This document shows, piece by piece, positions 1 through 64,000 of a DNA stretch of 64,000 nt. Where the stretch lies: the NCBI GenBank assembly GCA_038046805.1, contig JBBSVO010000002.1:2528-66527 (forward strand), in the 5' to 3' direction. Every line of letters starts with the position of its first letter. The stretch's first letter is position 1. The notes under the pieces were generated by a model. That model saw only the letters and a list, made by a program, of their open reading frames with translations, did no database searches and had not been told where the DNA came from. The stretch is from Candidatus Micrarchaeota archaeon. GTDB lineage: Archaea > Micrarchaeota > Micrarchaeia > Anstonellales > Bilamarchaeaceae. Position numbers and translations under genes: made by a program.

Positions 1-543
1 AGGATATGGCTTCCTTATGGGGAAAGCATGACGCTGGGTATCCTGCTGGCACTTGCGCTCGCAACGCTCAAATTTTTCGTTCAATCAATAAAAAATATTG
101 CAGCAATACTCGCTACCGCTGGTGCTGGAGCAATATTTGGTTCATCATTTAGTCTTCCAGTTGCTGTCCTTTTCCTCATTCTTCTTTCAGTGTATGACTA
201 CATCGCGGTTCTGAAAACAAAGCACATGGTTGAAATGGCCAAATTTATGATTCAGAAAGAGCTGGCGTTCACGGTTACTTCTAGGAAATATGTTCCAGAA
301 GTTAAAAAAGAGGCAAGGATTGATTTGGGTACGGGTGACCTCATTGCGCCAATAATCGTGGAAGTGGCGGCATTTTCCATAAATCCGTTAATTTCAGTTG
401 TTGTTGGGTTCGGAGCGCTCGTTTCGCTTGGTTTGTTTCTTTTCTTAGTCTGGAGAAAAGGCCTGGTTCTTCCTGCGCTTCCGCCAATCACCGCAGGGGT
501 TATAGTTTCACTTCTGGTTTCAATGTTGTTGGGGCTTTGGTAA
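1..543 (+). CDS. Presenilin/signal-peptide-peptidase-like intramembrane aspartyl protease (A22 family, archaeal PSH/DUF1119 type); 5' end cut by the window edge
   Basis: The frame is open from base 1, with no stop upstream of the ATG at 28. The protein is multi-TM. The three family hallmarks occur in order: 'VYDYIAV' (YD), 'LGTGDLIAP' (GxGD) and 'LPALPP' (PAL). Confidence 0.75.
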   Translation, partial: RIWLPYGESMTLGILLALALATLKFFVQSIKNIAAILATAGAGAIFGSSFSLPVAVLFLILLSVYDYIAVLKTKHMVEMAKFMIQKELAFTVTSRKYVPEVKKEARIDLGTGDLIAPIIVEVAAFSINPLISVVVGFGALVSLGLFLFLVWRKGLVLPALPPITAGVIVSLLVSMLLGLW

Positions 544-594
544 ATAATTGGCTACTGGCTCCTAGCTTCTGGCTGCTAGCGACGTAAAACATGA

Positions 595-1299
595 TTACTG
601 TAGCATGCTCTCAAGTTCTTTACCCATGCAAAATCTGATTGCATCTGTTGCTCCGTGTTGTGTTGCCGTTTTTGCTGTCTTAGCGGCTACGTTATCAAGT
701 TTCTCCGCGAATATTTGCGGGTTCACGCTCAACTGCGCAATCAATTGGAATGCCGTTCCAATTGCAACGAACGGGTCCATGGAATAGACTTCGGTTCCCC
801 CGCGTCTTTGTTTGGCTTCTTGCACCTCTCTTGCCGTTTTCCTTAACCTTATGCTGTCAACCAATGCGGCACCCATTTTGTTTATGAATTCTTCAACTTC
901 AGGAAACCCCCTATCAATCATCTGGATTTTATGTCCGCTCATATCTTTAAGGATGGAATCCACGATTCCGGATAATTCTCTTTCCACTTCCCGTATATAT
1001 GCGCCGTCTTCCCCAAGGTTGGCATCTTTCCGAATAATTTCCTCTGGGTCCGCGTACTGGCAATAAATTGATGCGAGCGCCCTTGCAATCTCCGTGGCAA
1101 CTTCTTCCTTTCTTTTTTCTATTGGAATTCCTTTTGGAGTTTTAGCTCTGCCCGCGGGCGGTTCTACAACAACAGCTGGAAGCGACATCGCGCATCTGGA
1201 TTGGTTTGGAGTGTTTGCGGTGTGGGCAGGTCCACCGGTATTTGGTCCGGTTCCGTCTCTTGGCGTTCTTGTTCCAACTTTTGTGTCATGTATTGGCAT
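595..1299 (-). CDS. Hypothetical protein
   Basis: Long ORF with coding-like composition, convergent with the protease gene. The first 37 codons are low-complexity (G/T/P/N-rich), so the true start may be Met38 (about 1188). I recognise no family. Confidence 0.45.
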   Translation of the reverse strand: MPIHDTKVGTRTPRDGTGPNTGGPAHTANTPNQSRCAMSLPAVVVEPPAGRAKTPKGIPIEKRKEEVATEIARALASIYCQYADPEEIIRKDANLGEDGAYIREVERELSGIVDSILKDMSGHKIQMIDRGFPEVEEFINKMGAALVDSIRLRKTAREVQEAKQRRGGTEVYSMDPFVAIGTAFQLIAQLSVNPQIFAEKLDNVAAKTAKTATQHGATDAIRFCMGKELESMLQ

Positions 1300-1320
1300 A
1301 GACTCATCCCCTCAGTTTTT

Positions 1321-2289
1321 TTATTTGCTCCCTGTTTTTTTCTTTTTATCTGTTTTGTTCGTGCCTTTGATTACCCTGAAATCCGTAACCGTTTGCACCA
1401 CGTGCGGGGCGTATGGTCTTACTATTTTCTGGTTCAGAATCTCAACCTTTGCTTTTGCCACCATGGTAGCTTGTTGCACTTTTTCCTGGGCATCCTCAAA
1501 TGCCTTTCCTTCCTCTGCAAAGCTGTAGAAATGGACAATCGCGCCGTTCTTTGCTCCTGCAAATGCCACGTCAAGGAAATCATGCGCGCTTTTCGGTAGA
1601 GGCATCAGTATGCGATCAGCCCAGTTGGGAAATCTTTCCATCACTACAGTCCGCGCGTCTCCTTCGATCGGCTCTATTATTTCATTCATTTTGTTGAGCC
1701 GCACGTTTTCCTTCATGTATTTTGCCGCGTCAGGATTCAGCTCAATTGCAGCAATCTTTAGTTTTTTGCCCTTGTTCTTTCGCGCAATTACGAGCGGGAA
1801 TGGTCCTACTCCGGCGAACAGTGCGAGGATATTTTCACCATCTTTCACTTGTGCGGCAATCCTTTCTCGCTCGTGGCTTAAGCGGACTGAAAAATATGTT
1901 TTTGCAACATCAAATCTCATTCTGCATCCGTTTTCATGGTATTCGGTTTCAGTGCGGTTCTCCCCTGCAATAATCTTAAGCGGGCGTACTCTGTATTCTC
2001 CGGTCATTCCTCCAAGTTTCTTTGCAACCACTTTTACATTGCGGTGCACCTGCATTATTGCTTCCGCGATTTCCTTTTCCCGTGACACGAGCTCGTCAGG
2101 AATTTCAATTATCGCAATATCACCGATTATATCAAATGCCTTGGTGAGGTGGCGCAGTTCCTCTTCCGAGAATTTGGAGGAAAGGGCTTCTTTCAGGGAA
2201 TGAGGCAAATGCCGTTCAATGGTTGTGTCGGGTTTGGCCTTGAATATTGTTGTGTGCAGAAATTTTGAGAGATGTTTTACTAATTCCAT
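1321..2289 (-). CDS. tRNA methyltransferase of the Trm5/Taw2 (Met-10+) family
   Basis: Typical family architecture and motifs: 'FDIIGDIAIIEIP', 'FDVAKTYFSVRLSHER', the SAM-binding 'ILALFAGVGPFPLVIA', and 'ADRILMPLPKSA'. A K-rich tail follows. Confidence 0.85.
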   Translation of the reverse strand: MELVKHLSKFLHTTIFKAKPDTTIERHLPHSLKEALSSKFSEEELRHLTKAFDIIGDIAIIEIPDELVSREKEIAEAIMQVHRNVKVVAKKLGGMTGEYRVRPLKIIAGENRTETEYHENGCRMRFDVAKTYFSVRLSHERERIAAQVKDGENILALFAGVGPFPLVIARKNKGKKLKIAAIELNPDAAKYMKENVRLNKMNEIIEPIEGDARTVVMERFPNWADRILMPLPKSAHDFLDVAFAGAKNGAIVHFYSFAEEGKAFEDAQEKVQQATMVAKAKVEILNQKIVRPYAPHVVQTVTDFRVIKGTNKTDKKKKTGSK

Positions 2290-2345
2290 ATGTTCTCTTA
2301 GACAGAAAGCATTTTTTAATTCAATACCTGAAACTCATGCCGTTG

Positions 2346-3119
2346 TCACTTATTTAAGAAAATAAAATATAGTAAAATCGCATATACCGCCGATAGCATA
2401 TAGGATATGGCTATTGCTGGGACAAAACCAACAATAGAAATAAGGTAGTAGAGTGCGATGACGAATACCACCGAGCCGATCGAACCCAATGGCATCGTTC
2501 TGGCGACCGAGGCAGTAAAACCAAATCCGTGCTTATTAGAAAGCAGATACAATGAAGATGTGAATCCCGCTGGAAAAACACCAAAAACGCCTCCCCAAAC
2601 CGGGCCAAGATATTTTCCGAGAAGGACTGCAGTAAAAATTACGCTTCCAGCGAAAATCGCCCGATAAAAGAATTCAGCATGCGAACTGGTTGTGTTGTCA
2701 ATTTTTTTATCTGGAAATCTGTTCAAAATCGGAATCGTAATTGCATATATGCCTATTGCAAATAGGATCGAGAAAAGTAAATCCAATTTTAATAAGACAA
2801 GAAGTACGCCTAGGCTCCCCCAGATTAAAAAAGCTATGGAAAATGCTATTTTGATTCCGTATCTATATGACAGTATAAATGCGGAAACAAAAAGTGCGCT
2901 TACAGACAATGCTGCCGTAGTGGTTGGAAGCGCAGTTAAAACAGCAGAAACATCCTGCGTCCATGCAATGAAAATCAGGCTGACTAGGGTTGTTGACGGA
3001 AGCCCGAGTATAATTCCGCCAATCTTTGAACCGAATTTCTCTGCTATCCAAATCGTAAACGCAATATACGTGCCACCTATGAAAAACGAAAGAATAAGCT
3101 TAATCCAGAACAAATCCAT
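2346..3119 (-). CDS. Polytopic membrane protein (DUF3147-like, function unknown)
   Basis: About 8 predicted hydrophobic helices. I place the start at MDLFWIK (3119). The 12 upstream codons of the track ORF (MRCRESLGLGEIM) are simply the reverse reading of a repeat derived from the leuS 3' end. Confidence 0.6.
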   Translation of the reverse strand: MDLFWIKLILSFFIGGTYIAFTIWIAEKFGSKIGGIILGLPSTTLVSLIFIAWTQDVSAVLTALPTTTAALSVSALFVSAFILSYRYGIKIAFSIAFLIWGSLGVLLVLLKLDLLFSILFAIGIYAITIPILNRFPDKKIDNTTSSHAEFFYRAIFAGSVIFTAVLLGKYLGPVWGGVFGVFPAGFTSSLYLLSNKHGFGFTASVARTMPLGSIGSVVFVIALYYLISIVGFVPAIAISYMLSAVYAILLYFIFLNK

Positions 3120-3122
3120 GAT

Positions 3123-3165
3123 TTCACCCAATCCCAGGCTTTCCCGGCATCGCATTCTTTGCCAT
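3123..3165 (-). repeat. Copy 1 of the leuS 3'-end repeat (pseudo-terminus reading MAKNAMPGKPGIG*)
   Basis: It aligns with 3331-3380 and with the real leuS terminus at 4823-4877. The core 'ggcatcgcattctt' is identical in all three copies. In the leuS frame this copy reads AKNAMPGKP, as the real C-terminus does. Confidence 0.8.
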
Positions 3166-3330
3166 TTTGTCCTCTTGAGCGAACATTACAAAGCCGTCTA
3201 ACCCAAACCCGGAAAGCCGTTATGCCGGCAGCCTTCTGGTTAAAGTTTATACACCTTATCTTTTTATTATCTTTTGTAAAAATAACATGGTTATTTTGTA
3301 ATTTATATGCGAAATAATCGCCATTAGTCG

Positions 3331-3380
3331 TTCACTCAATTCCAATCGCCGGCTTCCCAGGCATCGCATTCTTCGTCCAT
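3331..3380 (-). repeat. Copy 2 of the leuS 3'-end repeat
   Basis: 'ttcactcaattccaatcgccggcttcccaggcatcgcattcttcgtccat' compares with leuS 'ttcattcaaacactatcgccggctttcccggcatcgcattcttcgcgcgttccat'. A 1-nt and a 4-nt indel destroy the frame. Confidence 0.8.
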
Positions 3381-3382
3381 AG

Positions 3383-4663
3383 CTAAAACACCAATTCCTC
3401 GCTTGCTAGAAATGATGAAAGGGGAATCAGGTATATCTTCTTTCCACCTGCATTAAGATAATCAAATGCCCCCTGATATATCATATACCCCGTGTCCAAT
3501 TTTCTGCGTTGCATATACGACAATAAATTTCCAGCATCAGAAATCGAAACCCTGTCAGAAGATTTTACTTCTATCGGATAAATTTGCTTGGCCGTTCTAA
3601 TTACAAAATCCACCTCACGTTTTTGTTCATCCAGAAATGTCAGGGGTTCGTACTGCCTAAGTTTATCAAACACAGCAGTCTCAATAAGTTTCCCCTGTGA
3701 AAAATTTGAGGTTGTGTTCATATAGATGGAGGGCGAAGCCACATACCCCTTTTTCTTTTTTCTTATCATCTTTGCGTAGTTTGCCTCGGTGAAAATGCGC
3801 TTGACCAGATGGCTTTGCTCAAGATACGTTATATAATCTGCCACCGTTGGTTCGCTAAGGCCAATAAAGCCGGAAATATTACTTTCATGCACGAAATCTC
3901 CAGAGTAGTTCGCAAAATATTCGTAAATCTCGAGCAGTTTCGAGACGTGCGATATTTTGAATATGGACGGAATGTCCTCAAAAATCATTTTTTCCACAGT
4001 GGAGGTTTTGATGTAGTTTTTTATTATCGGTTTATCGTTCACATAATGCAATTCCGGGTAGGAGCCTTTCTCCAGAAAAGAGCCGAGATGCTCTTCAAAC
4101 AGAGTTCTGCATTCTGGTTCTGAAAAATTCAGAGAAGCAATCGGCTTTATCCCATCTTGTGCCAAGTATTCGTCAAAGCCAAGCGGGGGAAGGGTGTAAT
4201 TTATCATACGGCCTGCAAGGCTTTCCCGTCCCTTTCGTATGTGCAATGCCGCAGAACTGCTGATTAAAAAGGTGGCGTTGGAACGGTCGTAGTATTTTTT
4301 GATAATCCCTCCCCAGTCATCTATTTTACCGACCTCATCAAGGCAGATGACCGCAGAATTATCCTTGTTGATAAAAAATTTCAGAACCTCGTCAAGTACC
4401 TCTCCGTTTTGGTGGGCCTTCTTGTCAAAGGCGAAATAGAAGACTATTCTGCCGTCTTTTTGCAGTTTTTTCAGAATCTGTTTGAGCAGGGTTGTTTTGC
4501 CAATGCGTCTTAGCCCATCTATTGCAATTATGAACCGTTTTTTCTTTTCAACAAATGTGCCAATGGAATAAAATAGTTTTCGAGCATACACTGGAGTTGT
4601 TTCCGCTCCCCCAGTGTTCATTGCGCTATAATCCAGTATCTCCTCAATGGTTATTTTTGCCAT
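3383..4663 (-). CDS. AAA+ ATPase, AAA_14 + DUF4143 family
   Basis: Walker A 'GLRRIGKTTLL', Walker B-like 'VICLDEVGKI', and a C-terminal DUF4143-like region. It is a paralog of 11038..12294. Confidence 0.85.
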   Translation of the reverse strand: MAKITIEEILDYSAMNTGGAETTPVYARKLFYSIGTFVEKKKRFIIAIDGLRRIGKTTLLKQILKKLQKDGRIVFYFAFDKKAHQNGEVLDEVLKFFINKDNSAVICLDEVGKIDDWGGIIKKYYDRSNATFLISSSAALHIRKGRESLAGRMINYTLPPLGFDEYLAQDGIKPIASLNFSEPECRTLFEEHLGSFLEKGSYPELHYVNDKPIIKNYIKTSTVEKMIFEDIPSIFKISHVSKLLEIYEYFANYSGDFVHESNISGFIGLSEPTVADYITYLEQSHLVKRIFTEANYAKMIRKKKKGYVASPSIYMNTTSNFSQGKLIETAVFDKLRQYEPLTFLDEQKREVDFVIRTAKQIYPIEVKSSDRVSISDAGNLLSYMQRRKLDTGYMIYQGAFDYLNAGGKKIYLIPLSSFLASEELVF

Positions 4664-4823
4664 GGGTTATTGCTGGAATGAAAGTATTTATTAAACTATG
4701 TTTTATTTAATCAAGGATTAAGTAAAATGCATTTTATAAATTCTTTTGAAGAAGGTATAATCAGAATAGGTATAATTGCGGTTATACCTTAATTGTTTCT
4801 GGAGTTTTCTCCGTCCTCTTGCT

Positions 4824-7748
4824 TCATTCAAACACTATCGCCGGCTTTCCCGGCATCGCATTCTTCGCGCGTTCCATTCCCGGAGTTCCTGCCTTCGCGT
4901 CATCTTCGCCCATAACAGAAACGGGGCATCCGAACTCCTTTGCGAAAAACGATTCGGCTTCCTTCAGCGCGGACAGCTCGTCCTTTGCTGATAAGACTGG
5001 TGGGAGTGAATATGCACTCTTTACAAGCGATTTTGCCATCTTTTGGACTATGTCCATGCGAGTCTTGAGTTCCGCATCCTGGCTCGCGGCTCTCATTATC
5101 TTATCAAACACCTTCTCGCTCGCAATTATGTTGTAGATTTTCCGCTTTGCTTCATTCGCAATAAATATCTTCACTGCAACGGGTTTCTTGTTCAGGATCT
5201 TCTCAAGGTTTTCAACGTCATCCATGACTTTTCGCACAAGCTCCTCGCCCATTTCCGCCTCTTCACTGATTGCCTTTTCATCAGCTTTTGGAAATTCTGC
5301 ATTTGCCACGAACCCTTTCCCTTCAAGCGCATGCCAGAATTCCTCTGCATGGTGGGGCATGAACGGGGAGATTAGAACTGTCCACTTTGCGAAGAAATCG
5401 TGAAGCTGCGGTGAGTCCGTGCGCTTTGCATACCACTTCAGTTCATCATAAATCCCGTAGAATATCTCAAGCGCAAGCTCGCGTAGTGCAAGCTTTTCAT
5501 AGAGTTCGGAAGCGGATTTTATTTTTCGGTTTAAACGCGACATCAGCCATTTATCTATCGCATTCTTCTTCGCGCTTTTTTTATTTTTTTGTCCCGCAGT
5601 TTCGGCAATCAATCTTCCGATATAATCAAGTCTTGTTCTCGTCCCCTCAGCAACGGTCTTGTTGAAATCAGTATCCTGTGTTATGTCCGCACCGCTTACT
5701 ACTGAGAAGCGGATTATATCCGCCCCATACTCGCGAAGGGCTTTTCTGAGCGGTAAAATGTTTCCCATGCTCTTGCTCATCTTTGCCCCATTCATCATTA
5801 CGAAACCGTTTGTTACAATCTGTTTTGGCCAGTGTTCGCGCGGGAATATCGCCACATGATTAAAGATAAAGAATGGGAGATGGTTTCGTAATAAATCTGC
5901 GCCTGAGTGCCTCGAGTCTAATGGATACCAGTAAAGGAATGATTCGCGGCATTTCTTTGCTACAGCAGCACTTTTCCCGCTTACCTTTCCTTTCCCATAA
6001 AACACATAATCAAAAAATTCTTCAGTCAATTCGCCTATCCCTTCGGATTCAAGCAGGTGCACAATCGTGTAAAATGCCATATAGATTGTTGAATCTGACA
6101 ATGCCTCAATCATCTTGCTCTTGTCAAAAGGCAATCTAGTTCCAAGCCCTGCTGCACGTGCGCATGCCTTTTCCTTTAGCCATCCAGCAGTGTAAAGATA
6201 ATCCGCGCGGTTCTTCTCAGGGATTATGCTCATCGCGTTTATGCATTCGCGTGCTTTTTGTTTCCATTCCTCGTTGCCATAATCTATGAACCACTGGTCA
6301 TTGAGAAGCTTGATAACAATATGTGTTCCACATCTACAGTAAACAGGTTTATTATCAATTTCCCAGAACATAACTGCATCTTTGGAACTTAGTAGGTCTT
6401 TTTTGATTGCTTCCTGACAATTTGGCACGCTCATTCCTGAATATTTTCCACAGCTATTATTCATGATCCCCTTGCGGAATACGCGTCGGTTAAGCTCGCC
6501 TTTTGCTTCTTCTAATTTGTCTTTTTGATCTGCAGAAGTTATTCCAAACTCCTTTCCAATCGAATCCCCTAAGTCATTTCCCATGCCTTCTATGTTTATG
6601 ATATGAATTGGCTTAAGTTTTGCAACTGTGTTTTGGTCAAGGCCGTACTGTTTAACTGTGCTCGAGTCTGCCTGTATTTTACGTAATTCGTACAAATCAA
6701 CCGGATCTTCAAGCGCAGAGTAAACCAAGCCGGAACCAACACTGCTGTCGATGAATGCCGCAGGAAGGATATATAGCTCATAATTAACGATTGGGCCTTT
6801 AACCCATTTTCCTATTAGTTCCTTTGCGTTTATTTCACCAATTATTTTTGCATTTGGGTCGCATTGGTCACGTATCTTTTCTATTGTTGCTTCCCCAACT
6901 ACCCATTTTTCGTTTTTTACCTGAACTATACTATATTTCCCATGCGGATCAATCCAAAGATTCGATTGTCCTAAAAGCGCATCCGGACGGGTAGTTCCGG
7001 TCATTAAAATCAAATCGGATTCGTTTAAGCGGAACTTTATCCAAATAAAATCTTTGATTTCCGGATCAACATCCCCCTTCGTGTCATGCGCACCAACCGC
7101 GTTTCCATCCCTCGGGCACCAGGGAATCGCATGCTCGCCCTGAACAATTAACTTCTGCTCCTTTAGCTTTGCGAATTGCCATTCTATGAATCGGTTAAAT
7201 TTCCTGTCAAATGAGTAAAACTTGCGCCGCCAGTCTATCGAATAGCCAATTTCTCGCATCCCGGCTTCTATTTCCTTTGAGAAATGTATAACGAGCGCGT
7301 TCGGCTCTGTAAGCGTTGCGGCGGTTTCGCGGCTTATCCCGTAAATCCGTTCAAATACGCCCAATACTTCCTCGTCCTTTTCAGCAATCCTCTTTGCCAT
7401 TGCCAGAATGGGAGTACCGGTAACATGGAATGCCATCGGAAACAGGACATTGTAACCGCGTAGTCTCCAGTATCTTGCGTAAATATCCGTAGTAGTATAA
7501 GTGCGCGCATGGCCTATATGCTGGGGAGAATTCGGGTAAGGAAAGGCTGCGGTTATATATTTTTTCTTTTTCCCCGCACCCGTAGCTTCTTTTTCGAGAT
7601 TTCTTTTTTCGAGTTTTACTTTTTTTGTTCCGCCCGTCTCCTTTTTCCCGGTTTCCGGGTCTGCTTCGTAAACCTTTTCCTTTTCCCAGTTCTCCTGCCA
7701 TTTTTTGTCGAGGGAATTTGTATCTGTGAAGTTATCCATATAATCCAC
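4824..7748 (-). CDS. leuS: Leucyl-tRNA synthetase, archaeal type
   Basis: 974 aa with a HIGH-type motif 'PQHIGHARTY' and 'KMSKSMGN'. The CP1 editing region and C-terminal domain are typical of archaeal LeuRS. Confidence 0.95.
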   Translation of the reverse strand: MDYMDNFTDTNSLDKKWQENWEKEKVYEADPETGKKETGGTKKVKLEKRNLEKEATGAGKKKKYITAAFPYPNSPQHIGHARTYTTTDIYARYWRLRGYNVLFPMAFHVTGTPILAMAKRIAEKDEEVLGVFERIYGISRETAATLTEPNALVIHFSKEIEAGMREIGYSIDWRRKFYSFDRKFNRFIEWQFAKLKEQKLIVQGEHAIPWCPRDGNAVGAHDTKGDVDPEIKDFIWIKFRLNESDLILMTGTTRPDALLGQSNLWIDPHGKYSIVQVKNEKWVVGEATIEKIRDQCDPNAKIIGEINAKELIGKWVKGPIVNYELYILPAAFIDSSVGSGLVYSALEDPVDLYELRKIQADSSTVKQYGLDQNTVAKLKPIHIINIEGMGNDLGDSIGKEFGITSADQKDKLEEAKGELNRRVFRKGIMNNSCGKYSGMSVPNCQEAIKKDLLSSKDAVMFWEIDNKPVYCRCGTHIVIKLLNDQWFIDYGNEEWKQKARECINAMSIIPEKNRADYLYTAGWLKEKACARAAGLGTRLPFDKSKMIEALSDSTIYMAFYTIVHLLESEGIGELTEEFFDYVFYGKGKVSGKSAAVAKKCRESFLYWYPLDSRHSGADLLRNHLPFFIFNHVAIFPREHWPKQIVTNGFVMMNGAKMSKSMGNILPLRKALREYGADIIRFSVVSGADITQDTDFNKTVAEGTRTRLDYIGRLIAETAGQKNKKSAKKNAIDKWLMSRLNRKIKSASELYEKLALRELALEIFYGIYDELKWYAKRTDSPQLHDFFAKWTVLISPFMPHHAEEFWHALEGKGFVANAEFPKADEKAISEEAEMGEELVRKVMDDVENLEKILNKKPVAVKIFIANEAKRKIYNIIASEKVFDKIMRAASQDAELKTRMDIVQKMAKSLVKSAYSLPPVLSAKDELSALKEAESFFAKEFGCPVSVMGEDDAKAGTPGMERAKNAMPGKPAIVFE

Positions 7749-7772
7749 TAATCCTTCTTCTTCGGAAGTTCT

Positions 7773-8174
7773 TTATAATATTTGTCCCTCGCCTTCTTTA
7801 TCCTCAACGCATTCCCCATACCCTGTTCCGCATTCATTGCATACGCGCCTTCCTGTCGCGCATCCATGCTCATTACAACTTGAAATTGAACCAGGTTCGC
7901 AAATCTTCTTTAACTGGCATTGACGGTATATTCCGTTTTTACATTCCCGAACTCCTTCACATGGTCCAAGCTTGCAGGAATAAACTGCTTCATCACTGCA
8001 TTCGGGACCGGTTGTTGTCTTAAGTTCTGCGTCGGGGGTCTTGAAATGTTCTAGTTCAATCGGGCTTTTCCATTTAAATCCGAGCTGGGGAATTGAAATT
8101 AGCACAACTTCAATAAGCACTAACAAAATCAGAATCGCAATCGTACGCTGGTATTTTTTCAATAGGAAGAGCAT
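7773..8174 (-). CDS. Small membrane-anchored cysteine-rich protein (hypothetical)
   Basis: N-terminal TM anchor 'IAILILLVLIEVVLISI' followed by an ectodomain with about 11 Cys in the last roughly 80 residues. Confidence 0.55.
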   Translation of the reverse strand: MLFLLKKYQRTIAILILLVLIEVVLISIPQLGFKWKSPIELEHFKTPDAELKTTTGPECSDEAVYSCKLGPCEGVRECKNGIYRQCQLKKICEPGSISSCNEHGCATGRRVCNECGTGYGECVEDKEGEGQIL

Positions 8175-8189
8175 TTATTCCACCAGAGT

Positions 8190-9182
8190 TCATTGCATCT
8201 TTATCTTCCAGCCAGAGTTCCCGCTATCTACCTTGAATAGTTGCGCGAGCATGCTCTCCACCCCGAACAGGCTCTCGCTTTCGGTTGGAGACACCTTTAT
8301 CCTACATGTTGTTGGTTCTTTTCCTTTCTCGTATTTCAATCCAGCAAGGTCAGCTGCTTTTCTCAGTGCATCCTTTTTTGTTCCAACTGCATCCACTAAG
8401 CCAATTTCCTTTGCCTGCCTTCCGCTTAACATTCTTCCGTCAAGGACACTCTCAAATTTTTCCATGTTTAGTTTTCCTTTTCTCCCATCAATTACGGTTT
8501 GTTTGAACTCTCCAAAAACTTCATTGATCATATTCTTTATTATCTGTTCCTCATCCGAATCCATCGGACGCGTAGGAGAACCGATATCCTTGTGTTTTCC
8601 AGAAGTTATTGCAGTTGCATTAACCCCTAATTTCCCCAAAAGTCCGCTCATATCAGCAAATGTTGCTACTACTCCAATGCTTCCGGTTATAGCATCAGGA
8701 TCTGAAACAATGTAATCAGTTGCTGTTGCGATATAATACCCGCCAGAGGCCGCAACTTCCCTGAAATACGCAACCTTTGGTTTGCTTAGATTCTTAAGTG
8801 GAAGATATATCTCCCGTGTTGCAACAACCGACCCTCCAGGAGAGTTAACGACGAGTAAAAGTGCAGCTACATTCTCCTTTTCCTCTAATTTTTCAATTTC
8901 CTTTGCAAAATCTGCCGAGCCGGGGGTTCCTTTTACAAATATAGATTCAGAAACGCTTTCTGTCATGATCGGCTGGTTTATTTCAATAATTCCAATACAT
9001 TTGCCACCCGGGAGCTCAAAAACCGATGAAAATACGAATGCAAGTGCAACAAGAACGAAAAATCCGATCGCCAAAAGTGCTATTGTGCCGTAGAGCATTC
9101 TCCTATCTGGAGGTTTTTGCGTGTGCATTTGCTTCTGCGTGAGCGACTGTGCGATTTGTTTGATTTCTGGAGTTACTGCCAT
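8190..9182 (-). CDS. sppA: Signal peptide peptidase SppA (S49 family, 36K type)
   Basis: N-terminal TM, 'LLLVVNSPGGSVVATREIY', 'VAASGGYYIATATDYIV', and a 'GSIGV' serine region. Confidence 0.85.
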   Translation of the reverse strand: MAVTPEIKQIAQSLTQKQMHTQKPPDRRMLYGTIALLAIGFFVLVALAFVFSSVFELPGGKCIGIIEINQPIMTESVSESIFVKGTPGSADFAKEIEKLEEKENVAALLLVVNSPGGSVVATREIYLPLKNLSKPKVAYFREVAASGGYYIATATDYIVSDPDAITGSIGVVATFADMSGLLGKLGVNATAITSGKHKDIGSPTRPMDSDEEQIIKNMINEVFGEFKQTVIDGRKGKLNMEKFESVLDGRMLSGRQAKEIGLVDAVGTKKDALRKAADLAGLKYEKGKEPTTCRIKVSPTESESLFGVESMLAQLFKVDSGNSGWKIKMQ

Positions 9183-9260
9183 ACATTGGATAGCCGCGAC
9201 AAGTAATTTAAAGGTTACATAACAACTTTTCTACCAGTGCATGAGATTGCACAAGTGTAT

Positions 9261-9782
9261 ATGATGGCTTTTGATATTCTTCAGCTTATCCTGTTCATCT
9301 TGCCTGCATATATAGCGAATGCTGTGCCCGTGCTTCTTGGAGGCGGAACATATCTTGACCTGGGAAAGAACTGGAATGACGGTGGACGGATATTCGGGGA
9401 TGGAAAAACAATCCGCGGGTTCATTGCAGGTGTAGTTGCAGGGTTTCTTGCAGGAATAGTGCTGGCATTCTTTGCTCCATCAGTGTTTTTTGCCAGCATG
9501 AGAAACCAGATTCTCGGAGCATTCGCGCTTTCCTTTGGAACCATGTTTGGGGATGCTGCAGGAAGCTTTGTAAAGCGAAGGATGAAAATAGAACCAGGAA
9601 AGCCGTTTATATTAGACCAGCTTTCTTTCCTTGCGTTTGCGCTTGTTTTTGTAGCCCCGCTTTCCCTTCCATATCTATTTGAACCGGTTTCCATAGGATT
9701 TTTATTTGTGCTTACATATGTCCTTCATATCGGGACAAACACCCTTGCCAATAAGCTCGGGTTGAAAAAAGTCCCGTGGTGA
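9261..9782 (+). CDS. carS: CDP-archaeol synthase (CarS, DUF46 family)
   Basis: 'LPAYIANAVPVLLGGG...LDLG...DGGRIFGDGKTIRGFIAGVVAG' and 'GDAAGSFVKRR' match CarS. The start is placed at the first ATG (9261) rather than the GTG at 9237. Confidence 0.8.
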   Translation: MMAFDILQLILFILPAYIANAVPVLLGGGTYLDLGKNWNDGGRIFGDGKTIRGFIAGVVAGFLAGIVLAFFAPSVFFASMRNQILGAFALSFGTMFGDAAGSFVKRRMKIEPGKPFILDQLSFLAFALVFVAPLSLPYLFEPVSIGFLFVLTYVLHIGTNTLANKLGLKKVPW

Positions 9783-9791
9783 GCTTCAGAT

Positions 9792-10880
9792 ATGTTGGAC
9801 AAGAAATTCCTTGACGAGGCAAAGGCGCGCGGAAAACTTATTTTTCATTCGGAGGAAATAGACTACGCACGGTTCAGAGAAGACTTCAGAAGCATTGTTC
9901 GCGGAACAGTGGTTATACTTGACGGAAGCGATCGGACCGTGAACGGGTTTCCGCATATCGCCCGCGTGTTCACGCTCGAAAAGGGAATCGTGCGGAACAT
10001 CAAATCAGATTCGTTTTATGCAGAGGAGAAGATAGACGGCTTCAATCTTCGCGTTGCAAAAATCGGAAAAAAGAAATTCGCATTCTCGCGCGGGGGGTTT
10101 GTTGATCCGTTTTCAACCGAAAAAGTTCGTTCTGATAAAGTTGTGCCGGATTCATTCTTTCGGGATTATCCAGACCATGTCCTGTGCGGAGAAATGATCG
10201 GCAATACGCCTTACACCCCGCCAACAAGTGATTTTGACGTGAAGTTCCTAGTTTTTGATATCGCGGATGAAAACGGAAATTACCTGAATCCACAGGAAAA
10301 ATACGCGGTTCTGAAAAAATACGATATCGAAAGCGTTCCGCAGCTCGGAAAATTCACAAAAAGCATTGGAGATATGAAACGGCTTAAGGAGCTTGCTATT
10401 GCACTTAATAAATCCCATAAAGAAGGGATGGTTCTGAAGGCAGACGACCGGAAGTCTGTAGTCAAATTCGTTACTCCAAATGCTGACATTGATGACATTG
10501 CGCGCAATTCCCACCTTTTATTTGATATGCCTACCGGATTCTTCATCCAGCGCCTGCTCCGTTCCTCAATTTTTGTCAGGGAATTCGGTCTTGACCAGAA
10601 AAAGTATGCAGGAGAGCTTGGCAACGCGTTCTCGGAGCGGCTTATATCAACATTGAAAGACGCCGAAGCAGGCAGCGGAGTCTCGGAGGAATTTGAAGTC
10701 CTTCTCCCGGATTCAAAAATCTGGGATGGGATAATGAAGCACATGAGCAAAGAGGTGCGAGTGGAAATAATTTCGCGTTCAGAAACAAAATCAGGGATTC
10801 GCATACGATTCAAGAAAATCTATAAAAAGACTGGCAAAAAGCTGCATGAGGCATTAAGCGGAAAGGGACAGGAGGATTAA
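9792..10880 (+). CDS. ATP-dependent RNA ligase (Pab1020/Rnl3-like)
   Basis: Nucleotidyltransferase motif I 'EEKIDGFNLRV' (KxDG). Size and layout match archaeal homodimeric RNA ligases. Confidence 0.75.
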   Translation: MLDKKFLDEAKARGKLIFHSEEIDYARFREDFRSIVRGTVVILDGSDRTVNGFPHIARVFTLEKGIVRNIKSDSFYAEEKIDGFNLRVAKIGKKKFAFSRGGFVDPFSTEKVRSDKVVPDSFFRDYPDHVLCGEMIGNTPYTPPTSDFDVKFLVFDIADENGNYLNPQEKYAVLKKYDIESVPQLGKFTKSIGDMKRLKELAIALNKSHKEGMVLKADDRKSVVKFVTPNADIDDIARNSHLLFDMPTGFFIQRLLRSSIFVREFGLDQKKYAGELGNAFSERLISTLKDAEAGSGVSEEFEVLLPDSKIWDGIMKHMSKEVRVEIISRSETKSGIRIRFKKIYKKTGKKLHEALSGKGQED

Positions 10881-11037
10881 CTGTCTCCAGTTTCGGGTTC
10901 CGCGTTTTAGGTCTTGTTTCCTGTTTTCAGTTCTGGGTTTCCGGTTCTATCTAAATACAATTCCTGGCGTCCCCGACCAATAAGATTTTGTACTGCTAAC
11001 GATACATTTTTAAGCATTTTTGTATTATCAATAGTAC

Positions 11038-12294
11038 ATGAAAGACATAATAAAACGCCTCCTTATTGAGTTCTGGGAGTCCAAACCAGCATTTATACCT
11101 CGCCATAAGATACCAGCAGAACTGGTACGAGGAAAACATTCGCTGGTGCTTACGGGTCCACGCCGTGCTGGCAAAAGTTTTTCGGTTCACGAGATTCAAT
11201 CCCAAACCCCAAAAGACATTCCCAATAATATTATTTTCCTGAACTTTGAAGATGACAGGCTTGAAGGGTTTGGAAAGGGGCATTTTGACCTGATACTGGA
11301 AGGATATCATGAACTAAGGCATGAAAAAGCTTTACTGTTCCTTGATGAGGTTCACGTAGTTGATGGCTGGGATGGATTTGTGAGGCGTCTTGCTGATACG
11401 GGGTATAAGGTAGTTGTAACAGGCTCCAATTCAGAATTACTGAGTCGGGAGATTGCAGAAAAGCTTGGCGCACGGTTTACTGAAATAACAATCTTCCCGC
11501 TCGATTTCAAGGAATTCCTGCGGTTTAAAGGCTTTGTAATCAAGCCCGAAACCATATTCTCAAAAGATCGCTTTGCAATAAAGAAGCTCTCATGGGAATA
11601 TCTTTCTTTTGGCGGTTTTCCGGAAATTGCTCAGCTGAACGACGAAGTGGCAAAACGGAGGGTGCTTCAGACATATTTTGACCTTGTTTTCTTCAAGGAT
11701 TTAATCGGTAGAAAGAAGCTTGAGAATGAAGAAGCGCTCAGGTTTATAGTAAAGAAAATACGGGAAAACGTCGGGAATATAATCTCGCCAAGGGCAATAT
11801 ATGCCGCAGCAAAAAAGGCAGGGGTTGAAGTGGGCCCAAATACAGTTGAAAAATACCTGAGCTATCTTGAAGAAGCATTTCTGGTGGTTCCTTGCCTTCC
11901 ATTTGCAAAATCTGTATTGAAGCAGGAAAGGAAAAAAAGGTTTTTTGTAGACAATGGCTATCTGAAGCTTTTTGAGCTGAAAGAGGATATGGGTCTGATG
12001 CTTGAAAATCTGGTTTTCATGGAATTGATAAAAAACGGGAAAAGCGTTTGCTATCATCAGGGAAAGAAAGAGTGCGATTTCATTGTGGATGGGGCGCAGG
12101 CCATTCAGGTTGCTTATGAGCTATCTGAAAAAAACGAGGAACGAGAGCTAGAAGGTCTGCTTGAAGCCATGGAAGTGCATGGGCTGAAAGACGGGTTAGT
12201 AATAACATTTGACGAGGAAAAGCAGGTAAAAATAAATGGCATTACAGTAAAGGTTGTTCCGCTATGGAAATGGATATTACAAACTAAAATATAA
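11038..12294 (+). CDS. AAA+ ATPase, AAA_14 + DUF4143 family (second copy)
   Basis: Walker A 'LTGPRRAGKS', Walker B 'LLFLDEVHVV', and a DUF4143-like C-terminal half ending in a restriction-endonuclease-like 'ECDFIV' region. Confidence 0.85.
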   Translation: MKDIIKRLLIEFWESKPAFIPRHKIPAELVRGKHSLVLTGPRRAGKSFSVHEIQSQTPKDIPNNIIFLNFEDDRLEGFGKGHFDLILEGYHELRHEKALLFLDEVHVVDGWDGFVRRLADTGYKVVVTGSNSELLSREIAEKLGARFTEITIFPLDFKEFLRFKGFVIKPETIFSKDRFAIKKLSWEYLSFGGFPEIAQLNDEVAKRRVLQTYFDLVFFKDLIGRKKLENEEALRFIVKKIRENVGNIISPRAIYAAAKKAGVEVGPNTVEKYLSYLEEAFLVVPCLPFAKSVLKQERKKRFFVDNGYLKLFELKEDMGLMLENLVFMELIKNGKSVCYHQGKKECDFIVDGAQAIQVAYELSEKNEERELEGLLEAMEVHGLKDGLVITFDEEKQVKINGITVKVVPLWKWILQTKI

Positions 12295-12374
12295 AAATTT
12301 GTTGGGTCCATCCTAAATTCTGTTGAAACTCCGTTCGCCATGATTCGGATAACCAGCTCGCATACACTTGTTTA

Positions 12375-12776
12375 TTATGCAGGCAGCTTTCTTTCCATGC
12401 CACGTGATTGTGCTGGTTGTCCAGCCGGTCCTTTAAACCCTGGAGGCAGGGTTTCTCCACCCATATTCGCACCAGTCCTTTGAGTGATATACTTCGTTAC
12501 AATAACAAGAGGGCCTCCCTCTTTTTTCTGTTTGATTACTTTTTGTGCTGCTTCCTTCACCGCATCGCTCAAATCTGTTCTCTCAAGCAATTCTGCAATC
12601 TCATTAATCCTTCCAACTCCTTCACAAACTTCTATTCCTGTAAGCAACGCATTTTCCAGATGGGTTTTTGTTTCAGTATCAGTAGCGGTGCGTATAATTT
12701 GGTCAAATCTCTTACTTTTCCATTATTTCCCAGAGTTTTCAATGCACCTAAACATTCGTTCGTAGTAACGTCTTGC
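12375..12776 (-). pseudogene. Possible frameshifted small gene (hypothetical protein)
   Basis: An ATG at 12776 lies about 35 nt downstream of a 'ctttaaaag' TATA-like box. It opens a 48-codon frame (MQDVTTNECLGALKTLGNNGK...). A coding-like frame (..TDTETKTHLENALLTGIEVCEGVGRINEIAELLERTDLSDAVKEAAQKVIKQKKEGGPLVIV..) continues in a different frame down to 12375. The switch point is near the 'ggaaaag' run. Confidence 0.3.
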
Positions 12777-12889
12777 ATAATTATCCACCCATCCTATTTG
12801 TTCTGGGTATATCTTTTAAAGTTATGTTCTATAACAGGATATGGTTGTGATTAAGTAGAATAGCCCATACGAACCAAATCCCAAATTTT

Positions 12890-13462
12890 TTATCTTTTCT
12901 TCTTCAACAGCGCACCGAATTTCGAAGCATTTATCCATTCGCATCCCATATCATTTGCGAAATTAAGCACGCCTTCATCAGCAGAAACAAGCGTCGCATC
13001 CAGTTCCTTTGCAAGAAGCACAAGTTCAAAATCCTCCTTGCTGTCTAGTATCCCGGTGCGCATCGAATCGCGGTATTTGTCCCGCAATTTCGCAAGTTTC
13101 ATATCATTATCCGGACGATTATCCTTTGCGAATTCTTCCGCAAGTCTGAGTCCCTTATTTATGCGAATCCGCACGTCCTCAACGAAATTGTAAAACACAG
13201 CCGCTGGCAGGTACATTGCATGCATATTAGGGGACCTTTTGCGAACCACAAGCTCAAGCTCATCGCAAGCCGCTCCGCCTGCAAAATTCCTAAGCTCATG
13301 AATCACCGATGCGGGCATGAAAAATTCCACGTTCTTCATTCTTGAAACTTTTTTCAGGAATCCCATAACTGCAGAAGGTGTGTCGGTTCCAAAATCCCCG
13401 CGCACATTCGGATTAACGAACAAACTAGTGTCTATTACAAATTTTTTTGAGTTTTTTGCCAT
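12890..13462 (-). CDS. PIN-domain protein resembling RNA-free RNase P (HARP / former UPF0278 family)
   Basis: 190 aa with N-terminal 'KKFVIDTSLFVNPNVR...FFMPASVIHELRNF' and C-terminal 'LVSADEGVLNFA'. These fit my recollection of the HARP/UPF0278 pattern. The assignment is from memory, not from a search. Confidence 0.55.
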   Translation of the reverse strand: MAKNSKKFVIDTSLFVNPNVRGDFGTDTPSAVMGFLKKVSRMKNVEFFMPASVIHELRNFAGGAACDELELVVRKRSPNMHAMYLPAAVFYNFVEDVRIRINKGLRLAEEFAKDNRPDNDMKLAKLRDKYRDSMRTGILDSKEDFELVLLAKELDATLVSADEGVLNFANDMGCEWINASKFGALLKKKR

Positions 13463-13474
13463 ATTATCATCTTT

Positions 13475-14476
13475 TTATATAAGCTTTATTAATCCTCTTC
13501 CAACCTCTGGTATGTTCCCTCCGAACAGGCTTGTGCTGGATAACACAAATGTAAGAGTTATTGTAAGCGCCATAAGCGGGATAAGACATATGCTGAGTGT
13601 GAGCTGTTTCACTACTTTGCCGGATATGAATTCAGTTATCATAGAAGTTGACTGAATGTTTCTTTCTATCCAGGATTCCGCCTCTTTTATTTTTGTCTGG
13701 TCAAACATCCCGCTTGAGCTTAAAGGATTGTCTTTTAGCACTGGTATCGCGCACCAGTCTCCACTGTAATCCAGTACCATCAGATCAGTCACTATATACG
13801 AAAGCGGAAATATGAAATACATCCCTATTGCAAATGCCATAACATACGCTCCGGCACCGCGCGTTGGGGGAAATGAACGCATCAATATTCCTGCTGGAAG
13901 AAGAATCGTAAGCGCAGTATATTTTACAAAATTTAAAATATTCACAAAAAGGTAGTATATGAATGTGTAGAATGTTATTGCATTCGTAGTGTTTGATATT
14001 CTTTCGGTTACTGCCTTTACTGCAAATCCGGATGCGACTTCCGACATGAATATTTCGATATATGTACTTGCCGCCATTTCGTGCGGTATCGCTATGATAT
14101 AAAGTGTCGTCATAGCGTTTTTCATACAATCTACCTTTGGTTTCATAAGCGCCTTTGTAAGCTCTATCATGGAAGAATCCGTTGGAACATTGTTCGCACC
14201 AATAGCCTGTTGGGATATGTCATTCATCACGCCCTCCATGAGCGGCTCCATTTCATTCAGAAACAATACGAGGAACAAAACCAGTATCACTGTTGATGCG
14301 GCGAAAACCATCTCGGCTTTTGCATTCTGCTCAAGGTTTTTCAGATCGAAATATTTTGAAACCATCCACAGGATAGTCGCAGCAAACACTGATGCAATCG
14401 TTGCAAGGGCAACGGCGCCCATCCATTGCGGATCCGGAAGCGGTGCAATATTTCCTGCCAGAACACTCATAATCAT
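13475..14476 (-). CDS. Polytopic membrane protein, tandem-array paralog 6 (uncharacterised family)
   Basis: Shares with the five upstream ORFs a TM-'AKAE'-TM hairpin, the loop motif 'LLPAGILMRSFPPTRGAG', and the C-terminal tail 'GGNIPEVGRGLIKLI'. Confidence 0.8.
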   Translation of the reverse strand: MIMSVLAGNIAPLPDPQWMGAVALATIASVFAATILWMVSKYFDLKNLEQNAKAEMVFAASTVILVLFLVLFLNEMEPLMEGVMNDISQQAIGANNVPTDSSMIELTKALMKPKVDCMKNAMTTLYIIAIPHEMAASTYIEIFMSEVASGFAVKAVTERISNTTNAITFYTFIYYLFVNILNFVKYTALTILLPAGILMRSFPPTRGAGAYVMAFAIGMYFIFPLSYIVTDLMVLDYSGDWCAIPVLKDNPLSSSGMFDQTKIKEAESWIERNIQSTSMITEFISGKVVKQLTLSICLIPLMALTITLTFVLSSTSLFGGNIPEVGRGLIKLI

Positions 14477-14489
14477 TACCTGACCTTTC

Positions 14490-15650
14490 TCATATCAGCC
14501 TCGTCAGGCTGCTTATGTCTATTTCTTCACCCATTGTCTTGCTTATGCCTTTTATTGCATGTATTATCAAAAGAATGTTAAATGCTGATGCGAGTCCGAG
14601 TATTATCACAATTCCTATCATCATCATTGGGAGTATGAGGGCCATGTACATCGCGCCTCCGGTTCCGCTTTTGATCAGATTAACAATGAGATTTCCGGTA
14701 GAATATTCCTGAACAGGGCTTGGAGCAGAGCCTGGCGGTCCATTGTTAAGGTTTGGCGTAATCTTCGGGCCTACCCCTACCCAGTTCTCCGCGAATTTAT
14801 CTGCATTGAGCTTTGCCTTATCTGAAGTTATACTAAACACCGGTTTGGCATAAGCCTCCATATTTCCGATCGTTTCTTTTGCGAAATTATCTGTGGTTTC
14901 TCTTAATATCTCTCCGGTTATCACAGTCAAGGCAGGATATATGAACAAAAATCCTATTCCAATTGCAATCAATGTTCCTCCAATCCGCCTTGTTGGCGTG
15001 AAGCACCTCATCATTATCCCGATTGGCAGATAATATTTCAAAAATCCAACTAGCGCGAATTCAAACACTACTTTCTGCGCGTAGTTTGTTATGAATACGA
15101 TTGCAAGGAAATTTGTTGCCTGGTATAAGACATTTTTTATCGGGGCTCCAAGCCCTGCGCCTGGAGAGCTGACCAGTCCAAGACCCAGAGGCTTTGAAAA
15201 TATAGTTGTACTTGCAAGCATGTCAGCCTGCATTGCAAAGAAGTGGTTTGTGATCATTACTCCTATAATCGCTTCTCCATTGTAATTGAAAAAATCCATT
15301 GCCGAGCTGTACATGTTCCAATCCTTATGCGCCGATTCCGGGAATATCCACCCTACTTTTATTTCGCAGAATCTTCCGACCATGAATGCTATCGCAATTA
15401 TTATGATTGCCGTGACAAAAAGTTCATTTACCTCGAATTTCGCATATGCGCTGAGCTCCTGGTTTCTGAACATGACTCCAAAAAGATATATGATTGCAAG
15501 TATCGCTGCTGATGCCGCAAGCGCAATGCCTGCGATTCCCATCCAGTCTGGAAGTCCAAGTGCTGCCATTCCCGAACCGAAGCTTAGTTTCGCCGCAAGT
15601 TCGGTCGTCTTTCCAGCTTCGCACATGACACTTGTTATCTCAACTACCAT
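14490..15650 (-). CDS. Polytopic membrane protein, tandem-array paralog 5
   Basis: 'LPDWMGIAGIALAAS', 'YAKFEV', 'YLPIGIMMRCFTPTRRIG', and the tail 'MGEEIDISSLTRLI'. Confidence 0.8.
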   Translation of the reverse strand: MVVEITSVMCEAGKTTELAAKLSFGSGMAALGLPDWMGIAGIALAASAAILAIIYLFGVMFRNQELSAYAKFEVNELFVTAIIIIAIAFMVGRFCEIKVGWIFPESAHKDWNMYSSAMDFFNYNGEAIIGVMITNHFFAMQADMLASTTIFSKPLGLGLVSSPGAGLGAPIKNVLYQATNFLAIVFITNYAQKVVFEFALVGFLKYYLPIGIMMRCFTPTRRIGGTLIAIGIGFLFIYPALTVITGEILRETTDNFAKETIGNMEAYAKPVFSITSDKAKLNADKFAENWVGVGPKITPNLNNGPPGSAPSPVQEYSTGNLIVNLIKSGTGGAMYMALILPMMMIGIVIILGLASAFNILLIIHAIKGISKTMGEEIDISSLTRLI

Positions 15651-15685
15651 GTTTTACCCTCTCGCAAATATTCATTATGCAATTC

Positions 15686-16990
15686 CTATATCAATTTCAC
15701 AAACGAAGTAAAACTCACTTCTGAGCCGAAAAACCTTGCGATTTCCTTTGCCGCAGTCAGTGTAACAAATATGTTTATGAACGGAAGGATAATGCTCACA
15801 ATTACGATGTAATATACCGCGCTTTTCACTATGTCAAATACAAGGCTGATTACCCCTCCTATGAGTATCGGAACAAGTATTGATCCAACGAGCATTGCGA
15901 GGATTATCGCGGTTATTCCAGCCCCAAAAAGTCCTGTTGAGGTAAAGAAATTTTCCAGGAGTGTGTCGCTTGGGAGTACTACCGGGGAAGTTAGTTTGTA
16001 TGCCTCCCAGTTCATTATCATCATTACTGGATAAACGATTACGAATGAGAACACCAGCGCAAAGAGCGCGGTTCCTGCACTGCGGGTTTGAGGGAATGCC
16101 CGAAGCAGCATTGCCGCGGGAATAAATATTGCGAAAACCCATTTCTTTGTAAAGCACAATATATAGAAGTGGGCAACCCATTCAACAAGGGTTGCTGATA
16201 AAAATTGTATCACGATGCCAACGATATCTACAATCGGCTTTAACACCGGACCAACGTTGAATGAGAACATTGCCTTGAACGTTATTCCTACGTATATTGT
16301 TGCACTGTAAAGTGTATGCAGCCACATATTAAACAGCAAAAGAGAGGAAAGATTGCTTGCTATCTGGTAAGTCATATATTGCGAGTATATCATCGCAGCG
16401 TCTATTATCGAAGTAGTCTGTTTGTATATGGCGTCTTCTGCAAGTTCCGAGCCGGGAGCTATTTTGACATTGAACCATATATTCATCGTGACCATTATTC
16501 CTATGATAAAAACTGCCAGAAATATTGTCATTAGTGTCTGCCACCATTCCTCTCTGGCTATTGAAAGAAGTTGAGGTGATTGCAGTGCCTGACCCACAAG
16601 GTATAATACAGCGATTGCCAGAAAGATTATTCCTGCTGCATATATAGAATATGAAAGCATGTTGGCGTATTTTCCAGCGTCAAATTCTCCCTTTGCCTTT
16701 GCAGCCTTTGGGGCGGCGTCCTCTGCCCATGCATCCTCGCATGTTATCCTGTCAAGCGGTCCGGAAATGGTCTTGAATGCCCAACTGCCTATATTCTTGA
16801 GCCCGTCTATAGAGTAAGATTGGATAACATTGCTTGAATCCGTATATGATTTCCAGCTGTTTGGATCGTTTGGTTCTGTGGGTTGCGCAAATGTAACACT
16901 ACCTAAAATAAAAATGAGCAAAATCACTGCAAGTGCAGGTACCCCTGACCTGGGCTTCCATACTTGTGCAGTTTCCTTTGTTTCGTTCAT
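15686..16990 (-). CDS. Polytopic membrane protein, tandem-array paralog 4 (with N-terminal signal/anchor)
   Basis: 'FIPAAMLLRAFPQTRSAG' and the tail 'FGSEVSFTSFVKLI'. The N-terminus 'VPALAVILLIFILGSVTFAQP' looks like a signal peptide. Confidence 0.8.
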   Translation of the reverse strand: MNETKETAQVWKPRSGVPALAVILLIFILGSVTFAQPTEPNDPNSWKSYTDSSNVIQSYSIDGLKNIGSWAFKTISGPLDRITCEDAWAEDAAPKAAKAKGEFDAGKYANMLSYSIYAAGIIFLAIAVLYLVGQALQSPQLLSIAREEWWQTLMTIFLAVFIIGIMVTMNIWFNVKIAPGSELAEDAIYKQTTSIIDAAMIYSQYMTYQIASNLSSLLLFNMWLHTLYSATIYVGITFKAMFSFNVGPVLKPIVDIVGIVIQFLSATLVEWVAHFYILCFTKKWVFAIFIPAAMLLRAFPQTRSAGTALFALVFSFVIVYPVMMIMNWEAYKLTSPVVLPSDTLLENFFTSTGLFGAGITAIILAMLVGSILVPILIGGVISLVFDIVKSAVYYIVIVSIILPFINIFVTLTAAKEIARFFGSEVSFTSFVKLI

Positions 16991-17061
16991 TTTATCATCC
17001 GTATTTTTTACTCTTTTATAATCTCTTATGATCTAATTGCGTGGTTATCAATCTCCATTTA

Positions 17062-18384
17062 TCATATCAGGTGTGTTAGTCCTGCAATTTCCAGATCTCC
17101 GCCAAATATTGCAGACATGCTTTTTATCGCAGCAATAGTTGCCATGACCCCGAGAAATGAAAAGAACAGGGAAAAAAATGTAAGCCTGCTTGCCGCGTCT
17201 ATGTATCCTCCGCGTGCAAGGGTTTCAGTGATGACTTTCCCAGGATTATACCAGTTTTGCTGGTCCAGTTCTTTGCCCCAGATATTAACTTCGTCTTCCA
17301 TACTCTTTGTTTTCTTTCCTTCTTCCACAGCATTATCTATTACCCCGCAAAAATCCAAACCCAAATCCGTCCCGCCTAATTTGTTCATCGGACTTCCGGT
17401 TCCTGTTCCGCCAAATGCATCTGTTCCATAATTGCTTTTTCCAGCCGCCTCTATCTCGTTATACCCTAACACTCCGCCACTCATGATCTTTCCGAATATC
17501 GGAAGGTCATCTTTTTCAACATATATAGAACTTATCGCGAGCGCATTCGGATCCCCTCCGGATGCAGTTATCGCCTTTAGTTTCATCTGCCCGTAGAATA
17601 CTCCTCCGAGCGCATAAAACATTGGGAATATAAAAAACATCGAAAGAGCCATTGCCATTAGTAATCCTCCAAGTTTTCTGGTGAAGAAAAATGTTCTAAG
17701 TACGATTCCAATGGTAAACATTACTGGGAAGATACCCATTGCTATAAACCTGAGAAGAACTTCCTGGAATTTCGTTATCGTCATCAATTTAACTGTATAA
17801 TCAAACATATTTGATTTTACTATATTTCCCTGCACGAAAAATCCTTTTATTGGAGTATATGCAAATACCCCTGTTTTTTCTCCTGTTATTTCTATGTTCA
17901 GGTTTACTTCTGCAAGCATGGACGTGACGATATATTCCCGATACATCTGCGAAGCAAGTTCATTGCCTTCGTTGAATATGGAATTCAGGAAATGCATCCC
18001 AACCTTTATGTGGCAGGGAAGTCCGTCGTAGTAATCTGCCTTTGCAAACGCATCGCTACAGACTGCCTGCCCCAGAACGTCTTTTCCAATTGGTTCGTTC
18101 GGGTTTGTAACAAGCGATTCCGCGACCTGGTTTGCACCTCCCAAAAACGAAATAGTAAGTACAATGAGGACTGCAGAGTAAATTACTTCCACAACTTCTA
18201 TTCTTGCCCAGGTCTTTATCTTGTCATTGGAAAGAAAGGCCCCAAGAATATATACCAAACTAAGAATTCCAGCAGATATTACAAGCAATACTGCTGCAAT
18301 TTGTAACCAGTCAGTGTATACGCTAGTGAGAAATCCAAGCGCATTGCCGTTTTTCAATAATTCAATGTCAATCATTTTTATCAT
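17062..18384 (-). CDS. Polytopic membrane protein, tandem-array paralog 3
   Basis: 'DWLQIAAVLLV', 'WARIEV', 'TIGIVLRTFFFTRKLG', and the tail 'FGGDLEIAGLTHLI'. Confidence 0.8.
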   Translation of the reverse strand: MIKMIDIELLKNGNALGFLTSVYTDWLQIAAVLLVISAGILSLVYILGAFLSNDKIKTWARIEVVEVIYSAVLIVLTISFLGGANQVAESLVTNPNEPIGKDVLGQAVCSDAFAKADYYDGLPCHIKVGMHFLNSIFNEGNELASQMYREYIVTSMLAEVNLNIEITGEKTGVFAYTPIKGFFVQGNIVKSNMFDYTVKLMTITKFQEVLLRFIAMGIFPVMFTIGIVLRTFFFTRKLGGLLMAMALSMFFIFPMFYALGGVFYGQMKLKAITASGGDPNALAISSIYVEKDDLPIFGKIMSGGVLGYNEIEAAGKSNYGTDAFGGTGTGSPMNKLGGTDLGLDFCGVIDNAVEEGKKTKSMEDEVNIWGKELDQQNWYNPGKVITETLARGGYIDAASRLTFFSLFFSFLGVMATIAAIKSMSAIFGGDLEIAGLTHLI

Positions 18385-19430
18385 GCCTTTGAGATTATAA
18401 ATTTCGTAACTGCATTTATAAACGAAAACGTAATTACTGTTGAGAATGCGGGCAGGAATAATGAGACCAGCGAAAGCTCCCCGAGTGCCTCAAGTAAGGG
18501 CTTCATTAGTAAAAATGTGACGCTGTATGCCATGCTTTCCATTGTGAGGGTACTTATCGCGGTTCCGGCAAATGCTCCAAGTGCTGGTACTCCCATTGCT
18601 CCGAATAGAAACTTATTTACATCAGCCAGTATTGTGCCGCCAGCTCCGATTATTGCAGCACTTCCTACAAATCCCCATTTCCAGTAGCCTATTTCCCCAG
18701 AACCGATATATGGGATATATTCAGTGCCCCGTTCGGTAATCTGCCATAAGTCATTAAGTGCCATTTCATTTAGCACATACGTCATAGGGAGCACTGTCTG
18801 GAAGGCTATAGATGCAACTATCAAAAATGTCCCGGCATCTTTTGTTGGCGGAAGAAATCTGAGAAGAATTCCGGCGGGCAGTAAGAATTTATATGCTATG
18901 GCGTCTACGATTGAGAGTATAAAAACCTGTGCAGAAAGGCTGCTATATACCATTGCCAGTGCATATCCAAGAACATTTGTTATTCCAACAACACCATCAG
19001 AACCCGGGGCTACCTTGTATATCCATGTCCATACAGCTTCGTGCGGCCTGAAATACAATGTGTTATATGTTGAGAATGCAACCTGAATTGTGTACACGTC
19101 ATTTATTGCCTCAAGAACGCCCTGAGACTTTATCTTTTGCAGAAATTTCATCGCTGAATTTATTGGGTCGTTTCCTATCATTGTGCATGAAGCGGATTTC
19201 ATTCCCTCAAAAAATGCCACTGCAAGTATAAGCGTAAGAAGTGCGAGCCAGATATCTCCCAGTCCAACTTTCGCGCCTGCCTCCCATTCCGGTCTTTTGA
19301 ACATTATCCCGGCGGCGTATTTTATCAGGGTAAAAAGCGCCAGGAATATGACTACTACTGCAGTTAGCTGATAATATTCAATGGATGGATTTGCTACGGC
19401 AAACGGGAATCCACTTACAACACACGCCAT
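18381..19430 (-). CDS. Polytopic membrane protein, tandem-array paralog 2 (lacks the conserved tail)
   Basis: 'LLPAGILLRFLPPTKDAG'. It ends '..NAVTKFIISKA' without the GxExEI..LI tail, and its stop overlaps the paralog-3 start by 4 nt. Confidence 0.75.
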   Translation of the reverse strand: MACVVSGFPFAVANPSIEYYQLTAVVVIFLALFTLIKYAAGIMFKRPEWEAGAKVGLGDIWLALLTLILAVAFFEGMKSASCTMIGNDPINSAMKFLQKIKSQGVLEAINDVYTIQVAFSTYNTLYFRPHEAVWTWIYKVAPGSDGVVGITNVLGYALAMVYSSLSAQVFILSIVDAIAYKFLLPAGILLRFLPPTKDAGTFLIVASIAFQTVLPMTYVLNEMALNDLWQITERGTEYIPYIGSGEIGYWKWGFVGSAAIIGAGGTILADVNKFLFGAMGVPALGAFAGTAISTLTMESMAYSVTFLLMKPLLEALGELSLVSLFLPAFSTVITFSFINAVTKFIISKA

Positions 19431-19489
19431 ATGTCTGTCCTCCAGTTACTCTAGTCTGTTTACACTGTTTACTCTAATCTGCTTACTGT

Positions 19490-20767
19490 TTACACCAGTT
19501 TTGTTATACCTATTATTTCCTGTTCTCCGCCAATGATCGCGCTTATGTTTCGGTACATTGTTATTGTTATTATTATTTCGAATACTGATGTTACGATTAC
19601 AAGAATGACAAATTGCGATACGATTACTACTTCTTCAACTATGAAGTAATAAAGACCCTGGACTACTCCCACGGCAGGACCGACACCCCAAAGAAGGGAT
19701 GTAATTGAAATCCCAAAGTCTCCAAAAAGTTTTACCATAAATTTGAATACATCTTTTGCGGTTTTCAGTACGCCCGTAATATTGTCCCACATGTCTCCAA
19801 AAAAGCCAGTTATTTTTGTTGAGGTTGATTCATCGGGCTTTGTCCCATAATTTGCCATGACACCGCTTGCGCTTTCGCCAGAAATTTTTTCCCACGTCTC
19901 TCTCATTTCCACCAGTTTGTCTGTTTTTGTCTTCAATGCATTTTCCTCTGCTGTGGGGTCTCCGTTTGCAGCGCAAAACCCTATCGCAGTGGGAACATAT
20001 ACCATATCTATGGGCTTATACACATCGAATATGAGGTAATTAGAAAGAATTATGCTAAGCGGATAAACAAAATATGCGACAATACATATCGCAATTATGC
20101 TCGAACCTGTTGAGCGGAGCATAGGAAATGCGCGCATAACCAATCCAAGCGGAAGGAGTATTGTTGGGATAACGTACGTTGCAAACTGGATGAGGTGTTG
20201 TTTTGATACTATCGCTACCATCACCATTCCTATTGCCTCAACCAATACTGTGTGTGCATTACTCAGAAGTGACAAGCCCACTAGTGGAGGAACAGAAATT
20301 GGCAACACTGCCAGTAATGGATTAAACGTTCCAGCTGAAATATAAATCGTTGAAAGGAATCCAATGAGCATTTCAAAGAGATATAAGCTTACGTAAATTG
20401 ATTTTAGTTCCTGAAATAATAATTCAAGAGATGCATACGCGATACCAAGATGCGATGGACTTAGGGATTTTGCCAAGGTGGTTGTGTCGCAACTATTAGC
20501 TGTTCCGGTTATCACAAGTCTACAGGCGCCCTCCCACATTATTCCCTGAAAAAAGAACCATCCACCTACAATTATAATGCTCATTATAAGTGCTGCTAGT
20601 TCTTCTTTTGCAGCTGCGTTGAGAGGTGGGTGCTGCAGAAAATATGAAGCAAGATACATTCCTCCGGTTACAGCTATTCCGATCAGGATAGCAATTCCGA
20701 TATACTGGATGGGGAACGTGGCAGAAGTTAAAGTAAAAAGTAGCGGAAGCAACGCAGTTATTCCCAT
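19490..20767 (-). CDS. Polytopic membrane protein, tandem-array paralog 1
   Basis: 'AAKEEL', 'LLPLGLVMRAFPMLRSTG', and the tail 'IGGEQEIIGITKLV'. I prefer the start at Met22 (20767). The track start at 20830 would overlap the divergent pilin-like gene. Confidence 0.75.
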   Translation of the reverse strand: MGITALLPLLFTLTSATFPIQYIGIAILIGIAVTGGMYLASYFLQHPPLNAAAKEELAALIMSIIIVGGWFFFQGIMWEGACRLVITGTANSCDTTTLAKSLSPSHLGIAYASLELLFQELKSIYVSLYLFEMLIGFLSTIYISAGTFNPLLAVLPISVPPLVGLSLLSNAHTVLVEAIGMVMVAIVSKQHLIQFATYVIPTILLPLGLVMRAFPMLRSTGSSIIAICIVAYFVYPLSIILSNYLIFDVYKPIDMVYVPTAIGFCAANGDPTAEENALKTKTDKLVEMRETWEKISGESASGVMANYGTKPDESTSTKITGFFGDMWDNITGVLKTAKDVFKFMVKLFGDFGISITSLLWGVGPAVGVVQGLYYFIVEEVVIVSQFVILVIVTSVFEIIITITMYRNISAIIGGEQEIIGITKLV

Positions 20768-20790
20768 GTATAAATCTGCGGACCCAGTTC

Positions 20791-20799
20791 TTTTAAATG
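20791..20799. promoter_or_regulatory. Candidate shared bidirectional TATA box ('ttttaaatg')
   Basis: This is the only A/T box placed about 26-28 nt from both start codons in the 53-bp gap. It lies about 26 nt from the + strand start (20821) and about 28 nt from the - strand start (20767). That spacing fits leaderless archaeal transcripts. Confidence 0.4.
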
Positions 20800-20820
20800 T
20801 ATCCTCTGTAATTATTTGTG

Positions 20821-21405
20821 ATGAATCCAATAACCTGTCCGGGAGCTTTCAGAACCGGTTTTATCTTTTCCATAGATTCGTTCGTTGCATTTTCTCTTTC
20901 ACTAGTGGCAATTTATTCAATGCTCTTCTTTTCCAGCATCCCCTCAGCGTATTATTCCTCTCTTATGCAGGCACATTATCTTGCAAAGGACACGCTCACT
21001 GCCCTCTCACTTTCAAATTCTTCTGAAGATGGGGTAAGTGAATTGGGCTATCTTTTATTTGTGGTTTCAAAACCAGCACAATCTGCCGTCATAGAAGAAA
21101 GGATTGGTCCGCTTATTCCAAATCAATTCGGTTATCTGGTTGAAACAAGTGAAGATGGCGAAGAATGGGACGTAGTATACGACACAAAAGATAATCCATC
21201 TGATTCACATAACAAGGCATATAACAAACTAAGAGCATCTGCAGGAACGCTTATTTTCGGTTATGCATCCTCTCCAAAGACCCCGCAAAGCCCATATCGC
21301 TATATTACCTGCAATGGCCCCTACACACAATGCGGTCCGGCATCAAGTCCATATCCCCGTGCAACTGGAAGCATGAAACTCGTGCGGTTGGTGGTGTACG
21401 TATGA
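20821..21405 (+). CDS. Class III signal peptide (type IV pilin-like) protein 1
   Basis: N-terminus 'MNPITCPGAFRTG|FIFSIDSFVAFSLSLVAIYSMLFF': a short polar leader, Gly, then a hydrophobic helix with an acidic residue at +6. Confidence 0.65.
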   Translation: MNPITCPGAFRTGFIFSIDSFVAFSLSLVAIYSMLFFSSIPSAYYSSLMQAHYLAKDTLTALSLSNSSEDGVSELGYLLFVVSKPAQSAVIEERIGPLIPNQFGYLVETSEDGEEWDVVYDTKDNPSDSHNKAYNKLRASAGTLIFGYASSPKTPQSPYRYITCNGPYTQCGPASSPYPRATGSMKLVRLVVYV

Positions 21406-22973
21406 CGAATTATAAGGGATTCTTTTTCGTGCTCGTCTCGTTTTTCATACTGGGGTATATTCTTACATCGTTGACTCTTTGGACAAAATCCATAGATGTT
21501 GCAGAGAAGAAATTCGCTGAAAAATTCAAATTTTCCAATATCGAGCTTGCTGTTTCGCAACTTACAGAAGAAAAAGTTTCTGATTTCGCAGAGATGAGTG
21601 CATATTACGCACTTTACAAATTAAATGAGCACAGCATAAATTATCCGGTTGTTCCAGTCGAGGGTAGTTCAGGGAGCGAAGCTGATTTTAAGAATGCGAA
21701 AGACGCTGTCTGGTCTATGATACAAAACGGAAGTGCATCTGGAAATTATTTTGAAGAAAACGTGCCTCTTATTTATGATACCTCCGAACAGTCCGATCTT
21801 ACGTTTGCAGGGTGGTTCGGTTCAATCAACAAAAGCCTTTCATATATAGGCGCGCAGGTGGATTCATTCGGGGTTTCCGGATTCACAATGAATCAGACGG
21901 ACTTTTCCCATCTTAACTATTCGTTCAAGGTTGATTTTTCCGCATCTGACAAAAGCGGTATCATGTTTATCACACGTTCGTTCGTTGTCAATGGAACTCT
22001 TGAATTGCAGGGACTTGACGACCCGGCAGTTGCAAGAGAAACAAAAAAAATATTAAATGGGAGCGAAGTGCGAAAGCAATTCTTTTTCCATGATGATTAC
22101 CCTTCACCAGCTTCAACCAATCCTGCGCAAATCGCTGCAGGTTCTGCAGGCCAGGGGTGGTTTTACGGTGCAGTTGTTCAGGCAATCGATGCTCCTGCTA
22201 TAAAACCGTTCCAGCGAAATACCACGATTTTGGTTGGCACATACGAAGAAATAACCTCCCTGGTTGGTATTAACTATAATTTCCAGGATTTCGGTGCGTT
22301 CATCCTCACGAGCGAGCCATCAACTGTGGATTCTGGTTGTGGTGGTTCAAAGAAAAACGAGCTTAACACATTCAATGCAATTAATTATGATTCAACTTCC
22401 TGTTCTGCAAAGATAAACGGAGGGTCAAAAACAGAGAAGCCGTTTATTGTGGCAAAGGATTTCCAGATTGCCGTTCCATACCCCGGGTTTGATTCAACGT
22501 TCGTCCTGTTTGTGAATTCCGCGGACCAGTCCGAGGTGTCATCGAACCCGGAAAAGAAATCCGGCTCTCCGAAAATTTACAATATAGAATTACTTCGGGA
22601 TTATGCAATCTGCAGTTATTACACTGCGAATCCAAAGGCTCCGTCCTATTTCCAGCGCCTGTTTAAGAATTCTTATGAACTGGAAGGCGGAAAGCTTGGA
22701 ATAGAATCATTTGTCTTCGGAAAATGGCTTGGCGGAAGTGATTATCCTGCTGCCGACATTTATAGTAGATTAGATCGGGAAATGTTCAAGGAAATAACCG
22801 GAACAAACATACGTGGAATGCCCGGATGTAAAAACAAGGAGATGTGCGGAAGCGATTCTCAGGTTGGACATTTCAAACTAACAGACCCAAGCGCTAAAAA
22901 TTATATAGGGCCCGATGCAACTGATTCAACAAACGGTTTGTTTTGTAGTAAAGGTGCATCGTGCGGAAACTGA
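21402..22973 (+). CDS. Large class III signal peptide (pilin-like) surface protein 2
   Basis: The start ATG (21402) overlaps the upstream stop (ATGA). N-terminus 'MTNYKG|FFFVLVSFFILGYILTSL' precedes a roughly 500-aa ectodomain containing scattered Cys. Confidence 0.7.
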   Translation: MTNYKGFFFVLVSFFILGYILTSLTLWTKSIDVAEKKFAEKFKFSNIELAVSQLTEEKVSDFAEMSAYYALYKLNEHSINYPVVPVEGSSGSEADFKNAKDAVWSMIQNGSASGNYFEENVPLIYDTSEQSDLTFAGWFGSINKSLSYIGAQVDSFGVSGFTMNQTDFSHLNYSFKVDFSASDKSGIMFITRSFVVNGTLELQGLDDPAVARETKKILNGSEVRKQFFFHDDYPSPASTNPAQIAAGSAGQGWFYGAVVQAIDAPAIKPFQRNTTILVGTYEEITSLVGINYNFQDFGAFILTSEPSTVDSGCGGSKKNELNTFNAINYDSTSCSAKINGGSKTEKPFIVAKDFQIAVPYPGFDSTFVLFVNSADQSEVSSNPEKKSGSPKIYNIELLRDYAICSYYTANPKAPSYFQRLFKNSYELEGGKLGIESFVFGKWLGGSDYPAADIYSRLDREMFKEITGTNIRGMPGCKNKEMCGSDSQVGHFKLTDPSAKNYIGPDATDSTNGLFCSKGASCGN

Positions 22974-22978
22974 TATTT

Positions 22979-23431
22979 ATGATAAACACAGGATTTAAGA
23001 CCCCTGATTTACTGTTCGGAACCCGTCGTGGTCAGGCTTCTACCGAGATGCTTGTTACAGTGGCAACAATCCTGGTATTTACAATTCCGATAATTCTTCT
23101 ACTTTTTGCGCTTTCTCAATATGGTCAGGAATCCACTTCAATCGCACAGGCACATGCAACTGTTCGCATAATTTCGGATTCAATCAACACAGTTTATATC
23201 CAGGGTCCTGGCGCTGAGAAAAGCCTTTTGGTTGGCATACCTGGAAACGCGGATCTTCTCAAAGTAGAGAATGGCGAAGTTTCATTGATACTTAGGACTT
23301 CTGGTGGAATGTATGAGGCAAGCAATCCTTTGCTTACAAATGCATCTGCTGGTTCAGATTTTTCCAATAAATCCGGGTTATTACCAGTGAAAATAAAGAA
23401 TGAAAACGGAGTGGTAGTTGTATATGGATAA
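22979..23431 (+). CDS. Class III signal peptide (archaeal pilin-like) protein 3
   Basis: '...FGTRRG|QASTEMLVTVATILVFTIPIILL' is the classic [KR]G/Q.S.E pattern, with Glu at +5. Confidence 0.75.
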   Translation: MINTGFKTPDLLFGTRRGQASTEMLVTVATILVFTIPIILLLFALSQYGQESTSIAQAHATVRIISDSINTVYIQGPGAEKSLLVGIPGNADLLKVENGEVSLILRTSGGMYEASNPLLTNASAGSDFSNKSGLLPVKIKNENGVVVVYG

Positions 23432-23927
23432 CTGCAACGTTTCGCGTTCCGAGTCCCGCGTTTCGCGTTCCGGTCAGGTTGCAACCGAGCTTATGCTTTA
23501 CTCCGGCGTATTCCTGATAATAGTTATATCCGTTGCATCTGTCCTTTATCTTTTACAGGGCAGCGACATAAATTCTCTTGAATATTCCATTGTCAAAGAA
23601 ACCGCAGAATCGTTCTCAGATTCAATCAATCTGGCAGTGCGGGGGGGACAGACGTTTTCGTATTACTATAATTTCCCGCGTACTGTGCTCGGAGGAGGTT
23701 ATTCCATAATATTTACAAAATCCTCTGCAATCGTGCACTGGCAAGGTTCTAGAGGAAATATGAGTTATTCCTATTCTATTGCTCCGGCTAACTTTACATT
23801 CAATGGTTGTGTTGTTTCGTTGCAGGGTGGTTCTGCCGGGCAGCTCGATAGCCAAAAAGGGCAGAATCTACTCATAGTCACAAATAACGGAAATGGAATA
23901 GAACTCATGCAACCCGGGTGCAGTTGA
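23424..23927 (+). CDS. Class III signal peptide (archaeal pilin-like) protein 4
   Basis: 'MDNCNVSRSESRVSRSG|QVATELMLYSGVFLIIVISV'. It overlaps the upstream gene by 8 nt. The leader is encoded by a short tandem DNA repeat (gtttcgcgttccg x2). Confidence 0.75.
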   Translation: MDNCNVSRSESRVSRSGQVATELMLYSGVFLIIVISVASVLYLLQGSDINSLEYSIVKETAESFSDSINLAVRGGQTFSYYYNFPRTVLGGGYSIIFTKSSAIVHWQGSRGNMSYSYSIAPANFTFNGCVVSLQGGSAGQLDSQKGQNLLIVTNNGNGIELMQPGCS

Positions 23928-23936
23928 GGTGTATTG

Positions 23937-24461
23937 ATGAAAAGACAATTGATGAAAGGACAATATTTCAGCTTTGATGCGATTATTGCTTCGGTCGTTT
24001 TCGTACTCACAGTACTTGCGCTAATGTCTTACTGGAACAGTGTTAAAGCAGGGATGGAAACCTACTCGGATGAAACAACAAAAGAAGCAATTCGCATTTC
24101 AGATCTTTTACTTTCCCCCCCGGAGCCACTTGAAATTACAGATTGCAGCGGAACTGCTGATAAAGAAGTCAAGAGACTTGGTTTTGCGGTTTCCTGGGAA
24201 AATCGTCAATTATCCAAACAACTTCTTACGAATTGCCAATCTATAACTCAGGAGAATCTGCGTTCTTTGCTTGGAACTCCTTACAATGTTTCAATATTTG
24301 TAAATTCCTCAAGCGGATCGTTTGACTCACTTCAGATAGGAAAATCATTTGAGGACACTCCACAGTCAAAAAATGCTGCAAAAGTAAGACGGCTCGTTGC
24401 CCTTCGCGATGATACGGGAGAGGCAACTCTTGCAACAATGGATATTCTCGTGTATCAATAA
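23937..24461 (+). CDS. Class III signal peptide (archaeal pilin-like) protein 5
   Basis: 'MKRQLMKG|QYFSFDAIIASVVFVLTVLALM'. Confidence 0.7.
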   Translation: MKRQLMKGQYFSFDAIIASVVFVLTVLALMSYWNSVKAGMETYSDETTKEAIRISDLLLSPPEPLEITDCSGTADKEVKRLGFAVSWENRQLSKQLLTNCQSITQENLRSLLGTPYNVSIFVNSSSGSFDSLQIGKSFEDTPQSKNAAKVRRLVALRDDTGEATLATMDILVYQ

Positions 24462-24493
24462 TCTCCAATAATGAAATTAATCGAGGTGCTGTC

Positions 24494-25813
24494 ATGTATT
24501 CCGAAAAACTATCCAAAATCCTGAAATCCAAAAAAATTGAAATTGGAGACAGCGTTCTTGTAAACAAAAATGGCAGTGAATATGCCGGCATTCTCATGCC
24601 GCGGGCAACAGAAAGCAATGTTCTTGTCATTAAACTTGAAAACGGATACAATGTTGGTATTGATTCGTCCGGTGCGGAAATCGCTCTGGTTCAAAGAGGA
24701 GAAAATCTTTTTGCAAAGGATGCTGGACCGAAGACCCAACAACATCATCGCGGTGAGGTTGCTATCCTTGGCTGTGGCGGAACAATTTCTTCAAAAGTCG
24801 AGTACAAAACCGGCGCGGTTTATCCGGTAACCACTCCGGAAGAGCTCGTCGCGATGTTTCCGCAGCTTTCTGATATTTCTTCGTTCCATGTAAGAAAACT
24901 ATTCTCCATCTTTTCAGAGGATATGTCTCACGAGCATTGGAAAATGATTGCAAAAGAGGTTGCAAGCGAAGTAAATGCAGGTGCAAAGGGCGTAGTTCTC
25001 ATGCATGGGACTGACACATTGCACTATACCTCCGCCGCGCTTTCATTTATGCTTCAGAATCTTTCTGTTCCGGTCATTTTAGTCGGTGCGCAAAGAAGCA
25101 GTGACCGGCCGAGCAGCGACAATGAGTTTAATCTTCTAAATTCTATTTATGTAGCAAGGCACAGTGATATTTCCGAGGTTGCAGTCTGCATGCATTCAAG
25201 CACGGATGATAATGTTTGTCATGTTCATCGCGGCACGCGCGTGCGGAAAATGCACACATCCAGGCGCGACGCGTTCAAGTCCATAAATTCCGTTCCGCTT
25301 GCCGCAGTTGATTATCGCAAGAAGCTGTTTGAAAAGTTTTCAGAATACAAAAAACGCGGACATGGTGCCAAACTAATACCAGATACGAAAATCAATGATA
25401 ATGTTGCAATGGTTTATGTCCACCCGGGAATAAAGCCTAAACACATAGACTCCTTTTCATCCTACGATGGCATAGTTCTGCTTGCAACTGGTCTTGGCCA
25501 TGTTCCTACAAATCCATTCAATGACAAACATGCGCATTCTATATTCAAAAATTTGCAGGAACTTATAGAATCCGGAGTATCAGTGGTCGTTGCGCCCGAG
25601 ACGATTTACGGGAGGCTTGATTTGAACGTTTATTCCTCTGGAAGAATGCTTGATGAGATTGGTGTAATCGGAAACGGAGCTGACTGGACTCCAGAATGCG
25701 CGTATGTCAAGCTTTGCTGGGTGCTTGGGCATGAAAAAAAGCCGGAAAAAGTCAAGGAATTAATGTTGAAAAACATCTGTGGGGAAATTTCTTCGCGTTC
25801 TCCGCTAATGTAA
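24494..25813 (+). CDS. gatD: Glutamyl-tRNA(Gln) amidotransferase subunit D
   Basis: An N-terminal GatD-specific domain plus an asparaginase fold: 'ILGCGGTISSKVEYKTGAV', 'HGTDTLHYTSAALSF'. Confidence 0.9.
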   Translation: MYSEKLSKILKSKKIEIGDSVLVNKNGSEYAGILMPRATESNVLVIKLENGYNVGIDSSGAEIALVQRGENLFAKDAGPKTQQHHRGEVAILGCGGTISSKVEYKTGAVYPVTTPEELVAMFPQLSDISSFHVRKLFSIFSEDMSHEHWKMIAKEVASEVNAGAKGVVLMHGTDTLHYTSAALSFMLQNLSVPVILVGAQRSSDRPSSDNEFNLLNSIYVARHSDISEVAVCMHSSTDDNVCHVHRGTRVRKMHTSRRDAFKSINSVPLAAVDYRKKLFEKFSEYKKRGHGAKLIPDTKINDNVAMVYVHPGIKPKHIDSFSSYDGIVLLATGLGHVPTNPFNDKHAHSIFKNLQELIESGVSVVVAPETIYGRLDLNVYSSGRMLDEIGVIGNGADWTPECAYVKLCWVLGHEKKPEKVKELMLKNICGEISSRSPLM

Positions 25814-25831
25814 TTTGCTGAGGTGTTCTGA

Positions 25832-26077
25832 ATGCAATGTGAAAGTTGTGGAATGCCAATGGGCAATCCTGAGGATTTTGGAGGAAGAAATATCGCAAAT
25901 AAATATTGCCTTCACTGCACAGACCGTGACGGCAATCTCAAATCCTATACTGAAGTTGTGGAAAGCATGGCGGCATTTTTTTCAAAGATAAACCGCGCTT
26001 CGATAGATATTGCAAAGAAAAGGGCAATGGGGCACATGTCTGGATTTCCGGCATGGAGGGATAAATTAAAGCCTTGA
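25832..26077 (+). CDS. Small zinc-ribbon domain protein
   Basis: 'CESCGMPM...YCLHCTD' is a CxxC...CxxC ribbon in an 81-aa protein sitting between gatD and gatE. Confidence 0.6.
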   Translation: MQCESCGMPMGNPEDFGGRNIANKYCLHCTDRDGNLKSYTEVVESMAAFFSKINRASIDIAKKRAMGHMSGFPAWRDKLKP

Positions 26078-26158
26078 GCAATGGGCTCGGAGCCTTGAGC
26101 TTGTTTATACTATTACCCAGTGTCAAATACTCAGAGCTCAAAGCAATTGGTGAAACAA

Positions 26159-27988
26159 ATGAAAATCGGAATCGAGATCCACCAACGTCTTGCATCACAC
26201 AAGCTTTTCTGCGAATGCACTAGTGAAATCTCTGACAGCGAACAGCCTTCGCTTATCGTAATCCGCCAGCTTAGACCTGTTATGAGCGAGCTCAAGGAGA
26301 TTGATGCCGCATCACGTGCTGAATTCGCAAAAAGAAAAATTCATGAGTATCAGGTTTTTGACAGGAACAATTGCCTTGTTGAGATTGATGAAGAGCCGCC
26401 TCATCCTCTTAACCAGGATGCACTTGAAATCGCACTTAAAATTGCAATGCACCTGCATGCAAAGCCTGTTGATGAAGTTCATTTCATGCGCAAAATAATA
26501 ATAGACGGAAGCGCGGTTTCAGGTTTCCAAAGAACAGCAGTAATTGCAATGGACGGATGGCTGGAAACCTCTCGTGGGAAAATACAAATTCAGCAACTTT
26601 CCCTGGAAGAGGAAAGCTCTGGTATTGTTGCGGATGCTACTGGGAGCGGGAAATCAATTTTTAGGCTCGACAGGCTCGGAATCCCACTTGTAGAAATTAC
26701 TACCTCTGCTGATATAGTAGATGGACAGCATTTGCTGGAAGTTGCTGAAAAGCTTGGAACAATAATGCGAGCAACAGGTAACGTTGCCAGAGGGCTTGGA
26801 ACAATACGTCAGGATGTTAATGTTTCCACCGAAGGTGGCGCACGTGTGGAGATAAAAGGAGCTCAGGACCTAAAAATGCTTTCCGTTCTTGTTGAGCAGG
26901 AGGTTTTAAGGCAGAAAAATCTTCTCGCGATTTTAGACACTCTTAACAAGAGCCATAGTTCCGCAAACTTTAAGCCGTCTTCAATGCGCATTTTTGTAAC
27001 TTTGACCGGAATCTTCAACAAAACTGCTTCAAAGCTGATAAAATCTGGTATTTCTGCTGGCCAGCAGGTAGTTGCAATAAAGCTTCCTCATTACGCGGGT
27101 CTGTTAGGGACGGAAATCCAGACTGGGCGGCGCTACGGAACTGAATTAAGCGATTATGCGAAAACTGCCGGAGTCAAAGGAATAATTCACAGCGATGAGG
27201 ATATGAACAAATACAATATTTCCGAGTCCGAAGTAGCGGAAATAAAAAACGCTCTCGGAATAAAGGAATATTCCGGACGCGACGCGGGCGATGCGTTCGT
27301 CCTCGTAGTTGCAGAGCACAAAACCGCAGAAAAAGCACTTGAAAAAGTCTGTGAGCGGGCAGAAATGTTTTTTATTCCAAAGGAAACCCGCAGGGCAAAT
27401 CCGGATGGTTCAACATCTTATATGCGTCCTCTGCCCGGAAGGGCAAGAATGTATCCTGAAACAGATATTCCGACTGTGCGGATTACAAAAGATATAATCG
27501 CGGAACTCCAAAAAACAAAAGGAGAATCGCTTGAGGAAAAGAAGGCGAGGCTTCTGAAAATGCTTAATCCTGAATTTGCGGAAAAAATGATTAAATCAAA
27601 GCATCTTGGGCTGTTTGAGAAGCTTGTCGGCGAGTCGGGCGTGGAGCCAATGCTTGTTGCGAACACTCTGGAGAACACGCTCGTTTCATTGAGAAGAGAA
27701 GGTGTGGAGATGAAGGACGTGGAAGGAACGCTTTCAGAGCTATTCGCACTTTACGCCAGGGATAAATTCGTCAAAGCCGCGATTCCTGAAATTCTCAAAC
27801 TTGTTACAGGGAAAGGCGGGCGCGGAACGAGTATTGAGTTCGCAATCAAGAGCGGAAAGCTTGAAAAAATATCCGGAAAAGAGCTTGAGAAAATTGCAAA
27901 AGAGAACGAATATGACATTCAAAAAATAATGCAGAAATACAGACTGAATATTGAAGCAGCGGAATTGGGGAGGTTGAGGAAGAAGTAA
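26159..27988 (+). CDS. gatE: Glutamyl-tRNA(Gln) amidotransferase subunit E
   Basis: 'MKIGIEIHQRL', 'LVEIDEEPPH', 'PLVEITT'; GatB/E fold with the archaeal insertion domain. The start is taken at the ATG (26159), not the upstream GTG. Confidence 0.9.
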   Translation: MKIGIEIHQRLASHKLFCECTSEISDSEQPSLIVIRQLRPVMSELKEIDAASRAEFAKRKIHEYQVFDRNNCLVEIDEEPPHPLNQDALEIALKIAMHLHAKPVDEVHFMRKIIIDGSAVSGFQRTAVIAMDGWLETSRGKIQIQQLSLEEESSGIVADATGSGKSIFRLDRLGIPLVEITTSADIVDGQHLLEVAEKLGTIMRATGNVARGLGTIRQDVNVSTEGGARVEIKGAQDLKMLSVLVEQEVLRQKNLLAILDTLNKSHSSANFKPSSMRIFVTLTGIFNKTASKLIKSGISAGQQVVAIKLPHYAGLLGTEIQTGRRYGTELSDYAKTAGVKGIIHSDEDMNKYNISESEVAEIKNALGIKEYSGRDAGDAFVLVVAEHKTAEKALEKVCERAEMFFIPKETRRANPDGSTSYMRPLPGRARMYPETDIPTVRITKDIIAELQKTKGESLEEKKARLLKMLNPEFAEKMIKSKHLGLFEKLVGESGVEPMLVANTLENTLVSLRREGVEMKDVEGTLSELFALYARDKFVKAAIPEILKLVTGKGGRGTSIEFAIKSGKLEKISGKELEKIAKENEYDIQKIMQKYRLNIEAAELGRLRKK

Positions 27989-27991
27989 ATC

Positions 27992-29365
27992 TCAGAAAAA
28001 CTCGTTCAGCTTCGTATCTCCAACTGGTTTTTTGCTTTCTGCCTTTCGAATGGTTTGTTTCTTTTCTTTTTCAGGACCAACTTCCTCGTTGTCTTCTTTC
28101 TTTTCAATTTCCTTTTTTTCAGATTCCTTTTCCTTCTTTACAGCTACCGTTTCGTCTTCTTTTCCAGTTTTTTTCTTTTTTATTTTTTCAGCTTCAACAC
28201 CGTTTATGAAAGCAATCTCTTCCTCACCTAGCTTGTAGTGCAACATCACTTTCTCAATTCCATCTTCCATACTGCAAAATCCCCGTATTAACGGAAGATA
28301 TGCAAGTGCATCCTTGCGGTTTGAATGCACAATCGAGCCTATCTTCTTTCCAATTTCCTTTCTCATAGCTCTTCGTGCAACGGTTGCTCCCATTTCGCGA
28401 AGATATGCCGGGAACTGGTATCTGGTGAATTTACGGTAAACTTCTTTTTTTGCAAGAGAAACACCTGCAGTTACGAAATCTATTGAATATTTGAAATATC
28501 CCCAATGGCTTCTTTTTATTCTTCCGTCAAAGATATCCGCACGCGAAAGTGCAAGATACGCATTTGCCATATCAACAGTATCCTCATATTCCAGTGGAAT
28601 GTTTTCGTCTATCCACAATTTTACAATGTCATAATCAAAATTTCCGTATGAAACCTTTTTCGCCTCTGCGTATGTCATTGCCTTGAATATATTACGGACT
28701 TTGTTGAATATATCCTCTTCTCTGTCCCGTGTTCCCATTGAACGTGCCTGAAGGTCGTTTATCGCCGCGCGTACGTCACCGCTTGAATTTTCGGCTATTC
28801 TCGAGAATTCGTTTTCATCAAGTTTTATTTTTTCCGCTTCCGCGATTCTTTTCAATATTTTGGAGATTGATGGTTTGCTTACTCGTCTTAGTTGCACAAG
28901 CTCGCATTCTGCCCGTACTCCAGAAAGTTTTTTATCCCACGGATTTGTGGCAGTAAGAATAACCGGGCAATTTCCTTCTTTCAATATCTTTACTATGGCG
29001 CTTCCTCCTCCAGTATCAGCAGTTTGAAGTGCATCCACATCATCAATAAGCACTATCCGCTTTTTGCCAGACAGAGTTCCAAACAATCCTGATTGCGCGG
29101 CTCCGCCAAGCACGCGTTCCACATGGTCCCTGTTTCTCAAGTCGCTTGCACCCATTTCTATAAGTTCAAGTTCATATTCCCTTTTCAGGGCATATGCAAA
29201 TGACGTCTTGCCGGTTCCTGTTGGTCCGTGTACGAGAATTGGTTTTGGTATTTTTCCTTTGCTCGCGTTCCATCTAAGCAGCCACTGCCTTATGCGTGTT
29301 CTTGCCTCCTCATTCCCGAGAATTTCATCAATCCGTTGAGGAGAATATTTTATGAAAAAGAGCAT
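27992..29365 (-). CDS. rfcL: Replication factor C large subunit
   Basis: 'YSPQRIDEILGNEE', Walker A 'LVHGPTGTGKTS', 'VLIDDVD', and a K/E-rich C-terminal tail ending in a PIP-like '..KLNEFF'. Confidence 0.9.
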   Translation of the reverse strand: MLFFIKYSPQRIDEILGNEEARTRIRQWLLRWNASKGKIPKPILVHGPTGTGKTSFAYALKREYELELIEMGASDLRNRDHVERVLGGAAQSGLFGTLSGKKRIVLIDDVDALQTADTGGGSAIVKILKEGNCPVILTATNPWDKKLSGVRAECELVQLRRVSKPSISKILKRIAEAEKIKLDENEFSRIAENSSGDVRAAINDLQARSMGTRDREEDIFNKVRNIFKAMTYAEAKKVSYGNFDYDIVKLWIDENIPLEYEDTVDMANAYLALSRADIFDGRIKRSHWGYFKYSIDFVTAGVSLAKKEVYRKFTRYQFPAYLREMGATVARRAMRKEIGKKIGSIVHSNRKDALAYLPLIRGFCSMEDGIEKVMLHYKLGEEEIAFINGVEAEKIKKKKTGKEDETVAVKKEKESEKKEIEKKEDNEEVGPEKEKKQTIRKAESKKPVGDTKLNEFF

Positions 29366-29477
29366 AGAATCGTATTAACACGTGAGGATTATAACTCTTG
29401 TTTCTTTTGGCGGTTAGCAGTTAGTCGTTAGCGGTTGACAATTAGTAACTAACGGCTACGGGCTACTTGCTAATCGT

Positions 29478-31436
29478 TCACTGAGTGCCACTCCAAAAAA
29501 ACTTCACATGCCTTTCCGGCTCGTCTGTCACCACAAACCTGTCTCCGCTATCAAATGCACCTGCATACTTCTTCCATCCAAATCTTTCATCCATGAATAC
29601 AACTGCGGCCCTGTCTGTTTCCTTTCGTATTGCCCTTCCACCTGCCTGCATTGCCTTTATCACTGCCGGATAAATATATCCGTATTCCCATCCCTTTGCA
29701 AATTTCTGCTGATAATAATCTATAAGCGAGCGGGTTTCTATACTCGGTTCTTCAAGCGCAATTCCGATTATAACTGCTGTTTTTATTTCCTCATTGCAGT
29801 AATCCACCCCCTCAGAAAGAGAGCCTCCCTGAACTGCACACAACACCCCTTCTTTTTTGAATCTTGCAAGCAATTCCGAAACGTCTTGCGGACCCATTTT
29901 TTCCTCTTGAACGATCAGCGGCCCATTTTCTTTGTCAATGAGCGGAACAACAGAATTCATTACGGCGTAAGAAGGAAAGAACAAAGCAACCCCGCGCGGC
30001 GATGAACAGATTATCCTGTCAATTTTTCCCGCAATTTTCGCATAATTTTCCGGATTTCTTTCGGTATAGCGTGTCGTTACCCCATTCACAATAACCTGCA
30101 TTTTGTTATTCTGGTCAAATGGGGATTTATATTTCTTCATCAGAGTCCTATTTGCATCCAGTCCAAGAACATCTCGGTGCATCTCCATTGGAAGCATAGT
30201 TCCGCTCATCAGGACAGAAGCGTAAGAATTGTTCAATGCCGAAGTAACTATAGACGGGTCCATGAATTTTTTCGTAAGAGAAAAATACGCTCCGCTTTTT
30301 GTTCCAATATATCCCTCTTTTTTTCTGAGAATCCTTACAGTTCCTTTTTCTTCGACAAACCAGCTGCGGAGAAATGCTGCGAATCTCAGGCATGCGCTTT
30401 TCCTTCCCGTGCGATCTACTATCTCAGCACCGATTATTTCAAGATTCTCTGTCAAAGCGCCAGCATCGTATTTTTTGTCTGCCAAAAATCTGTCAAAATC
30501 TGCCTTTCCTATTGCAAATTCGGTAGTTCTCCTACCGGGATTTTCGTTGTTTCTTCCCAGTTCACCGAGTGTTTTTTCAGCCCATTCTCCAAACTGTTCA
30601 GCAAGTCCTAGATGTTCTATTCCCATAGCCGCCATTTCCTGTTCTGCCTTTCCTAAAACAAATGAGTTTAATGTGCTTGAAAGGTGGTCCCGGACCCGCG
30701 CGGAAAGATTATGCGCTTCGTCCACTATTATTATGCTGTTCTCCATTTTTTTCTTTATCTTTGCCAAAAAAGCATCCCGGATTTTTGGAATTAAGAGATG
30801 ATAATAATCGGCAACAACCAATGAGGATTCTGACGCAATTTTCATCATCCATTCATACGGGCATGCCTGGTGGGTTTCACCAAGTTCAACAACCTCTGAA
30901 TGGAATCTTGCGAAGTTTTCAGTACCCGCGTGTCCATCCTCTTCTCTGCCTCCATGAAAAACCTTTTTGAATAGTATATTCGCCCGGGCTTCATCTATTT
31001 TGGAATATCCAATTGCCTTTCCATAAAATTCACAAGTTTTTTTCCCGCGCTTTTTTTCACATGTCTGGTAAAATCCTTCATGATCAAGATCTGAAAGTGT
31101 TTCATCAATGCATGCATATCTTCTTCCAATAATATCTATTGCCCGGAATCCAAGTTTGTATTTTTCAGAAATCCCGCGGGCAACCTCTATTGCTATCCTG
31201 TGCTGGGAAATCTTCGGGGTAAGAAAAAAAACAGAAAGATTGTTCGCCAATGCGTAAGTGAGCGCAGCAGAAATAGCAGAATCTGTCTTGCCGGTTCCTG
31301 TTGGTGCGTGCACTATTATATTTTGTCTTTTACCCATCGCGTCGTAAATGTCGTGGGTAAGCTCGCGCTGATAATTTCGCATATGCAAATGGCGAAAATA
31401 AATCCCATCTGTTGTTCCTGCTGCAGTTTTATCCAC
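29478..31436 (-). CDS. xpd: XPD/Rad3-family 5'-3' DNA helicase with an Fe-S domain
   Basis: 'VHAPTGTGKTDS', 'DEAHNL', four Cys between motifs I and II (C..C..C...C), and C-terminal 'GGSLSEGVDY' and 'QAGGRAIR'. Confidence 0.9.
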   Translation of the reverse strand: MDKTAAGTTDGIYFRHLHMRNYQRELTHDIYDAMGKRQNIIVHAPTGTGKTDSAISAALTYALANNLSVFFLTPKISQHRIAIEVARGISEKYKLGFRAIDIIGRRYACIDETLSDLDHEGFYQTCEKKRGKKTCEFYGKAIGYSKIDEARANILFKKVFHGGREEDGHAGTENFARFHSEVVELGETHQACPYEWMMKIASESSLVVADYYHLLIPKIRDAFLAKIKKKMENSIIIVDEAHNLSARVRDHLSSTLNSFVLGKAEQEMAAMGIEHLGLAEQFGEWAEKTLGELGRNNENPGRRTTEFAIGKADFDRFLADKKYDAGALTENLEIIGAEIVDRTGRKSACLRFAAFLRSWFVEEKGTVRILRKKEGYIGTKSGAYFSLTKKFMDPSIVTSALNNSYASVLMSGTMLPMEMHRDVLGLDANRTLMKKYKSPFDQNNKMQVIVNGVTTRYTERNPENYAKIAGKIDRIICSSPRGVALFFPSYAVMNSVVPLIDKENGPLIVQEEKMGPQDVSELLARFKKEGVLCAVQGGSLSEGVDYCNEEIKTAVIIGIALEEPSIETRSLIDYYQQKFAKGWEYGYIYPAVIKAMQAGGRAIRKETDRAAVVFMDERFGWKKYAGAFDSGDRFVVTDEPERHVKFFWSGTQ

Positions 31437-31504
31437 AACCGGTTTTGTATGACAAAAATTATTAATTGAGACGCAGTAACTATTTTATGCGGTTGGCAAA
31501 TTTT

Positions 31505-32065
31505 TTACGGATTTGTGTATGCGTATATTCCCTGCCCAATAATGGCAAGTCCAAGAAGTACTAAAACAACGTCCCATAAATTAAACATTTCTATAGATTC
31601 AACCGCTCTTGATTCGTTTGGGTTATTTGGATTAACTACTATACTTATCTCGGAACCTTCTTTCAAATTTATTATTGCTTTTTGATGTTTATACATTTCA
31701 AAATTCGGCTCTTCTAGAAAAGGAGCTTCCTTGTCATTGGAATATTCGTGGAAAAAAGCTTTTGCCTCTTCTACCCCATCGTCCGAAGCATAAGAAAATG
31801 AAGTTTCACTTTTACCAGTATATTTCTTTTTTAAAATATATTCATATTCCCTAGTAAATTCGTTAGTCCAGTCATATGCAGGATCTCCCCAAATCATCTT
31901 ACTTTGAAAATAACTATCCACATTCATTTTTGTTATGGTCGCATCAATTTGCTTCCAATTCGTAAGCATGTCATATTTTTGGTAAATTCGGGATGCTCCA
32001 ACAGTCAGGATAGTCAAACCTATTACCATGCCTAAAATAAATCCAGCCGTTTCTATTTTTATCAT
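31505..32065 (-). CDS. Membrane protein (DUF3592-like)
   Basis: N- and C-terminal TM helices flank a beta-rich middle. The layout 'W..IDATITKMNV' resembles DUF3592. Confidence 0.5.
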   Translation of the reverse strand: MIKIETAGFILGMVIGLTILTVGASRIYQKYDMLTNWKQIDATITKMNVDSYFQSKMIWGDPAYDWTNEFTREYEYILKKKYTGKSETSFSYASDDGVEEAKAFFHEYSNDKEAPFLEEPNFEMYKHQKAIINLKEGSEISIVVNPNNPNESRAVESIEMFNLWDVVLVLLGLAIIGQGIYAYTNP

Positions 32066-32096
32066 AATTTTTATAATTAGTTTGCATTTTTAAATC

Positions 32097-32213
32097 CAGA
32101 GATTCCACTGGTCTTGTGACCAGTGGCACACAGGTAACACATGGCCTGACGGTGGAATCTCTGCCTGTCAAAAACAAGCACAAGCAACCGGTCTCTGACC
32201 GGTGGTTTTTGAC
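32097..32213. ncRNA. Candidate structured RNA: two adjacent nested hairpins in a divergent intergenic gap (strand unknown)
   Basis: Hairpin A has a 12-bp perfect outer stem (32097-32108 with 32152-32163) enclosing an inner 'tggtc-ttgt-gacca' stem-loop. Hairpin B has a 9-bp outer stem (32167-32175 with 32205-32213) enclosing 'ccggtc-tct-gaccgg' (32188-32202). Confidence 0.35.
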
Positions 32214-32302
32214 ATACGTTATCTGGAAAATTTTCTGCATATGCGCAGTTTGTTTGTACCGTTATTCGCGCTGTTTTTATTTTTAATCACCGTAACCATT
32301 TT

Positions 32303-33028
32303 ATGCGTTTTCTCTATAATGTTCCTGCTCTCCTTCACAAGGGAGCGCTTATAGTCGGAGATCTGCATTTTGGTATCGAAGAGCGCATGCATGCTAAAGG
32401 AATCTTTGCCTCAGACATATCTAACTCTCTCGCAAACAAACTTCTCTTAATTATAAAAAAGACAAGGGCAAAAAGACTATTTATCCTCGGGGACGTAAAG
32501 GATAACATAACCTGTGTTGACGATTACACATTGCGTGCTTTCGAAATTCTTGCATCATCCGGAATTCAAATTACCATAGTGCGCGGAAACCATGATGGGG
32601 GGATCGAGCGGCTGGAATTTCTCGGAATTAGTGCTCTTCCAAGCGAGGGAATCGTTTACGAGGGTCTTGCTCTTGTTCATGGTCATTCATGGCCAAGTGA
32701 AGAATGTATGCAGGCAGATTATCTTATCTCAGCACATCAGCATCCGCAGATTGAATTTGTTGATAAATCCAAAAAGCGTCATACAGAATCTGCCTGGTTC
32801 GTTGCACCATCAAATTTTCGCGAAATGAAAAAACATTACAAAACTCCAAACAAGAATTTGAAAATTATTTTGATGCCGGCATTCAATCCTTTGGTCGGAA
32901 GTCCGCTAAACCACGGTAAATCGCGCGCGGTTATTCACCTCGGACCACTTTTAAGGAATAAGATATTTAAATGGGAAGATGCAATATTATATCGCTTGAC
33001 CGGAGAGGCGACCGGAAAGATAAAATGA
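32303..33028 (+). CDS. Metallophosphoesterase (archaeal SbcD-related putative phosphoesterase family)
   Basis: Calcineurin-fold motifs in order: 'GDLHFG', 'GDVKDN', 'GNHD', 'HGH', 'SAHQH'. Confidence 0.8.
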   Translation: MRFLYNVPALLHKGALIVGDLHFGIEERMHAKGIFASDISNSLANKLLLIIKKTRAKRLFILGDVKDNITCVDDYTLRAFEILASSGIQITIVRGNHDGGIERLEFLGISALPSEGIVYEGLALVHGHSWPSEECMQADYLISAHQHPQIEFVDKSKKRHTESAWFVAPSNFREMKKHYKTPNKNLKIILMPAFNPLVGSPLNHGKSRAVIHLGPLLRNKIFKWEDAILYRLTGEATGKIK

Positions 33029-33101
33029 AATAATTAGAATAAACAGGAAACAAATCCTGAAAACGTTTTTGATAAACGTTTGTAGTCTATATGGGGTGTA
33101 C

Positions 33102-33359
33102 ATGATGGGAAGTCAAAGAAGAGGCCGGGACAAACTTGTGAACTGTGAATCATGTGGAAGATCTGTGCCGCGAAACAAAGCAGTTGATTTTGAAAAAAGA
33201 AATTTTTTCAGTACTGATTTGCGCGGACAGGAGAATGTATCAACAATGTCATCAAGGCTTACCTACTATTGTATAAGCTGCGGAAAGCACAGGAAGATTT
33301 TTGAAAAGAAGAAGAAACTTGCTCAAAGACAATCTGGAAGAAATTCTGGGGTGTTCTAA
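33102..33359 (+). CDS. rps26e: Ribosomal protein eS26
   Basis: 'RRGRDKLVNCESCGRSVPRNKAV' and 'YYCISCGKHRKI' match the eS26 zinc-ribbon pattern (C..C...C..C). The start is placed at the ATG (33102). Confidence 0.7.
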   Translation: MMGSQRRGRDKLVNCESCGRSVPRNKAVDFEKRNFFSTDLRGQENVSTMSSRLTYYCISCGKHRKIFEKKKKLAQRQSGRNSGVF

Positions 33360-33667
33360 TGGCTGAGAACGCAGGAGATACGTTCGAATGCGAAGGGCGT
33401 AAGTATATTGCACTGAAACAGGAAATCGGTAACCTCCCATTGATAGTTGTACGGGCAAAAAATGGTTATGTGGCATGCAGTTATATAGACAAGGAAACTG
33501 CAGAGAAAGTGGGTGACATAGCCGCATTCGTGTCCGGAGTAAAAACTATTGATGATTTTATGAGAGCTAAAATCCGTCATACAACTTCCTGGGCAGAGGA
33601 TTTAGGTATCCGCGAGGGTATGAGCGTTAAAAAAGCACTTGAGCTTATGGATGGTACCGAAAGCTAA
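33359..33667 (+). CDS. DUF1805 (YunC-like) protein
   Basis: 'GYVACSYID...AAFVSGVKTIDDFM...AEDLGIREGMSVKKALELM' parallels B. subtilis YunC. The start overlaps the eS26 stop (TAATG). Confidence 0.65.
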   Translation: MAENAGDTFECEGRKYIALKQEIGNLPLIVVRAKNGYVACSYIDKETAEKVGDIAAFVSGVKTIDDFMRAKIRHTTSWAEDLGIREGMSVKKALELMDGTES

Positions 33668-33678
33668 ATCCCCAATTC

Positions 33679-34206
33679 TCAATTTTTCTTTTTTCTTCTT
33701 TCAGTCAGAAGTACTGTTGCAACAAAAAGAATCGGGATTACAAAAACAACTGTACATATCTTCTGTTGGTTGTTTAACGCATTATAAATATGACCTACCT
33801 GTGTCTTGCATGCCTCGCGCGTAGCCTTATTACCTGAGAAAATTATTCCAGTATCTTCTATTTTATCGCAAATTGTATCATCTACAAGTATTTTTGCGAT
33901 TTCCGTGTAACACATATTTGCCTTTAGTTTGTAGTCCTTGTTGCTCACTGCGTTATTGTATATCTCATCGCAGAGCTCATTGGCCTTAACCTCGTGGTTT
34001 TTCATTGCTTCTGAAATTGCTGCGATTCTCAGGCATTCCATCTGTTCGTCTGCGGTTCTCAATCTATTCTCTCCGTCCAAATCCTTGATTGGTTCATTGC
34101 ATAAACTTTTTGTCATAAAGCCAAGGCTGCCATTTAGTAAAAACGAGCTTACCGATACTATCATCACGATTGCGATAAGAAAAAGAATACGCGTGGAAGA
34201 GTCCAT
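33679..34206 (-). CDS. Hypothetical surface protein with N- and C-terminal anchors
   Basis: N-terminal TM 'ILFLIAIVMIVSVSSFLL', a Cys-containing helical middle, and a C-terminal TM plus basic tail 'VVFVIPILFVATVLLTERRKKKN'. Confidence 0.5.
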   Translation of the reverse strand: MDSSTRILFLIAIVMIVSVSSFLLNGSLGFMTKSLCNEPIKDLDGENRLRTADEQMECLRIAAISEAMKNHEVKANELCDEIYNNAVSNKDYKLKANMCYTEIAKILVDDTICDKIEDTGIIFSGNKATREACKTQVGHIYNALNNQQKICTVVFVIPILFVATVLLTERRKKKN

Positions 34207-34218
34207 CGTTCCACCATT

Positions 34219-34785
34219 TTATTTGCTTTGAGTTTTATCCGCGTATTTTCTGAGCATATTTTGCGCTTTTTGAAGGACGATCTTAATCTCTTTTTCTTTT
34301 TTTGCTCCTGCACAGATAACCTTTCCATTTTTGAACAGAAGCAAGGATGCCTTTGGCTCTTTGAATTTTAGTATTGCTCCAGGAAACTGCTCCGGCTCAT
34401 ATTCAACGTCTCTTACTTTGTATGCAATCTTGTAAAGATCAAGACCCATATTAAGATTTGCTGATGCAACTATATTTGTAATATCAATCTCAGGCTTCTT
34501 TTTCGTGATTATTTTGGTTGCGTATGGTGTAAGCATTTTTATGGTTTTTTCCACTGTCTTTTCTATTATATCTCGTCTTTTGCATCCCACGCATACGATC
34601 TTTCCGTTTTTGAACAAAAGAAGTGTTGCCTTTGGCTCTTTGAATTTTAGTATTGCTCCAGGAAACTGCTCCGGCTCATACTCGACTTCTTTCATTTTCT
34701 GTGCAAGAGAAAATAAGTCAAGTTCTAGTCCAAGGTTAGCAGAGGCTACCATATTTGTAATTACGAATTCGGGTTTTTTACCCAA
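34219..34785 (-). CDS. tbp: TATA-box binding protein
   Basis: Two TBP repeats, each with 'NIVASANL..LDL..IA....VEYEPEQFPGAILKFKEPKA.LLLFKNGK'. Confidence 0.95.
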   Translation of the reverse strand: MGKKPEFVITNMVASANLGLELDLFSLAQKMKEVEYEPEQFPGAILKFKEPKATLLLFKNGKIVCVGCKRRDIIEKTVEKTIKMLTPYATKIITKKKPEIDITNIVASANLNMGLDLYKIAYKVRDVEYEPEQFPGAILKFKEPKASLLLFKNGKVICAGAKKEKEIKIVLQKAQNMLRKYADKTQSK

Positions 34786-34852
34786 TATATCACCGTTTTT
34801 ATATGAAATGTAATCATTTAAAAAGCCTAGGGTTCAAAAATACCCTACTGGC

Positions 34853-34989
34853 ATTCCGACTTCTACAGTGATCCACGGAAGTTTTGCGAAACTTCCGCGT
34901 CTCACAGTATAGCAAACCATGAAGTTATTATACGCTATAATCTACGCGGCAGGGGGTGCATACTTTCATGGTTTGATATAGTCGTAAAT
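34853..34989. ncRNA. Candidate structured RNA, copy 1 of a two-copy element (strand unknown)
   Basis: Homologous to 57014-57145. Hairpin H1 is 34876-34897; the long stem H2 pairs 34908-34923 with 34965-34980. Both stems carry compensatory changes between the copies. No conserved ORF is present. Confidence 0.5.
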
Positions 34990-35050
34990 ATGCTATTCTA
35001 TATATAATAAAAACTATAATAACTAATAAATAACTAAAGAAGGTGAAATT

Positions 35051-35326
35051 ATGGTACGTCGCTCAAAAGGTTTAATGTCAAAAAAGACCAAAAAGATAAA
35101 ATCTTGTGGAAGATTCACGGTTTCACGCCTGACAAAATCATTTTCCATAGGAGACAAGGTTGGACTTGATACCCAGCCATACTTTTCAGGCATGTCAAGC
35201 CTGAGGTATAAAGGTGCAATTGGAAAAATTGTCTCTAAGAGAGGATCGTCTTATGTGGTTGAGATAAAAGATGGGAACATGAAGAAGAATCTCGTGCTCC
35301 ATCCAATACATTTAAAACAATTATAG
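35051..35326 (+). CDS. rpl21e: Ribosomal protein eL21
   Basis: 'MVRRSKGLMSKKTKK' N-terminus and an SH3-like body. It sits in the conserved archaeal order L21e-Rpo4-DUF655. Confidence 0.85.
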   Translation: MVRRSKGLMSKKTKKIKSCGRFTVSRLTKSFSIGDKVGLDTQPYFSGMSSLRYKGAIGKIVSKRGSSYVVEIKDGNMKKNLVLHPIHLKQL

Positions 35327-35343
35327 TATCTAGGTGAGGATAT

Positions 35344-35661
35344 ATGACTGTGATTTCTTCAAAACCGGTTAGCATGGCTGAGGCAGCGGAACTTCTCACG
35401 GCGAGAGGTAAAGAAAGTGAGCTTGGTTACGAGCAAAAGGAAGCGCTTGCTCACGTAGAGCGGTTCTCAAAATCAAGCGCAAAGGAAGCTGCAACATTAA
35501 TCAAGGATCTTATGAAAAATAAGAAATTGACACTTGAAGCTGCAATAAAACTTGTAGACATTCATCCAAAGAAACCCGATACGGTCAGGGCAATCATCTT
35601 GCGCGAAAAAATCGATCTTAGCGACGATGAAGTCGCCGAAGTTCTTAAATTACTGGATTAA
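35344..35661 (+). CDS. rpoF: RNA polymerase subunit Rpo4 (RpoF)
   Basis: About 105 aa and helical: 'MAEAAELL...', 'EQKEALAHVERFSK', 'KLVDIHPKKPDTVRAI'. Supported by conserved gene context. Confidence 0.8.
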   Translation: MTVISSKPVSMAEAAELLTARGKESELGYEQKEALAHVERFSKSSAKEAATLIKDLMKNKKLTLEAAIKLVDIHPKKPDTVRAIILREKIDLSDDEVAEVLKLLD

Positions 35662-35691
35662 TAAAATCGTAAGATATCCGAGGTAAACAAA

Positions 35692-36255
35692 ATGGAAGAT
35701 TATGCGTACGTTATTGAATATATGCCGTCCGGACGTTCAGCGGACATGCGAAAGGAGCCAATAGTCCAGTTGCTGGGTGCTCAGGGTTTTACTCTTCTTG
35801 AAGCCAGTGTTAGATCCGATGCGAATATCGTGATTGGCCAGAAGATATTTGTTGGAAAAGGCGAGCGTTCCGAAATAGAGCGTATCCGCAAGCGGATAAA
35901 TTATGAGGAGCTTTCCACCAGTGCAAAGGATGTTCTACCGGTTATACTGAAAAAGATGATCGAGGAACGCTCCGTGGATTTTATCTCTTTCATAAATCGC
36001 GCAAGACCTATTTCAATGCGTGTTCATACTCTAGATCTTCTCCCAGGTCTTGGGAAAAAGAGCATGGAAACCCTGCTTGCAGAAAGAGAAAAGAAGCCGT
36101 TCGAGAATTTTGACGATGTCAAGGCTCGCGTTCCAACTATCGTAGATCCTGTAGGTATTTTCGCACATAGAATACTAAGTGAGATTGAAGGTCTGGAGAA
36201 ACACTACTTATTCGTAAGGCCGCCTGCTGGATTGCAGGACGTTGGGAGACGCTAG
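35692..36255 (+). CDS. DUF655 protein (OB/HhH putative nucleic-acid-binding)
   Basis: 'EDYAYVIEYMPSGR', 'RINYEELS', 'HTLDLLPGLGKKSMETLL'. Supported by conserved context after rpoF. Confidence 0.75.
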   Translation: MEDYAYVIEYMPSGRSADMRKEPIVQLLGAQGFTLLEASVRSDANIVIGQKIFVGKGERSEIERIRKRINYEELSTSAKDVLPVILKKMIEERSVDFISFINRARPISMRVHTLDLLPGLGKKSMETLLAEREKKPFENFDDVKARVPTIVDPVGIFAHRILSEIEGLEKHYLFVRPPAGLQDVGRR

Positions 36256-36276
36256 ACGGCTAAAACTCGGAACCAG

Positions 36277-36362
36277 AAACCAACCTTTTTATTTCCTTCC
36301 CATATCCCTTTTCTTTTGTGAAAAGAAAAGGGCTGAGGGTTTCACCCCAAAAGAAAACTCAG
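36277..36362 (+). repeat. A1+B1 module: promoter-like box 'aaaccaacctttttatttcctt' followed by a compact hairpin element
   Basis: The 22-nt A box is repeated perfectly at 36385-36406. B1 (36297-36362) contains 'cccttttctttt-gtg-aaaagaaaaggg' plus 'ctgagggtttcacccc'. It is a short version of B2 (36538-36700). Confidence 0.7.
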
Positions 36363-36384
36363 TATTAACAAAACTCAGAATGTA

Positions 36385-36406
36385 AAACCAACCTTTTTAT
36401 TTCCTT
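36385..36406 (+). promoter_or_regulatory. A2 box: likely tRNA-Val promoter (TATA-like 'ctttttattt')
   Basis: Perfect 22-nt copy of 36277-36298, ending 24 nt upstream of the tRNA 5' end. Confidence 0.45.
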
Positions 36407-36430
36407 GGTGACTTTGAATTATCTACCTTT

Positions 36431-36537
36431 GGGCCCGTAGTCGATTCCATTGCATGGTTTTCTGTGCTGTTGGCGGCAGCGGTTAAGACGTCGCTCTTAC
36501 ACAGCGAAGACGCGCGGTTCGATTCCGCGCGGGCCCA
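36431..36537 (+). tRNA. tRNA-Val (anticodon UAC) with a roughly 34-nt intron in the D-loop; no encoded CCA
   Basis: Acceptor GGGCCCG/CGGGCCC plus discriminator A. Anticodon arm UCGCU-CUUACAC-AGCGA. T arm CGCGG-UUCGAUU-CCGCG. The D stem GUCG/AGAC is interrupted after about position 14 by 36445-36478; removing it gives a 73-nt cloverleaf. Confidence 0.85.
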
Positions 36538-36700
36538 TTCCCATATCCCCTTTCTTTTAGAATCCAGGGAACAAAGTTCCCTGCCCCTCCAAAAGCTTTT
36601 CGCTTTTGAAGGAGAAAGGGGCTGAGGGGTTTACAATTCGCAAGAATTGTAAAGCTGGGAAAATCCTTTCGGATTTTCACGGATTCACCCCCAAAGAAAA
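36538..36700 (+). repeat. B2: expanded copy of the B element starting immediately at the tRNA-Val 3' end (possible co-transcribed structured RNA)
   Basis: It has the same ends as B1 ('ttcccatatccc..', '..tcaccccc-aaagaaaa'). Two insertions are each made of perfect hairpins: 'cagggaac-aaa-gttccctg', 'acaattc-gcaa-gaattgt' and 'gaaaatcc-tttc-ggattttc'. Confidence 0.6.
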
Positions 36701-36856
36701 TACGTTGGACATTCAACAAGTCCATTATCCAAATCTATTCTTCAACTTTTCTTCAATATCTATCTTGCCAGGTGTTTTGCGTTTCGAGTTCGGGATTTTC
36801 AGCTCTAGGTTCCGTGCCATAGTTTTAAAAAACCTTAAAATCAACAATATTATCAT

Positions 36857-38959
36857 ATGTCCAAGTCTAAAAACGAATACTCCGAGCTTGCCATGTACTC
36901 AGAGAAGATTACGAAAGAGGACTACAAACGCTTATTTGACACAATCATAAAGAAAAATATCCCGATCTTCGAATTCATTGATTTATCAAAAATCTTCTCT
37001 TTCAGTGGGTTCCAGATCGTGGTAAAGCGCTTCAACAACACTATAAAGATGTATTTTGGCGGCAGGTCCATAGAAGCGCACCAGCAGGCTGCCCTGTTCT
37101 TTCCGTTTAAAATCGATGCGCCAAAGGAATTGGAATTAACCAAGAGCCACTTTTCACTTAAAACCAAGTTCGTGAGCCACATCAATATGTTCGACTTTTT
37201 GATAAAAGAGGATGTGGCCGAAATACGCGTAAAAATAATGAAACTGTTCGGAAGATACTATGGATTCGGGAACTTCATATCCCAGGAAGGGGAGCGCGGC
37301 ATCCTTTATCTCTCAAATCCAACAACGTTCTTTGAAATTGATCTTGAGAAAAATCCGCAATTTTATATAGAGCTTCTTGATCCGATACCAAAGGCAGTTT
37401 ACCTTAAATCTGACGATCCAATTTTTGAGCAGGATGGAATAACGATAGGCACGGACAACTTCAGTGCAATGCAGCACAGCCTTATTGTTGGTTCTTCGGG
37501 AACTGGAAAGAGCAAATTCATAGAAATATTAATTCGCGCGATGAAAAAGCGCCACGGCCACAATTTGCGCGTTCTTGTGATAGATCCGCATGGTGAATTC
37601 TCCAAAACATTCGAAGGCGAAAAAGTAGTGGACTTCGTAGAAAACTACATCGAGCCGTTTGATATCGGAAAGGAAAAGAGCCCGCTTATTACCCAGCTTG
37701 TCGCCCAGTTAATAACCTCTACAATCAGCCAGGAGAACAAGTATGCAGAGCGCGTTGTTTTCTATGCCGTGCACATGCTTGCGGAAACAGACCAGCTTAC
37801 ACTTCAGAATATCAACCTGTTGCTCACAGACTCGGCAAAAAGAATGGAATTCAGTTCATTGTGCCACAATGACGAGGTGCGCAGGTTCTTTGATGAGGAG
37901 TTCCAAAATATTTATCTTCATCACTTTAATGATGCAATACTGCCAGTCATTAATTTCATAGGAGAATACCAGCTTTATCTCGGAAAGGCAAAAAAGCTCG
38001 AAACGCTTGAAGAACTGCTGAAAAACAACGTGGTCACGGTCGTTTCATTCAACCCGCACTATTTTGGAAGAAAAATAATCCGATTCTTTGCCGGCGCGAT
38101 CATAAACCAGATTTATATGATGGCCATAAGCGAGAAACTCACAATGCCAACAGTGCTTGTAGTGGATGAATTCCCAACTGTGGAAAGCAGGGTTACAAAG
38201 GATATTCTTGCCGAAACAAGAAAGTTCCAGCTTTACATGCATGTTTCTGCGCAGTATCTAGGCCAGCTCTCAAAGCCTGTTCTGGATGCAATAGTCAGCA
38301 ACGTACGAAACATAATTTCGTTCAAATGCACCCGTGATGATGCGCATTTCCTCGTATCTATGATGGAAATCAAGGTAGAAGAGTTCTTCAAGAAAAAAAC
38401 CAGCCCAAGCGAGCTCGAGGAATCCAAGAAGGAAATGTTTCTTAAACTCCATCCAAGGGAATGCATTGTCCGTCTTTTTGACGGTGCAAAATACATTCTT
38501 CCAATGAAGGTAAAAACTGTCAATATGGAAACCTGGAGGAATATGCCGTCGACTGGTTCGCGTCCATTCCAACCTGTTCCCCCATCATCTTCTTCCCCTA
38601 CACCTCCACCTTCATCTTCTCCATTTTCTCCACCTTCTTCTGGCGGCTTAGCTCAGCCAGCTGAGAAAACGCAGGAACCATTACAGGAAAAAGATGAACC
38701 CGGCGAGCGAGAATATAAAAAATATCTTGAAGATCAAGAGCTTGAAAAAGAATCTGGCGCTCCATCCTCCGAAGAGAAAAAACTTGAAAAATTTGAAAAA
38801 GTTGAAAACCCCCCAGAGAAATCAACAGAAAAAACCAAGCAGTCTGGAAAACCAACGGGCAAATCTAAGGAAAAAGAGAAGGAAAAAGGAAAGCGGGGCG
38901 TAAAGGTTACTTACGAAGACGAAGAGGACGAGAATCCATTCAGGAATAGGGAGATATAG
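36857..38959 (+). CDS. HerA/FtsK-superfamily ATPase (DUF87-like) with a disordered P/S- then K/E-rich C-terminal tail
   Basis: 'HSLIVGSSGTGKSKF' (Walker A), 'RVLVIDPHGEF' (HerA hallmark), 'TVLVVDEFPT' (Walker B), and 'ETRKFQLYMHVSAQYLGQL'. The last roughly 150 aa are low-complexity (PPSSSSPTPPPSSSPFSPP..., EKEKEKGKR). Confidence 0.8.
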   Translation: MSKSKNEYSELAMYSEKITKEDYKRLFDTIIKKNIPIFEFIDLSKIFSFSGFQIVVKRFNNTIKMYFGGRSIEAHQQAALFFPFKIDAPKELELTKSHFSLKTKFVSHINMFDFLIKEDVAEIRVKIMKLFGRYYGFGNFISQEGERGILYLSNPTTFFEIDLEKNPQFYIELLDPIPKAVYLKSDDPIFEQDGITIGTDNFSAMQHSLIVGSSGTGKSKFIEILIRAMKKRHGHNLRVLVIDPHGEFSKTFEGEKVVDFVENYIEPFDIGKEKSPLITQLVAQLITSTISQENKYAERVVFYAVHMLAETDQLTLQNINLLLTDSAKRMEFSSLCHNDEVRRFFDEEFQNIYLHHFNDAILPVINFIGEYQLYLGKAKKLETLEELLKNNVVTVVSFNPHYFGRKIIRFFAGAIINQIYMMAISEKLTMPTVLVVDEFPTVESRVTKDILAETRKFQLYMHVSAQYLGQLSKPVLDAIVSNVRNIISFKCTRDDAHFLVSMMEIKVEEFFKKKTSPSELEESKKEMFLKLHPRECIVRLFDGAKYILPMKVKTVNMETWRNMPSTGSRPFQPVPPSSSSPTPPPSSSPFSPPSSGGLAQPAEKTQEPLQEKDEPGEREYKKYLEDQELEKESGAPSSEEKKLEKFEKVENPPEKSTEKTKQSGKPTGKSKEKEKEKGKRGVKVTYEDEEDENPFRNREI

Positions 38960-40543
38960 ATGTTTATCCCGCCAGAACTGGAACAGGCATGGAAAAGCGC
39001 CTGCAAGATTCTTTTCAAGGAAGAAATCGGAGGTCTGGAAGAATTCGATGGCTGGTTGTCAGCCTATGCACAGACCCCTCGTTTTGAAAAATCGTCTATT
39101 TCCGGCAAAACCGTTGCTTTGGGAGTGGATTGCTTTGCGGAAAATGCCAGATTTATCAGCCATGATGAAGTGGACTTTGCAAAGAATTTCAAGCCACTTA
39201 ACATTAACGAGATAAAAGATATTGATGGTATAATTACCGCCCTTCATGAACGCTTTTATTACACTGGAAACGTGATTCTCGGGAATTCAAGCAACGTGCA
39301 GGATAGCACCGATCTGGTAAATTGCAATTACATCCACAAATCCAGCGCATCAGCAGATTCCAGATACCTCTCCAACTGTCGCTACCTTGAGGGGTGCGAA
39401 TACTGCTTTGGCGTTCTTGGCGCAATGGAAAGCAAATATGCAATCATGTGCACTGGAAGCGGGTTCACGCGCTGTTTTGAATGCCACTCCGCCCAGATAG
39501 CATCGGATTGCTATTTCTGCGGCAGCATAAAGAATTGCTCAAATTGTATGTTCTGCTTTGGAACCCAGCAACGTTCCCATATGATCGGAAATCTTCAGCT
39601 TTCAAGGGAAAAATATGAAAAACTAAAGGATAAGCTCGTGGGGGAGATCGCGCAGGAGTTAAAAGATAAAAAGAAAATTTATTCGTTCTTTGACATACTG
39701 AGGGAATGTAAGAAATACCCGCACAGAGAACTGGGTATAAAAGATACTTCTCCGGAGGAGAGGTTTGACTATGGCCCCATAGAAAAGGCATTCTCGGAAA
39801 CATCCTCGCTGCTGCTTGGAAAGCCTCTATCAAGCATAGAGGAATATTCGGCATTTCTGCAGCGGAACATCCCGGAAAACGGGAGATTGCTGTCCCCATT
39901 CAGCGGAAAATCAGTGCTTGTTGCTTCATATCGTACGCATATCTCAGACCGGTTCGAACTTGGAGGCAGGCTTCTTACGGATTTGGAAGTACGGGAGCTT
40001 GGCAATGTATGCACCGACAAAGACATAGAGAAAATGGACGCCAGCAGCCTGGCTTCGGTGTGCGAAACCATTAATTCCATTGCTTATGGCGACCTTGACA
40101 AGCAAGTGGGTAACAACAGCAACATGCTGGACGCCACTGTGGTCATCAATGCGCATGATTGCTGCCATGGTGCGGCATTCGTGTTGTGCAGGAAATGCGC
40201 GTATTGTTTTTGGCCAGCCCACTGTGAAAACGTATTCGGTTCATTCACGACGTGGCACTCCAGATTCTGCATGAAATGCTTCAACTCCAAAAACCTTACC
40301 CGCTGCTTTGAAGTGGAAAGCTCAAACAACTGCTCGGATTTATATTACTCTCATAACTGCGAAAACGTCCATAATTCCATGTTCTGCTTCAATGTAAAAA
40401 ACATGCGCAATGCCATTGGCAATGTGCAACTCGAGCCGTCGGATTATCCATCAGTTAAATCTTCGCTTATTTCACAAGTCTTTGAAGAACTGGAACGCAA
40501 AAAGAATCTCAAATGGAGTGTTTACAACCTTGGGTGCGATTAA
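38960..40543 (+). CDS. Two-module cysteine-rich repeat protein (uncharacterised family), copy 1
   Basis: The ATG directly abuts the ATPase stop (TAGATG). There is no signal peptide or TM. Each half starts 'P.E.E.A(W/F)....K(I/L)(L/I)F....G.L(E/D)E(F/Y)..(W/F)L' and ends in a Cys ladder '..NLTRCFEVESSNNCSDLYYSHNCENVHNSMFCFNVKNMRNAIGNVQL'. Confidence 0.8.
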   Translation: MFIPPELEQAWKSACKILFKEEIGGLEEFDGWLSAYAQTPRFEKSSISGKTVALGVDCFAENARFISHDEVDFAKNFKPLNINEIKDIDGIITALHERFYYTGNVILGNSSNVQDSTDLVNCNYIHKSSASADSRYLSNCRYLEGCEYCFGVLGAMESKYAIMCTGSGFTRCFECHSAQIASDCYFCGSIKNCSNCMFCFGTQQRSHMIGNLQLSREKYEKLKDKLVGEIAQELKDKKKIYSFFDILRECKKYPHRELGIKDTSPEERFDYGPIEKAFSETSSLLLGKPLSSIEEYSAFLQRNIPENGRLLSPFSGKSVLVASYRTHISDRFELGGRLLTDLEVRELGNVCTDKDIEKMDASSLASVCETINSIAYGDLDKQVGNNSNMLDATVVINAHDCCHGAAFVLCRKCAYCFWPAHCENVFGSFTTWHSRFCMKCFNSKNLTRCFEVESSNNCSDLYYSHNCENVHNSMFCFNVKNMRNAIGNVQLEPSDYPSVKSSLISQVFEELERKKNLKWSVYNLGCD

Positions 40544-42121
40544 ATGTCAGCCCCGCCAGAAATCGAAAAAGCGTTCCAGACTACTTTTAAACTTATTTTC
40601 GGGGAATGCAACGTAAAGCTGGACGAGCTTGCGGACTATCTATATCGCTGGCATTATCCGGTAATCAGGAAAAAGTCCGCGGTATCCGGAAAAGAAACCA
40701 TTATTTCATCAACTTTTTACCAGGATGGCGCCAAATTCATTTCAAACGACGAAATAGATTTCGTAAAGAAGTATGAGCCTTTCGGAATAAACGATATCAA
40801 GGATTTGGATTCCATAGTTGAAGCAATCCGGGAGCGCGACCTGGTTTATTATTCCGGAAACAAGGTTTTCGGGAATTCCAGCAATCTTCATGGAGTTGAT
40901 AATTGCACGGATGTTCATTACGGGTATCAATCGCATAATGTCGCCTCTTCAAAATTTGTCGCGTATTCCTCTTATGTCCGGTACGGAAGCGAGTATATCT
41001 TCGGCTCTGGCTGGTTCCTGAGAAGCAAGTATCTCATACGCGTTATCGGGGCAGATAATCTCACGCGTGCGTTTGAATCCTATGTGTGCGGCACCAGTTC
41101 CGATACGTTCTTTTGCTATAACTGCTTTGGCTCAAGCCATTTGATGTTTTCATTCAACCAGCGGTCAAAAAGATACTGCATAGGGAACATGGAGCTTCCG
41201 AAAGACAAGTACTTCGCTCTCCGCGAAAAGCTCATTACCGAGAGCCGCGAATACATAGAGCGGAACAAATCCTTTTATTCTATTTTTGATGTTCCGCCCG
41301 TTTCCAAGGAGCGCAAAAAGGAGATGGAATTAAACGCGCCAAAGCCAGTGCAAAGAGAGGAAAACTTAAAGCCGATTGATGACGCGTTTAGGGCAACCTC
41401 AAAAGTGATATTCGGGCAGGATATCGGCTCGCTTCAGGAAAACCGCGAGTTTCTCGTTGAGCGGGTGGTTCTCGTAGAGGACATAAAGACTGTTTTTGGC
41501 AATGACGCGTGTTATAGTCCGGTTTTCCTTTTCAGGGATATTCCAAAGCAAAGGATGATTATGCGGGATGAGGAGCAGGAAGCTTCTAAAATGCAGTTTG
41601 AAGTTGGCGAACAGGACGATCTGAAATCACTAATTCAAAAAATCCGGGATATTGCGTTTTACCGGATAGACATGTCCGAGGGCAACATCACGAACGTAAT
41701 CAAAAGCCCGCTGATTTATCATGGAATAAATGCGTATTATGTCGGAGATCTTACATTTGGAAAGAATTGTGCATATTGCACGTATGCCCTGAATGACGAG
41801 TATGTTTTCGGTTGCCACAGGTGCATCCATTCAAAATTCTGTATTCGTTGCGAGGATTCGGTCAATCTTACTGCGTGCTTTGAGATGGACAGTTGCACTA
41901 ATTGCGCTAATTCGATGTTCTGCCATAACTGCGAGAATCTGGACAATTGCATGTTCTGCTTTAATACGAAAAGTAAAAGATATGCGATTGGGAATGTTGA
42001 GGTCGGGCGCGAGGAATACATGAAAATAAAAGAACGGGTTCTTGCAGAAATCCTCATGCAGATAAAAAGCGGGCAAAGGCTGAAATGGGATATCTATAAT
42101 GTGTGGCGTAAGGAAAAATAA
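40544..42121 (+). CDS. Two-module cysteine-rich repeat protein, copy 2
   Basis: The ATG abuts the upstream stop (TAAATG). It is a paralog of copy 1: 'PPEIEKAFQTTFKLIF', 'NLTACFEMDSCTNCANSMFCHNCENLDNCMFCFNTKSKRYAIGNVEV', and the C-terminal 'LKWDIYN'. Confidence 0.8.
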   Translation: MSAPPEIEKAFQTTFKLIFGECNVKLDELADYLYRWHYPVIRKKSAVSGKETIISSTFYQDGAKFISNDEIDFVKKYEPFGINDIKDLDSIVEAIRERDLVYYSGNKVFGNSSNLHGVDNCTDVHYGYQSHNVASSKFVAYSSYVRYGSEYIFGSGWFLRSKYLIRVIGADNLTRAFESYVCGTSSDTFFCYNCFGSSHLMFSFNQRSKRYCIGNMELPKDKYFALREKLITESREYIERNKSFYSIFDVPPVSKERKKEMELNAPKPVQREENLKPIDDAFRATSKVIFGQDIGSLQENREFLVERVVLVEDIKTVFGNDACYSPVFLFRDIPKQRMIMRDEEQEASKMQFEVGEQDDLKSLIQKIRDIAFYRIDMSEGNITNVIKSPLIYHGINAYYVGDLTFGKNCAYCTYALNDEYVFGCHRCIHSKFCIRCEDSVNLTACFEMDSCTNCANSMFCHNCENLDNCMFCFNTKSKRYAIGNVEVGREEYMKIKERVLAEILMQIKSGQRLKWDIYNVWRKEK

Positions 42122-42155
42122 AACCCTATAAACCCTTTCCCTCTAATTCCAAGTC

Positions 42156-43352
42156 ATGCTCATCGGATTAGTTGGAAAGCCTTCATCAGGCAAATCCACA
42201 TTTTTCCAGGCGATTACTTCGATACCCGTAGCGCGTGCGGATTACCCGTTCACTACGATTGAGCCGAACCGCGGTGTCGCATACGTGGAAATTGAATGTG
42301 TGGACAAGGATTTCGGGGTAAAATGCAACCCGCGCACTGGATTCTGCGTGAATTCCCGCAGGTTTGCACCCGTCGAGGTTCTCGATGTTGCCGGATTGGT
42401 TCCTGGGGCACACGAGGGAAAGGGACTCGGAAATAAGTTCCTTGATGATTTGAGGCAGGCAGATTTGCTTATACATATAGTTGATGCATCTGGTTCTACA
42501 AACGAAAACGGAGAGGGCGTTACACCCGGCTCGCATGATCCGTGCAAGGATGTCCTGTTTCTTGAGGAAGAACTCACTCATTGGTTGAAGGGAATTTTGG
42601 ACAACAACTGGAATAAACTTGCGCGTGAGAGTGCATTGAACAAGAAAAACGAGGACATATTACATAATCAGTTTACCGGGCTTGGAATAAAGATCGATGC
42701 GATTCGCAGGACGCTGAACGGGCTCAATCTGATGGACAAGAAGCTTTCAGAATGGAGTGACGGGGATAAGTTTGCATTTTCAAAAAGGATGCGGGAAATC
42801 GGAAAGCCAATAATAATCGCTGCTAACAAATGCGACAAGGCAACCGCAGCTGAGAACGTTATACGGCTCAAGGAAAAATTCCCGCAATATCTCATTGTGC
42901 CTTGCTCGGCAGAGGCGGAAATCGCGCTCAAGGAAGCCGCTAAAAAAGAATTCATAGAATATGTTCCGGGGGATGACAGGTTTACAGTAAAAAAAGAACT
43001 GAATGACCAACAGAAAAAGGCAATGGACGTTCTTGCCGGAGTGTTGAGGGCATATCATAGCACAGGGGTCCAGAAAACCCTGAACGCTGCCGTGTTTGAT
43101 TTCCTCAAATACATTGCAATATTTCCAGGTGGTGTGAACAAACTGAGCGATTCCAAAGGCAATATATTGCCAGATGTATTCCTTTTACCTCCTGGTTCGA
43201 CTGCTCTGGATTTTGCGTTTACGCTACATACGGATATGGGCAGGGGATTCATAAAAGCTGTGAATGTAAAGACAAAACAACCTGTGGGAAAAGAACACCC
43301 ATTGCAGCACAGGGACGTGATTGAATTATATTTCAAGAAACCCCAGGAGTAG
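42156..43352 (+). CDS. ychF: OLA1/YchF-family GTPase/ATPase with a TGS domain
   Basis: P-loop 'GLVGKPSSGKSTFF', 'YPFTTIEPN', 'DVAGLVPGAHEG', 'AANKCD', and a C-terminal TGS-like region. Confidence 0.85.
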   Translation: MLIGLVGKPSSGKSTFFQAITSIPVARADYPFTTIEPNRGVAYVEIECVDKDFGVKCNPRTGFCVNSRRFAPVEVLDVAGLVPGAHEGKGLGNKFLDDLRQADLLIHIVDASGSTNENGEGVTPGSHDPCKDVLFLEEELTHWLKGILDNNWNKLARESALNKKNEDILHNQFTGLGIKIDAIRRTLNGLNLMDKKLSEWSDGDKFAFSKRMREIGKPIIIAANKCDKATAAENVIRLKEKFPQYLIVPCSAEAEIALKEAAKKEFIEYVPGDDRFTVKKELNDQQKKAMDVLAGVLRAYHSTGVQKTLNAAVFDFLKYIAIFPGGVNKLSDSKGNILPDVFLLPPGSTALDFAFTLHTDMGRGFIKAVNVKTKQPVGKEHPLQHRDVIELYFKKPQE

Positions 43353-43379
43353 CGTAGAACAGAGTAAGTAGGTTATGTT

Positions 43380-43691
43380 ATGCTGGTAGTTTTGAGTACT
43401 TGCTCGGATAAGAAAATCGCGAACGCTATAGCCACACAGCTTGTTGAAAAACATCTTGCTGCATGCGTAAACCTTATTGCGCTTGAAGATTCGGTTTATC
43501 GCTGGAAAGGAAAGATCGAGCATACAAAGGGATTTTTACTGATCATCAAATCAAGAAGGGAAAAATATCCACTCCTGGAAATGGAAATAAAGCGCATGCA
43601 TCCCGACGAAGTTCCAGAAATAGTTGCAATGAAGTCAGAGAAAGTAAGCAGGGAATATTTGGAATGGGTCAGACGATGCTGCCTGGTTTAG
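43380..43691 (+). CDS. cutA: CutA divalent-cation tolerance protein
   Basis: 'LAACVN...S.YRWKGKIE', about 100 aa; matches CutA1. Confidence 0.8.
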   Translation: MLVVLSTCSDKKIANAIATQLVEKHLAACVNLIALEDSVYRWKGKIEHTKGFLLIIKSRREKYPLLEMEIKRMHPDEVPEIVAMKSEKVSREYLEWVRRCCLV

Positions 43692-43727
43692 CCGTTGTTT
43701 TAAATTCTTTCATTTTTAATTATACTT

Positions 43728-44165
43728 ATGGAACGCGTACTGATTATATCCGGAAGCGAAAGCGACAAGGCGATTGTGGACAAGGTTGCTGATGCACTAA
43801 AGGAGTTTGGCGTAGAATGCCGAGCCGAAGTGGCATCTGCGCACAGAATGCCGGAGAAGCTTGAGAAGCTGATTTCCGCGAGCGGTGCATCCGTATTTAT
43901 TGCGGTTGCGGGATTGAGTGCCGCTCTTCCGGGCGTAATTGCAAGCAAAACCACGAAGCCGGTTATTGGAGTTCCTGTGAACATTAAACTTGATGGGCTT
44001 GATGCGCTTCTTTCAATGATGCAAATGCCACCTGGAGTTCCTGTTGCGACGGTTGGCGTAGATAATGCAAAGAATGCGGCGATTCTTGCTGTTCAGATTC
44101 TCGCCCTGAACGACAAGACGCTGGACTCGAAACTCAAAGAAATAAGGGCGAAGTGGAAGAAATAA
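43728..44165 (+). CDS. purE: PurE-family (N5-)carboxyaminoimidazole ribonucleotide mutase/carboxylase
   Basis: 'ISGSESD', '[11 protein letters not shown]', '[24 protein letters not shown]', '[15 protein letters not shown]'. Confidence 0.85.
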
Positions 44166-44194
44166 GAAAAGAGAAAAAACAGAGTAAGAAAAAA

Positions 44195-44800
44195 ATGAGT
44201 GAAAACATGGCAAAACCAACACCTATAGTCCCATATCTTTCCCCGCTTCTTAGAAAACTTAAACGCGGTCCTGCGGTAACGCTTCCAAAAGACGCGGGAA
44301 TGTTCATCGCGTACACAGGAATAGGAAAGGAATCTCGCGTGATTGAATTAGGGAGCGGTTCCGGGTTTTTTACATCCCAACTCGCAAATATAGTCAAAGA
44401 AGTCATATCCTATGAAAAGCGGGACGAATTCCTGAAAATTGCCGAAGGGAATGTAAAACGATGCGGATTTACGAACGTAATTTTTAAGCACCGCGACGTT
44501 CTCGGAACGGAAGGCATCGATGAAAAGGACGGAACGTTCGACCTTGTTTTCTGCGATATTGCCGAAGCTGAAAAAATTGTTCCGCACGCGCACGTTGCGC
44601 TTAAACCTGGCGGATTCCTTGCAGCGCATTGCCTTCACATAGAGCAGGCAAAGGCACTTGTTCTTGAGGCGCAGAAAACCTTTAGCGAGGTAAGTCTGGT
44701 CGAAAACCTTGTCCGTGATTATGAAGTGCGGGATTTCGGAACACGACCAAGGCATATGGGAATAATGCATACTGCGTATCTTGTTTTTGCGAGGAAATAA
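44195..44800 (+). CDS. SAM-dependent methyltransferase, tRNA (adenine-N1)-methyltransferase (TrmI/Gcd14)-like
   Basis: 'RGPAVTLPKDAGMFIAYTGI', the SAM motif 'VIELGSGSGFFTSQLA', and 'DLVFCDI'. The start is set at the ATG after the purE stop. Confidence 0.6.
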   Translation: MSENMAKPTPIVPYLSPLLRKLKRGPAVTLPKDAGMFIAYTGIGKESRVIELGSGSGFFTSQLANIVKEVISYEKRDEFLKIAEGNVKRCGFTNVIFKHRDVLGTEGIDEKDGTFDLVFCDIAEAEKIVPHAHVALKPGGFLAAHCLHIEQAKALVLEAQKTFSEVSLVENLVRDYEVRDFGTRPRHMGIMHTAYLVFARK

Positions 44801-44809
44801 GGCGATCCC

Positions 44810-45202
44810 ATGGCAGTGCAGATTTTTTCTAACAGAGGTAGAGCCGGAAGGTCAGAACAACAAAAGCTAGTCGAAGCTGCTCAAACATTTGTTGATCTCA
44901 ACAACATCCCTTCAGAAGCTCAGTTCGGACATTTGAAACCCAGATTATATGGAAGGCTAAAAGATAAGGGATTAGTTGAAAGGATAACCTTCGCGCGGAA
45001 AGAAGGAGGGCGAAAACCTGTAGGGATGGGTAAAAGAGACTTAATCGAAACCGCATTACATAGAATAGATAACTTAGACCCTGGACCAAGAACTCTCGAA
45101 GCATTCCGAATTGAAGATCCGCATCTTGTCAGGGTTCTTGAACAACGCGAATTGCTTGAAACTGTAATCCGAATTGCAAAAAGAAAAAGGTTGATGGATT
45201 GA
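44810..45202 (+). CDS. Hypothetical protein
   Basis: A 130-aa ORF with coding-like composition and tight spacing to neighbours. No family recognised. Confidence 0.45.
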   Translation: MAVQIFSNRGRAGRSEQQKLVEAAQTFVDLNNIPSEAQFGHLKPRLYGRLKDKGLVERITFARKEGGRKPVGMGKRDLIETALHRIDNLDPGPRTLEAFRIEDPHLVRVLEQRELLETVIRIAKRKRLMD

Positions 45203-45304
45203 AACTCCTGTCAAATTGCAGAATGCGCTCCACGCTTCATCAATCTACAATTTTTTGAGAGATGTTTTAAACAGTTCCATATATTCTCTCTTTGGGTGTT
45301 TTTC

Positions 45305-46177
45305 ATGGCCTTTTCAGACTTAAATTTTTTTACGTGTTTACCGGTACTGGTTTTTGGGATTATTGTTTATGCAGTTCTTGCAATAAAAGTAATACGGCCT
45401 GTAGAAAAAGGGCTTGTCGAGCGATTCGGAAAGTTTAGCCGCATCGCAGAACCTGGTTTATTGATCATAATCCCATTTGTTGAAAACGTCATAAACGTTC
45501 CAACAACGGAAATACGTGTTGACGTTGACGAACAGACTGTTATCACAAAGGATAATCTCAATACTGATGTAGATGCGATAGTCTATTACAAAATACAGGA
45601 TGTCATGAAGGCGATTTATAATATACAGGATTACAAGACAGCTATTCCTTCATTGGCTCAAACTACGCTTAGGGCGATAATGGGGCAGATGACTCTGACA
45701 GAGGCGAATGAAAATCGTCAGCGGATAAACCAGTCTGTTGAGCAAGAACTGGATAAGGAAACGAACAACTGGGGTATAGATATCATCCGCGTTGAGCTGC
45801 AAAAGATAGATCCGCCAGAAGACGTGCAGGGGGCAATGAATAACGTGGTCAAAGCAGAGAACGAGAAAATCGCGGCCATAAATCTTGCAACTGCTGCCGA
45901 AACGCGTGCGGATGGCGAAAAAAGGGCGAAAATAAAGGTTGCTGAAGGTGAGGCGCAAGCGGTGGAATTGAGAGCAGAAGCAGAGGCACGCGCAATCCAG
46001 CTTGTGCACGAAGCAGCCCAAAAATATTTCAAAGGAGATGCACAGACGCTTAAAAAGCTGCAGGTAACCGAAAAATCTCTTTCTGAAAACACAAAATATG
46101 TCATACCCAAGGGAACTGATATAACTGCCATCATTTCAGATACTGCGGGCGTTCTTCCGATTGAGAAAAAGAAATAG
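45305..46177 (+). CDS. SPFH/band-7 (stomatin/prohibitin-like) protein
   Basis: An N-terminal TM, then 'VERFGKFSRIAEPGL..IIPF', 'TKDNL...DAIVYYKI', 'LRAIMGQMTL.E', and an A/E-rich coiled coil. Confidence 0.85.
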   Translation: MAFSDLNFFTCLPVLVFGIIVYAVLAIKVIRPVEKGLVERFGKFSRIAEPGLLIIIPFVENVINVPTTEIRVDVDEQTVITKDNLNTDVDAIVYYKIQDVMKAIYNIQDYKTAIPSLAQTTLRAIMGQMTLTEANENRQRINQSVEQELDKETNNWGIDIIRVELQKIDPPEDVQGAMNNVVKAENEKIAAINLATAAETRADGEKRAKIKVAEGEAQAVELRAEAEARAIQLVHEAAQKYFKGDAQTLKKLQVTEKSLSENTKYVIPKGTDITAIISDTAGVLPIEKKK

Positions 46178-46406
46178 AGAAAAATTTGCAGGGGGCAGGA
46201 AATTCCGTCTTCCGTTCCGCGTTTTCAGTTTTGTTTGCGGAATGGAAAACTTTTGAACCTACGAAGGTACTAAACCACGGCGTTTCATAGGGCTAAAATA
46301 AAAAAGCCCACCTAAGCGCCGCGCGTTTGGCCGCTCCGCCACCCCTGCGAGTTGAGATACTTAATCTTCAAACAATATTTTAAATCCCCGCTTCGTTACT
46401 ATTTTT

Positions 46407-46703
46407 ATGTATCTAAAAATTCACAACGTGCGCGGAAAGAAGATTGTTGCGGCATGCGACAAGGATCTAATCGGAAAAATCATTTCTGATGGAAATGTTA
46501 CGCTGGATTTGAACAGCTACGCCTCGTTCTATAAGGGCGATATTGCTTCAGATTCTGCCCTGGCAAAAGAGTTAAAATCCTTTGATTCCGCGAATTTAGT
46601 TGGGAAAAAGGTAGTTTCTGTGGTCGTATCTGTTGGCTTGGTAAAACAATCAAACGTTACTTATATAAACGACATACCTCATATCCAGCTATATAAATTA
46701 TAG
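46407..46703 (+). CDS. DUF424 protein
   Basis: 'KIVAACDKDLIGK......L....FYKG' in about 98 aa, typical of the archaeal DUF424 family. Confidence 0.6.
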   Translation: MYLKIHNVRGKKIVAACDKDLIGKIISDGNVTLDLNSYASFYKGDIASDSALAKELKSFDSANLVGKKVVSVVVSVGLVKQSNVTYINDIPHIQLYKL

Positions 46704-46716
46704 GGGGGTGGAATGT

Positions 46717-47118
46717 ATGAAGTCAATAACTGTCGTAGCTGATGATAGAGTTGGATTGCTAGCGGATATATCATACATTCTAGGAAAAGCCCGCATTAAC
46801 ATCGAATCTGTAAGTGTTGATTCAATAGGTGGAAAGGCAATCATTGTCCTTACCGTACGAGATACGCAAAAGACGGCAGATGTCCTGCAAAAAAGCGGAT
46901 ACTCCATAAGCGAGGCCAATGTTCTTGTTGTAAAGCTTTCCGACCAGCCAGGAGAACTTAGCAAGATAACTGCAATGCTTGTCGATGAAAAAGTCAATAT
47001 CCAGAACGTACACATGCTTTCAAGAGATGGAAAACAAACTGTTCTTGCCCTGATGCTGGATAAACCAAAAAAGGCTGAAAAATTACTTGCGCCCTATCTT
47101 ATCACAAGCGAGGAGTAA
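46717..47118 (+). CDS. ACT-domain protein
   Basis: Two beta-alpha-beta-beta-alpha-beta units: 'ITVVADDRVGLLADISYILGKARINIES' and 'VLVVKLSDQPGELSKITAMLVDEKVNIQ'. Confidence 0.6.
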   Translation: MKSITVVADDRVGLLADISYILGKARINIESVSVDSIGGKAIIVLTVRDTQKTADVLQKSGYSISEANVLVVKLSDQPGELSKITAMLVDEKVNIQNVHMLSRDGKQTVLALMLDKPKKAEKLLAPYLITSEE

Positions 47119-47128
47119 TATCGGGCAT

Positions 47129-48220
47129 CTAAACCTCTATTTCGATTTCTTTTTTCTTTTTATCAGTTATTTTTGTTTCATATCTTCTTAGTTCTTTATT
47201 ATTTTCTGGATTTTCGAGATTTTGAATTCCAACATATTTTGCCTTTGAAAGAACGTGTTCTATTATCTCGTAATTCCCATAAATAAAATCACCGGTTTCT
47301 TTCAACTCTTTTTCCTGTGCAAGCGTTTCTGTGAGCGTTTTTTCCTGTTCAGCAAGACGCCTTTCAAGTTTCACGAGCTTTTCGCTTTTTTTCAATTCAA
47401 TGTCTGGTTCCTTCCCCTTGAAATAATAATCGTCCGCTGATTCTGAAATGGTTTTTCGTTTCTCGGCGGTTGTTTTAGCATAAATTATGAGTGGGCATAC
47501 CCCATAATCACTAATCTCATCGTCTTTCACAAAAACAAACGCATCATGTGTGCCAGCAATATTTTTTAATTCGCGTTCAAGTTTACATGCCTCTTTTTCT
47601 GTTAGTTCACTCTCCGGCTTTTTTTCATCAATTCCGCATCTTGCGAGTAGTTCCTTTACGTATATTTTTCCCAGAGGGAGTTTCATAAGGCAGACGACTA
47701 TATATTTTCCAGGAGAAGCTTTTCGTGCATCCTTGATATTACCCGCAATATTGGATTTCGGGAACGAATATTTGACATTGCGTTTTATCTCGCGGTCTGC
47801 CCATCGTTCTTCCCTATAAGCGACTATCGTTGTTTTATCCTCTCCAGAGACCAAAATCACGTTTCCCTTTGCGAACATTTCGAAAATAAGAAAGAGCATT
47901 TGTTTTTTCCCGCTTTCGTTCTTTCCTGCATCAAACTCAAACACGATTATCCTATCATTGTTTTTCTGTTCAATCTTCATCAGTCGTGCGTTGTCAAGCT
48001 CTTTTTTCACTTTTTTTGCGAAGTTGTCCGCTTCGAGCGGTTCATCAATATATTTAGTGATATAAAGCCGCTTGCCGAGCTCGGCCGTTATATCCGAATT
48101 TCCAATCCTCAGCCTGTATCTTCCTTCTCCAAGCAGCTGAATGTTTGAAAAATGCTTTCCAATAAGGGATTGCAGCTCTGCAACTATAACGGAATATTCC
48201 AGATTCTCCATTGAACGCAT
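47129..48220 (-). CDS. NFACT-N (FbpA/Rqc2 N-terminal-like) protein, short form
   Basis: 'YSVIVAELQSLIGKHFSNI', 'RIIVFEF', and a coiled-coil C-terminus. At only 363 aa it lacks an obvious NFACT-R/DUF814 part. Confidence 0.55.
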   Translation of the reverse strand: MRSMENLEYSVIVAELQSLIGKHFSNIQLLGEGRYRLRIGNSDITAELGKRLYITKYIDEPLEADNFAKKVKKELDNARLMKIEQKNNDRIIVFEFDAGKNESGKKQMLFLIFEMFAKGNVILVSGEDKTTIVAYREERWADREIKRNVKYSFPKSNIAGNIKDARKASPGKYIVVCLMKLPLGKIYVKELLARCGIDEKKPESELTEKEACKLERELKNIAGTHDAFVFVKDDEISDYGVCPLIIYAKTTAEKRKTISESADDYYFKGKEPDIELKKSEKLVKLERRLAEQEKTLTETLAQEKELKETGDFIYGNYEIIEHVLSKAKYVGIQNLENPENNKELRRYETKITDKKKKEIEIEV

Positions 48221-48271
48221 GAGGTTATTGACGCATCTTTGTTTTTAATTGTATTCCGATAATTTATCTAC

Positions 48272-49138
48272 ATGGTTCCGAGCAGTGCTTCTGATGTTTC
48301 TCCCCTGTACCCAGAGCTTCTAAAGACTATGGACAAGGTTGAACTCGAAGAAGAAATTAACAAAAAGATTTCCTCTTTCAATGGTCTTCTTACCCGGGAT
48401 ATTGCCCTAAAGATGATTGCCCGTGAGAAGGGAATTTATAAATCCGATCTGACTGGTTCAGGTTCTCGCGATTCTGTAATTAATGCCGCACTTTGTCGCA
48501 TCTTGCCAGAAGAGAATTATAGAACTGGCAAGAGATCTCGAGCAATGGAAATAAAGGATTCTGATGGAAAAATTCGTACTCTCAGGCTTTGGAATGATGA
48601 CGTCATTTTATTCGCAAAACTGCGCGTTGGAGATGAAATAACCATAAGCGGTGCATATGAAAAAAATGGGATTCTCAATCTTGGTTATTCTGGAAAGGTT
48701 TCAATTTCAAAGAGTGCATCATTTGCAAATATTGCGGACCTAAAACCCCTTCCAGAGAATTCGTCCGTAAGTATCAGTGGAGAGGTTATTTCACTAAATC
48801 CGGGCGTGTTTGAAGTCTCGGATGGTGTGTCCTCAGTCTCTGTTTTTGGGAATACTCAAACTACTCAAATTATCGCAGTAGGGGATAAAGTGATACTGGA
48901 GAATGCATTAACCGAGTCTGGAAATCTATGTTTTTCAGACAATTCGCGGCTTCTTGTCAAAAAGCCGAAGGCAACCGGTGCCGGTATGTCCGCAATGGGT
49001 AGAAAAGAGATTCTTGAATCAATGGGGCTAAAAGTGGCCGATGACATAACCCTGGAGACAATTGTCAATCTTAAAAAATCTTCCCTGTCCAATGCGAATC
49101 AGGGTAATCCCGTTTTGTGTGGTGCGTCTCATGTCTAA
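48272..49138 (+). CDS. Putative OB-fold ssDNA-binding (RPA-like) protein
   Basis: The N-terminal 'ELEEEINKKISSFNGLLTRDIALKMIAREKGI' resembles archaeal RPA leaders. 'LRLWNDDVILFAKLRVGDEITISGAY' is OB-like. The last codons (SHV*) are read from a duplicated cdc48 start. Confidence 0.4.
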   Translation: MVPSSASDVSPLYPELLKTMDKVELEEEINKKISSFNGLLTRDIALKMIAREKGIYKSDLTGSGSRDSVINAALCRILPEENYRTGKRSRAMEIKDSDGKIRTLRLWNDDVILFAKLRVGDEITISGAYEKNGILNLGYSGKVSISKSASFANIADLKPLPENSSVSISGEVISLNPGVFEVSDGVSSVSVFGNTQTTQIIAVGDKVILENALTESGNLCFSDNSRLLVKKPKATGAGMSAMGRKEILESMGLKVADDITLETIVNLKKSSLSNANQGNPVLCGASHV

Positions 49139-49157
49139 TGCCAGTCTAAAAGTTGCC
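49131..49157 (+). repeat. 27-bp perfect upstream copy of the cdc48 start region
   Basis: 'atgtctaatgccagtctaaaagttgcc' is identical at 49131-49157 and 49279-49305. Confidence 0.9.
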
Positions 49158-49278
49158 ATCCGCTTGAACTGCGGTTCAAATCTCTCGAAAACGGCTGTTT
49201 TCTCGATCCGCTTGAAATTCGCTGCTGCTCATTTCAAATCCGGCAACTTTTTTAATATAATTTACCTTGGTGATGTCT

Positions 49279-51432
49279 ATGTCTAATGCCAGTCTAAAAG
49301 TTGCCGAAGCCTTCCAGAACGATATCGGTAGAAATATTATTCGCATAGATTCAAAGGCAAAGAGCGAGCTTGGCATCTCTACAGGAGATATAGTTAAAAT
49401 CACCGGAAAGAAATCTGCACTTGCAATAGTTTGGCAGGCACATCCGGATGATGAAGGCCTTGACATGATTCGCATGGATGGTATTCTCAGGCAGAATGCA
49501 AGCGTAGGGCTTGGAGATAAGGTAAAAATCGAGCCTGTAGAAACAAAAGAGGCAAAGAAAATTCTTCTTACACCCCGAGAACCAATGAGATACTCTCCTG
49601 GTTTTGATCAATATGTGAAAAAGCGTCTTGTCGGAAAGCCAATATTAAAGGGAAATCTTCTTCCGGTAGGTATTTTTGGAACTTCGATTCCGCTTGTTGT
49701 TGCGCAAACATTTCCTCAGGGACCCGTTATAGTGGGGGAGACCACAGACTTAGTCATAAAGAATGATCCAGTAAAAGATATCGGAAATGTTCCGAATGTT
49801 ACTTATGACGATGTAGGCGGTCTGAAGGAAGCAATCAAAAAAGTTCGCGAAATGGTTGAGCTTCCGCTAAGACATCCTGAAATTTTTGAAAAACTCGGAA
49901 TTGAACCTCCAAAAGGAGTTCTTTTGTATGGTCCGCCCGGCACAGGAAAAACCCTGCTGGTAAAGGCAGTTGCAAATGAGTCAGACGCAAATTTTATTTA
50001 CATCGGAGGTCCGGAAATCGTAAGTAAATATGTTGGTGAGAGTGAAGAGCGCCTCAGGAAACAATTCAAGGAAGCAGAGGAAAACGCCCCTTCAATTATT
50101 TTCATTGATGAAATAGATGCAATCGCTCCAAAACGCGAAGAAGTTGTAGGCGAGGTTGAACGCAGGATGGTTTCCCAGATGCTTACACTAATGGATGGGC
50201 TAAAAGCAAGAGGCGAGGTAATTGTTATCGGCGCAACAAACAGACCCGATGCAATCGATTCCGCACTGCGCAGACCCGGAAGGTTTGACCGTGAAATAGA
50301 GCTCAACGTTCCTGACCGCGATGGCAGACTTGAGATTCTGAAAATTCATGTGCGAAACATGCCTCTTGATAAAGATGTCAAGGTAGAGGAATTGGCGTCT
50401 ATAACTCATGGATACACTGGCGCAGATATCTCTCTTCTTACAAAAGAAGCCGCGATTAAGGCATTAAGGCGAATTCTTCCGGATATAAATCTTGAAGAAG
50501 AATTCATCCCGCAGGAAATCCTGGAAAAGCTTGTGGTAAACCGCACCGACTTTTTTGATGCACTGCGCGAAATACAGCCAAGCGCGCTACGAGAAGTTTT
50601 TGTAGAGCGGCCAAATATCAAATGGAGCGATATCGGCGGAATGGAGCTTATTAAACGGGAGATCGACGAAGCAGTTACTCTTCCTCTCAAAGAGCCAGAG
50701 CTGTTTGAAAGATATGGGATCCGGCCTGTTAAGGGAATACTGTTATATGGCCCTCCGGGAACCGGAAAAACTCTTCTTGCAAAAGCAGTTGCACACGAAT
50801 CAGAGGCAAATTTCATTTCAATAAGCGGTGCACAAGTATTGAGTAAATGGGTCGGAGAATCGGAAAAAACCGTTCGCGAGCTTTTCAGAAGGGCGAGAAT
50901 GGCCGCGCCATGTATTATTTTTGTAGATGAAATCGATGCCATAGCTCCGATAAGAGGTGGCACAGATAGTCATCATGTCACCGAGCGTGTTGTTGACACA
51001 CTTTTAACTGAAATGGATGGTCTCAAAAATCTTAAAGGAGTTATCGTGATTGCGGCTACAAACCGTCCGGATATGCTTGATCAGGCACTTTTGCGTGCTG
51101 GGCGATTTGACCGTGCGATTGAAATAGGACTGCCTGATGAGAAAGCCAGACTTCAGATATTCCAGATTCATACCAAAAAAATGCCTCTTGACAGCGGAGT
51201 TGATTTAAAAGAACTTACAAAAGCCCTGCATGGATTTACAGGTGCTGATATCGAGAATTTGTGTCGCGAGGCCGGAATGAATGCAATCCGGGAAGGCAAA
51301 GAAAAGAAGGATGCAAAGGTTCTTTCGCGTCATTTTGCTTCGGCAATGAAAACCATTACGCCGACACTTAGAAAAGATGATATGGACAGTCTTTCCAAAT
51401 TCAAGGAACTGACCAATGCGATGTATGGATAA
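49279..51432 (+). CDS. cdc48: Cdc48/VCP-type AAA+ ATPase
   Basis: N-domain '[19 protein letters not shown]', plus two AAA modules each with '[10 protein letters not shown]' and 'IIF(I/V)DEIDAIAP'. The start MSNASLK (49279) lies about 25 nt after a 'ttttttaatataat' box. Confidence 0.95.
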
Positions 51433-51457
51433 AGGATAAACCAAATTACTTTAAAGG

Positions 51458-51850
51458 GTGGAATATTCTATGCAACTTTCATTATTTCTAAAACTAGCTG
51501 TTGTTGCTATTGCAATCTCGCTTTTAGTTTTTGCGTTTAGTCCATCAGCCGGACTCCTTTCGCTTGCAAAATACATTGCTCTGGGAATCGGCATCTCAAT
51601 CATAATAACTCTGATTTATCCATCATTTCGCGGTGTTCAAAAAGGAGACAAAGTCATTGTTGTTTCAAATTCCGCGATTCCATCATTATTCGGACGCGTT
51701 GGAATGGCTATGAACGGCGGGAAACTACAGGGTGAAATTAGGATAAAGCTTGATGACGGCAGGGAAATTGCAGGGGTGATTGACAGCTACTCTGGTCTGT
51801 TGTCTCTTCCAAAGGTTCGCGTTGTTTACGAAGAGAGAATAATTGAATGA
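51458..51850 (+). CDS. Small membrane protein (hypothetical; possibly an NfeD-like C-terminal beta domain)
   Basis: Two N-terminal TM helices followed by a soluble roughly 60-aa beta-rich domain, 'GDKVIVV...GEIRIKLDDGREIAGVI'. Confidence 0.45.
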   Translation: MEYSMQLSLFLKLAVVAIAISLLVFAFSPSAGLLSLAKYIALGIGISIIITLIYPSFRGVQKGDKVIVVSNSAIPSLFGRVGMAMNGGKLQGEIRIKLDDGREIAGVIDSYSGLLSLPKVRVVYEERIIE

Positions 51851-51929
51851 TTGGCTGCTGGCTTCTAGCTCCTAGCCACTACCCAGAACCCAGGAGCCAG
51901 AAGCAGTAGGATGATGAAGCAGTGATCTT

Positions 51930-52544
51930 ATGTTTAGCACGAACACCTTTTACATAGAAAAAGACGAAGCGATCCAGATTCTGATATCTGTTCTTGCGAT
52001 TTCCCTTGCGTTAGCTATCTCTCAGGGAGGGTTTGGGCTTTTCACTAGTGCTCAGGGATTGAAGGCATTGATCCTTCTCCTTGCTTTGTTCACTCTTACT
52101 GTTGGCACAGGTTTTATTCTTCATGAAATGGCTCACAAATTGGTTGCCATACAATATGGGGCATATGCGAGATTTCAGATGTGGACTCAGGGATTGCTTT
52201 TGATGTTAGGGCTTTCATTTTTAGGATTTGTTTTTGCAGCTCCTGGTGCAGTGTATATCTATTCGCACAATATTTCCAGAAAGGAAAATGGGATTATTTC
52301 GGTTGCCGGACCGGTTACCAACATTGCGCTTGCAATCGTGTTTATGGCACTTGCAATTTTTGCCCCGGTTTATACGTCCAACACAAATATTTGGTTCATA
52401 GGATTTTACGTTAATTCCTTCCTTGCATTTTTCAACATGCTGCCAATATTCCCATTAGATGGGAGCAAGGTTCTTGCATGGAATGCTGTTGTGTGGGTGG
52501 CAGTTACGGCTGTTGCAGGTTATATGACATTCTTTTTGAGGTAA
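51930..52544 (+). CDS. Site-2 protease family (M50) zinc metalloprotease
   Basis: 'HEMAHKL' (HExxH) and 'FFNMLPIFPLDGSKV' (NxxPxxxLDG); polytopic. Confidence 0.8.
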   Translation: MFSTNTFYIEKDEAIQILISVLAISLALAISQGGFGLFTSAQGLKALILLLALFTLTVGTGFILHEMAHKLVAIQYGAYARFQMWTQGLLLMLGLSFLGFVFAAPGAVYIYSHNISRKENGIISVAGPVTNIALAIVFMALAIFAPVYTSNTNIWFIGFYVNSFLAFFNMLPIFPLDGSKVLAWNAVVWVAVTAVAGYMTFFLR

Positions 52545-52562
52545 TTGAAGGTGAACAAAACA

Positions 52563-53132
52563 ATGCGAGGAGCAGAAGCGATTGTTTCGAATTCACGTTT
52601 GCTTGGTCTTCCAGTCGTAATCAAGGATCGGATTCCAAAAACCTATCGCAACAAGACGCTGGACGCTAAACTCAGGACCGAAAGGACAAAACGCGAAGCT
52701 CGTCTTCTCAATAAGGCAAAGATTGCCGGAGTTCCCTGTCCTATAGTTCTGGAAGTTTCTGAATTCGGAATAACAATGACAAAAATTCGCGGAAAACGTG
52801 CGGATTTAATAAAAAATAAAAATTCCGCCAAAACTGCTGGAAAGTATCTTGCACAGCTTCATGCATCCAATCTTATTCATGGGGATTATACTCCGGCAAA
52901 TCTAATCGTCTCGTCTGGTGCATCCCAGAACCTGTTCGTTATTGATTTTGGCCTGGGATTTTTCTCCGAGGATGTGGAAGACAAGGCAATTGATGTGCTG
53001 ACAATGCTTAAGGCAATACCAGAATCCGCACAGGCGCAAAAAGCGTTTCTGAAAGGATATTCGAAATACAAAAAATATTCCGCTGTCCTGAAGAGAGTTG
53101 AGGAAGTGAAGAAAAGGGCGAGGTATGCATAG
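52563..53132 (+). CDS. bud32: KEOPS kinase Bud32 (Kae1-associated kinase)
   Basis: 'RGAEA', 'KDRIPKTYRNKTLDAKLRTERTKREARLL', 'LIHGDYTPANLIV', and 'VIDFGL'. Confidence 0.8.
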   Translation: MRGAEAIVSNSRLLGLPVVIKDRIPKTYRNKTLDAKLRTERTKREARLLNKAKIAGVPCPIVLEVSEFGITMTKIRGKRADLIKNKNSAKTAGKYLAQLHASNLIHGDYTPANLIVSSGASQNLFVIDFGLGFFSEDVEDKAIDVLTMLKAIPESAQAQKAFLKGYSKYKKYSAVLKRVEEVKKRARYA

Positions 53133-53145
53133 TTTGGGTGCGTTC

Positions 53146-53943
53146 ATGGCTATCGATCCGCAAATTCAAAAATCCTGGAAGAGCACATGCAAAATCCTGC
53201 TAAAGGAAGAGATTGGAAACCTTGAGGATTACGAGGAATGGCTGCTTAATTATGTTAATCCGGTGAGTTTCAAGAAATCCGCATTATCTGGAAAGGATGT
53301 AATCGTTTCATCGGAAAAAGCGTGCAGGGGTGCAAAATATCTCGGGCATGCAGAAGTTGAGCAGTACCTGAAGGGCATTGGCACTGCAAAGTTTAACATA
53401 AACGATCTGAAGGATATCGATTCAGCGGTCGGGGCGCTTCAGGAAAGAGCATATTATATCGGAAACGTTGTTCTCGGCAACTCACAAAATGTTGAGATCG
53501 CTAACCGTTGCATCAATTCCTCATTCATTTACAAGACGCAGGACGTTTACGACTGTAAGTTTGTTGCATGCTCTTCTGTCCTCCGGTTTGCGGAATATAT
53601 TTTTGGTGGCAATGCGATTGGTGAAGCGAGCCGGTACAATATAAAAACGTTTGAAACCTACAAGAACGTCCGTTGCATGGAGACAATCCGCAATTATGTT
53701 GCGTCTGACTGCTATTTCACCGGAAGTTTGGAAAGCTGCGGCAACTGCATGTTTTCTTTCAACCAGCGGAACAAGAATTACATGATTGGGAACCACCAAT
53801 TCTCGCAGGAGGAATACCTGAAGCTGAAGGATAAGCTGATTGAGGATATCAGGGAAACGCTCAAGGCAAAGAAAAATCTGCCGTCACTGATAGATATAAT
53901 AAATGGCAGTAACACCGATTCGGGAGGTATCGTCAATGGATGA
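53146..53943 (+). CDS. Cysteine-rich repeat protein, single N-type module (copy 3a)
   Basis: 'MAIDPQIQKSWKSTCKILLKEEIGNLEDYEEWL' parallels the N-termini of 38960 and 40544. It ends in a degenerate ladder, 'CYFTGSLESCGNCMFSFNQRNKNYMIGNHQF'. Confidence 0.75.
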   Translation: MAIDPQIQKSWKSTCKILLKEEIGNLEDYEEWLLNYVNPVSFKKSALSGKDVIVSSEKACRGAKYLGHAEVEQYLKGIGTAKFNINDLKDIDSAVGALQERAYYIGNVVLGNSQNVEIANRCINSSFIYKTQDVYDCKFVACSSVLRFAEYIFGGNAIGEASRYNIKTFETYKNVRCMETIRNYVASDCYFTGSLESCGNCMFSFNQRNKNYMIGNHQFSQEEYLKLKDKLIEDIRETLKAKKNLPSLIDIINGSNTDSGGIVNG

Positions 53944-54799
53944 AATCAGATTCATCGAAGAGCAAGCTCATTCGAAAAATACTCGCGAAGTCGCCACAAA
54001 ATTTCCAAATGTACAAACCGAATCCGAATCCAGCGACTTCACGATCGAATCTGCATTCCAGAGTACTAGTGAAATTCTGCTTGGGAAGCGGCTCACAAAT
54101 CTACAATCATATCGTGAATGGCTGCTCGAGTATGTAGGAGAATCTGTCCGCACGAAGTCCGAAATAAGCGGAAAAACAATTTATGTTCCGGATATCATGT
54201 TCTTCAGTGCGATAAAAAGGAACATGGTTACGCTTGAAGAGTCGCTTGAGCTTGCAAAAAAACAGATTTCCGAGTCAGATGCCAGAAGCCTTACTCTTTC
54301 AAACGCATCCAAAAAACTGGAGAACGTGAAATTCATAACCTCGGATGTTATGCTTGGCCAAAATCTCGACCTGCGGGAAACTTCCACGTGCATGAATGCC
54401 CAGCACTGCCTTGACGGGTATTGGTACATTTATTCAAAGTGCGATGCCTATTGCGCATGGCCAAGGGAAACAGAATATTCATTCGGCAGCTATTTTCTGT
54501 TTGCATCCAAGTTCTGCATAAAGTGCCATAATTCCGTTGCCCTTACAAGATGCTTTGAAGTTAGCGATTCGGCAAATTGCACTGACTGCTATTTCTGCCA
54601 CAATTGCGAGGCATTAAGCAATTGCATGTTCTGTTTTAATGTGAAAAGCATGCGATACGCGATTGGAAATATTGAAATCGGGCGGGAAAAATTCATGGAA
54701 ATAAAAACACGTTTACTCGGGCAGGTTGCAGACGAACTGAAAAAAAATAAGCGGTTGGATTTGAGTATATATAATTTTGGATGTTGGAAAATAAAGTAA
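53936..54799 (+). CDS. Cysteine-rich repeat protein, single C-type module (copy 3b)
   Basis: The ATG overlaps the 3a stop (ATGGATGA). 'IESAFQSTSEILLGKRLTNLQSYREWL' and 'ALTRCFEVSDSANCTDCYFCHNCEALSNCMFCFNVKSMRYAIGNIEI' match the second halves of the fused copies. Confidence 0.75.
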   Translation: MDEIRFIEEQAHSKNTREVATKFPNVQTESESSDFTIESAFQSTSEILLGKRLTNLQSYREWLLEYVGESVRTKSEISGKTIYVPDIMFFSAIKRNMVTLEESLELAKKQISESDARSLTLSNASKKLENVKFITSDVMLGQNLDLRETSTCMNAQHCLDGYWYIYSKCDAYCAWPRETEYSFGSYFLFASKFCIKCHNSVALTRCFEVSDSANCTDCYFCHNCEALSNCMFCFNVKSMRYAIGNIEIGREKFMEIKTRLLGQVADELKKNKRLDLSIYNFGCWKIK

Positions 54800-55214
54800 G
54801 CGTGCGGTCTGAGTAGTTTTGCTTTACCTGAGCGACAGGAAAATTCAGGTGGATGACGAAGTTTTGCCTAAAATCTTAGACAAATGCCTGAGGTATTTTC
54901 TTAGCTCGATTTCCAGGGCTTCAAACCTTCAATTCGCTCGGGAAACCTTGGGAAATAATTTTGTCAGACGTTAATGATGACTGACCAACATTTACGAGTA
55001 AATTTAAGAAAAAATCTGCTAGTCCGGCTAAGCAAACTTTAGCTAATCGTTAGATAGACGAGAACTGCTTAGCCTGAACCATAGAAAAATTGAATTGCTA
55101 CAGAAATGATACATGTGCCTTGAGCAGATAATGGCAATCGTAGGTTGTGAGTGAAGTTCGTTAGAGTTCAAATCAAGCGTATGATCTTTTATATTTATTT
55201 AGGAAAAAAGAATT

Positions 55215-56219
55215 ATGGAGATTTCAAAATTTATTAAAAAACTCCCAAAGGCAGAGTTACATATTCACATAGAAGGGACACTTGAACCGGAGCTTCTATT
55301 TTCTATCGCAAAGAGAAATGGGATACATCCTAAGTATTCAAATGTCCGGGCTCTGAAGAGGGCATACAACTTTAGAAATTTACAGGATTTCCTTGATATT
55401 TACTATGAAGGATGTAGGGTCTTGCGTACAAGTAGGGATTTCTATGAATTGACATTGGCTTATTTTTCGAAAGCACACACACAAGGACTACGGCATGCAG
55501 AGCTTTTTTTTGACCCGCAGACTCACACGTCAAGAGGAATACCATTTCGTGTAGCTATTGAAGGAATTCATATGGGTTGCGTAGAAGCACGCAAACGGTT
55601 TTCCATATCTTCAAAAATCATCATGTGCTTCTTAAGACATCTATCCGAAAGAGAAGCGATTGAAACACTAGAAGAATCTTTGCCTTATCGAAAATGGATT
55701 GATGCGATTGGACTTGATTCCTCAGAACAAGGAAACCCTCCTTCAAAATTTAGACACGTATTTTCTCAAGCACGAAAAGCCGGCTTTCTAACAGTTGCTC
55801 ATGCTGGGGAAGAGGGACCTGCATCATATGTTAGTGAAGCAATCTCTCTATTGAAAGTATCAAGAATTGACCATGGGAATCATGCACTTGATAATAAAAA
55901 ACTTGTTAAGTATTTGGCAAAAAAAAGAATACCTTTAACAGTCTGCCCGCTTTCAAACCTCAAATTGTGCGTAGTTAAAGATCTTCGAAAACATCCCCTA
56001 AAAACGATGCTACTGGCAAAACTTTTAGTTACCATTAATTCAGATGATCCAGCTTATTTTGGGGGATATATTGGAGATAACTATCAGGCCATACAAAAAG
56101 CCATTAAACTTACAAATAAAGAATTAGTACAATTGGCAAAAAATTCTATCGAAGCGTCATTTCTAACACATACAAGGAAAAAATATTTGATGCGGCTTAT
56201 TGATCAATATGCAGAATAA
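55215..56219 (+). CDS. Adenine deaminase of the adenosine-deaminase superfamily (bacterial/eukaryotic ADE type)
   Basis: 'LPKAELHIHIEGTLEPELLF', 'FFDPQTHTSRGIPF', 'GLDSSE.GNPPSKF', 'TVAHAGEEGP', 'SRIDHG', 'PLTVCPLSN', 'INSDDPAYFGGY'. It is collinear with bacterial adenine deaminases as I remember them. Confidence 0.85.
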   Translation: MEISKFIKKLPKAELHIHIEGTLEPELLFSIAKRNGIHPKYSNVRALKRAYNFRNLQDFLDIYYEGCRVLRTSRDFYELTLAYFSKAHTQGLRHAELFFDPQTHTSRGIPFRVAIEGIHMGCVEARKRFSISSKIIMCFLRHLSEREAIETLEESLPYRKWIDAIGLDSSEQGNPPSKFRHVFSQARKAGFLTVAHAGEEGPASYVSEAISLLKVSRIDHGNHALDNKKLVKYLAKKRIPLTVCPLSNLKLCVVKDLRKHPLKTMLLAKLLVTINSDDPAYFGGYIGDNYQAIQKAIKLTNKELVQLAKNSIEASFLTHTRKKYLMRLIDQYAE

Positions 56220-56626
56220 AAAATATGACATCGGCACACCATTTCCTAAGGATTGAGAATTTCGAAGAAATTCGAGAGAATTGAAATCAGCAGATTTCAA
56301 TCAGAAACGCATTGTGTGTCCTGAAACCTCGTAGCTCAGGCAAACGATTCTGAAGAGCGAAGCATTGAAACTTGGCAAAGCAAGTTTCAAAATTTGAAAA
56401 AATTACATTTTTCAAAGCTCTTTGGAAGCTTTTGGCATCAGCCAAATGAGTTCACACCAAGCATGCGGTCTGAGTCGGAAGCTTTTGGTAACAGCCAAAT
56501 AGGACTTCTCCTAGCATGTTTTGTAGTGGGGAACTAAAATGTGGATATCCACATAAAGGTAGGCACTACAAAAGGCACTTGATTTGTATCTGGAAGCTGT
56601 CGAGTAGCACCCAATTTCGCGTACTT

Positions 56627-57074
56627 TCATTTGTCCGCCCATTCATCCCATACTCTTTTCGTTTCCGGCTCTCGCTTTCCGCAAGGCGGCTCTACTTTAA
56701 TTTTTCCGTTGTCGTCAAAGAGTCTTGCATAAACCTGTCCAAGCGTTCGCTCTCCATCCCTTTGGCGCGAGGTTGTTTCATTTATTCCGCCTCGCACGCG
56801 CGTAGCCTGTAATGCCATTATTCTTCTGCGTGTTTTTTTGTTCATAAAAATTTGTTGTCCGTAGTTTTGTGTAAACATCTATGATTTTGGGTAAACACCT
56901 TACGTAGTGATCTGCGCGAACGAAGTGAAGCGCTTTGTTACCGTGATCAACGATAGCGAAGCGCAGAAAGGGAGTAATTTCATGCTTCTCAAGACAGCCC
57001 GGCAGCGCCCCTGATTCTGACTTATAGTGATCCAAGAAAGTCTTGCGAAACTTTCTTGTCTCACTACATAGCAA
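56627..57074 (-). pseudogene. Possible decayed gene (two overlapping frames, no recognisable family)
   Basis: ORFs 56778..57074 and 56627..56878 overlap in different frames on the same strand. Both look protein-like ('FAIVDHGNKALHFVRADHY', 'RTLGQVYARLFDDNGKIKVEPPCGKRE'), but neither is complete. Confidence 0.25.
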
Positions 57075-57145
57075 ACCACGCCGTCATGGCAAAGCAGCAA
57101 TAGTATAGAGTCTTGCATTACTTTCGTGGTTTGCTATAAGTAAAG
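57014..57145. ncRNA. Candidate structured RNA, copy 2 of the two-copy element
   Basis: Aligns with 34853-34989. Hairpin H1 is 57033-57056. Stem H2 pairs 57068-57080 with 57125-57137 (13 bp, perfect). Confidence 0.45.
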
Positions 57146-57194
57146 CGGGCTTCCCCGTTTGCCGTGAAAACCAGCTGTGTTGCCTTTTCCTTTT

Positions 57195-57498
57195 GAGCCA
57201 AAACGCAACATGTCCGAGACGCGAAACTCGGAACCGGAAACGCTTTTGTCTAAGCCACGCTCCGTCGCCATACATCGGCGCTGTAGCGTGTCTGCTCCAC
57301 CCTGTGAACTTACAAGCACAGAGAAATAAACTTATGGCTGCTCCTTTCGGTCTGACCAGATTCGCGTATTCCTCTGCCATATAAGGCAGGGTTTCGACGC
57401 TTACGGAAAAGGGCGCAACAGATTCTCGCAACGCCCGGGGCATTCGGTCCGTCTAAAGGGGATTTACGGTGCCGGGACCCCTAGCCCCGACCTAGCCC
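57195..57498 (-). ncRNA. SRP RNA (7S RNA); ends approximate (+/- 15 nt)
   Basis: The minus strand at 57360-57331 reads 'CUGGUCAGACC-GAAA-GGAGCAGCCAUAAG'. This is the universally conserved helix-8 motif (compare E. coli 4.5S 'GGUCAGGUCCGGAAGGAAGCAGCCAAGG') with a GNRA loop. The 5' end 'GGGCUAGGUCGGGGCUAGGGGUCCC' is G-rich, and 'UUUGGCUC' near 57195 can pair with it. The length of about 304 nt is typical of archaea. A/T-rich promoter boxes lie at 57505-57540. Only short overlapping ORFs occur here. Confidence 0.8.
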
Positions 57499-57759
57499 AG
57501 TAAGTATATGTTATAATAAGGTAATTAAGGTTTATGTAATGGGTTTCGGGTCTTCAGTTCCGCGTTTTGGAAGATAATTATTTATGGTCTCGCATTATGT
57601 GTTCCGAGCGCAAGAGTGTTTGCTAGTAAACCTCTATGGTTTTTGGCAAGTGCCCGTCCTTGTCCTAATATATTTGAAATCCAAAAGGCTTGTGGCACGC
57701 AGATTTAAAAAGAAATTGCTCTATATTCCATCATTCGACCAGATATTTCGGGTGAAACA

Positions 57760-58137
57760 ATGGGACTTTTTGATAAAATTATGGGAAAAGGGGAAACAAG
57801 TTCAGACGTACCTGACCTTGAGGACATGATTGGCTCTGAAGGAGACTTAATAAGTCCGCCAGCAGACTTTTACGTGAAGAGGGTTGACCTCAGAAACGAA
57901 GGAGATGCAGACCTTGTTTTGAAAGAGCTTGGGCAGAAAAATGTTATTATTTTGAATGTTCTTCCGCTTTCAAAGCAACCAAACAGGTTGAAATCAATTA
58001 TCGCAAAGCTGAAGTCACACACTGGAAAGATTGACGGGGATATCGCATTGCTCTCATCAGACTCAATTCTTTTGACTCCGAGCCATGTTAAAATTGTCAA
58101 ATCAAAACCAAAACCCTCTGGAACAAAAATAGAGTAA
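57760..58137 (+). CDS. sepF: Cell division protein SepF (DUF552)
   Basis: N-terminal amphipathic 'MGLFDKIMGK', then 'YVKRVDLRNEGDADLVLKELGQKNVIILNV' and 'IDGDIALLSSDSILLTPSHVKI'. Confidence 0.65.
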   Translation: MGLFDKIMGKGETSSDVPDLEDMIGSEGDLISPPADFYVKRVDLRNEGDADLVLKELGQKNVIILNVLPLSKQPNRLKSIIAKLKSHTGKIDGDIALLSSDSILLTPSHVKIVKSKPKPSGTKIE

Positions 58138-58299
58138 CCAACCAGATCGTTTCTTTCTTTTTATATTTTATTATTTTTCTTTATTTTCATTTGTTGAGCC
58201 GCGCGCAGAAGTAAGCGGGGAAAATTTCAGTTCTTTTTTAGGTAGTCCATTTCTAAAAATGTATTGTGTGGCACAAGGCCAATTACCCATAACTACCGG

Positions 58300-59121
58300 T
58301 TAATTATTCTTCCCATTTTCTATTTTCTCCGTCTTTGTCCCTTTTTCCTCTTTCCCGTTTCCATTGCTCTTCCCATTTTTCTCGTTCTTTCCGTTTATCA
58401 CTCTTATAAAAATCTCCCCGAAAAGAACGTCCTGTTTTATATCAACTTCTTCTTTTTGCGTGAGATGAAGCACAGATAAAAGAGAATAAAGAATGTCCTT
58501 TGGTGAGCTACTTTCTACTACTCTGGAAAATATTGTCCATCCTTCCGAATCAGTTGTTGATTTTATTTTGTCAAGCGTTGTTTTCATTGTTTCTTCCAAA
58601 TCATAACTGTTAAGCTTGAGATCAACGAAATCCTCGATTCCACCACGTTTTTTAACAACGCGGTCAGTTTCATCGTATTTTATTATCCGCTCCATTTCGG
58701 AAACCAATTCCTCGAGCGTTATCTGCCTTTTTGGAGGGACGCGCGAAGGAAACATCAGTTGTGGAAGCGGTTCAATTATTCCATCCTCCTCTCCTTCCAG
58801 AGGTACAAGCACCTCCTGTTGTGGCAAGTCATACAATTTCACCACGCTACTTTTGTATCTCAGAAGAATTGCAGATGCAAGAATTATATTTGCCGGAACG
58901 GAAAATTCCATTTTTTCCATTTCTCTTACGCGTTTTACAAAGGCGTCTGCCACGCTTTTTATATCAACATCCCAGGGGTCAACCCTTTCGGTGGAAATCA
59001 ACTCAAGAAGAAGCATCTTCCAGGTTGGTTTAGATACCATTGCCTCTAGGTTAACTGCTGACATGCTCATTGTTTTCTGGTCCATTCTGATCGCCGTTGA
59101 ACTGTTTATCAACTTACTCAT
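58300..59121 (-). CDS. scpA: Segregation and condensation protein A (ScpA kleisin)
   Basis: 'LLELISTERVDPWDVDIKSVADAF', 'ASAILLRYKS', and a C-terminal winged-helix region 'ILYSLLSVLHLTQKEEVDIKQD'. Confidence 0.75.
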   Translation of the reverse strand: MSKLINSSTAIRMDQKTMSMSAVNLEAMVSKPTWKMLLLELISTERVDPWDVDIKSVADAFVKRVREMEKMEFSVPANIILASAILLRYKSSVVKLYDLPQQEVLVPLEGEEDGIIEPLPQLMFPSRVPPKRQITLEELVSEMERIIKYDETDRVVKKRGGIEDFVDLKLNSYDLEETMKTTLDKIKSTTDSEGWTIFSRVVESSSPKDILYSLLSVLHLTQKEEVDIKQDVLFGEIFIRVINGKNEKNGKSNGNGKEEKGTKTEKIENGKNN

Positions 59122-59161
59122 TTAAATAACTTTTCTACGCCTTTTTACCCAAGGCGATATC

Positions 59162-60259
59162 ATGGATCTATGTAAAGCATCTGTTTTGAATTCTTCGGAT
59201 ACTCTCTCAAAGGCAACTGAGGAGTTAGTGCGAAATGGTACGGCTGTAATTATTATGAATGAAGGGGTCTACAAGGGCATTGTTGACGACCGCCACCTGA
59301 GTTTTGGCACAAATGATGCAGCAAAGGAAAAATGCGGTTCGGTGTGTGTTAAGGCACCTTCTCTTAGACAAGCTTCTTCGCTGAATGATAAACTAAATGC
59401 CTTTTTGGCAGGTCATTTCAAGGCATTGCCAGTCTTTGATGACTCTGGCAAACTTGAAGGTCTTTATTCCCGCTCGGATTTTCTAAGAGACCTGTTATCC
59501 CAGAGACTCATTCCGGATGCGACTGTTGATTCGATAATGAATTCCCCTGTTTTTACTGTGGATTATGAAGATAAAGTTGGTGCTGTCAGAAGACTTATGA
59601 AACAACACGATGCAAACAAGCTTTTAGTTCTCAAAAACGGAAAGCCATTTGGCATAACTTCTACGTATGATCTTGCCCCCGTTTCCATGAATCCAAAAAA
59701 GAGACGTGGTGCATCCACTATTTCAGAAGTAACCAGTGTGGATGACTTGTCAATCTCTTCGTTTGTACGGGAAGGGGTTCATAGTATCGAACCCGGAAAA
59801 ACAATTGCCGATGCCATGAAAAAAATGGCCGATGCAAAAATCTCCTCGCTTACAGTTATGTCTAGTGGAAAAGCCAGCGGTGTTGTTGCTGCAACGGATA
59901 TATTCAAAATTGTCCAATCCCTGTTGTCTGACAAACAGAATATTCTCATAAGCGGATTGGGCGAAGATGATAAATCTGCGTACAGCTACATCTCCGACAG
60001 AATCTCAAATATCTTAGGTAAGTTCGCATCTATTCCACAGAGATCTGCAAGTGTTCATGTGAAAAAGGGCAAATCTGTTTATTCAGTAAAAGTTCTGCTG
60101 AGTGTTGATGGATTGCCAATTTCCGTTTCTATTGAGGGACACGATCTAAGAAGTGCGGTGGATGCTCTTTCAGATGAGCTTCATGTCGTCCTTCAAAAGA
60201 AAAAGGAAAAACATTTGGAAGATCGCTACAAAAAGTATGTAAAGGGTGACATCTATTAG
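59162..60259 (+). CDS. CBS-domain protein with a C-terminal HPF/RaiA-like (ribosome-associated inhibitor fold) domain
   Basis: Four CBS-like units ('LPVFDDSGKLEGLYSRSDFL', 'KLLVLKNGKPFGITSTYDL', 'SLTVMSSGKASGVVAATDIF'). A roughly 100-aa tail with a beta-alpha-beta-beta-beta-alpha pattern follows, ending 'HDLRSAVDALSDELHVVLQKKKEK'. That ending resembles the '..dmY.AID...dkLerQL.K.K.K' pattern of HPF/YfiA. Confidence 0.65.
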   Translation: MDLCKASVLNSSDTLSKATEELVRNGTAVIIMNEGVYKGIVDDRHLSFGTNDAAKEKCGSVCVKAPSLRQASSLNDKLNAFLAGHFKALPVFDDSGKLEGLYSRSDFLRDLLSQRLIPDATVDSIMNSPVFTVDYEDKVGAVRRLMKQHDANKLLVLKNGKPFGITSTYDLAPVSMNPKKRRGASTISEVTSVDDLSISSFVREGVHSIEPGKTIADAMKKMADAKISSLTVMSSGKASGVVAATDIFKIVQSLLSDKQNILISGLGEDDKSAYSYISDRISNILGKFASIPQRSASVHVKKGKSVYSVKVLLSVDGLPISVSIEGHDLRSAVDALSDELHVVLQKKKEKHLEDRYKKYVKGDIY

Positions 60260-60728
60260 AACGGTCGCGGACATATCTCTCAACGGCCCAGCCAAAGGCC
60301 AAACCAAAGGTCAGGTAAGTTCCGAACTCCTTATTGTAGTTTCTATAATTCTTGTTCTTTTTATTCCGCTAATCGTTGGTTTTTATCTGAAAATATCCGA
60401 AGTTAACGAGTCTATATCCGAAGTTCAGGCCCAATTGGTTGCATCCCGTATTGCAAGCCTGGCGAATTCCATTGGAAATCTCGGTTCTTCATCTGGTGTA
60501 ATCACTGATATATATCTTCCTTCATCTATCGAAGAATTAAACGTGGCTTCTCTTGGAAGTGGTAGCGAAGTCGTTATCCATGCAAGAGTTCGTGGTGGTG
60601 TAAGCGAGCTTGTCGAAATAATAAAATTTCCTGTCGAAAAGACGCTTACGATTGAAAATCCAAGAGAGGGTATGGTAAGGCTTGAAATATCTTCGGAAAA
60701 AGGAATAATAAAAATAAATAAGGTGTGA
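60246..60728 (+). CDS. Class III signal peptide (archaeal pilin-like) protein, stand-alone
   Basis: GTG start overlapping the CBS gene end. 'NGPAKGQTKG|QVSSELLIVVSIILVLFIPLIV', with Glu at +5. Confidence 0.65.
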   Translation: MTSIRTVADISLNGPAKGQTKGQVSSELLIVVSIILVLFIPLIVGFYLKISEVNESISEVQAQLVASRIASLANSIGNLGSSSGVITDIYLPSSIEELNVASLGSGSEVVIHARVRGGVSELVEIIKFPVEKTLTIENPREGMVRLEISSEKGIIKINKV

Positions 60729-61011
60729 CGCTCCAAGGGCTAAATCTGCTTGAACTACGTTCAAGTCTCTCGGGCAAAGCCCTCGATCCCTTGGCTTCCA
60801 ATATTTGCTTTAGGCGGAAGCCGGAGGAATACTCTTGTCGCCTGCGGGTTCGCTCCTCCAATTGAACGCCGATGCGTTCAATGGACCACAAAACGAGTTC
60901 GTTTTGTCGGTCCTCGGTTTGAAAACCAAGGCTTCCTAACACGGTCTGAGCAGGGTAATAAAAATTTTATATTGCTGCTCAAACCGTGTTACCGCGAACC
61001 CTTGGAGCGTC
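60727..61011. ncRNA. Candidate large structured RNA (about 285 nt, multi-helix, strand unknown)
   Basis: A 13-bp perfect closing helix pairs 60727-60739 with 60999-61011. It encloses at least six local helices: 60749-60765 (7 bp), 60793-60799/60816-60822 (7 bp), 60823-60828/60854-60859 (6 bp), 60862-60881 (8 bp), 60883-60913 (13 bp with 1 bulge) and 60940-60953/60975-60988 (13 of 14). No plausible ORF is present. Confidence 0.5.
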
Positions 61012-61025
61012 AGTGAGACGTCTAT

Positions 61026-62258
61026 TCAGCAAATCTCATTGTCCTCGTAAACCGTTCTTCCCCCGAATACAGTTTTCACTGCTTTTCCGCGAAGTTTTTT
61101 CCCTTCGAATGGGCTCCATTTGCATTTTGTTTCTAATTCTTCTCCATTTACTGTCCATTCTTTTTTCAAATCAACAAATGTCAGGTTGGCGCTGAAACCA
61201 ACTGCGATTCTCCCCAGGTTCGTTAATCCGAATATTTCCGCTGGATTTTCAGTCATTCTGCTTATTATCCAGTCTAATTCCAGCATCCGTTTGTTATAAG
61301 CATCGAGCATGAGTGCAAGGCTTGTTTCCAAACCCGGAAATCCCCGTGCTCCATCTCCTTTGTCTTCCAACGTATGTGGCGCATGGTCTGTTGCAATACA
61401 ATCTATATTATTTAATTTTTTCCAAAGCGCTTTTCGGGTTTCCTCCGAACGTAGTGGTGGATTTACAGTTCCAAGTTGTTTTAGTTTATCTGCGTCTTTT
61501 TGCGAAAGAAACAAATAATGCGGTGCAGTTTCAACAGACACATCTGCGCGGAGTTTCTGCCCGCCTGCCTTTTCTTTTGCAATTTCTATTTCCTGTGAGG
61601 TGCTCGCATGCGCTATGTGCAGCTTTCGTTTTGTTTTTTCCGCAAGTGTGACCGCTCGTTTGACTGCAATCTCAGCGGCTTCCTCAGTTCTCTTTCCGCT
61701 ATGTGCTTCCATGTATTTTTGGTCTTCAGCATGGACAGTAATAGGTTTCTTCCTGTCAAAATTTGAAAAATGGCGTTCCATTATTTCATCTTCGGTGACC
61801 AAAAGGTCGCCGGTTGTTTTTCCCATGTAAACCTTTACCGCGATCGGATTTGCTTTTTTTATTTCAGCAAAATTGTCATTCGTTGCACCCATATAAAATC
61901 GCACGTCACACAGCGCTTTCTTTTGTGCGAGTTCTTCCTTTTCCCTGAGCCTGCGTAAGGTGGTGGTCGGCACTTTGTTGTTAGGCATATCAATTACGGT
62001 CGTTATTCCGCCCGCGAGCGCGGCCTTTGTTCCGGTTACAAAATCCTCTTTGTATTCCGATCCCGGTTCTCGTAGGTGAACATGAACATCTATTAATCCA
62101 GGAATCACCATAAGTCCGCCTGCATTAATTTTTTCTTCCCCACCCGCCTCGTTTTCAGGTATTCTGCCAGCTATGCGTGCAATCTTTCCATCTAAAATAA
62201 GAATCTCCTTTTCCGAAATCTTTCCATCTATATATGTGCGGCAATTTGTAATAAGCAT
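61026..62258 (-). CDS. pyrC: Dihydroorotase (cyclic amidohydrolase family)
   Basis: 'GLIDVHVHLREPG', 'GGITTV', 'LHIAHAST', 'ATDHAPH'. Confidence 0.85.
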   Translation of the reverse strand: MLITNCRTYIDGKISEKEILILDGKIARIAGRIPENEAGGEEKINAGGLMVIPGLIDVHVHLREPGSEYKEDFVTGTKAALAGGITTVIDMPNNKVPTTTLRRLREKEELAQKKALCDVRFYMGATNDNFAEIKKANPIAVKVYMGKTTGDLLVTEDEIMERHFSNFDRKKPITVHAEDQKYMEAHSGKRTEEAAEIAVKRAVTLAEKTKRKLHIAHASTSQEIEIAKEKAGGQKLRADVSVETAPHYLFLSQKDADKLKQLGTVNPPLRSEETRKALWKKLNNIDCIATDHAPHTLEDKGDGARGFPGLETSLALMLDAYNKRMLELDWIISRMTENPAEIFGLTNLGRIAVGFSANLTFVDLKKEWTVNGEELETKCKWSPFEGKKLRGKAVKTVFGGRTVYEDNEIC

Positions 62259-62304
62259 GAAAATAGAACGAAGGCTTGTTTTATAAGAATTGCGAAATTG
62301 CGAA

Positions 62305-64000
62305 CTAGAATGGTATTGGTATAATCAACGCCACTTCCCGCACTCCCTTTACCATTGCCTTATTCCACCATTGGATTCTCTTTTCTATTTGCTTTAACAA
62401 GTCTCTGAATGCTTCTTTTTCTCCAGGGCCCATCTTACTGTCAGTTATTTTCTTGTGTTCTTTTCCATCAATGACAGTTAATTCCTCTTGTTTTCCTATC
62501 TGCTTTTTCGCCTGTTCATACCATGGCGGAAGTGATGATCTTCGTTTTTTTATTGCGTTGATGAAATCTGTAGTGGTTATATCTCTTTGATGGACCTGCT
62601 TTTTCGCAGTTTCTTCTGCTTCTTCCTTGCTCATCCCTTGTTTCATGAGTTCCTCAGTTCTTTTCTGTATTCCAAAAAATGCCTCTTTCCACGGGAAAGC
62701 TGATGCTTCTTCCACGATTGTTTTAAGGTCTGACGAGGAATATCCAAATGTTGCCAGTGCAAGCCGGGTATACGGAATTCCCTTGGCAACAGGTCTTTTC
62801 TTTGCATGGAGCTTCAATATCGCGATTCTGGAGTTGAAATCCGGTTCAGGGATATAAATTGTCCTTCCGAAACGTCCGCTTCTTCTCAATGCCGGGTCAA
62901 CATCCCATGGCGCATTTGTTGCTGCAATAACCAACACGTTTTCGTTGTTTGCTTCAACACCATCTATTTCATACAGCATCTGGTTTACAGCCATTTTCAT
63001 GTATTGTGCCCCTTCCTGCTGGTCTCTTCTGCCACCAATCGCATCTACTTCATCAAAAAACAATATACATGGGGGATTCTTTCTTGCAAGTTCAAAAACC
63101 TTGTGAATATTCTTTTCTGTGTTACCTACGTACATGTCAAGCAAATCAGACAATTTTGCGTTTATGAAGCCTGCTTTGCATTCTCCTGCCGCTGCCTTGA
63201 GAATGTATGTTTTACCGCATCCCGGAGGTCCATACATCAGTACTCCGCCACCGCCAAGTTTTCCATACTTTCTGGCTAGTTCAGGATTTATCATTGGATA
63301 AACAATCGCCTCGCGGATTTCCTCCTTCATTTTATCCATTCCCGCGACTTCTAAGAACGTCATATTTGGTTTCTGGAGCATTTTTATGTCCCCAGTTCCT
63401 CCAGCTTTTCCATCTCCTCCAGTTCCCTGGTCTTTCTTTGTTTTTGCACTATCAAGATGTGTTTTAGCTTCTGTCAATTCTGGATTCAATTGTAATGCTT
63501 TTTCATAGTCTGTTATAGCTGTTTCAACTTGTCCAGCGTATTCATATGCAAGGCCGCGCAAATGATATGCCTCTGCAAATTCTGGATTAAGGGTGACAAC
63601 CTTTGTGAAATCCTCAATCGCTTTTTCATAATCCTCAATAGAAGCATAAGAAAGTCCGCGATTGTAAAATGCCTTTAAATAATCTGGATTGAGCTGGATT
63701 GCCTTATCATAATCTTTTACTGCATTTTGGAAGTCTTGCTTTCTGTAATATGCATCTCCACGGTTATTGTAAATAATAGGATTGTTTGGGTCAAGCTCTG
63801 CTGATTTGGTATAATCTGCTGTCGCCTTCTCAAAATTCTTAAGTTGGTAATATGAAAGCGCTCTGTTGAAGTATGCTTCTGAGAATATGGGCGTTAATAA
63901 TATTGCCATGTTATAGTTTTCAATTGCCTTTTCGTAGTCTCCTTTCTCGTAATAATCGTTTCCGAGCTGGTAGTATGTCTTTGCGTCTACTGGGTTTGGT
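62305..64000 (-). CDS. TPR-repeat AAA+ ATPase; N-terminus runs off the window
   Basis: The frame stays open upstream of the track ATG (63909) to base 64000, reading ..YYQLGNDYYEKGDYEKAIENYN, which is another TPR. Several TPRs are followed by 'LMYGPPGCGKTY', 'ILFFDEVDAIGG' and 'ATNAPWDVDPALRRSGRF'. Confidence 0.85.
   Translation of the reverse strand, partial: PNPVDAKTYYQLGNDYYEKGDYEKAIENYNMAILLTPIFSEAYFNRALSYYQLKNFEKATADYTKSAELDPNNPIIYNNRGDAYYRKQDFQNAVKDYDKAIQLNPDYLKAFYNRGLSYASIEDYEKAIEDFTKVVTLNPEFAEAYHLRGLAYEYAGQVETAITDYEKALQLNPELTEAKTHLDSAKTKKDQGTGGDGKAGGTGDIKMLQKPNMTFLEVAGMDKMKEEIREAIVYPMINPELARKYGKLGGGGVLMYGPPGCGKTYILKAAAGECKAGFINAKLSDLLDMYVGNTEKNIHKVFELARKNPPCILFFDEVDAIGGRRDQQEGAQYMKMAVNQMLYEIDGVEANNENVLVIAATNAPWDVDPALRRSGRFGRTIYIPEPDFNSRIAILKLHAKKRPVAKGIPYTRLALATFGYSSSDLKTIVEEASAFPWKEAFFGIQKRTEELMKQGMSKEEAEETAKKQVHQRDITTTDFINAIKKRRSSLPPWYEQAKKQIGKQEELTVIDGKEHKKITDSKMGPGEKEAFRDLLKQIEKRIQWWNKAMVKGVREVALIIPIPF

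Follow-up and report, generated by a model that had tools for sequence, protein, structure and literature searches.

Organization of the locus

The window analyzed here, meaning the whole 64,000-nucleotide stretch of a Candidatus Micrarchaeota contig, encodes a P-loop ATPase followed by two large cysteine-rich proteins, Cys1 and Cys2, and, farther downstream, a third unit of the same family (Table 1). The first three reading frames had been described in an earlier note made from the DNA alone, and its coordinates and lengths are exact, as are the TAGATG and TAAATG junctions, which leave no spacer base between the ATPase and Cys1 genes (...ATATAG/ATG...) or between Cys1 and Cys2 (...GATTAA/ATG...). 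The TATA-like box TTTTAAAAAA is likely the promoter of a leaderless transcript that would span all three genes. The third unit, which completes the six modules counted previously, is split, and its A and B genes share 41 nt that are read in different frames; the A gene was recovered by both tblastn (E = 8e-57) and hmmsearch with an A-module profile (E = 2e-119).

Table 1. Features of the ATPase/A-B locus (window positions)
Feature	Position	Strand	Remarks
tRNA-Val(TAC)	~36432-36537		D-loop holds an insertion of ~30 nt
TATA-like box TTTTAAAAAA	36823-36832	+	~30 nt 5' of the ATPase ATG; read from the sequence
P-loop ATPase gene	36857-38959	+	700 aa
Walker A, GSSGTGKS	37490-37513	+	aa 212-219; no variation among 46 orthologues
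Walker B, VVDEFP	38159-38176	+	aa 435-440; D437 and E438 invariant
Low-complexity C-terminal tail of ATPase	38540-38956	+	P/S block, then K/E blocks
Cys1, fused A-B two-module protein	38960-40543	+	527 aa
Cys2, fused A-B paralogue	40544-42121	+	525 aa
Lone A-module gene, third A-B unit (split)	53125-53943	+	likely start at 53146
Lone B-module gene, third A-B unit	53903-54799	+	homology begins at ~54035

The tRNA-Val gene and the duplicated elements reported upstream of the ATPase are real. The intact tRNA gene was missed by ARAGORN and by Rfam but was called by ARAGORN after in silico removal of the D-loop insert. The suggestion that this is accessory DNA did not hold up. The window flanks encode TBP, L21e, Rpb4, DUF655, an Obg-like GTPase, CutA, and PurE, and distant relatives retain synteny with S26e-DUF1805 and PurE-Gcd14. 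Because the flanks consist of housekeeping genes in conserved synteny, the locus is not a defense island.

A soluble ring-type translocase

The ATPase comprises an N-terminal alpha/beta domain (aa 1 to 200), a P-loop core (aa 200 to 560) that is its only P-loop domain, and a disordered tail that sets in at about residue 562. All three sequence hallmarks listed earlier (the two Walker motifs and IDPHGEF, aa 242 to 248) are present, as is the bipartite low-complexity tail. An AF2 model (pLDDT 82) places an all-alpha insertion inside the nucleotide-binding core. Pfam assigns DUF87 (45.8 bits; cutoff, 23.2) and TrwB_AAD_bind (36.1 bits; cutoff, 20.5; aa 204 to 471). In Foldseek searches HerA was the best match (E = 9e-12 to 1e-10), closely followed by TrwB, VirB4, and DndH-C (~1e-10), all four with a probability of 1.00; the best fold matches overall were HerA, HerA-NurA, SIR2-HerA, DndH-C, and TrwB. 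HerA is alignable over its full length, yet with an rmsd of ~14 Å, and the lowest rmsd (~6 Å; target-normalized TM-score, ~0.58) was obtained with TrwB/VirD4/TraD-type proteins.

Orthologues with 50 to 80% identity occur throughout the Micrarchaeota, with relatives in the order Anstonellales among others, and range from 556 to 956 aa in length. Their tails are E/K/P-rich wherever they can be delimited and contain no Pfam domain. Compared with the relative L006, the core is 97% identical and the tail 59%, and the dN/dS of the core (0.024) indicates strong purifying selection. Kyte-Doolittle profiles of 120 orthologues revealed no membrane anchor at the N terminus, and the hydrophobic peaks (≤1.82) fall within the folded N-terminal domain or the core. 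The ATPase is a soluble member of the FtsK/HerA/VirD4 P-loop translocase superfamily with a ring-translocase fold.

The label "HerA-type" given to the protein at first sight is too specific. It scores 16.6 bits against the HerA equivalog NF040819 (cutoff, 970), the HAS-barrel (PF09378) found no Pfam match at E ≤ 1, and TrwB, VirB4, and DndH-C are equally close in structure. Nor did it reach the cutoffs of HerA_antiphage NF042943 (26.3 bits versus 800), TraD_Ftype (22.6 versus 521), VirB4 (19.3 versus 643), EccCb (18.6 versus 346), EccCa (14.8 versus 509), or CedD NF053655, the Ced DNA-import ATPase (30.9 versus 600), the best-scoring stretch of the CedD model covering only the P-loop region (aa 195 to 259). 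PADLOC returned weak matches to its HerA and mad8 models (mad8, 7e-12), on the ATPase alone. A separate, canonical HAS-barrel plus DUF87 protein (HerA-like) is encoded in the relative L004. No NurA/Mre11/Rad50 cluster was found in the window flanks or among the recurrent neighbors of 128 loci.

A new family of paired repeat modules

With 32% identity (E = 1e-88), Cys1 and Cys2 are clear paralogues, and the internal duplication ascribed to them is confirmed by full-length homology between their A and B halves (hhalign probability, 100%; E = 1.5e-51). These similarities lie far beyond chance. In Cys1 the A module occupies about residues 1 to 255, the linker 256 to 268, and the B module 269 to 527; the pTM of 0.85 for the AF2 model of the fused protein (pLDDT 81.9) indicates a defined packing of A against B. 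Across the family, the A-B unit is an obligate pair of homologous modules, either fused into ~530 aa (226 units) or encoded by adjacent genes of ~255 and 265 aa (43 units). Every module opens with an N-terminal helical hairpin, continues through a small mixed domain with an invariant KDxD motif and then through a ladder of ~9 to 10 nonapeptide rungs (x-N-C-x-[DEN]-V/L-x-x-S) that turn Cys, Ser, or aliphatic residues inward, and ends in a long C-terminal helix.

The ends of the A-B proteins are conserved as motifs and the middles are variable. The N-terminal helix reads 'AWK.TCK.LF..E.G.L..Y..WL', and the C terminus carries 'LKWDIYNIG' followed by a short basic tail, with a positive net charge in 77% of members; the proteins as a whole have a median pI of 7.3 without basic bias. 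As had been noted for Cys1 and Cys2, signal peptides and membrane helices are lacking, here among 174 members, judging from their low hydropathy peaks (19-residue maximum, 1.67; above 1.6 in 2 of 174).

The family was rightly regarded as undescribed. We found no match in Pfam, NCBIfam, PADLOC, PDB sequences, PDB folds, or phage and plasmid records, and no literature. Foldseek searches with the Cys1 model against PDB and BFVD gave no fold match with E < 0.6 and none to bactofilin or further polymer folds. The few weak matches of the ladder include left-handed beta-helix (LbH) proteins (GlmU and RicA in PDB; WbbJ- and PglD-like proteins in BFVD), all LbH matches having E ≥ 5, and Pfam Hexapep matched none of 53 members. 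As far as the predicted structure shows, the A-B module is an undescribed family that is new at the fold level.

In GTDB representatives of the Micrarchaeota, the family accounts for 442 stretches, in arrays of 1 to ~10 units, and A and B alternate at 405 of the 406 adjacent same-strand module junctions. Paralogues within an array are only ~41% identical to each other versus ~60% to their best match elsewhere, which marks them as ancient, and they have orthologues across genomes. DPANN archaea have tiny genomes, and the presence of at least 15 units (~24 kb) in one Micrarchaeia metagenome-assembled genome (two contigs totaling ~1 Mb), next to a motor ATPase that keeps 50 to 80% identity throughout the group, implies an important lineage-specific function. 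Such old, differentiated paralogues, under strong purifying selection and strictly paired, could build a cytoplasmic or envelope-associated hetero-oligomer (a solenoid scaffold or filament) that the ATPase assembles or remodels, and the repeats and terminal helices would suit end-to-end association. Variation from one to ~10 units per locus would be odd for a fixed structure, however, and the failure of Foldseek to retrieve bactofilin or another polymer fold also speaks against a scaffold, which we consider unlikely.

The cysteine ladder

Cysteine makes up 5.7% of Cys1 (30 residues) and 3.8% of Cys2 (20 residues), against an average of 1.2% in the remaining long reading frames of the window; the family as a whole has 4% versus a 1.2% background. 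This abundance (4 to 6%) with its many CxxC spacings, the conservation of C476 (98%) and of C458, C467, and H465 (80 to 90%), and a weak zf-CXXC match in one relative are what would be expected of Zn- or Fe-S-binding redox or storage proteins, a possibility raised earlier. The conservation pattern of the columns nevertheless makes a Zn or Fe-S role unlikely, and we regard metal-binding proteins of this kind as highly improbable. C476 is the only near-invariant cysteine, most ladder cysteines are gone from the Cys2 A module, and the ladder positions, which point inward at every third residue of the 9-residue unit, are freely occupied by Ser, Val, Leu, or Ala. This interchange argues for a ladder with a structural role and against metal sites. 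The conserved cysteines lie one repeat (9 residues) apart, which suggests stacking on successive rungs and not one shared metal site. Cysteines at columns 60 and 526, which are 466 residues apart, co-occur (phi = 0.78), the pattern that a disulfide or a close contact would produce.

Linkage of the ATPase and the A-B arrays

The linkage of the two families put forward earlier is borne out. An A-B array adjoins the ATPase, in varied orientations, at 14 of the 15 ATPase-centered Micrarchaeota loci with enough flank (13 of 14 once one duplicate contig is dropped), so the linkage is real. Further adjacencies were seen at L004, L084, L085, and L087. In 42 cases the module nearest the ATPase is a convergent one on its downstream side; in 6 it is also downstream but co-directional, as in the window. 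Translational coupling therefore stands for the lineage of the window, to which it is local, but not as a conserved property.

Apart from these, the recurrent neighbors are limited to HTH regulators, at 27 loci, and a PALP enzyme, at 16. In some genomes Cdc6 and SepF lie near the ATPase. Neither a membrane channel nor another widely conserved partner was found near the ATPase/A-B loci, and relaxase, VirB4, and other type IV secretion system (T4SS) genes were absent from the window flanks and from the recurrent neighbors. In the close relative UBA10214 the order of the A-B genes is swapped, and their dS (2.2 to 2.7) exceeds that of most flanking genes (0.3 to 0.9), the genes immediately downstream reaching 1.3 to 1.4; dN/dS stays at ~0.04.

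These signs of cassette replacement would also be expected if there were no functional link, that is, if a housekeeping DNA translocase stood next to a recombination-prone site at which unrelated, perhaps enzymatic, A-B proteins had expanded. The convergent orientation of most arrays, the 58 of 83 A-B loci that have no ATPase within 10 kb, and the ATPase locus L086, with no A-B gene within 10 kb, agree with such independence. Selection on adjacency is nevertheless hard to avoid, since adjacency is kept at nearly all ATPase-centered loci among relatives down to ~50% identical and despite changed flanks and orientations, and chance association is in our view quite unlikely. We are highly confident that one soluble ring-type FtsK/HerA/VirD4 translocase and tandem arrays of the new family form a conserved chromosomal module across the Micrarchaeota, a partnership that represents a new type of gene neighborhood for this superfamily.

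Possible function of the module

Our main reading, held tentatively with a probability of roughly 0.35, is that the ATPase handles A-B pseudo-heterodimers as clients. The hexamer would recognize a conserved A-B terminus, either the N-terminal helix or the C-terminal motif with its basic tail, and would use ATP to translocate, export, or assemble the pairs. The numerous ancient paralogues may serve as alternative clients, and transcription factors embedded in the arrays might decide which of them are made. Several observations point this way, namely the linkage, the strict A/B pairing, and the conserved ring-translocase ATPase, together with the lack of signal peptides and membrane helices, the conserved termini, basic tails, high cysteine content, and co-occurring cysteines 60 and 526 of the A-B proteins. 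So does the position of a variable A-B region, with swapped order and high dS, beside a conserved motor. Against it stand the lack of a nearby channel or other widely conserved partner, the lack of a membrane segment in the ATPase, the predominance of DNA translocases among its closest structural relatives, the many A-B loci distant from any ATPase, and the age of the within-array paralogues, which fits differentiated subunits equally well. A narrower proposal, possible but doubtful, is a previously unrecognized ATP-driven protein-handling system in which a soluble VirD4/HerA-like hexamer recognizes the conserved termini of a diversified A-B repertoire and either exports the heterodimers from the cytoplasm or adds them to a larger assembly; the destination could be, for instance, the cell surface or a site where cells touch. 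A host-interaction rationale for the main reading is weakened by the discussion of Anstonellales as less host-dependent (PMC12892359).

A-B pseudo-dimers could instead dock on the ATPase ring as partners or adaptors and act with it on DNA, the paralogues providing different specificities. All top fold matches of the ATPase are DNA-handling motors, the pseudo-symmetric two-fold A-B protein recalls the NurA dimer, and both the proximity of Cdc6 and SepF in some genomes and the weak PADLOC matches would agree with such a role. However, no nuclease, Sir2, or DNA-binding signature was found in the A-B proteins (Pfam, NCBIfam, and PADLOC), their pI is not basic, and up to ~10 units per array or at least 15 per genome would ill suit a stoichiometric partner. 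The surroundings are housekeeping genes rather than a defense island, and the mostly convergent arrays do not form one operon with the ATPase, and we judge a joint action on DNA to be somewhat unlikely.

If the ATPase translocates A-B proteins, as in our main reading, a new archaeal route of protein trafficking would result, and if they are adaptors on a DNA pump, a new way to diversify a translocase. Either outcome offers a testable entry into Micrarchaeota cell biology.

Comparison with known systems

HerA-NurA functions in archaeal DNA-end resection, with a NurA dimer docked on HerA, and defense HerA proteins carry Sir2 or DUF4297 effectors. The locus shares with HerA-NurA, SIR2-HerA, and DUF4297-HerA a hexameric DUF87 motor of the FtsK/HerA superfamily with a dedicated partner encoded next door. 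Unlike these motors, its ATPase falls below both HerA equivalog cutoffs, has no HAS-barrel, and has no NurA, Mre11, Rad50, Sir2, or nuclease neighbor; the A-B partner is unrelated to known effectors and is arranged in arrays. An anti-phage HerA system was considered and rejected on the NF042943 score, the lack of an A-B match in PADLOC, and the core synteny. Pairing as a defense module, suggested at the outset, is likewise at odds with multi-copy arrays of ancient paralogues, which do not fit a one-effector design.

Among the hexapeptide-repeat LbH proteins, several of which are weak Foldseek matches of the ladder, the likeness is limited by a periodicity of 3/9 rather than 6, by the missing Hexapep match, and by the poor E values of the fold matches.

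Type IV coupling proteins (T4CPs) recognize substrates through C-terminal, often basic, signals, and A-B tails are mostly basic. The ATPase resembles TrwB/VirD4/TraD in its above-threshold TrwB_AAD_bind domain, all-alpha insertion, and lowest-rmsd superposition. It differs from T4CPs in lacking an N-terminal membrane anchor and nearby relaxase, VirB4, or T4SS genes, in scoring under the TraD equivalog cutoff, and in its chromosomal core setting, with no conjugative element.

Type VII secretion, known only from bacteria, offers no more than an analogy of working. Unlike EccC/EssC, the ATPase has a single domain and no membrane helices and stays below the EccC cutoffs; the A-B proteins are built of ~260-aa repeat modules, unlike the ~100-aa helical hairpins of WXG100/Esx; and EccB, EccD, EccE, and EssA/EssB homologues are missing. 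What the two would share is an FtsK-like motor with tandem, multi-copy pairs that form obligate heterodimers and carry no signal peptides, and a variable region downstream of the conserved motor. The client reading can be likened to EccC/EssC motors with their paired Esx substrates or to VirD4 coupling proteins with their effectors, and, should the narrower delivery proposal be true, the module would be the functional counterpart in archaea of type VII secretion or of T4CP-effector pairing, with an entirely new substrate fold.

A conserved ATPase gene beside a new two-module protein family

The locus consists of a gene for an ATPase of the FtsK/HerA/VirD4 superfamily, followed by two genes for cysteine-rich proteins, Cys1 and Cys2. 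The window sequence bears out the zero-nucleotide junctions reported in the earlier note (TAG/ATG and TAA/ATG), the ATPase motifs GSSGTGKS (aa 212-219), IDPHGEF, and VVDEFP (aa 435-440), and the ATPase tail, which begins at about aa 562 and is first P/S-rich and then K/E-rich. Cys1 and Cys2 are indeed paralogous (32% identity, E = 1e-88) and carry 30 and 20 cysteines, respectively, against a mean Cys content of 1.2% for other long ORFs of the window. Both are internally duplicated: a profile of the N-terminal (A) half matches one of the C-terminal (B) half from end to end (E = 1.5e-51). The six modules counted earlier are explained by a third A/B unit that is split into two genes, overlapping by 41 nt in different frames and located 11 kb away from the ATPase. 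A kinase-like ORF and a 334-aa ORF flank this unit.

Features of the window, with coordinates in window positions
Feature	Position	Strand	Remark
Ribosomal protein S26e gene, then DUF1805	33069-33359 (S26e)	+	pair also upstream of the ATPase in relative loci L084 and L085
Duplicated promoter-like and hairpin elements	36262-36634		two copies of each
tRNA-Val(TAC)	36432-36537	+	upstream of the ATPase
ATPase ORF	36857-38959	+	700 aa
Cys1 ORF	38960-40543	+	527 aa
Cys2 ORF	40544-42121	+	525 aa
Kinase-like ORF	52545-53132		195 aa
Third A/B unit, A gene	53125-53943	+	split unit
Third A/B unit, B gene	53903-54799	+	split unit
ORF beside the third unit	55215-56219		334 aa
SRP RNA	57250-57500	-	Bacteria_large_SRP, 66 bits

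The suspicion that the partner family was undescribed held up: neither the window proteins nor 53 family members had any match in Pfam, NCBIfam, PADLOC, or PDB sequences. The sole PHROGs match was a weak one to phrog_15341, of unknown function (1.5e-5), confined to the ladder region, and PDB searches with single sequences and profiles returned only noise (14-3-3, E = 0.11; ZMYND8, E = 0.02). AF2 models Cys1 with confidence (pLDDT 81.9, pTM 0.85) and predicts that each A or B module runs from a helical hairpin through a small mixed domain and the ladder to a long C-terminal helix. In Foldseek searches with this model, no PDB or BFVD structure matched below E = 0.6, and several of the weak matches were left-handed beta-helix proteins. 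A viral or plasmid-borne family is ruled out, because no relatives were found in phage and plasmid records (tblastn) or in IMG/VR (profile scan). Literature searches on Micrarchaeota cysteine-rich, HerA/FtsK/VirD4, Anstonella, cysteine-ladder, and beta-solenoid proteins found no description of the family, and a 2026 preprint on "CysRRep" names Micrarchaeota in passing. As far as these database and literature searches reach, the A-B family is new.

Distribution and array architecture

The relatives found all come from Micrarchaeota (class Micrarchaeia, Anstonellales included). Those of the A-B proteins are encoded by 442 stretches of GTDB species representatives, all Micrarchaeota among those listed. 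The A-B profile retrieved 343 clusters at E <= 1e-30 from the representative library, and the best 150 of 1891 profile matches there all belong to the family, at full length or in part. In a set of 128 loci, some of them overlapping, A is followed by B in 405 of 406 adjacent same-strand modules, and the A-B units are fused in 226 cases and split in 43. Arrays hold 1 to about 10 units, and one MAG has at least 15 units in all. A 730-aa metagenomic protein (P0053) is an A-B-B triple-module fusion, so rare variants of the strict A-B unit exist.

Within one array, identity between members is about 41%, whereas identity to the best match elsewhere is about 60%, which marks the paralogues as ancient and differentiated. 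A lineage-specific arms-race expansion is ruled out, since array members are closer to relatives in other genomes than to their own array. That the A-B proteins serve as structural subunits of a larger assembly is unlikely.

The cysteine ladder

Column statistics over 174 full-length A-B members resolve the "Cys ladder" into a nonapeptide repeat, x-N-C-x-[DEN]-V/L-x-x-S, in which cysteine recurs at every third residue and is interchangeable with serine or aliphatic residues. C476 is the only near-invariant cysteine of the family; Gly, Phe, and Asn predominate among the invariant residues, which also include K86, D87, D89, R171, E174, D183, R448, E451, H465, N466, and E468. This ladder pattern suggests that the cysteines contribute to a structural, solenoid-like core rather than acting as ligands at metal sites. 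The Zn/Fe-S framing of the earlier note was accordingly downgraded: the abundance of cysteine is real, but the residues exchange freely and only one is nearly fixed, and a metal-binding function for the A-B proteins is very improbable. Cysteines at columns 60 and 526 tend to be present together (phi 0.78), a hint that the C-terminus of B may be joined to the A module by a disulfide or packed tightly against it.

Linkage of the ATPase and the A-B arrays

Viewed from the ATPase, the proposed linkage is supported: of the 15 loci with sufficient flanking sequence, 14 have adjacent A-B modules (13 of 14 after removal of one duplicate contig). At the exception, L086, profile HMMs found no diverged A-B modules. 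Viewed from the A-B side, an ATPase lies within 10 kb in 25 of 83 loci, as expected for a multi-copy family beside an apparently single ATPase gene. The nearest module is downstream and convergent in 42 cases, upstream in the same direction in 10, downstream in the same direction, as in the window, in 6, and upstream and divergent in 2. Adjacency is thus conserved while the position of the nearest module varies, and the translational coupling emphasized earlier is a local feature. The data show that the gene for a ring translocase and the arrays of a new two-module family are conserved partners; it is quite unlikely that the two lack any functional link.

Only two other kinds of neighbor recur, double HTH_AsnC regulators (27 loci) and a PALP enzyme (16 loci), and both are absent from the window. 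The double HTH_AsnC/HTH_24 regulators (about 328 aa) lie inside A-B arrays, for example at 17859-18845 and 20560-21555 of L084. The PLP-dependent PALP enzyme, with a membrane helix at its C-terminus and cysteine in its tail, directly adjoins the ATPase in one subclade (9730-11133 of L004, 9609-11081 of L111), in up to three copies.

Identity of the ATPase

The ATPase scores above the Pfam cutoffs for DUF87 and TrwB_AAD_bind, and far below all NCBIfam equivalogs tested (HerA, anti-phage HerA, TraD, VirB4, EccC, and CedD). Its AF2 model (pLDDT 82) fits HerA, HerA-NurA, SIR2-HerA, DndH-C, TrwB, and VirB4 about equally (E = 1e-11 to 1e-10), with the tightest superpositions on TrwB and DndH-C (rmsd of about 6 Å). 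Neither a Pfam HAS-barrel nor a membrane helix was found in the protein, and no NurA, Mre11, or Rad50 gene is among its neighbors in the window; one relative has a canonical HAS-barrel plus DUF87 protein as a separate gene product. The label "HerA-type" is too narrow. Orthologues are 50 to 80% identical across the group and 556 to 956 aa long, with tails lacking any Pfam domain. Together, these features mark the ATPase as a soluble and highly conserved protein that stands apart within the FtsK/HerA/VirD4 superfamily. A reading in which the A-B proteins serve a DNA pump as its adaptors or partners is possible but doubtful.

Chromosomal setting and divergence from UBA10214

The genes flanking the locus are housekeeping genes (Metallophos-family phosphoesterase, S26e, DUF1805, TBP, L21e, Rpb4, and DUF655, then Obg-like GTPase, CutA, and PurE). 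Distant relatives keep the synteny: in them either S26e-DUF1805 precedes the ATPase or PurE-Gcd14 follows it. These flanks and this synteny place the locus in the core chromosome instead of accessory DNA and rule out a defense island.

The closest genome, MAG UBA10214 (locus L006), has flanks of 83 to 92% nucleotide identity and a swapped order, ATPase-Cys2-Cys1. Against it, dS is saturated at 2.2 to 2.7 in the A-B genes, whose dN/dS is 0.04 to 0.05, while most flanking genes have a dS of 0.3 to 0.9 and the downstream GTPase and SPFH genes 1.3 to 1.4. The ATPase core is 97% identical, the tail only 59%. The diverged stretch (window 38205-42900; dS 1.4 to 2.7) takes in the tail of the ATPase and both A-B genes and extends into the first part of the downstream GTPase. 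From these comparisons, the cassette that separates the conserved motor from the GTPase looks replaced or anciently polymorphic, yet under purifying selection; the swapped order, together with the diverged stretch, suggests replacement by recombination. In L129 (ENA contig_2408), about 99% identical to the window, the ATPase and A-B genes are fragmented (265, 252, 472, and 325 aa), probably through frameshift errors in that assembly.

RNA genes and repeats

The tRNA-Val(TAC) noted upstream of the ATPase is real. It carries a D-loop insertion of about 30 nt, probably a non-canonical intron, because of which ARAGORN and Rfam missed it; ARAGORN finds no tRNA in the 64 kb, and other intron-bearing tRNAs may therefore be hidden. 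Around it, a promoter-like 37-nt element (…AAACCAACCTTTTTATTTCCTT) occurs in two copies 108 nt apart, and a hairpin element (CCCATATCCC…GGGCTGAGGG) occurs twice, the second time with a 57-nt loop insert. The first copy of these elements is absent from L006, and they therefore look like a recent small duplication or insertion. The best Rfam model for the SRP RNA is bacterial rather than archaeal, despite the archaeal genome.

Comparison with known systems

We tentatively favor, with a probability of roughly one in three, the reading that the ATPase handles A-B pseudo-heterodimers as clients for translocation, export, or assembly. EccC with Esx pairs and VirD4 with effectors would be its working analogues, and it is weakened chiefly by the absence of any membrane component from the gene neighborhood. 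The locus lacks one or more defining features of every known system considered (HerA, T4CP, T7SS, defense HerA, and LbH). It is therefore assigned to the FtsK/HerA/VirD4 superfamily alone, and its partner family is classed as new.

Follow-up and report, generated by a model that had tools for sequence, protein, structure and literature searches.

Short palindromic repeats lying between genes have been described in several bacteria, including the REP/BIME elements of Enterobacteria, BOX and RUP of Streptococcus pneumoniae and the Correia elements of Neisseria. In these families the target duplications are typically TA or 2-10 bp, and some of the elements, such as Correia, carry promoters. According to a published census, MITEs can be dense in DPANN genomes (PMC11602168). 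The locus described here lies in a 64,000-nucleotide stretch of Candidatus Micrarchaeota DNA, referred to below as the window.

The intergenic region between a pilin-like gene and pyrC is occupied by element I (60726-61012, 287 bp), which ends in a perfect 14-bp inverted repeat and has about eight hairpins in its interior. The two neighbours are convergent, as the preliminary description had indicated. The pilin-like gene (60246-60728, + strand) encodes 160 aa whose N-terminus resembles a class-III signal peptide; JGI names one homologue pseudopilin PulG. On the other side, pyrC (61026-62258, - strand) encodes a dihydroorotase of 410 aa (Pfam Amidohydro_1/DHOase) whose protein match is in the Candidatus Micrarchaeota (DPANN) MAG GCA_964366365.1, contig CAYISX010000005.1. 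The left closing arm, TGACGCTCCAAGGG (60726-60739), has as its first three bases the stop codon of the pilin-like gene and pairs perfectly with the right arm, CCCTTGGAGCGTCA (60999-61012, both + strand); the perfect closing helix proposed earlier thus holds, although its length is 14 bp instead of 13. No further copy of the 13-mer closing arm was found within the window. The CCAAGGG of the left arm can alternatively pair with 60788-60794, which would close the first module of the element alone. In the region of the right arm, CCGCGAACCCTTGG (60992-61005) directly repeats, with 86% identity, CCTCGATCCCTTGG (60781-60794), the sequence that follows this module.

Inside the closing arms, and on the + strand unless stated otherwise, the element starts with a copy of a module named motif A (60743-60789, recognised by covariance model R1). 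It consists of ATCTG, hairpin 1 (CTTGAAC tac GTTCAAG, arms 60749-55 and 60759-65), TCTCTC, hairpin 2 (GGGC aaa GCCC) and TCGATCC. It is followed by a GGCTTCC/GGAAGCC hairpin (60793-60822, arms 60793-99 and 60816-22), for which the alternative partner GGCTTCC suggested as a possible pseudoknot is indeed present at 60930-60936, and by a GGAGGA/TCCTCC hairpin (60823-60859, arms 60823-28 and 60854-59) with a small stem inside. A copy of a second module, motif C, lies on the - strand (60840-60889, from alignments and model R2), and its hairpin is ATTGAACGC-cgat-GCGTTCAAT at 60861-82. Next to it, a diverged, inverted motif-C-like unit (60881-60932) is made of the hairpin GACCACAAAACG-agtt-CGTTTTGTCGGTC (60884-913) plus GAAAACCAAGGC, with a weak R2 match (16.7 bits, E 0.075). 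The last part is a long 16-bp hairpin, TAATAAAAATTTTATATTG, with an A/T-rich loop (60937-60991); on the - strand it contains CTCAGACC and has a G.U pair in place of the single C.A mismatch of the + strand. All the internal helices that had been listed between 60727 and 61011 were found at their positions. A 13-nt spacer, GTGAGACGTCTAT (61013-61025, + strand), containing the palindrome AGACGTCT, separates element I from the pyrC stop codon.

The claim of unusually strong folding was borne out. Folded as the + strand, the 301-nt region reaches a minimum free energy (MFE) of -131.2 kcal/mol (z -8.2), and as the - strand one of -137.4 kcal/mol (z -11.1); none of 100 dinucleotide shuffles was as stable. 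Among 19 intergenic gaps of the window, element I is the most structured, with -0.47 kcal/nt vs -0.11 to -0.41. Even so, a mosaic of hairpin repeats framed by a terminal inverted repeat is a better description than the "closed multi-branch RNA" of the preliminary description.

The orthologous junction was then compared in relatives. In the closest other lineage, L001 (UBA10214), whose PyrC is 91% identical at the amino acid level, only 4 nt separate the stop codons of the pilin-like gene and pyrC, and the same junction is repeated in 10 contigs of that lineage from different samples (L074-L083). The convergence of the two genes is retained in the more distant Micrarchaeota L084, L002, L003, L005 and L006. 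Element I is missing at the orthologous junction in all of these (L001, L074-L083, L084, L002, L003, L005, L006), and the spacer is missing in relatives too, so that element I and the 13-nt spacer make up the ~293 nt absent from them. The BLAST breakpoints against L001 are clean (window 60724 corresponds to L001 7242, and window 61042 to L001 7217). Since the stop-to-stop gap ranges from -12 to +14 nt across six related lineages, the ~293 nt at this junction are, by parsimony, a derived insertion specific to the lineage of the window.

Could the insert be an assembly artefact or a chimera? Beyond the general caveat that attaches to metagenome-assembled genomes, nothing speaks for this. Eight contigs have an identical pyrC, and the contigs of this species that were checked, taken from independently made assemblies (NCBI, ENA, Logan) of different samples, agree with element I at 100% identity. 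Groundwater datasets such as those of Hainich H52 and Rifle were among the sources of the contigs. It is therefore not an assembly artefact, and the probability left to that explanation is negligible. Assemblies run through element I in contigs of up to 169 kb, so it cannot be a high-copy identical repeat.

The preliminary description had proposed a novel large structured RNA gene. In its present form this explanation would require a stand-alone gene, recently acquired horizontally or translocated, that gives an RNA of ~285 nt, most likely from the - strand. The extremely stable fold, closed by a long helix as in SRP and RNase P RNAs, is in its favour, and so is the fact that no known Rfam family fits. 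The search of 60500-61300 with cmscan on both strands returned no Rfam family for element I at E<=10, and element I was likewise unmatched when the whole window was searched at the Rfam gathering thresholds; the best Rfam 15 scores in the region were 11-15 bits vs thresholds of 45-103. ARAGORN found neither tRNA nor tmRNA. The earlier statement that RNase P, SRP and tRNA signatures are lacking is thus upheld by Rfam, whose RNase P, SRP and tmRNA models were included, and by ARAGORN. Rfam recognised a single RNA in the window, the SRP RNA (57248-57502, - strand), 3.2 kb from element I.

RNase P RNA was considered separately and rejected: the archaeal A, M and T and the bacterial A and B types gave no covariance match, and the CR-I (GAGGAAAGUCC) and CR-V signatures of P4 are missing. 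On the - strand, AGGAAGCC...GGCUUCC has a merely superficial likeness to P4. An essential housekeeping RNA in general, RNase P RNA included, was also rejected, as it is not conserved at the orthologous junction of relatives. The conservation check on the 285-nt unit covered the fetched loci of relatives, the orthologous junction included. The unit is missing at that junction in every relative examined, an outcome that the preliminary description had itself named as refuting the RNA gene, and no homologue of the whole unit was present in any relative locus fetched.

The strands provide a further comparison. Element I folds about equally on both (MFE -130.4 on the + and -136.7 on the - strand), and G.U pairs make up 5% on either strand, whereas in the SRP RNA of this genome the share of G.U pairs is 16% and the MFE is -92.8 in the sense vs -78.3 in the antisense direction (14.5 kcal/mol apart). 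Such strand-symmetric and almost exclusively Watson-Crick pairing is typical of DNA palindromes and not of an RNA shaped by evolution, and suggests that recognition of the hairpins takes place at the DNA level, possibly on single-stranded DNA. For an RNA gene one can cite the slightly better fold of the - strand and two helices in which a C.A mismatch on the + strand turns into G.U on the - strand, the latter being a weak hint of a - strand RNA. Against it are the near-perfect helices, which suggest youth, and perhaps the lack of a TATA-like box upstream of element I on the - strand; on the + strand, the AT-rich sequence that precedes element I belongs to a conserved coding region.

The starting point for the analysis of the modules was a BLAST comparison of element I with the window, which gave a 30-nt match at 49158-49187. 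The motif A consensus derived from its copies is ATCYG, hairpin 1 (yTTGAAC..GTTCAAr), TCTCTC, a variable hairpin 2 and TCGATCC. Hairpin 1 was rejected as a tRNA-like structure, its loop being 3-4 nt and the T arm missing. Model R1 was built with six motif A copies as seed, the copy of element I being excluded, and it scored the latter at 39.9 bits (E 3e-8). There are exactly three strong R1 matches in the window, at 49157-49209 (+), 56250-56307 (-) and 60743-60789 (+), the second of them inside a hairpin-rich gap of 296 nt (56220-56515). A fourth copy of the same genome lies just outside the window (L094 14678-14730).

Five other archaeal contigs bear motif A (L006, L064, L069, L070 with two copies, and L071), which brings the total to 4 copies in ~82 kb of the host genome and 6 elsewhere. 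The L064 copy adjoins a tRNA-splicing endonuclease gene, and the L070 pair is near a Pelota gene. L006 came from a separate descriptor search. A metagenome scan with the conserved motif A core gave 10 loci, of which L064, L069, L070 and L071 are genuine members; the remaining loci were discarded as coding or chance matches, including the Ffh N-terminus (L068, L073) and actinobacterial sequence (L065, L072).

Over the 10 copies of motif A, 93.9% of the cells are paired and double-sided changes occur in 11 of 14 pairs, with covariation in 7/7 pairs of hairpin 2. None of 500 shuffles matched the observed values, and the pairing was lost when the partners were slid. No pair of the family varies on one side only; this feature and the strand symmetry of element I indicate either that the pairing arose or was selected as DNA, or that the palindromes are very recent.

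In motif C, CCAT is followed by a hairpin of 9 bp, whose ATCG loop is invariant and which has a C mismatch that is conserved, and then by GG and GAACCCGCAG. It was found in three lineages, in element I (60889-60840, -), in L001 (12130-12173) and in L085 (8550-8593). The last two copies are at a locus other than that of element I and show compensatory changes. Model R2 recovers these three copies, which are its own seed sequences. A third module, motif B, has three copies (window 34860-34985, window 57020-57145 and L094 14436-14615), one of them with a 57-nt insertion nested in its loop. Both nested and inverted arrangements of modules are seen.

The covariation asked for in the preliminary description is present in part. 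Motifs A and C do covary across their copies, which an RNA gene would also explain; no homologue of the 285-nt unit as a whole was found. Covariation of modules between genomes implies selection on the hairpins, and a function at the RNA level fits equally well. A stand-alone RNA gene has further points against it: the unit decomposes into dispersed modules that occur independently at other loci and in either orientation, besides folding alike on both strands with scarce G.U. It also lacks a whole-unit homologue among the loci, viral contigs and protein collections searched. For these reasons we consider such a gene unlikely.

The position of motif A could fit a different role. In sense orientation it lies 13-19 nt past a stop codon in three cases (window 60743, window 49157 and L069), ~60 nt past one in L064 and ~250 nt past one in L094, the last in a convergent gap. 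Element I itself is placed exactly between two convergent stop codons and has T-tracts on both strands. It might accordingly be a cis-acting 3'-UTR structure or a terminator/insulator, selected in place between the convergent units. Six related lineages, however, work with the gap of -12 to +14 nt, the structure far exceeds what a terminator needs, and motif A is also found antisense to genes and between divergent ones, in promoter regions. Moreover, archaeal termination uses oligo-T tracts and not hairpins. Selection in place is thus quite improbable as the origin of the element, and a terminator or insulator role is possible as a side effect of insertion.

Element I is not the only candidate insertion in this genome. 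Element II (49131-49305, + strand) comprises an insert of 121 nt (49158-49278) between two perfect 27-bp copies of ATGTCTAATGCCAGTCTAAAAGTTGCC (49131-57 and 49279-305), a target repeat that duplicates the start of CDC48. Its motif A copy (49157-49209) begins on the last base of the left target repeat. The closing helix of 10 bp is formed by AAAAGTTGCC (49148-57), which is target sequence, with GGCAACTTTT (49242-51), an inverted copy within the insert. The TATA-like TTTTTTAATATAA of element II is now upstream of CDC48. In L085 and L086, geneX and CDC48 overlap at ATGTCTAA and there is no insert. Judged from this sequence comparison, element II is an insertion that separated the overlapping genes geneX and CDC48 and duplicated 27 bp of the target.

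At another site, a 1646-bp segment that includes both an adenosine deaminase gene and a copy of motif A lies between 15-bp direct repeats of ACTCAGACCGCAYGC (54800-14 and 56461-75). The native copy of ACTCAGACCGCAYGC is conserved in L001 and L085, and in L001 the site is occupied instead by Fic together with a motif C element of 112 nt. These sister elements are evidently insertions as well, with direct repeats of the target at their flanks. In L094, positions 14430-14800 form a convergent-intergenic block of 370 nt with motifs B and A (MFE -150.9, z -8.9). The window also has ~330 nt extra relative to L001 at 56755-57294, in a noisy alignment.

The target site of element I is less regular. 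The GTGAGACG of the spacer is a 7/8 direct repeat of GTGTGACG (60723-60730) and a candidate target duplication. The flanking duplication is ambiguous, being either a 3-bp GTG or the overlapping 7/8 GTGWGACG, an ambiguity that weighs against the repeat-insertion explanation. The junction of the relatives is too diverged for the empty target site to be rebuilt.

The long direct repeats (27 bp at CDC48 and 15 bp at the adenosine deaminase segment) would also suit the scar or boundary of a site-specific integration or cassette exchange. The modules would then be att- or attC-like sites of an integrase-like or casposase-like system, and element I an "empty", non-coding cassette. Adenosine deaminase in the window and Fic in L001 share one site, with structured modules alongside both. 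It is known that integrative elements restore gene starts, and the insert at CDC48 does so, in addition to supplying a TATA-like box. On the other hand, no long target duplication is seen at element I, and the 121-nt insert is too small for an integrative element unless most of it was deleted. Pfam searches found no transposase, integrase, TnpB or Cas1 among the ~68 window ORFs. The comparison with integron attC sites failed in the same ORF set, where no integrase is encoded, and also on the motifs themselves: neither the closing arms (TGACGCTCC..., AAAAGTTGCC...) nor the motif A hairpins fit the pattern and order of the attC core RYYYAAC...GTTRRRY. We regard the cassette explanation as unlikely. 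IS200/IS605 ends and an ORB/origin were rejected too, their patterns not fitting on direct reading of the sequence.

The search for further copies covered ~82 kb of the same genome (the window plus ~18 kb beyond), in which no second full-length copy of element I was found. In viral contigs, the TIR-gap-TIR and motif A patterns returned either nothing or chance matches in GC-rich coding sequence. A 90-aa frame on the + strand of element I had no match among 5.8 billion proteins, nor did an 80-aa frame on the - strand among 1.84 billion representatives. The literature search found no description of any of the three motifs; the nearest paper was a MITE census of general scope in which DPANN are mentioned. 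With neither an Rfam match nor a paper found, the three motif families appear undescribed.

Taken together, these features make it fairly probable that element I consists of non-autonomous palindromic repeat DNA of modular build, inserted specifically in this lineage and of the kind represented by MITEs, REP/BIME, BOX and Correia elements. Its modules recur, with compensatory base changes, between other genes of this genome and in other archaeal genomes. We propose that a trans-acting enzyme, encoded away from element I, spreads the modules and would recognise the conserved hairpins and linkers, probably on DNA and possibly in single-stranded form. Once inserted, element I would form part of the 3' end of the pilin-like mRNA, the pyrC mRNA or both through co-transcription, and its stable fold there could serve as a spacer, or as a barrier to read-through or exonucleases, between the convergent genes. 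It would not be an independent, conserved RNA gene.

A more far-reaching proposal, which we regard as doubtful but worth stating, is that motifs A, B and C are the recognition hairpins of an undescribed DPANN mobilisation system, or that motif A is a new trans-genomic RNA motif. In the former case the system would target gene junctions with precision, inserting structure-rich segments that sometimes bear promoters or genes, and would generate target duplications of unusual length (15-27 bp) and a closing helix built partly from the target. In the latter, motif A would itself be functional, in protein binding or processing, and be carried by the insertions.

These results bear on the annotation of DPANN genomes, in which a new RNA gene should not be called from an extreme folding energy together with a long closing helix alone; comparison of the orthologous site in relatives quickly decides between an RNA gene and an insertion. 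The streamlined genomes of ultra-small archaea still seem to tolerate and propagate families of structured intergenic repeats, which may split overlapping genes, supply stop codons and promoters, and accompany swaps such as that of adenosine deaminase vs Fic. As covariance models, the covarying motifs A and C offer handles for a phylum-wide census and for the search for the mobilising enzyme.

Compared with known systems, element I resembles archaeal RNase P and SRP RNAs in its size class (~250-300 nt), its closing helix and its multi-hairpin architecture, but differs from them in lacking CR-I, CR-V and P4, in not being conserved, and in being strand-symmetric and poor in G.U. The likeness to MITEs, including those of DPANN (PMC11602168), is closer. 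Element I is 287 bp long, non-coding and intergenic, its terminal inverted repeats pair at 14/14 bp where MITEs have at least 10 bp, and its presence or absence is polymorphic at orthologous sites. MITEs also come in several full-length copies, whereas in the ~82 kb searched only modules of element I recur, and they have a related autonomous IS or transposase sharing their ends, which is not found among the ~68 window ORFs. Element I thus differs from MITEs in having neither a second full-length copy found, nor a clear target-site duplication, nor a known parental IS, and the closing inverted repeat of element II, which is partly target sequence, does not fit the fixed ends of a transposon.

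The REP/BIME, BOX, RUP and Correia repeats provide the other comparison. The present elements differ from them in their DPANN archaeal host, in module sequences that are unrelated, in that no RAYT/Y1 transposase or IS partner was identified in the window, and in the target duplications of the sister elements, which at 15-27 bp far exceed the TA or 2-10 bp of the bacterial families. As in those families, motifs A, B and C are dispersed short intergenic hairpin units that form mosaics in both orientations, often right past stop codons or in convergent gaps; compensatory changes preserve their pairing, and their presence or absence differs among close relatives. Co-transcription into very stable RNA structures, which is probable here, is a further likeness. 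Finally, element II supplies a TATA-like box to CDC48, in the same way as some of those repeats, such as Correia, bring promoters.

Structured repeats of a second family, motif B (GATCCAcGaAAGTtTTGCGA..AACTTtCgcGTCTCAC..CAAACCAcG..CgTGGTTTg), are dispersed over positions 34860-34985 and 57020-57145 of the window and 14436-14615 of L094, a contig of the same genome. The copies display compensatory changes, and one of them bears a 57-nt nested insertion. About 4.5-5 kb past the left end of the window, motif B is combined with motif A, the dispersed two-hairpin module joined by TCTCTC, in a hairpin-rich 370-nt block flanked by convergent genes (L094 14430-14800; MFE -150.9, z -8.9). This block is a larger sibling of element I, the hairpin-rich insertion next to pyrC. 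Additional short intergenic repeats are present at window 529-609 and 51836-51944 together with L094 10248-10356, and also at window 3126-3162, 3331-3375 and 4823-4867; among these, one is a GC-rich hairpin (CTGCTTCTGGCTCCTGG...CTAGGAGCTAGAAGCCAGCAG), another a repeat of 37-45 nt with 84-86% identity.

Inserted DNA at 49131-49305 separates the overlapping genes geneX and CDC48. The CDC48 start is duplicated over 27 bp, with an additional ATGTCT; the geneX stop codon is retained within the duplicated copy, and the insertion supplies a TATA-like box for CDC48. Close relatives also differ by a cassette-like swap between window 54800-56475 and positions 10986-12175 of L001, a contig of the closest related lineage. 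The adenosine deaminase gene of the window (55215-56219) has 15-bp direct repeats ACTCAGACCGCAYGC on both sides; at the matching site, L001 encodes a Fic-domain protein instead and carries a 112-nt hairpin element bracketed by an 8-9 bp repeat, (A/C)CTCAGACC.

About ten consecutive ORFs (156-547 aa) at 13478-24458 gave no Pfam match. A paralogous Pfam-less gene family was also observed at window 38960-40540, 40544-42118 and 53125-54796 and at L089 2791-4380, these four same-genome loci sharing 56-69% nucleotide similarity by self-BLAST.

The region 46187-46348 (minus strand) is probably a tRNA gene with two introns. It was called neither by default ARAGORN nor by Rfam, and relaxed ARAGORN recovered the first intron only. 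The acceptor stem GCAGGGG/CCCCTGC is followed by A, the body is class-II-like, removal of a 27-nt intron gives the anticodon loop CTTGAAA (Ser-UGA), and a hairpin intron of ~51 nt interrupts the T arm GTAGG-TTCAAAA...CCTGC.

An Rfam match located an SRP RNA at 57248-57502 (minus strand), with a counterpart at L001 10392-10648. Since it scored 66 bits against Bacteria_large_SRP, above gathering, and 54 bits against Archaea_SRP, below gathering, it is a divergent archaeal SRP RNA.
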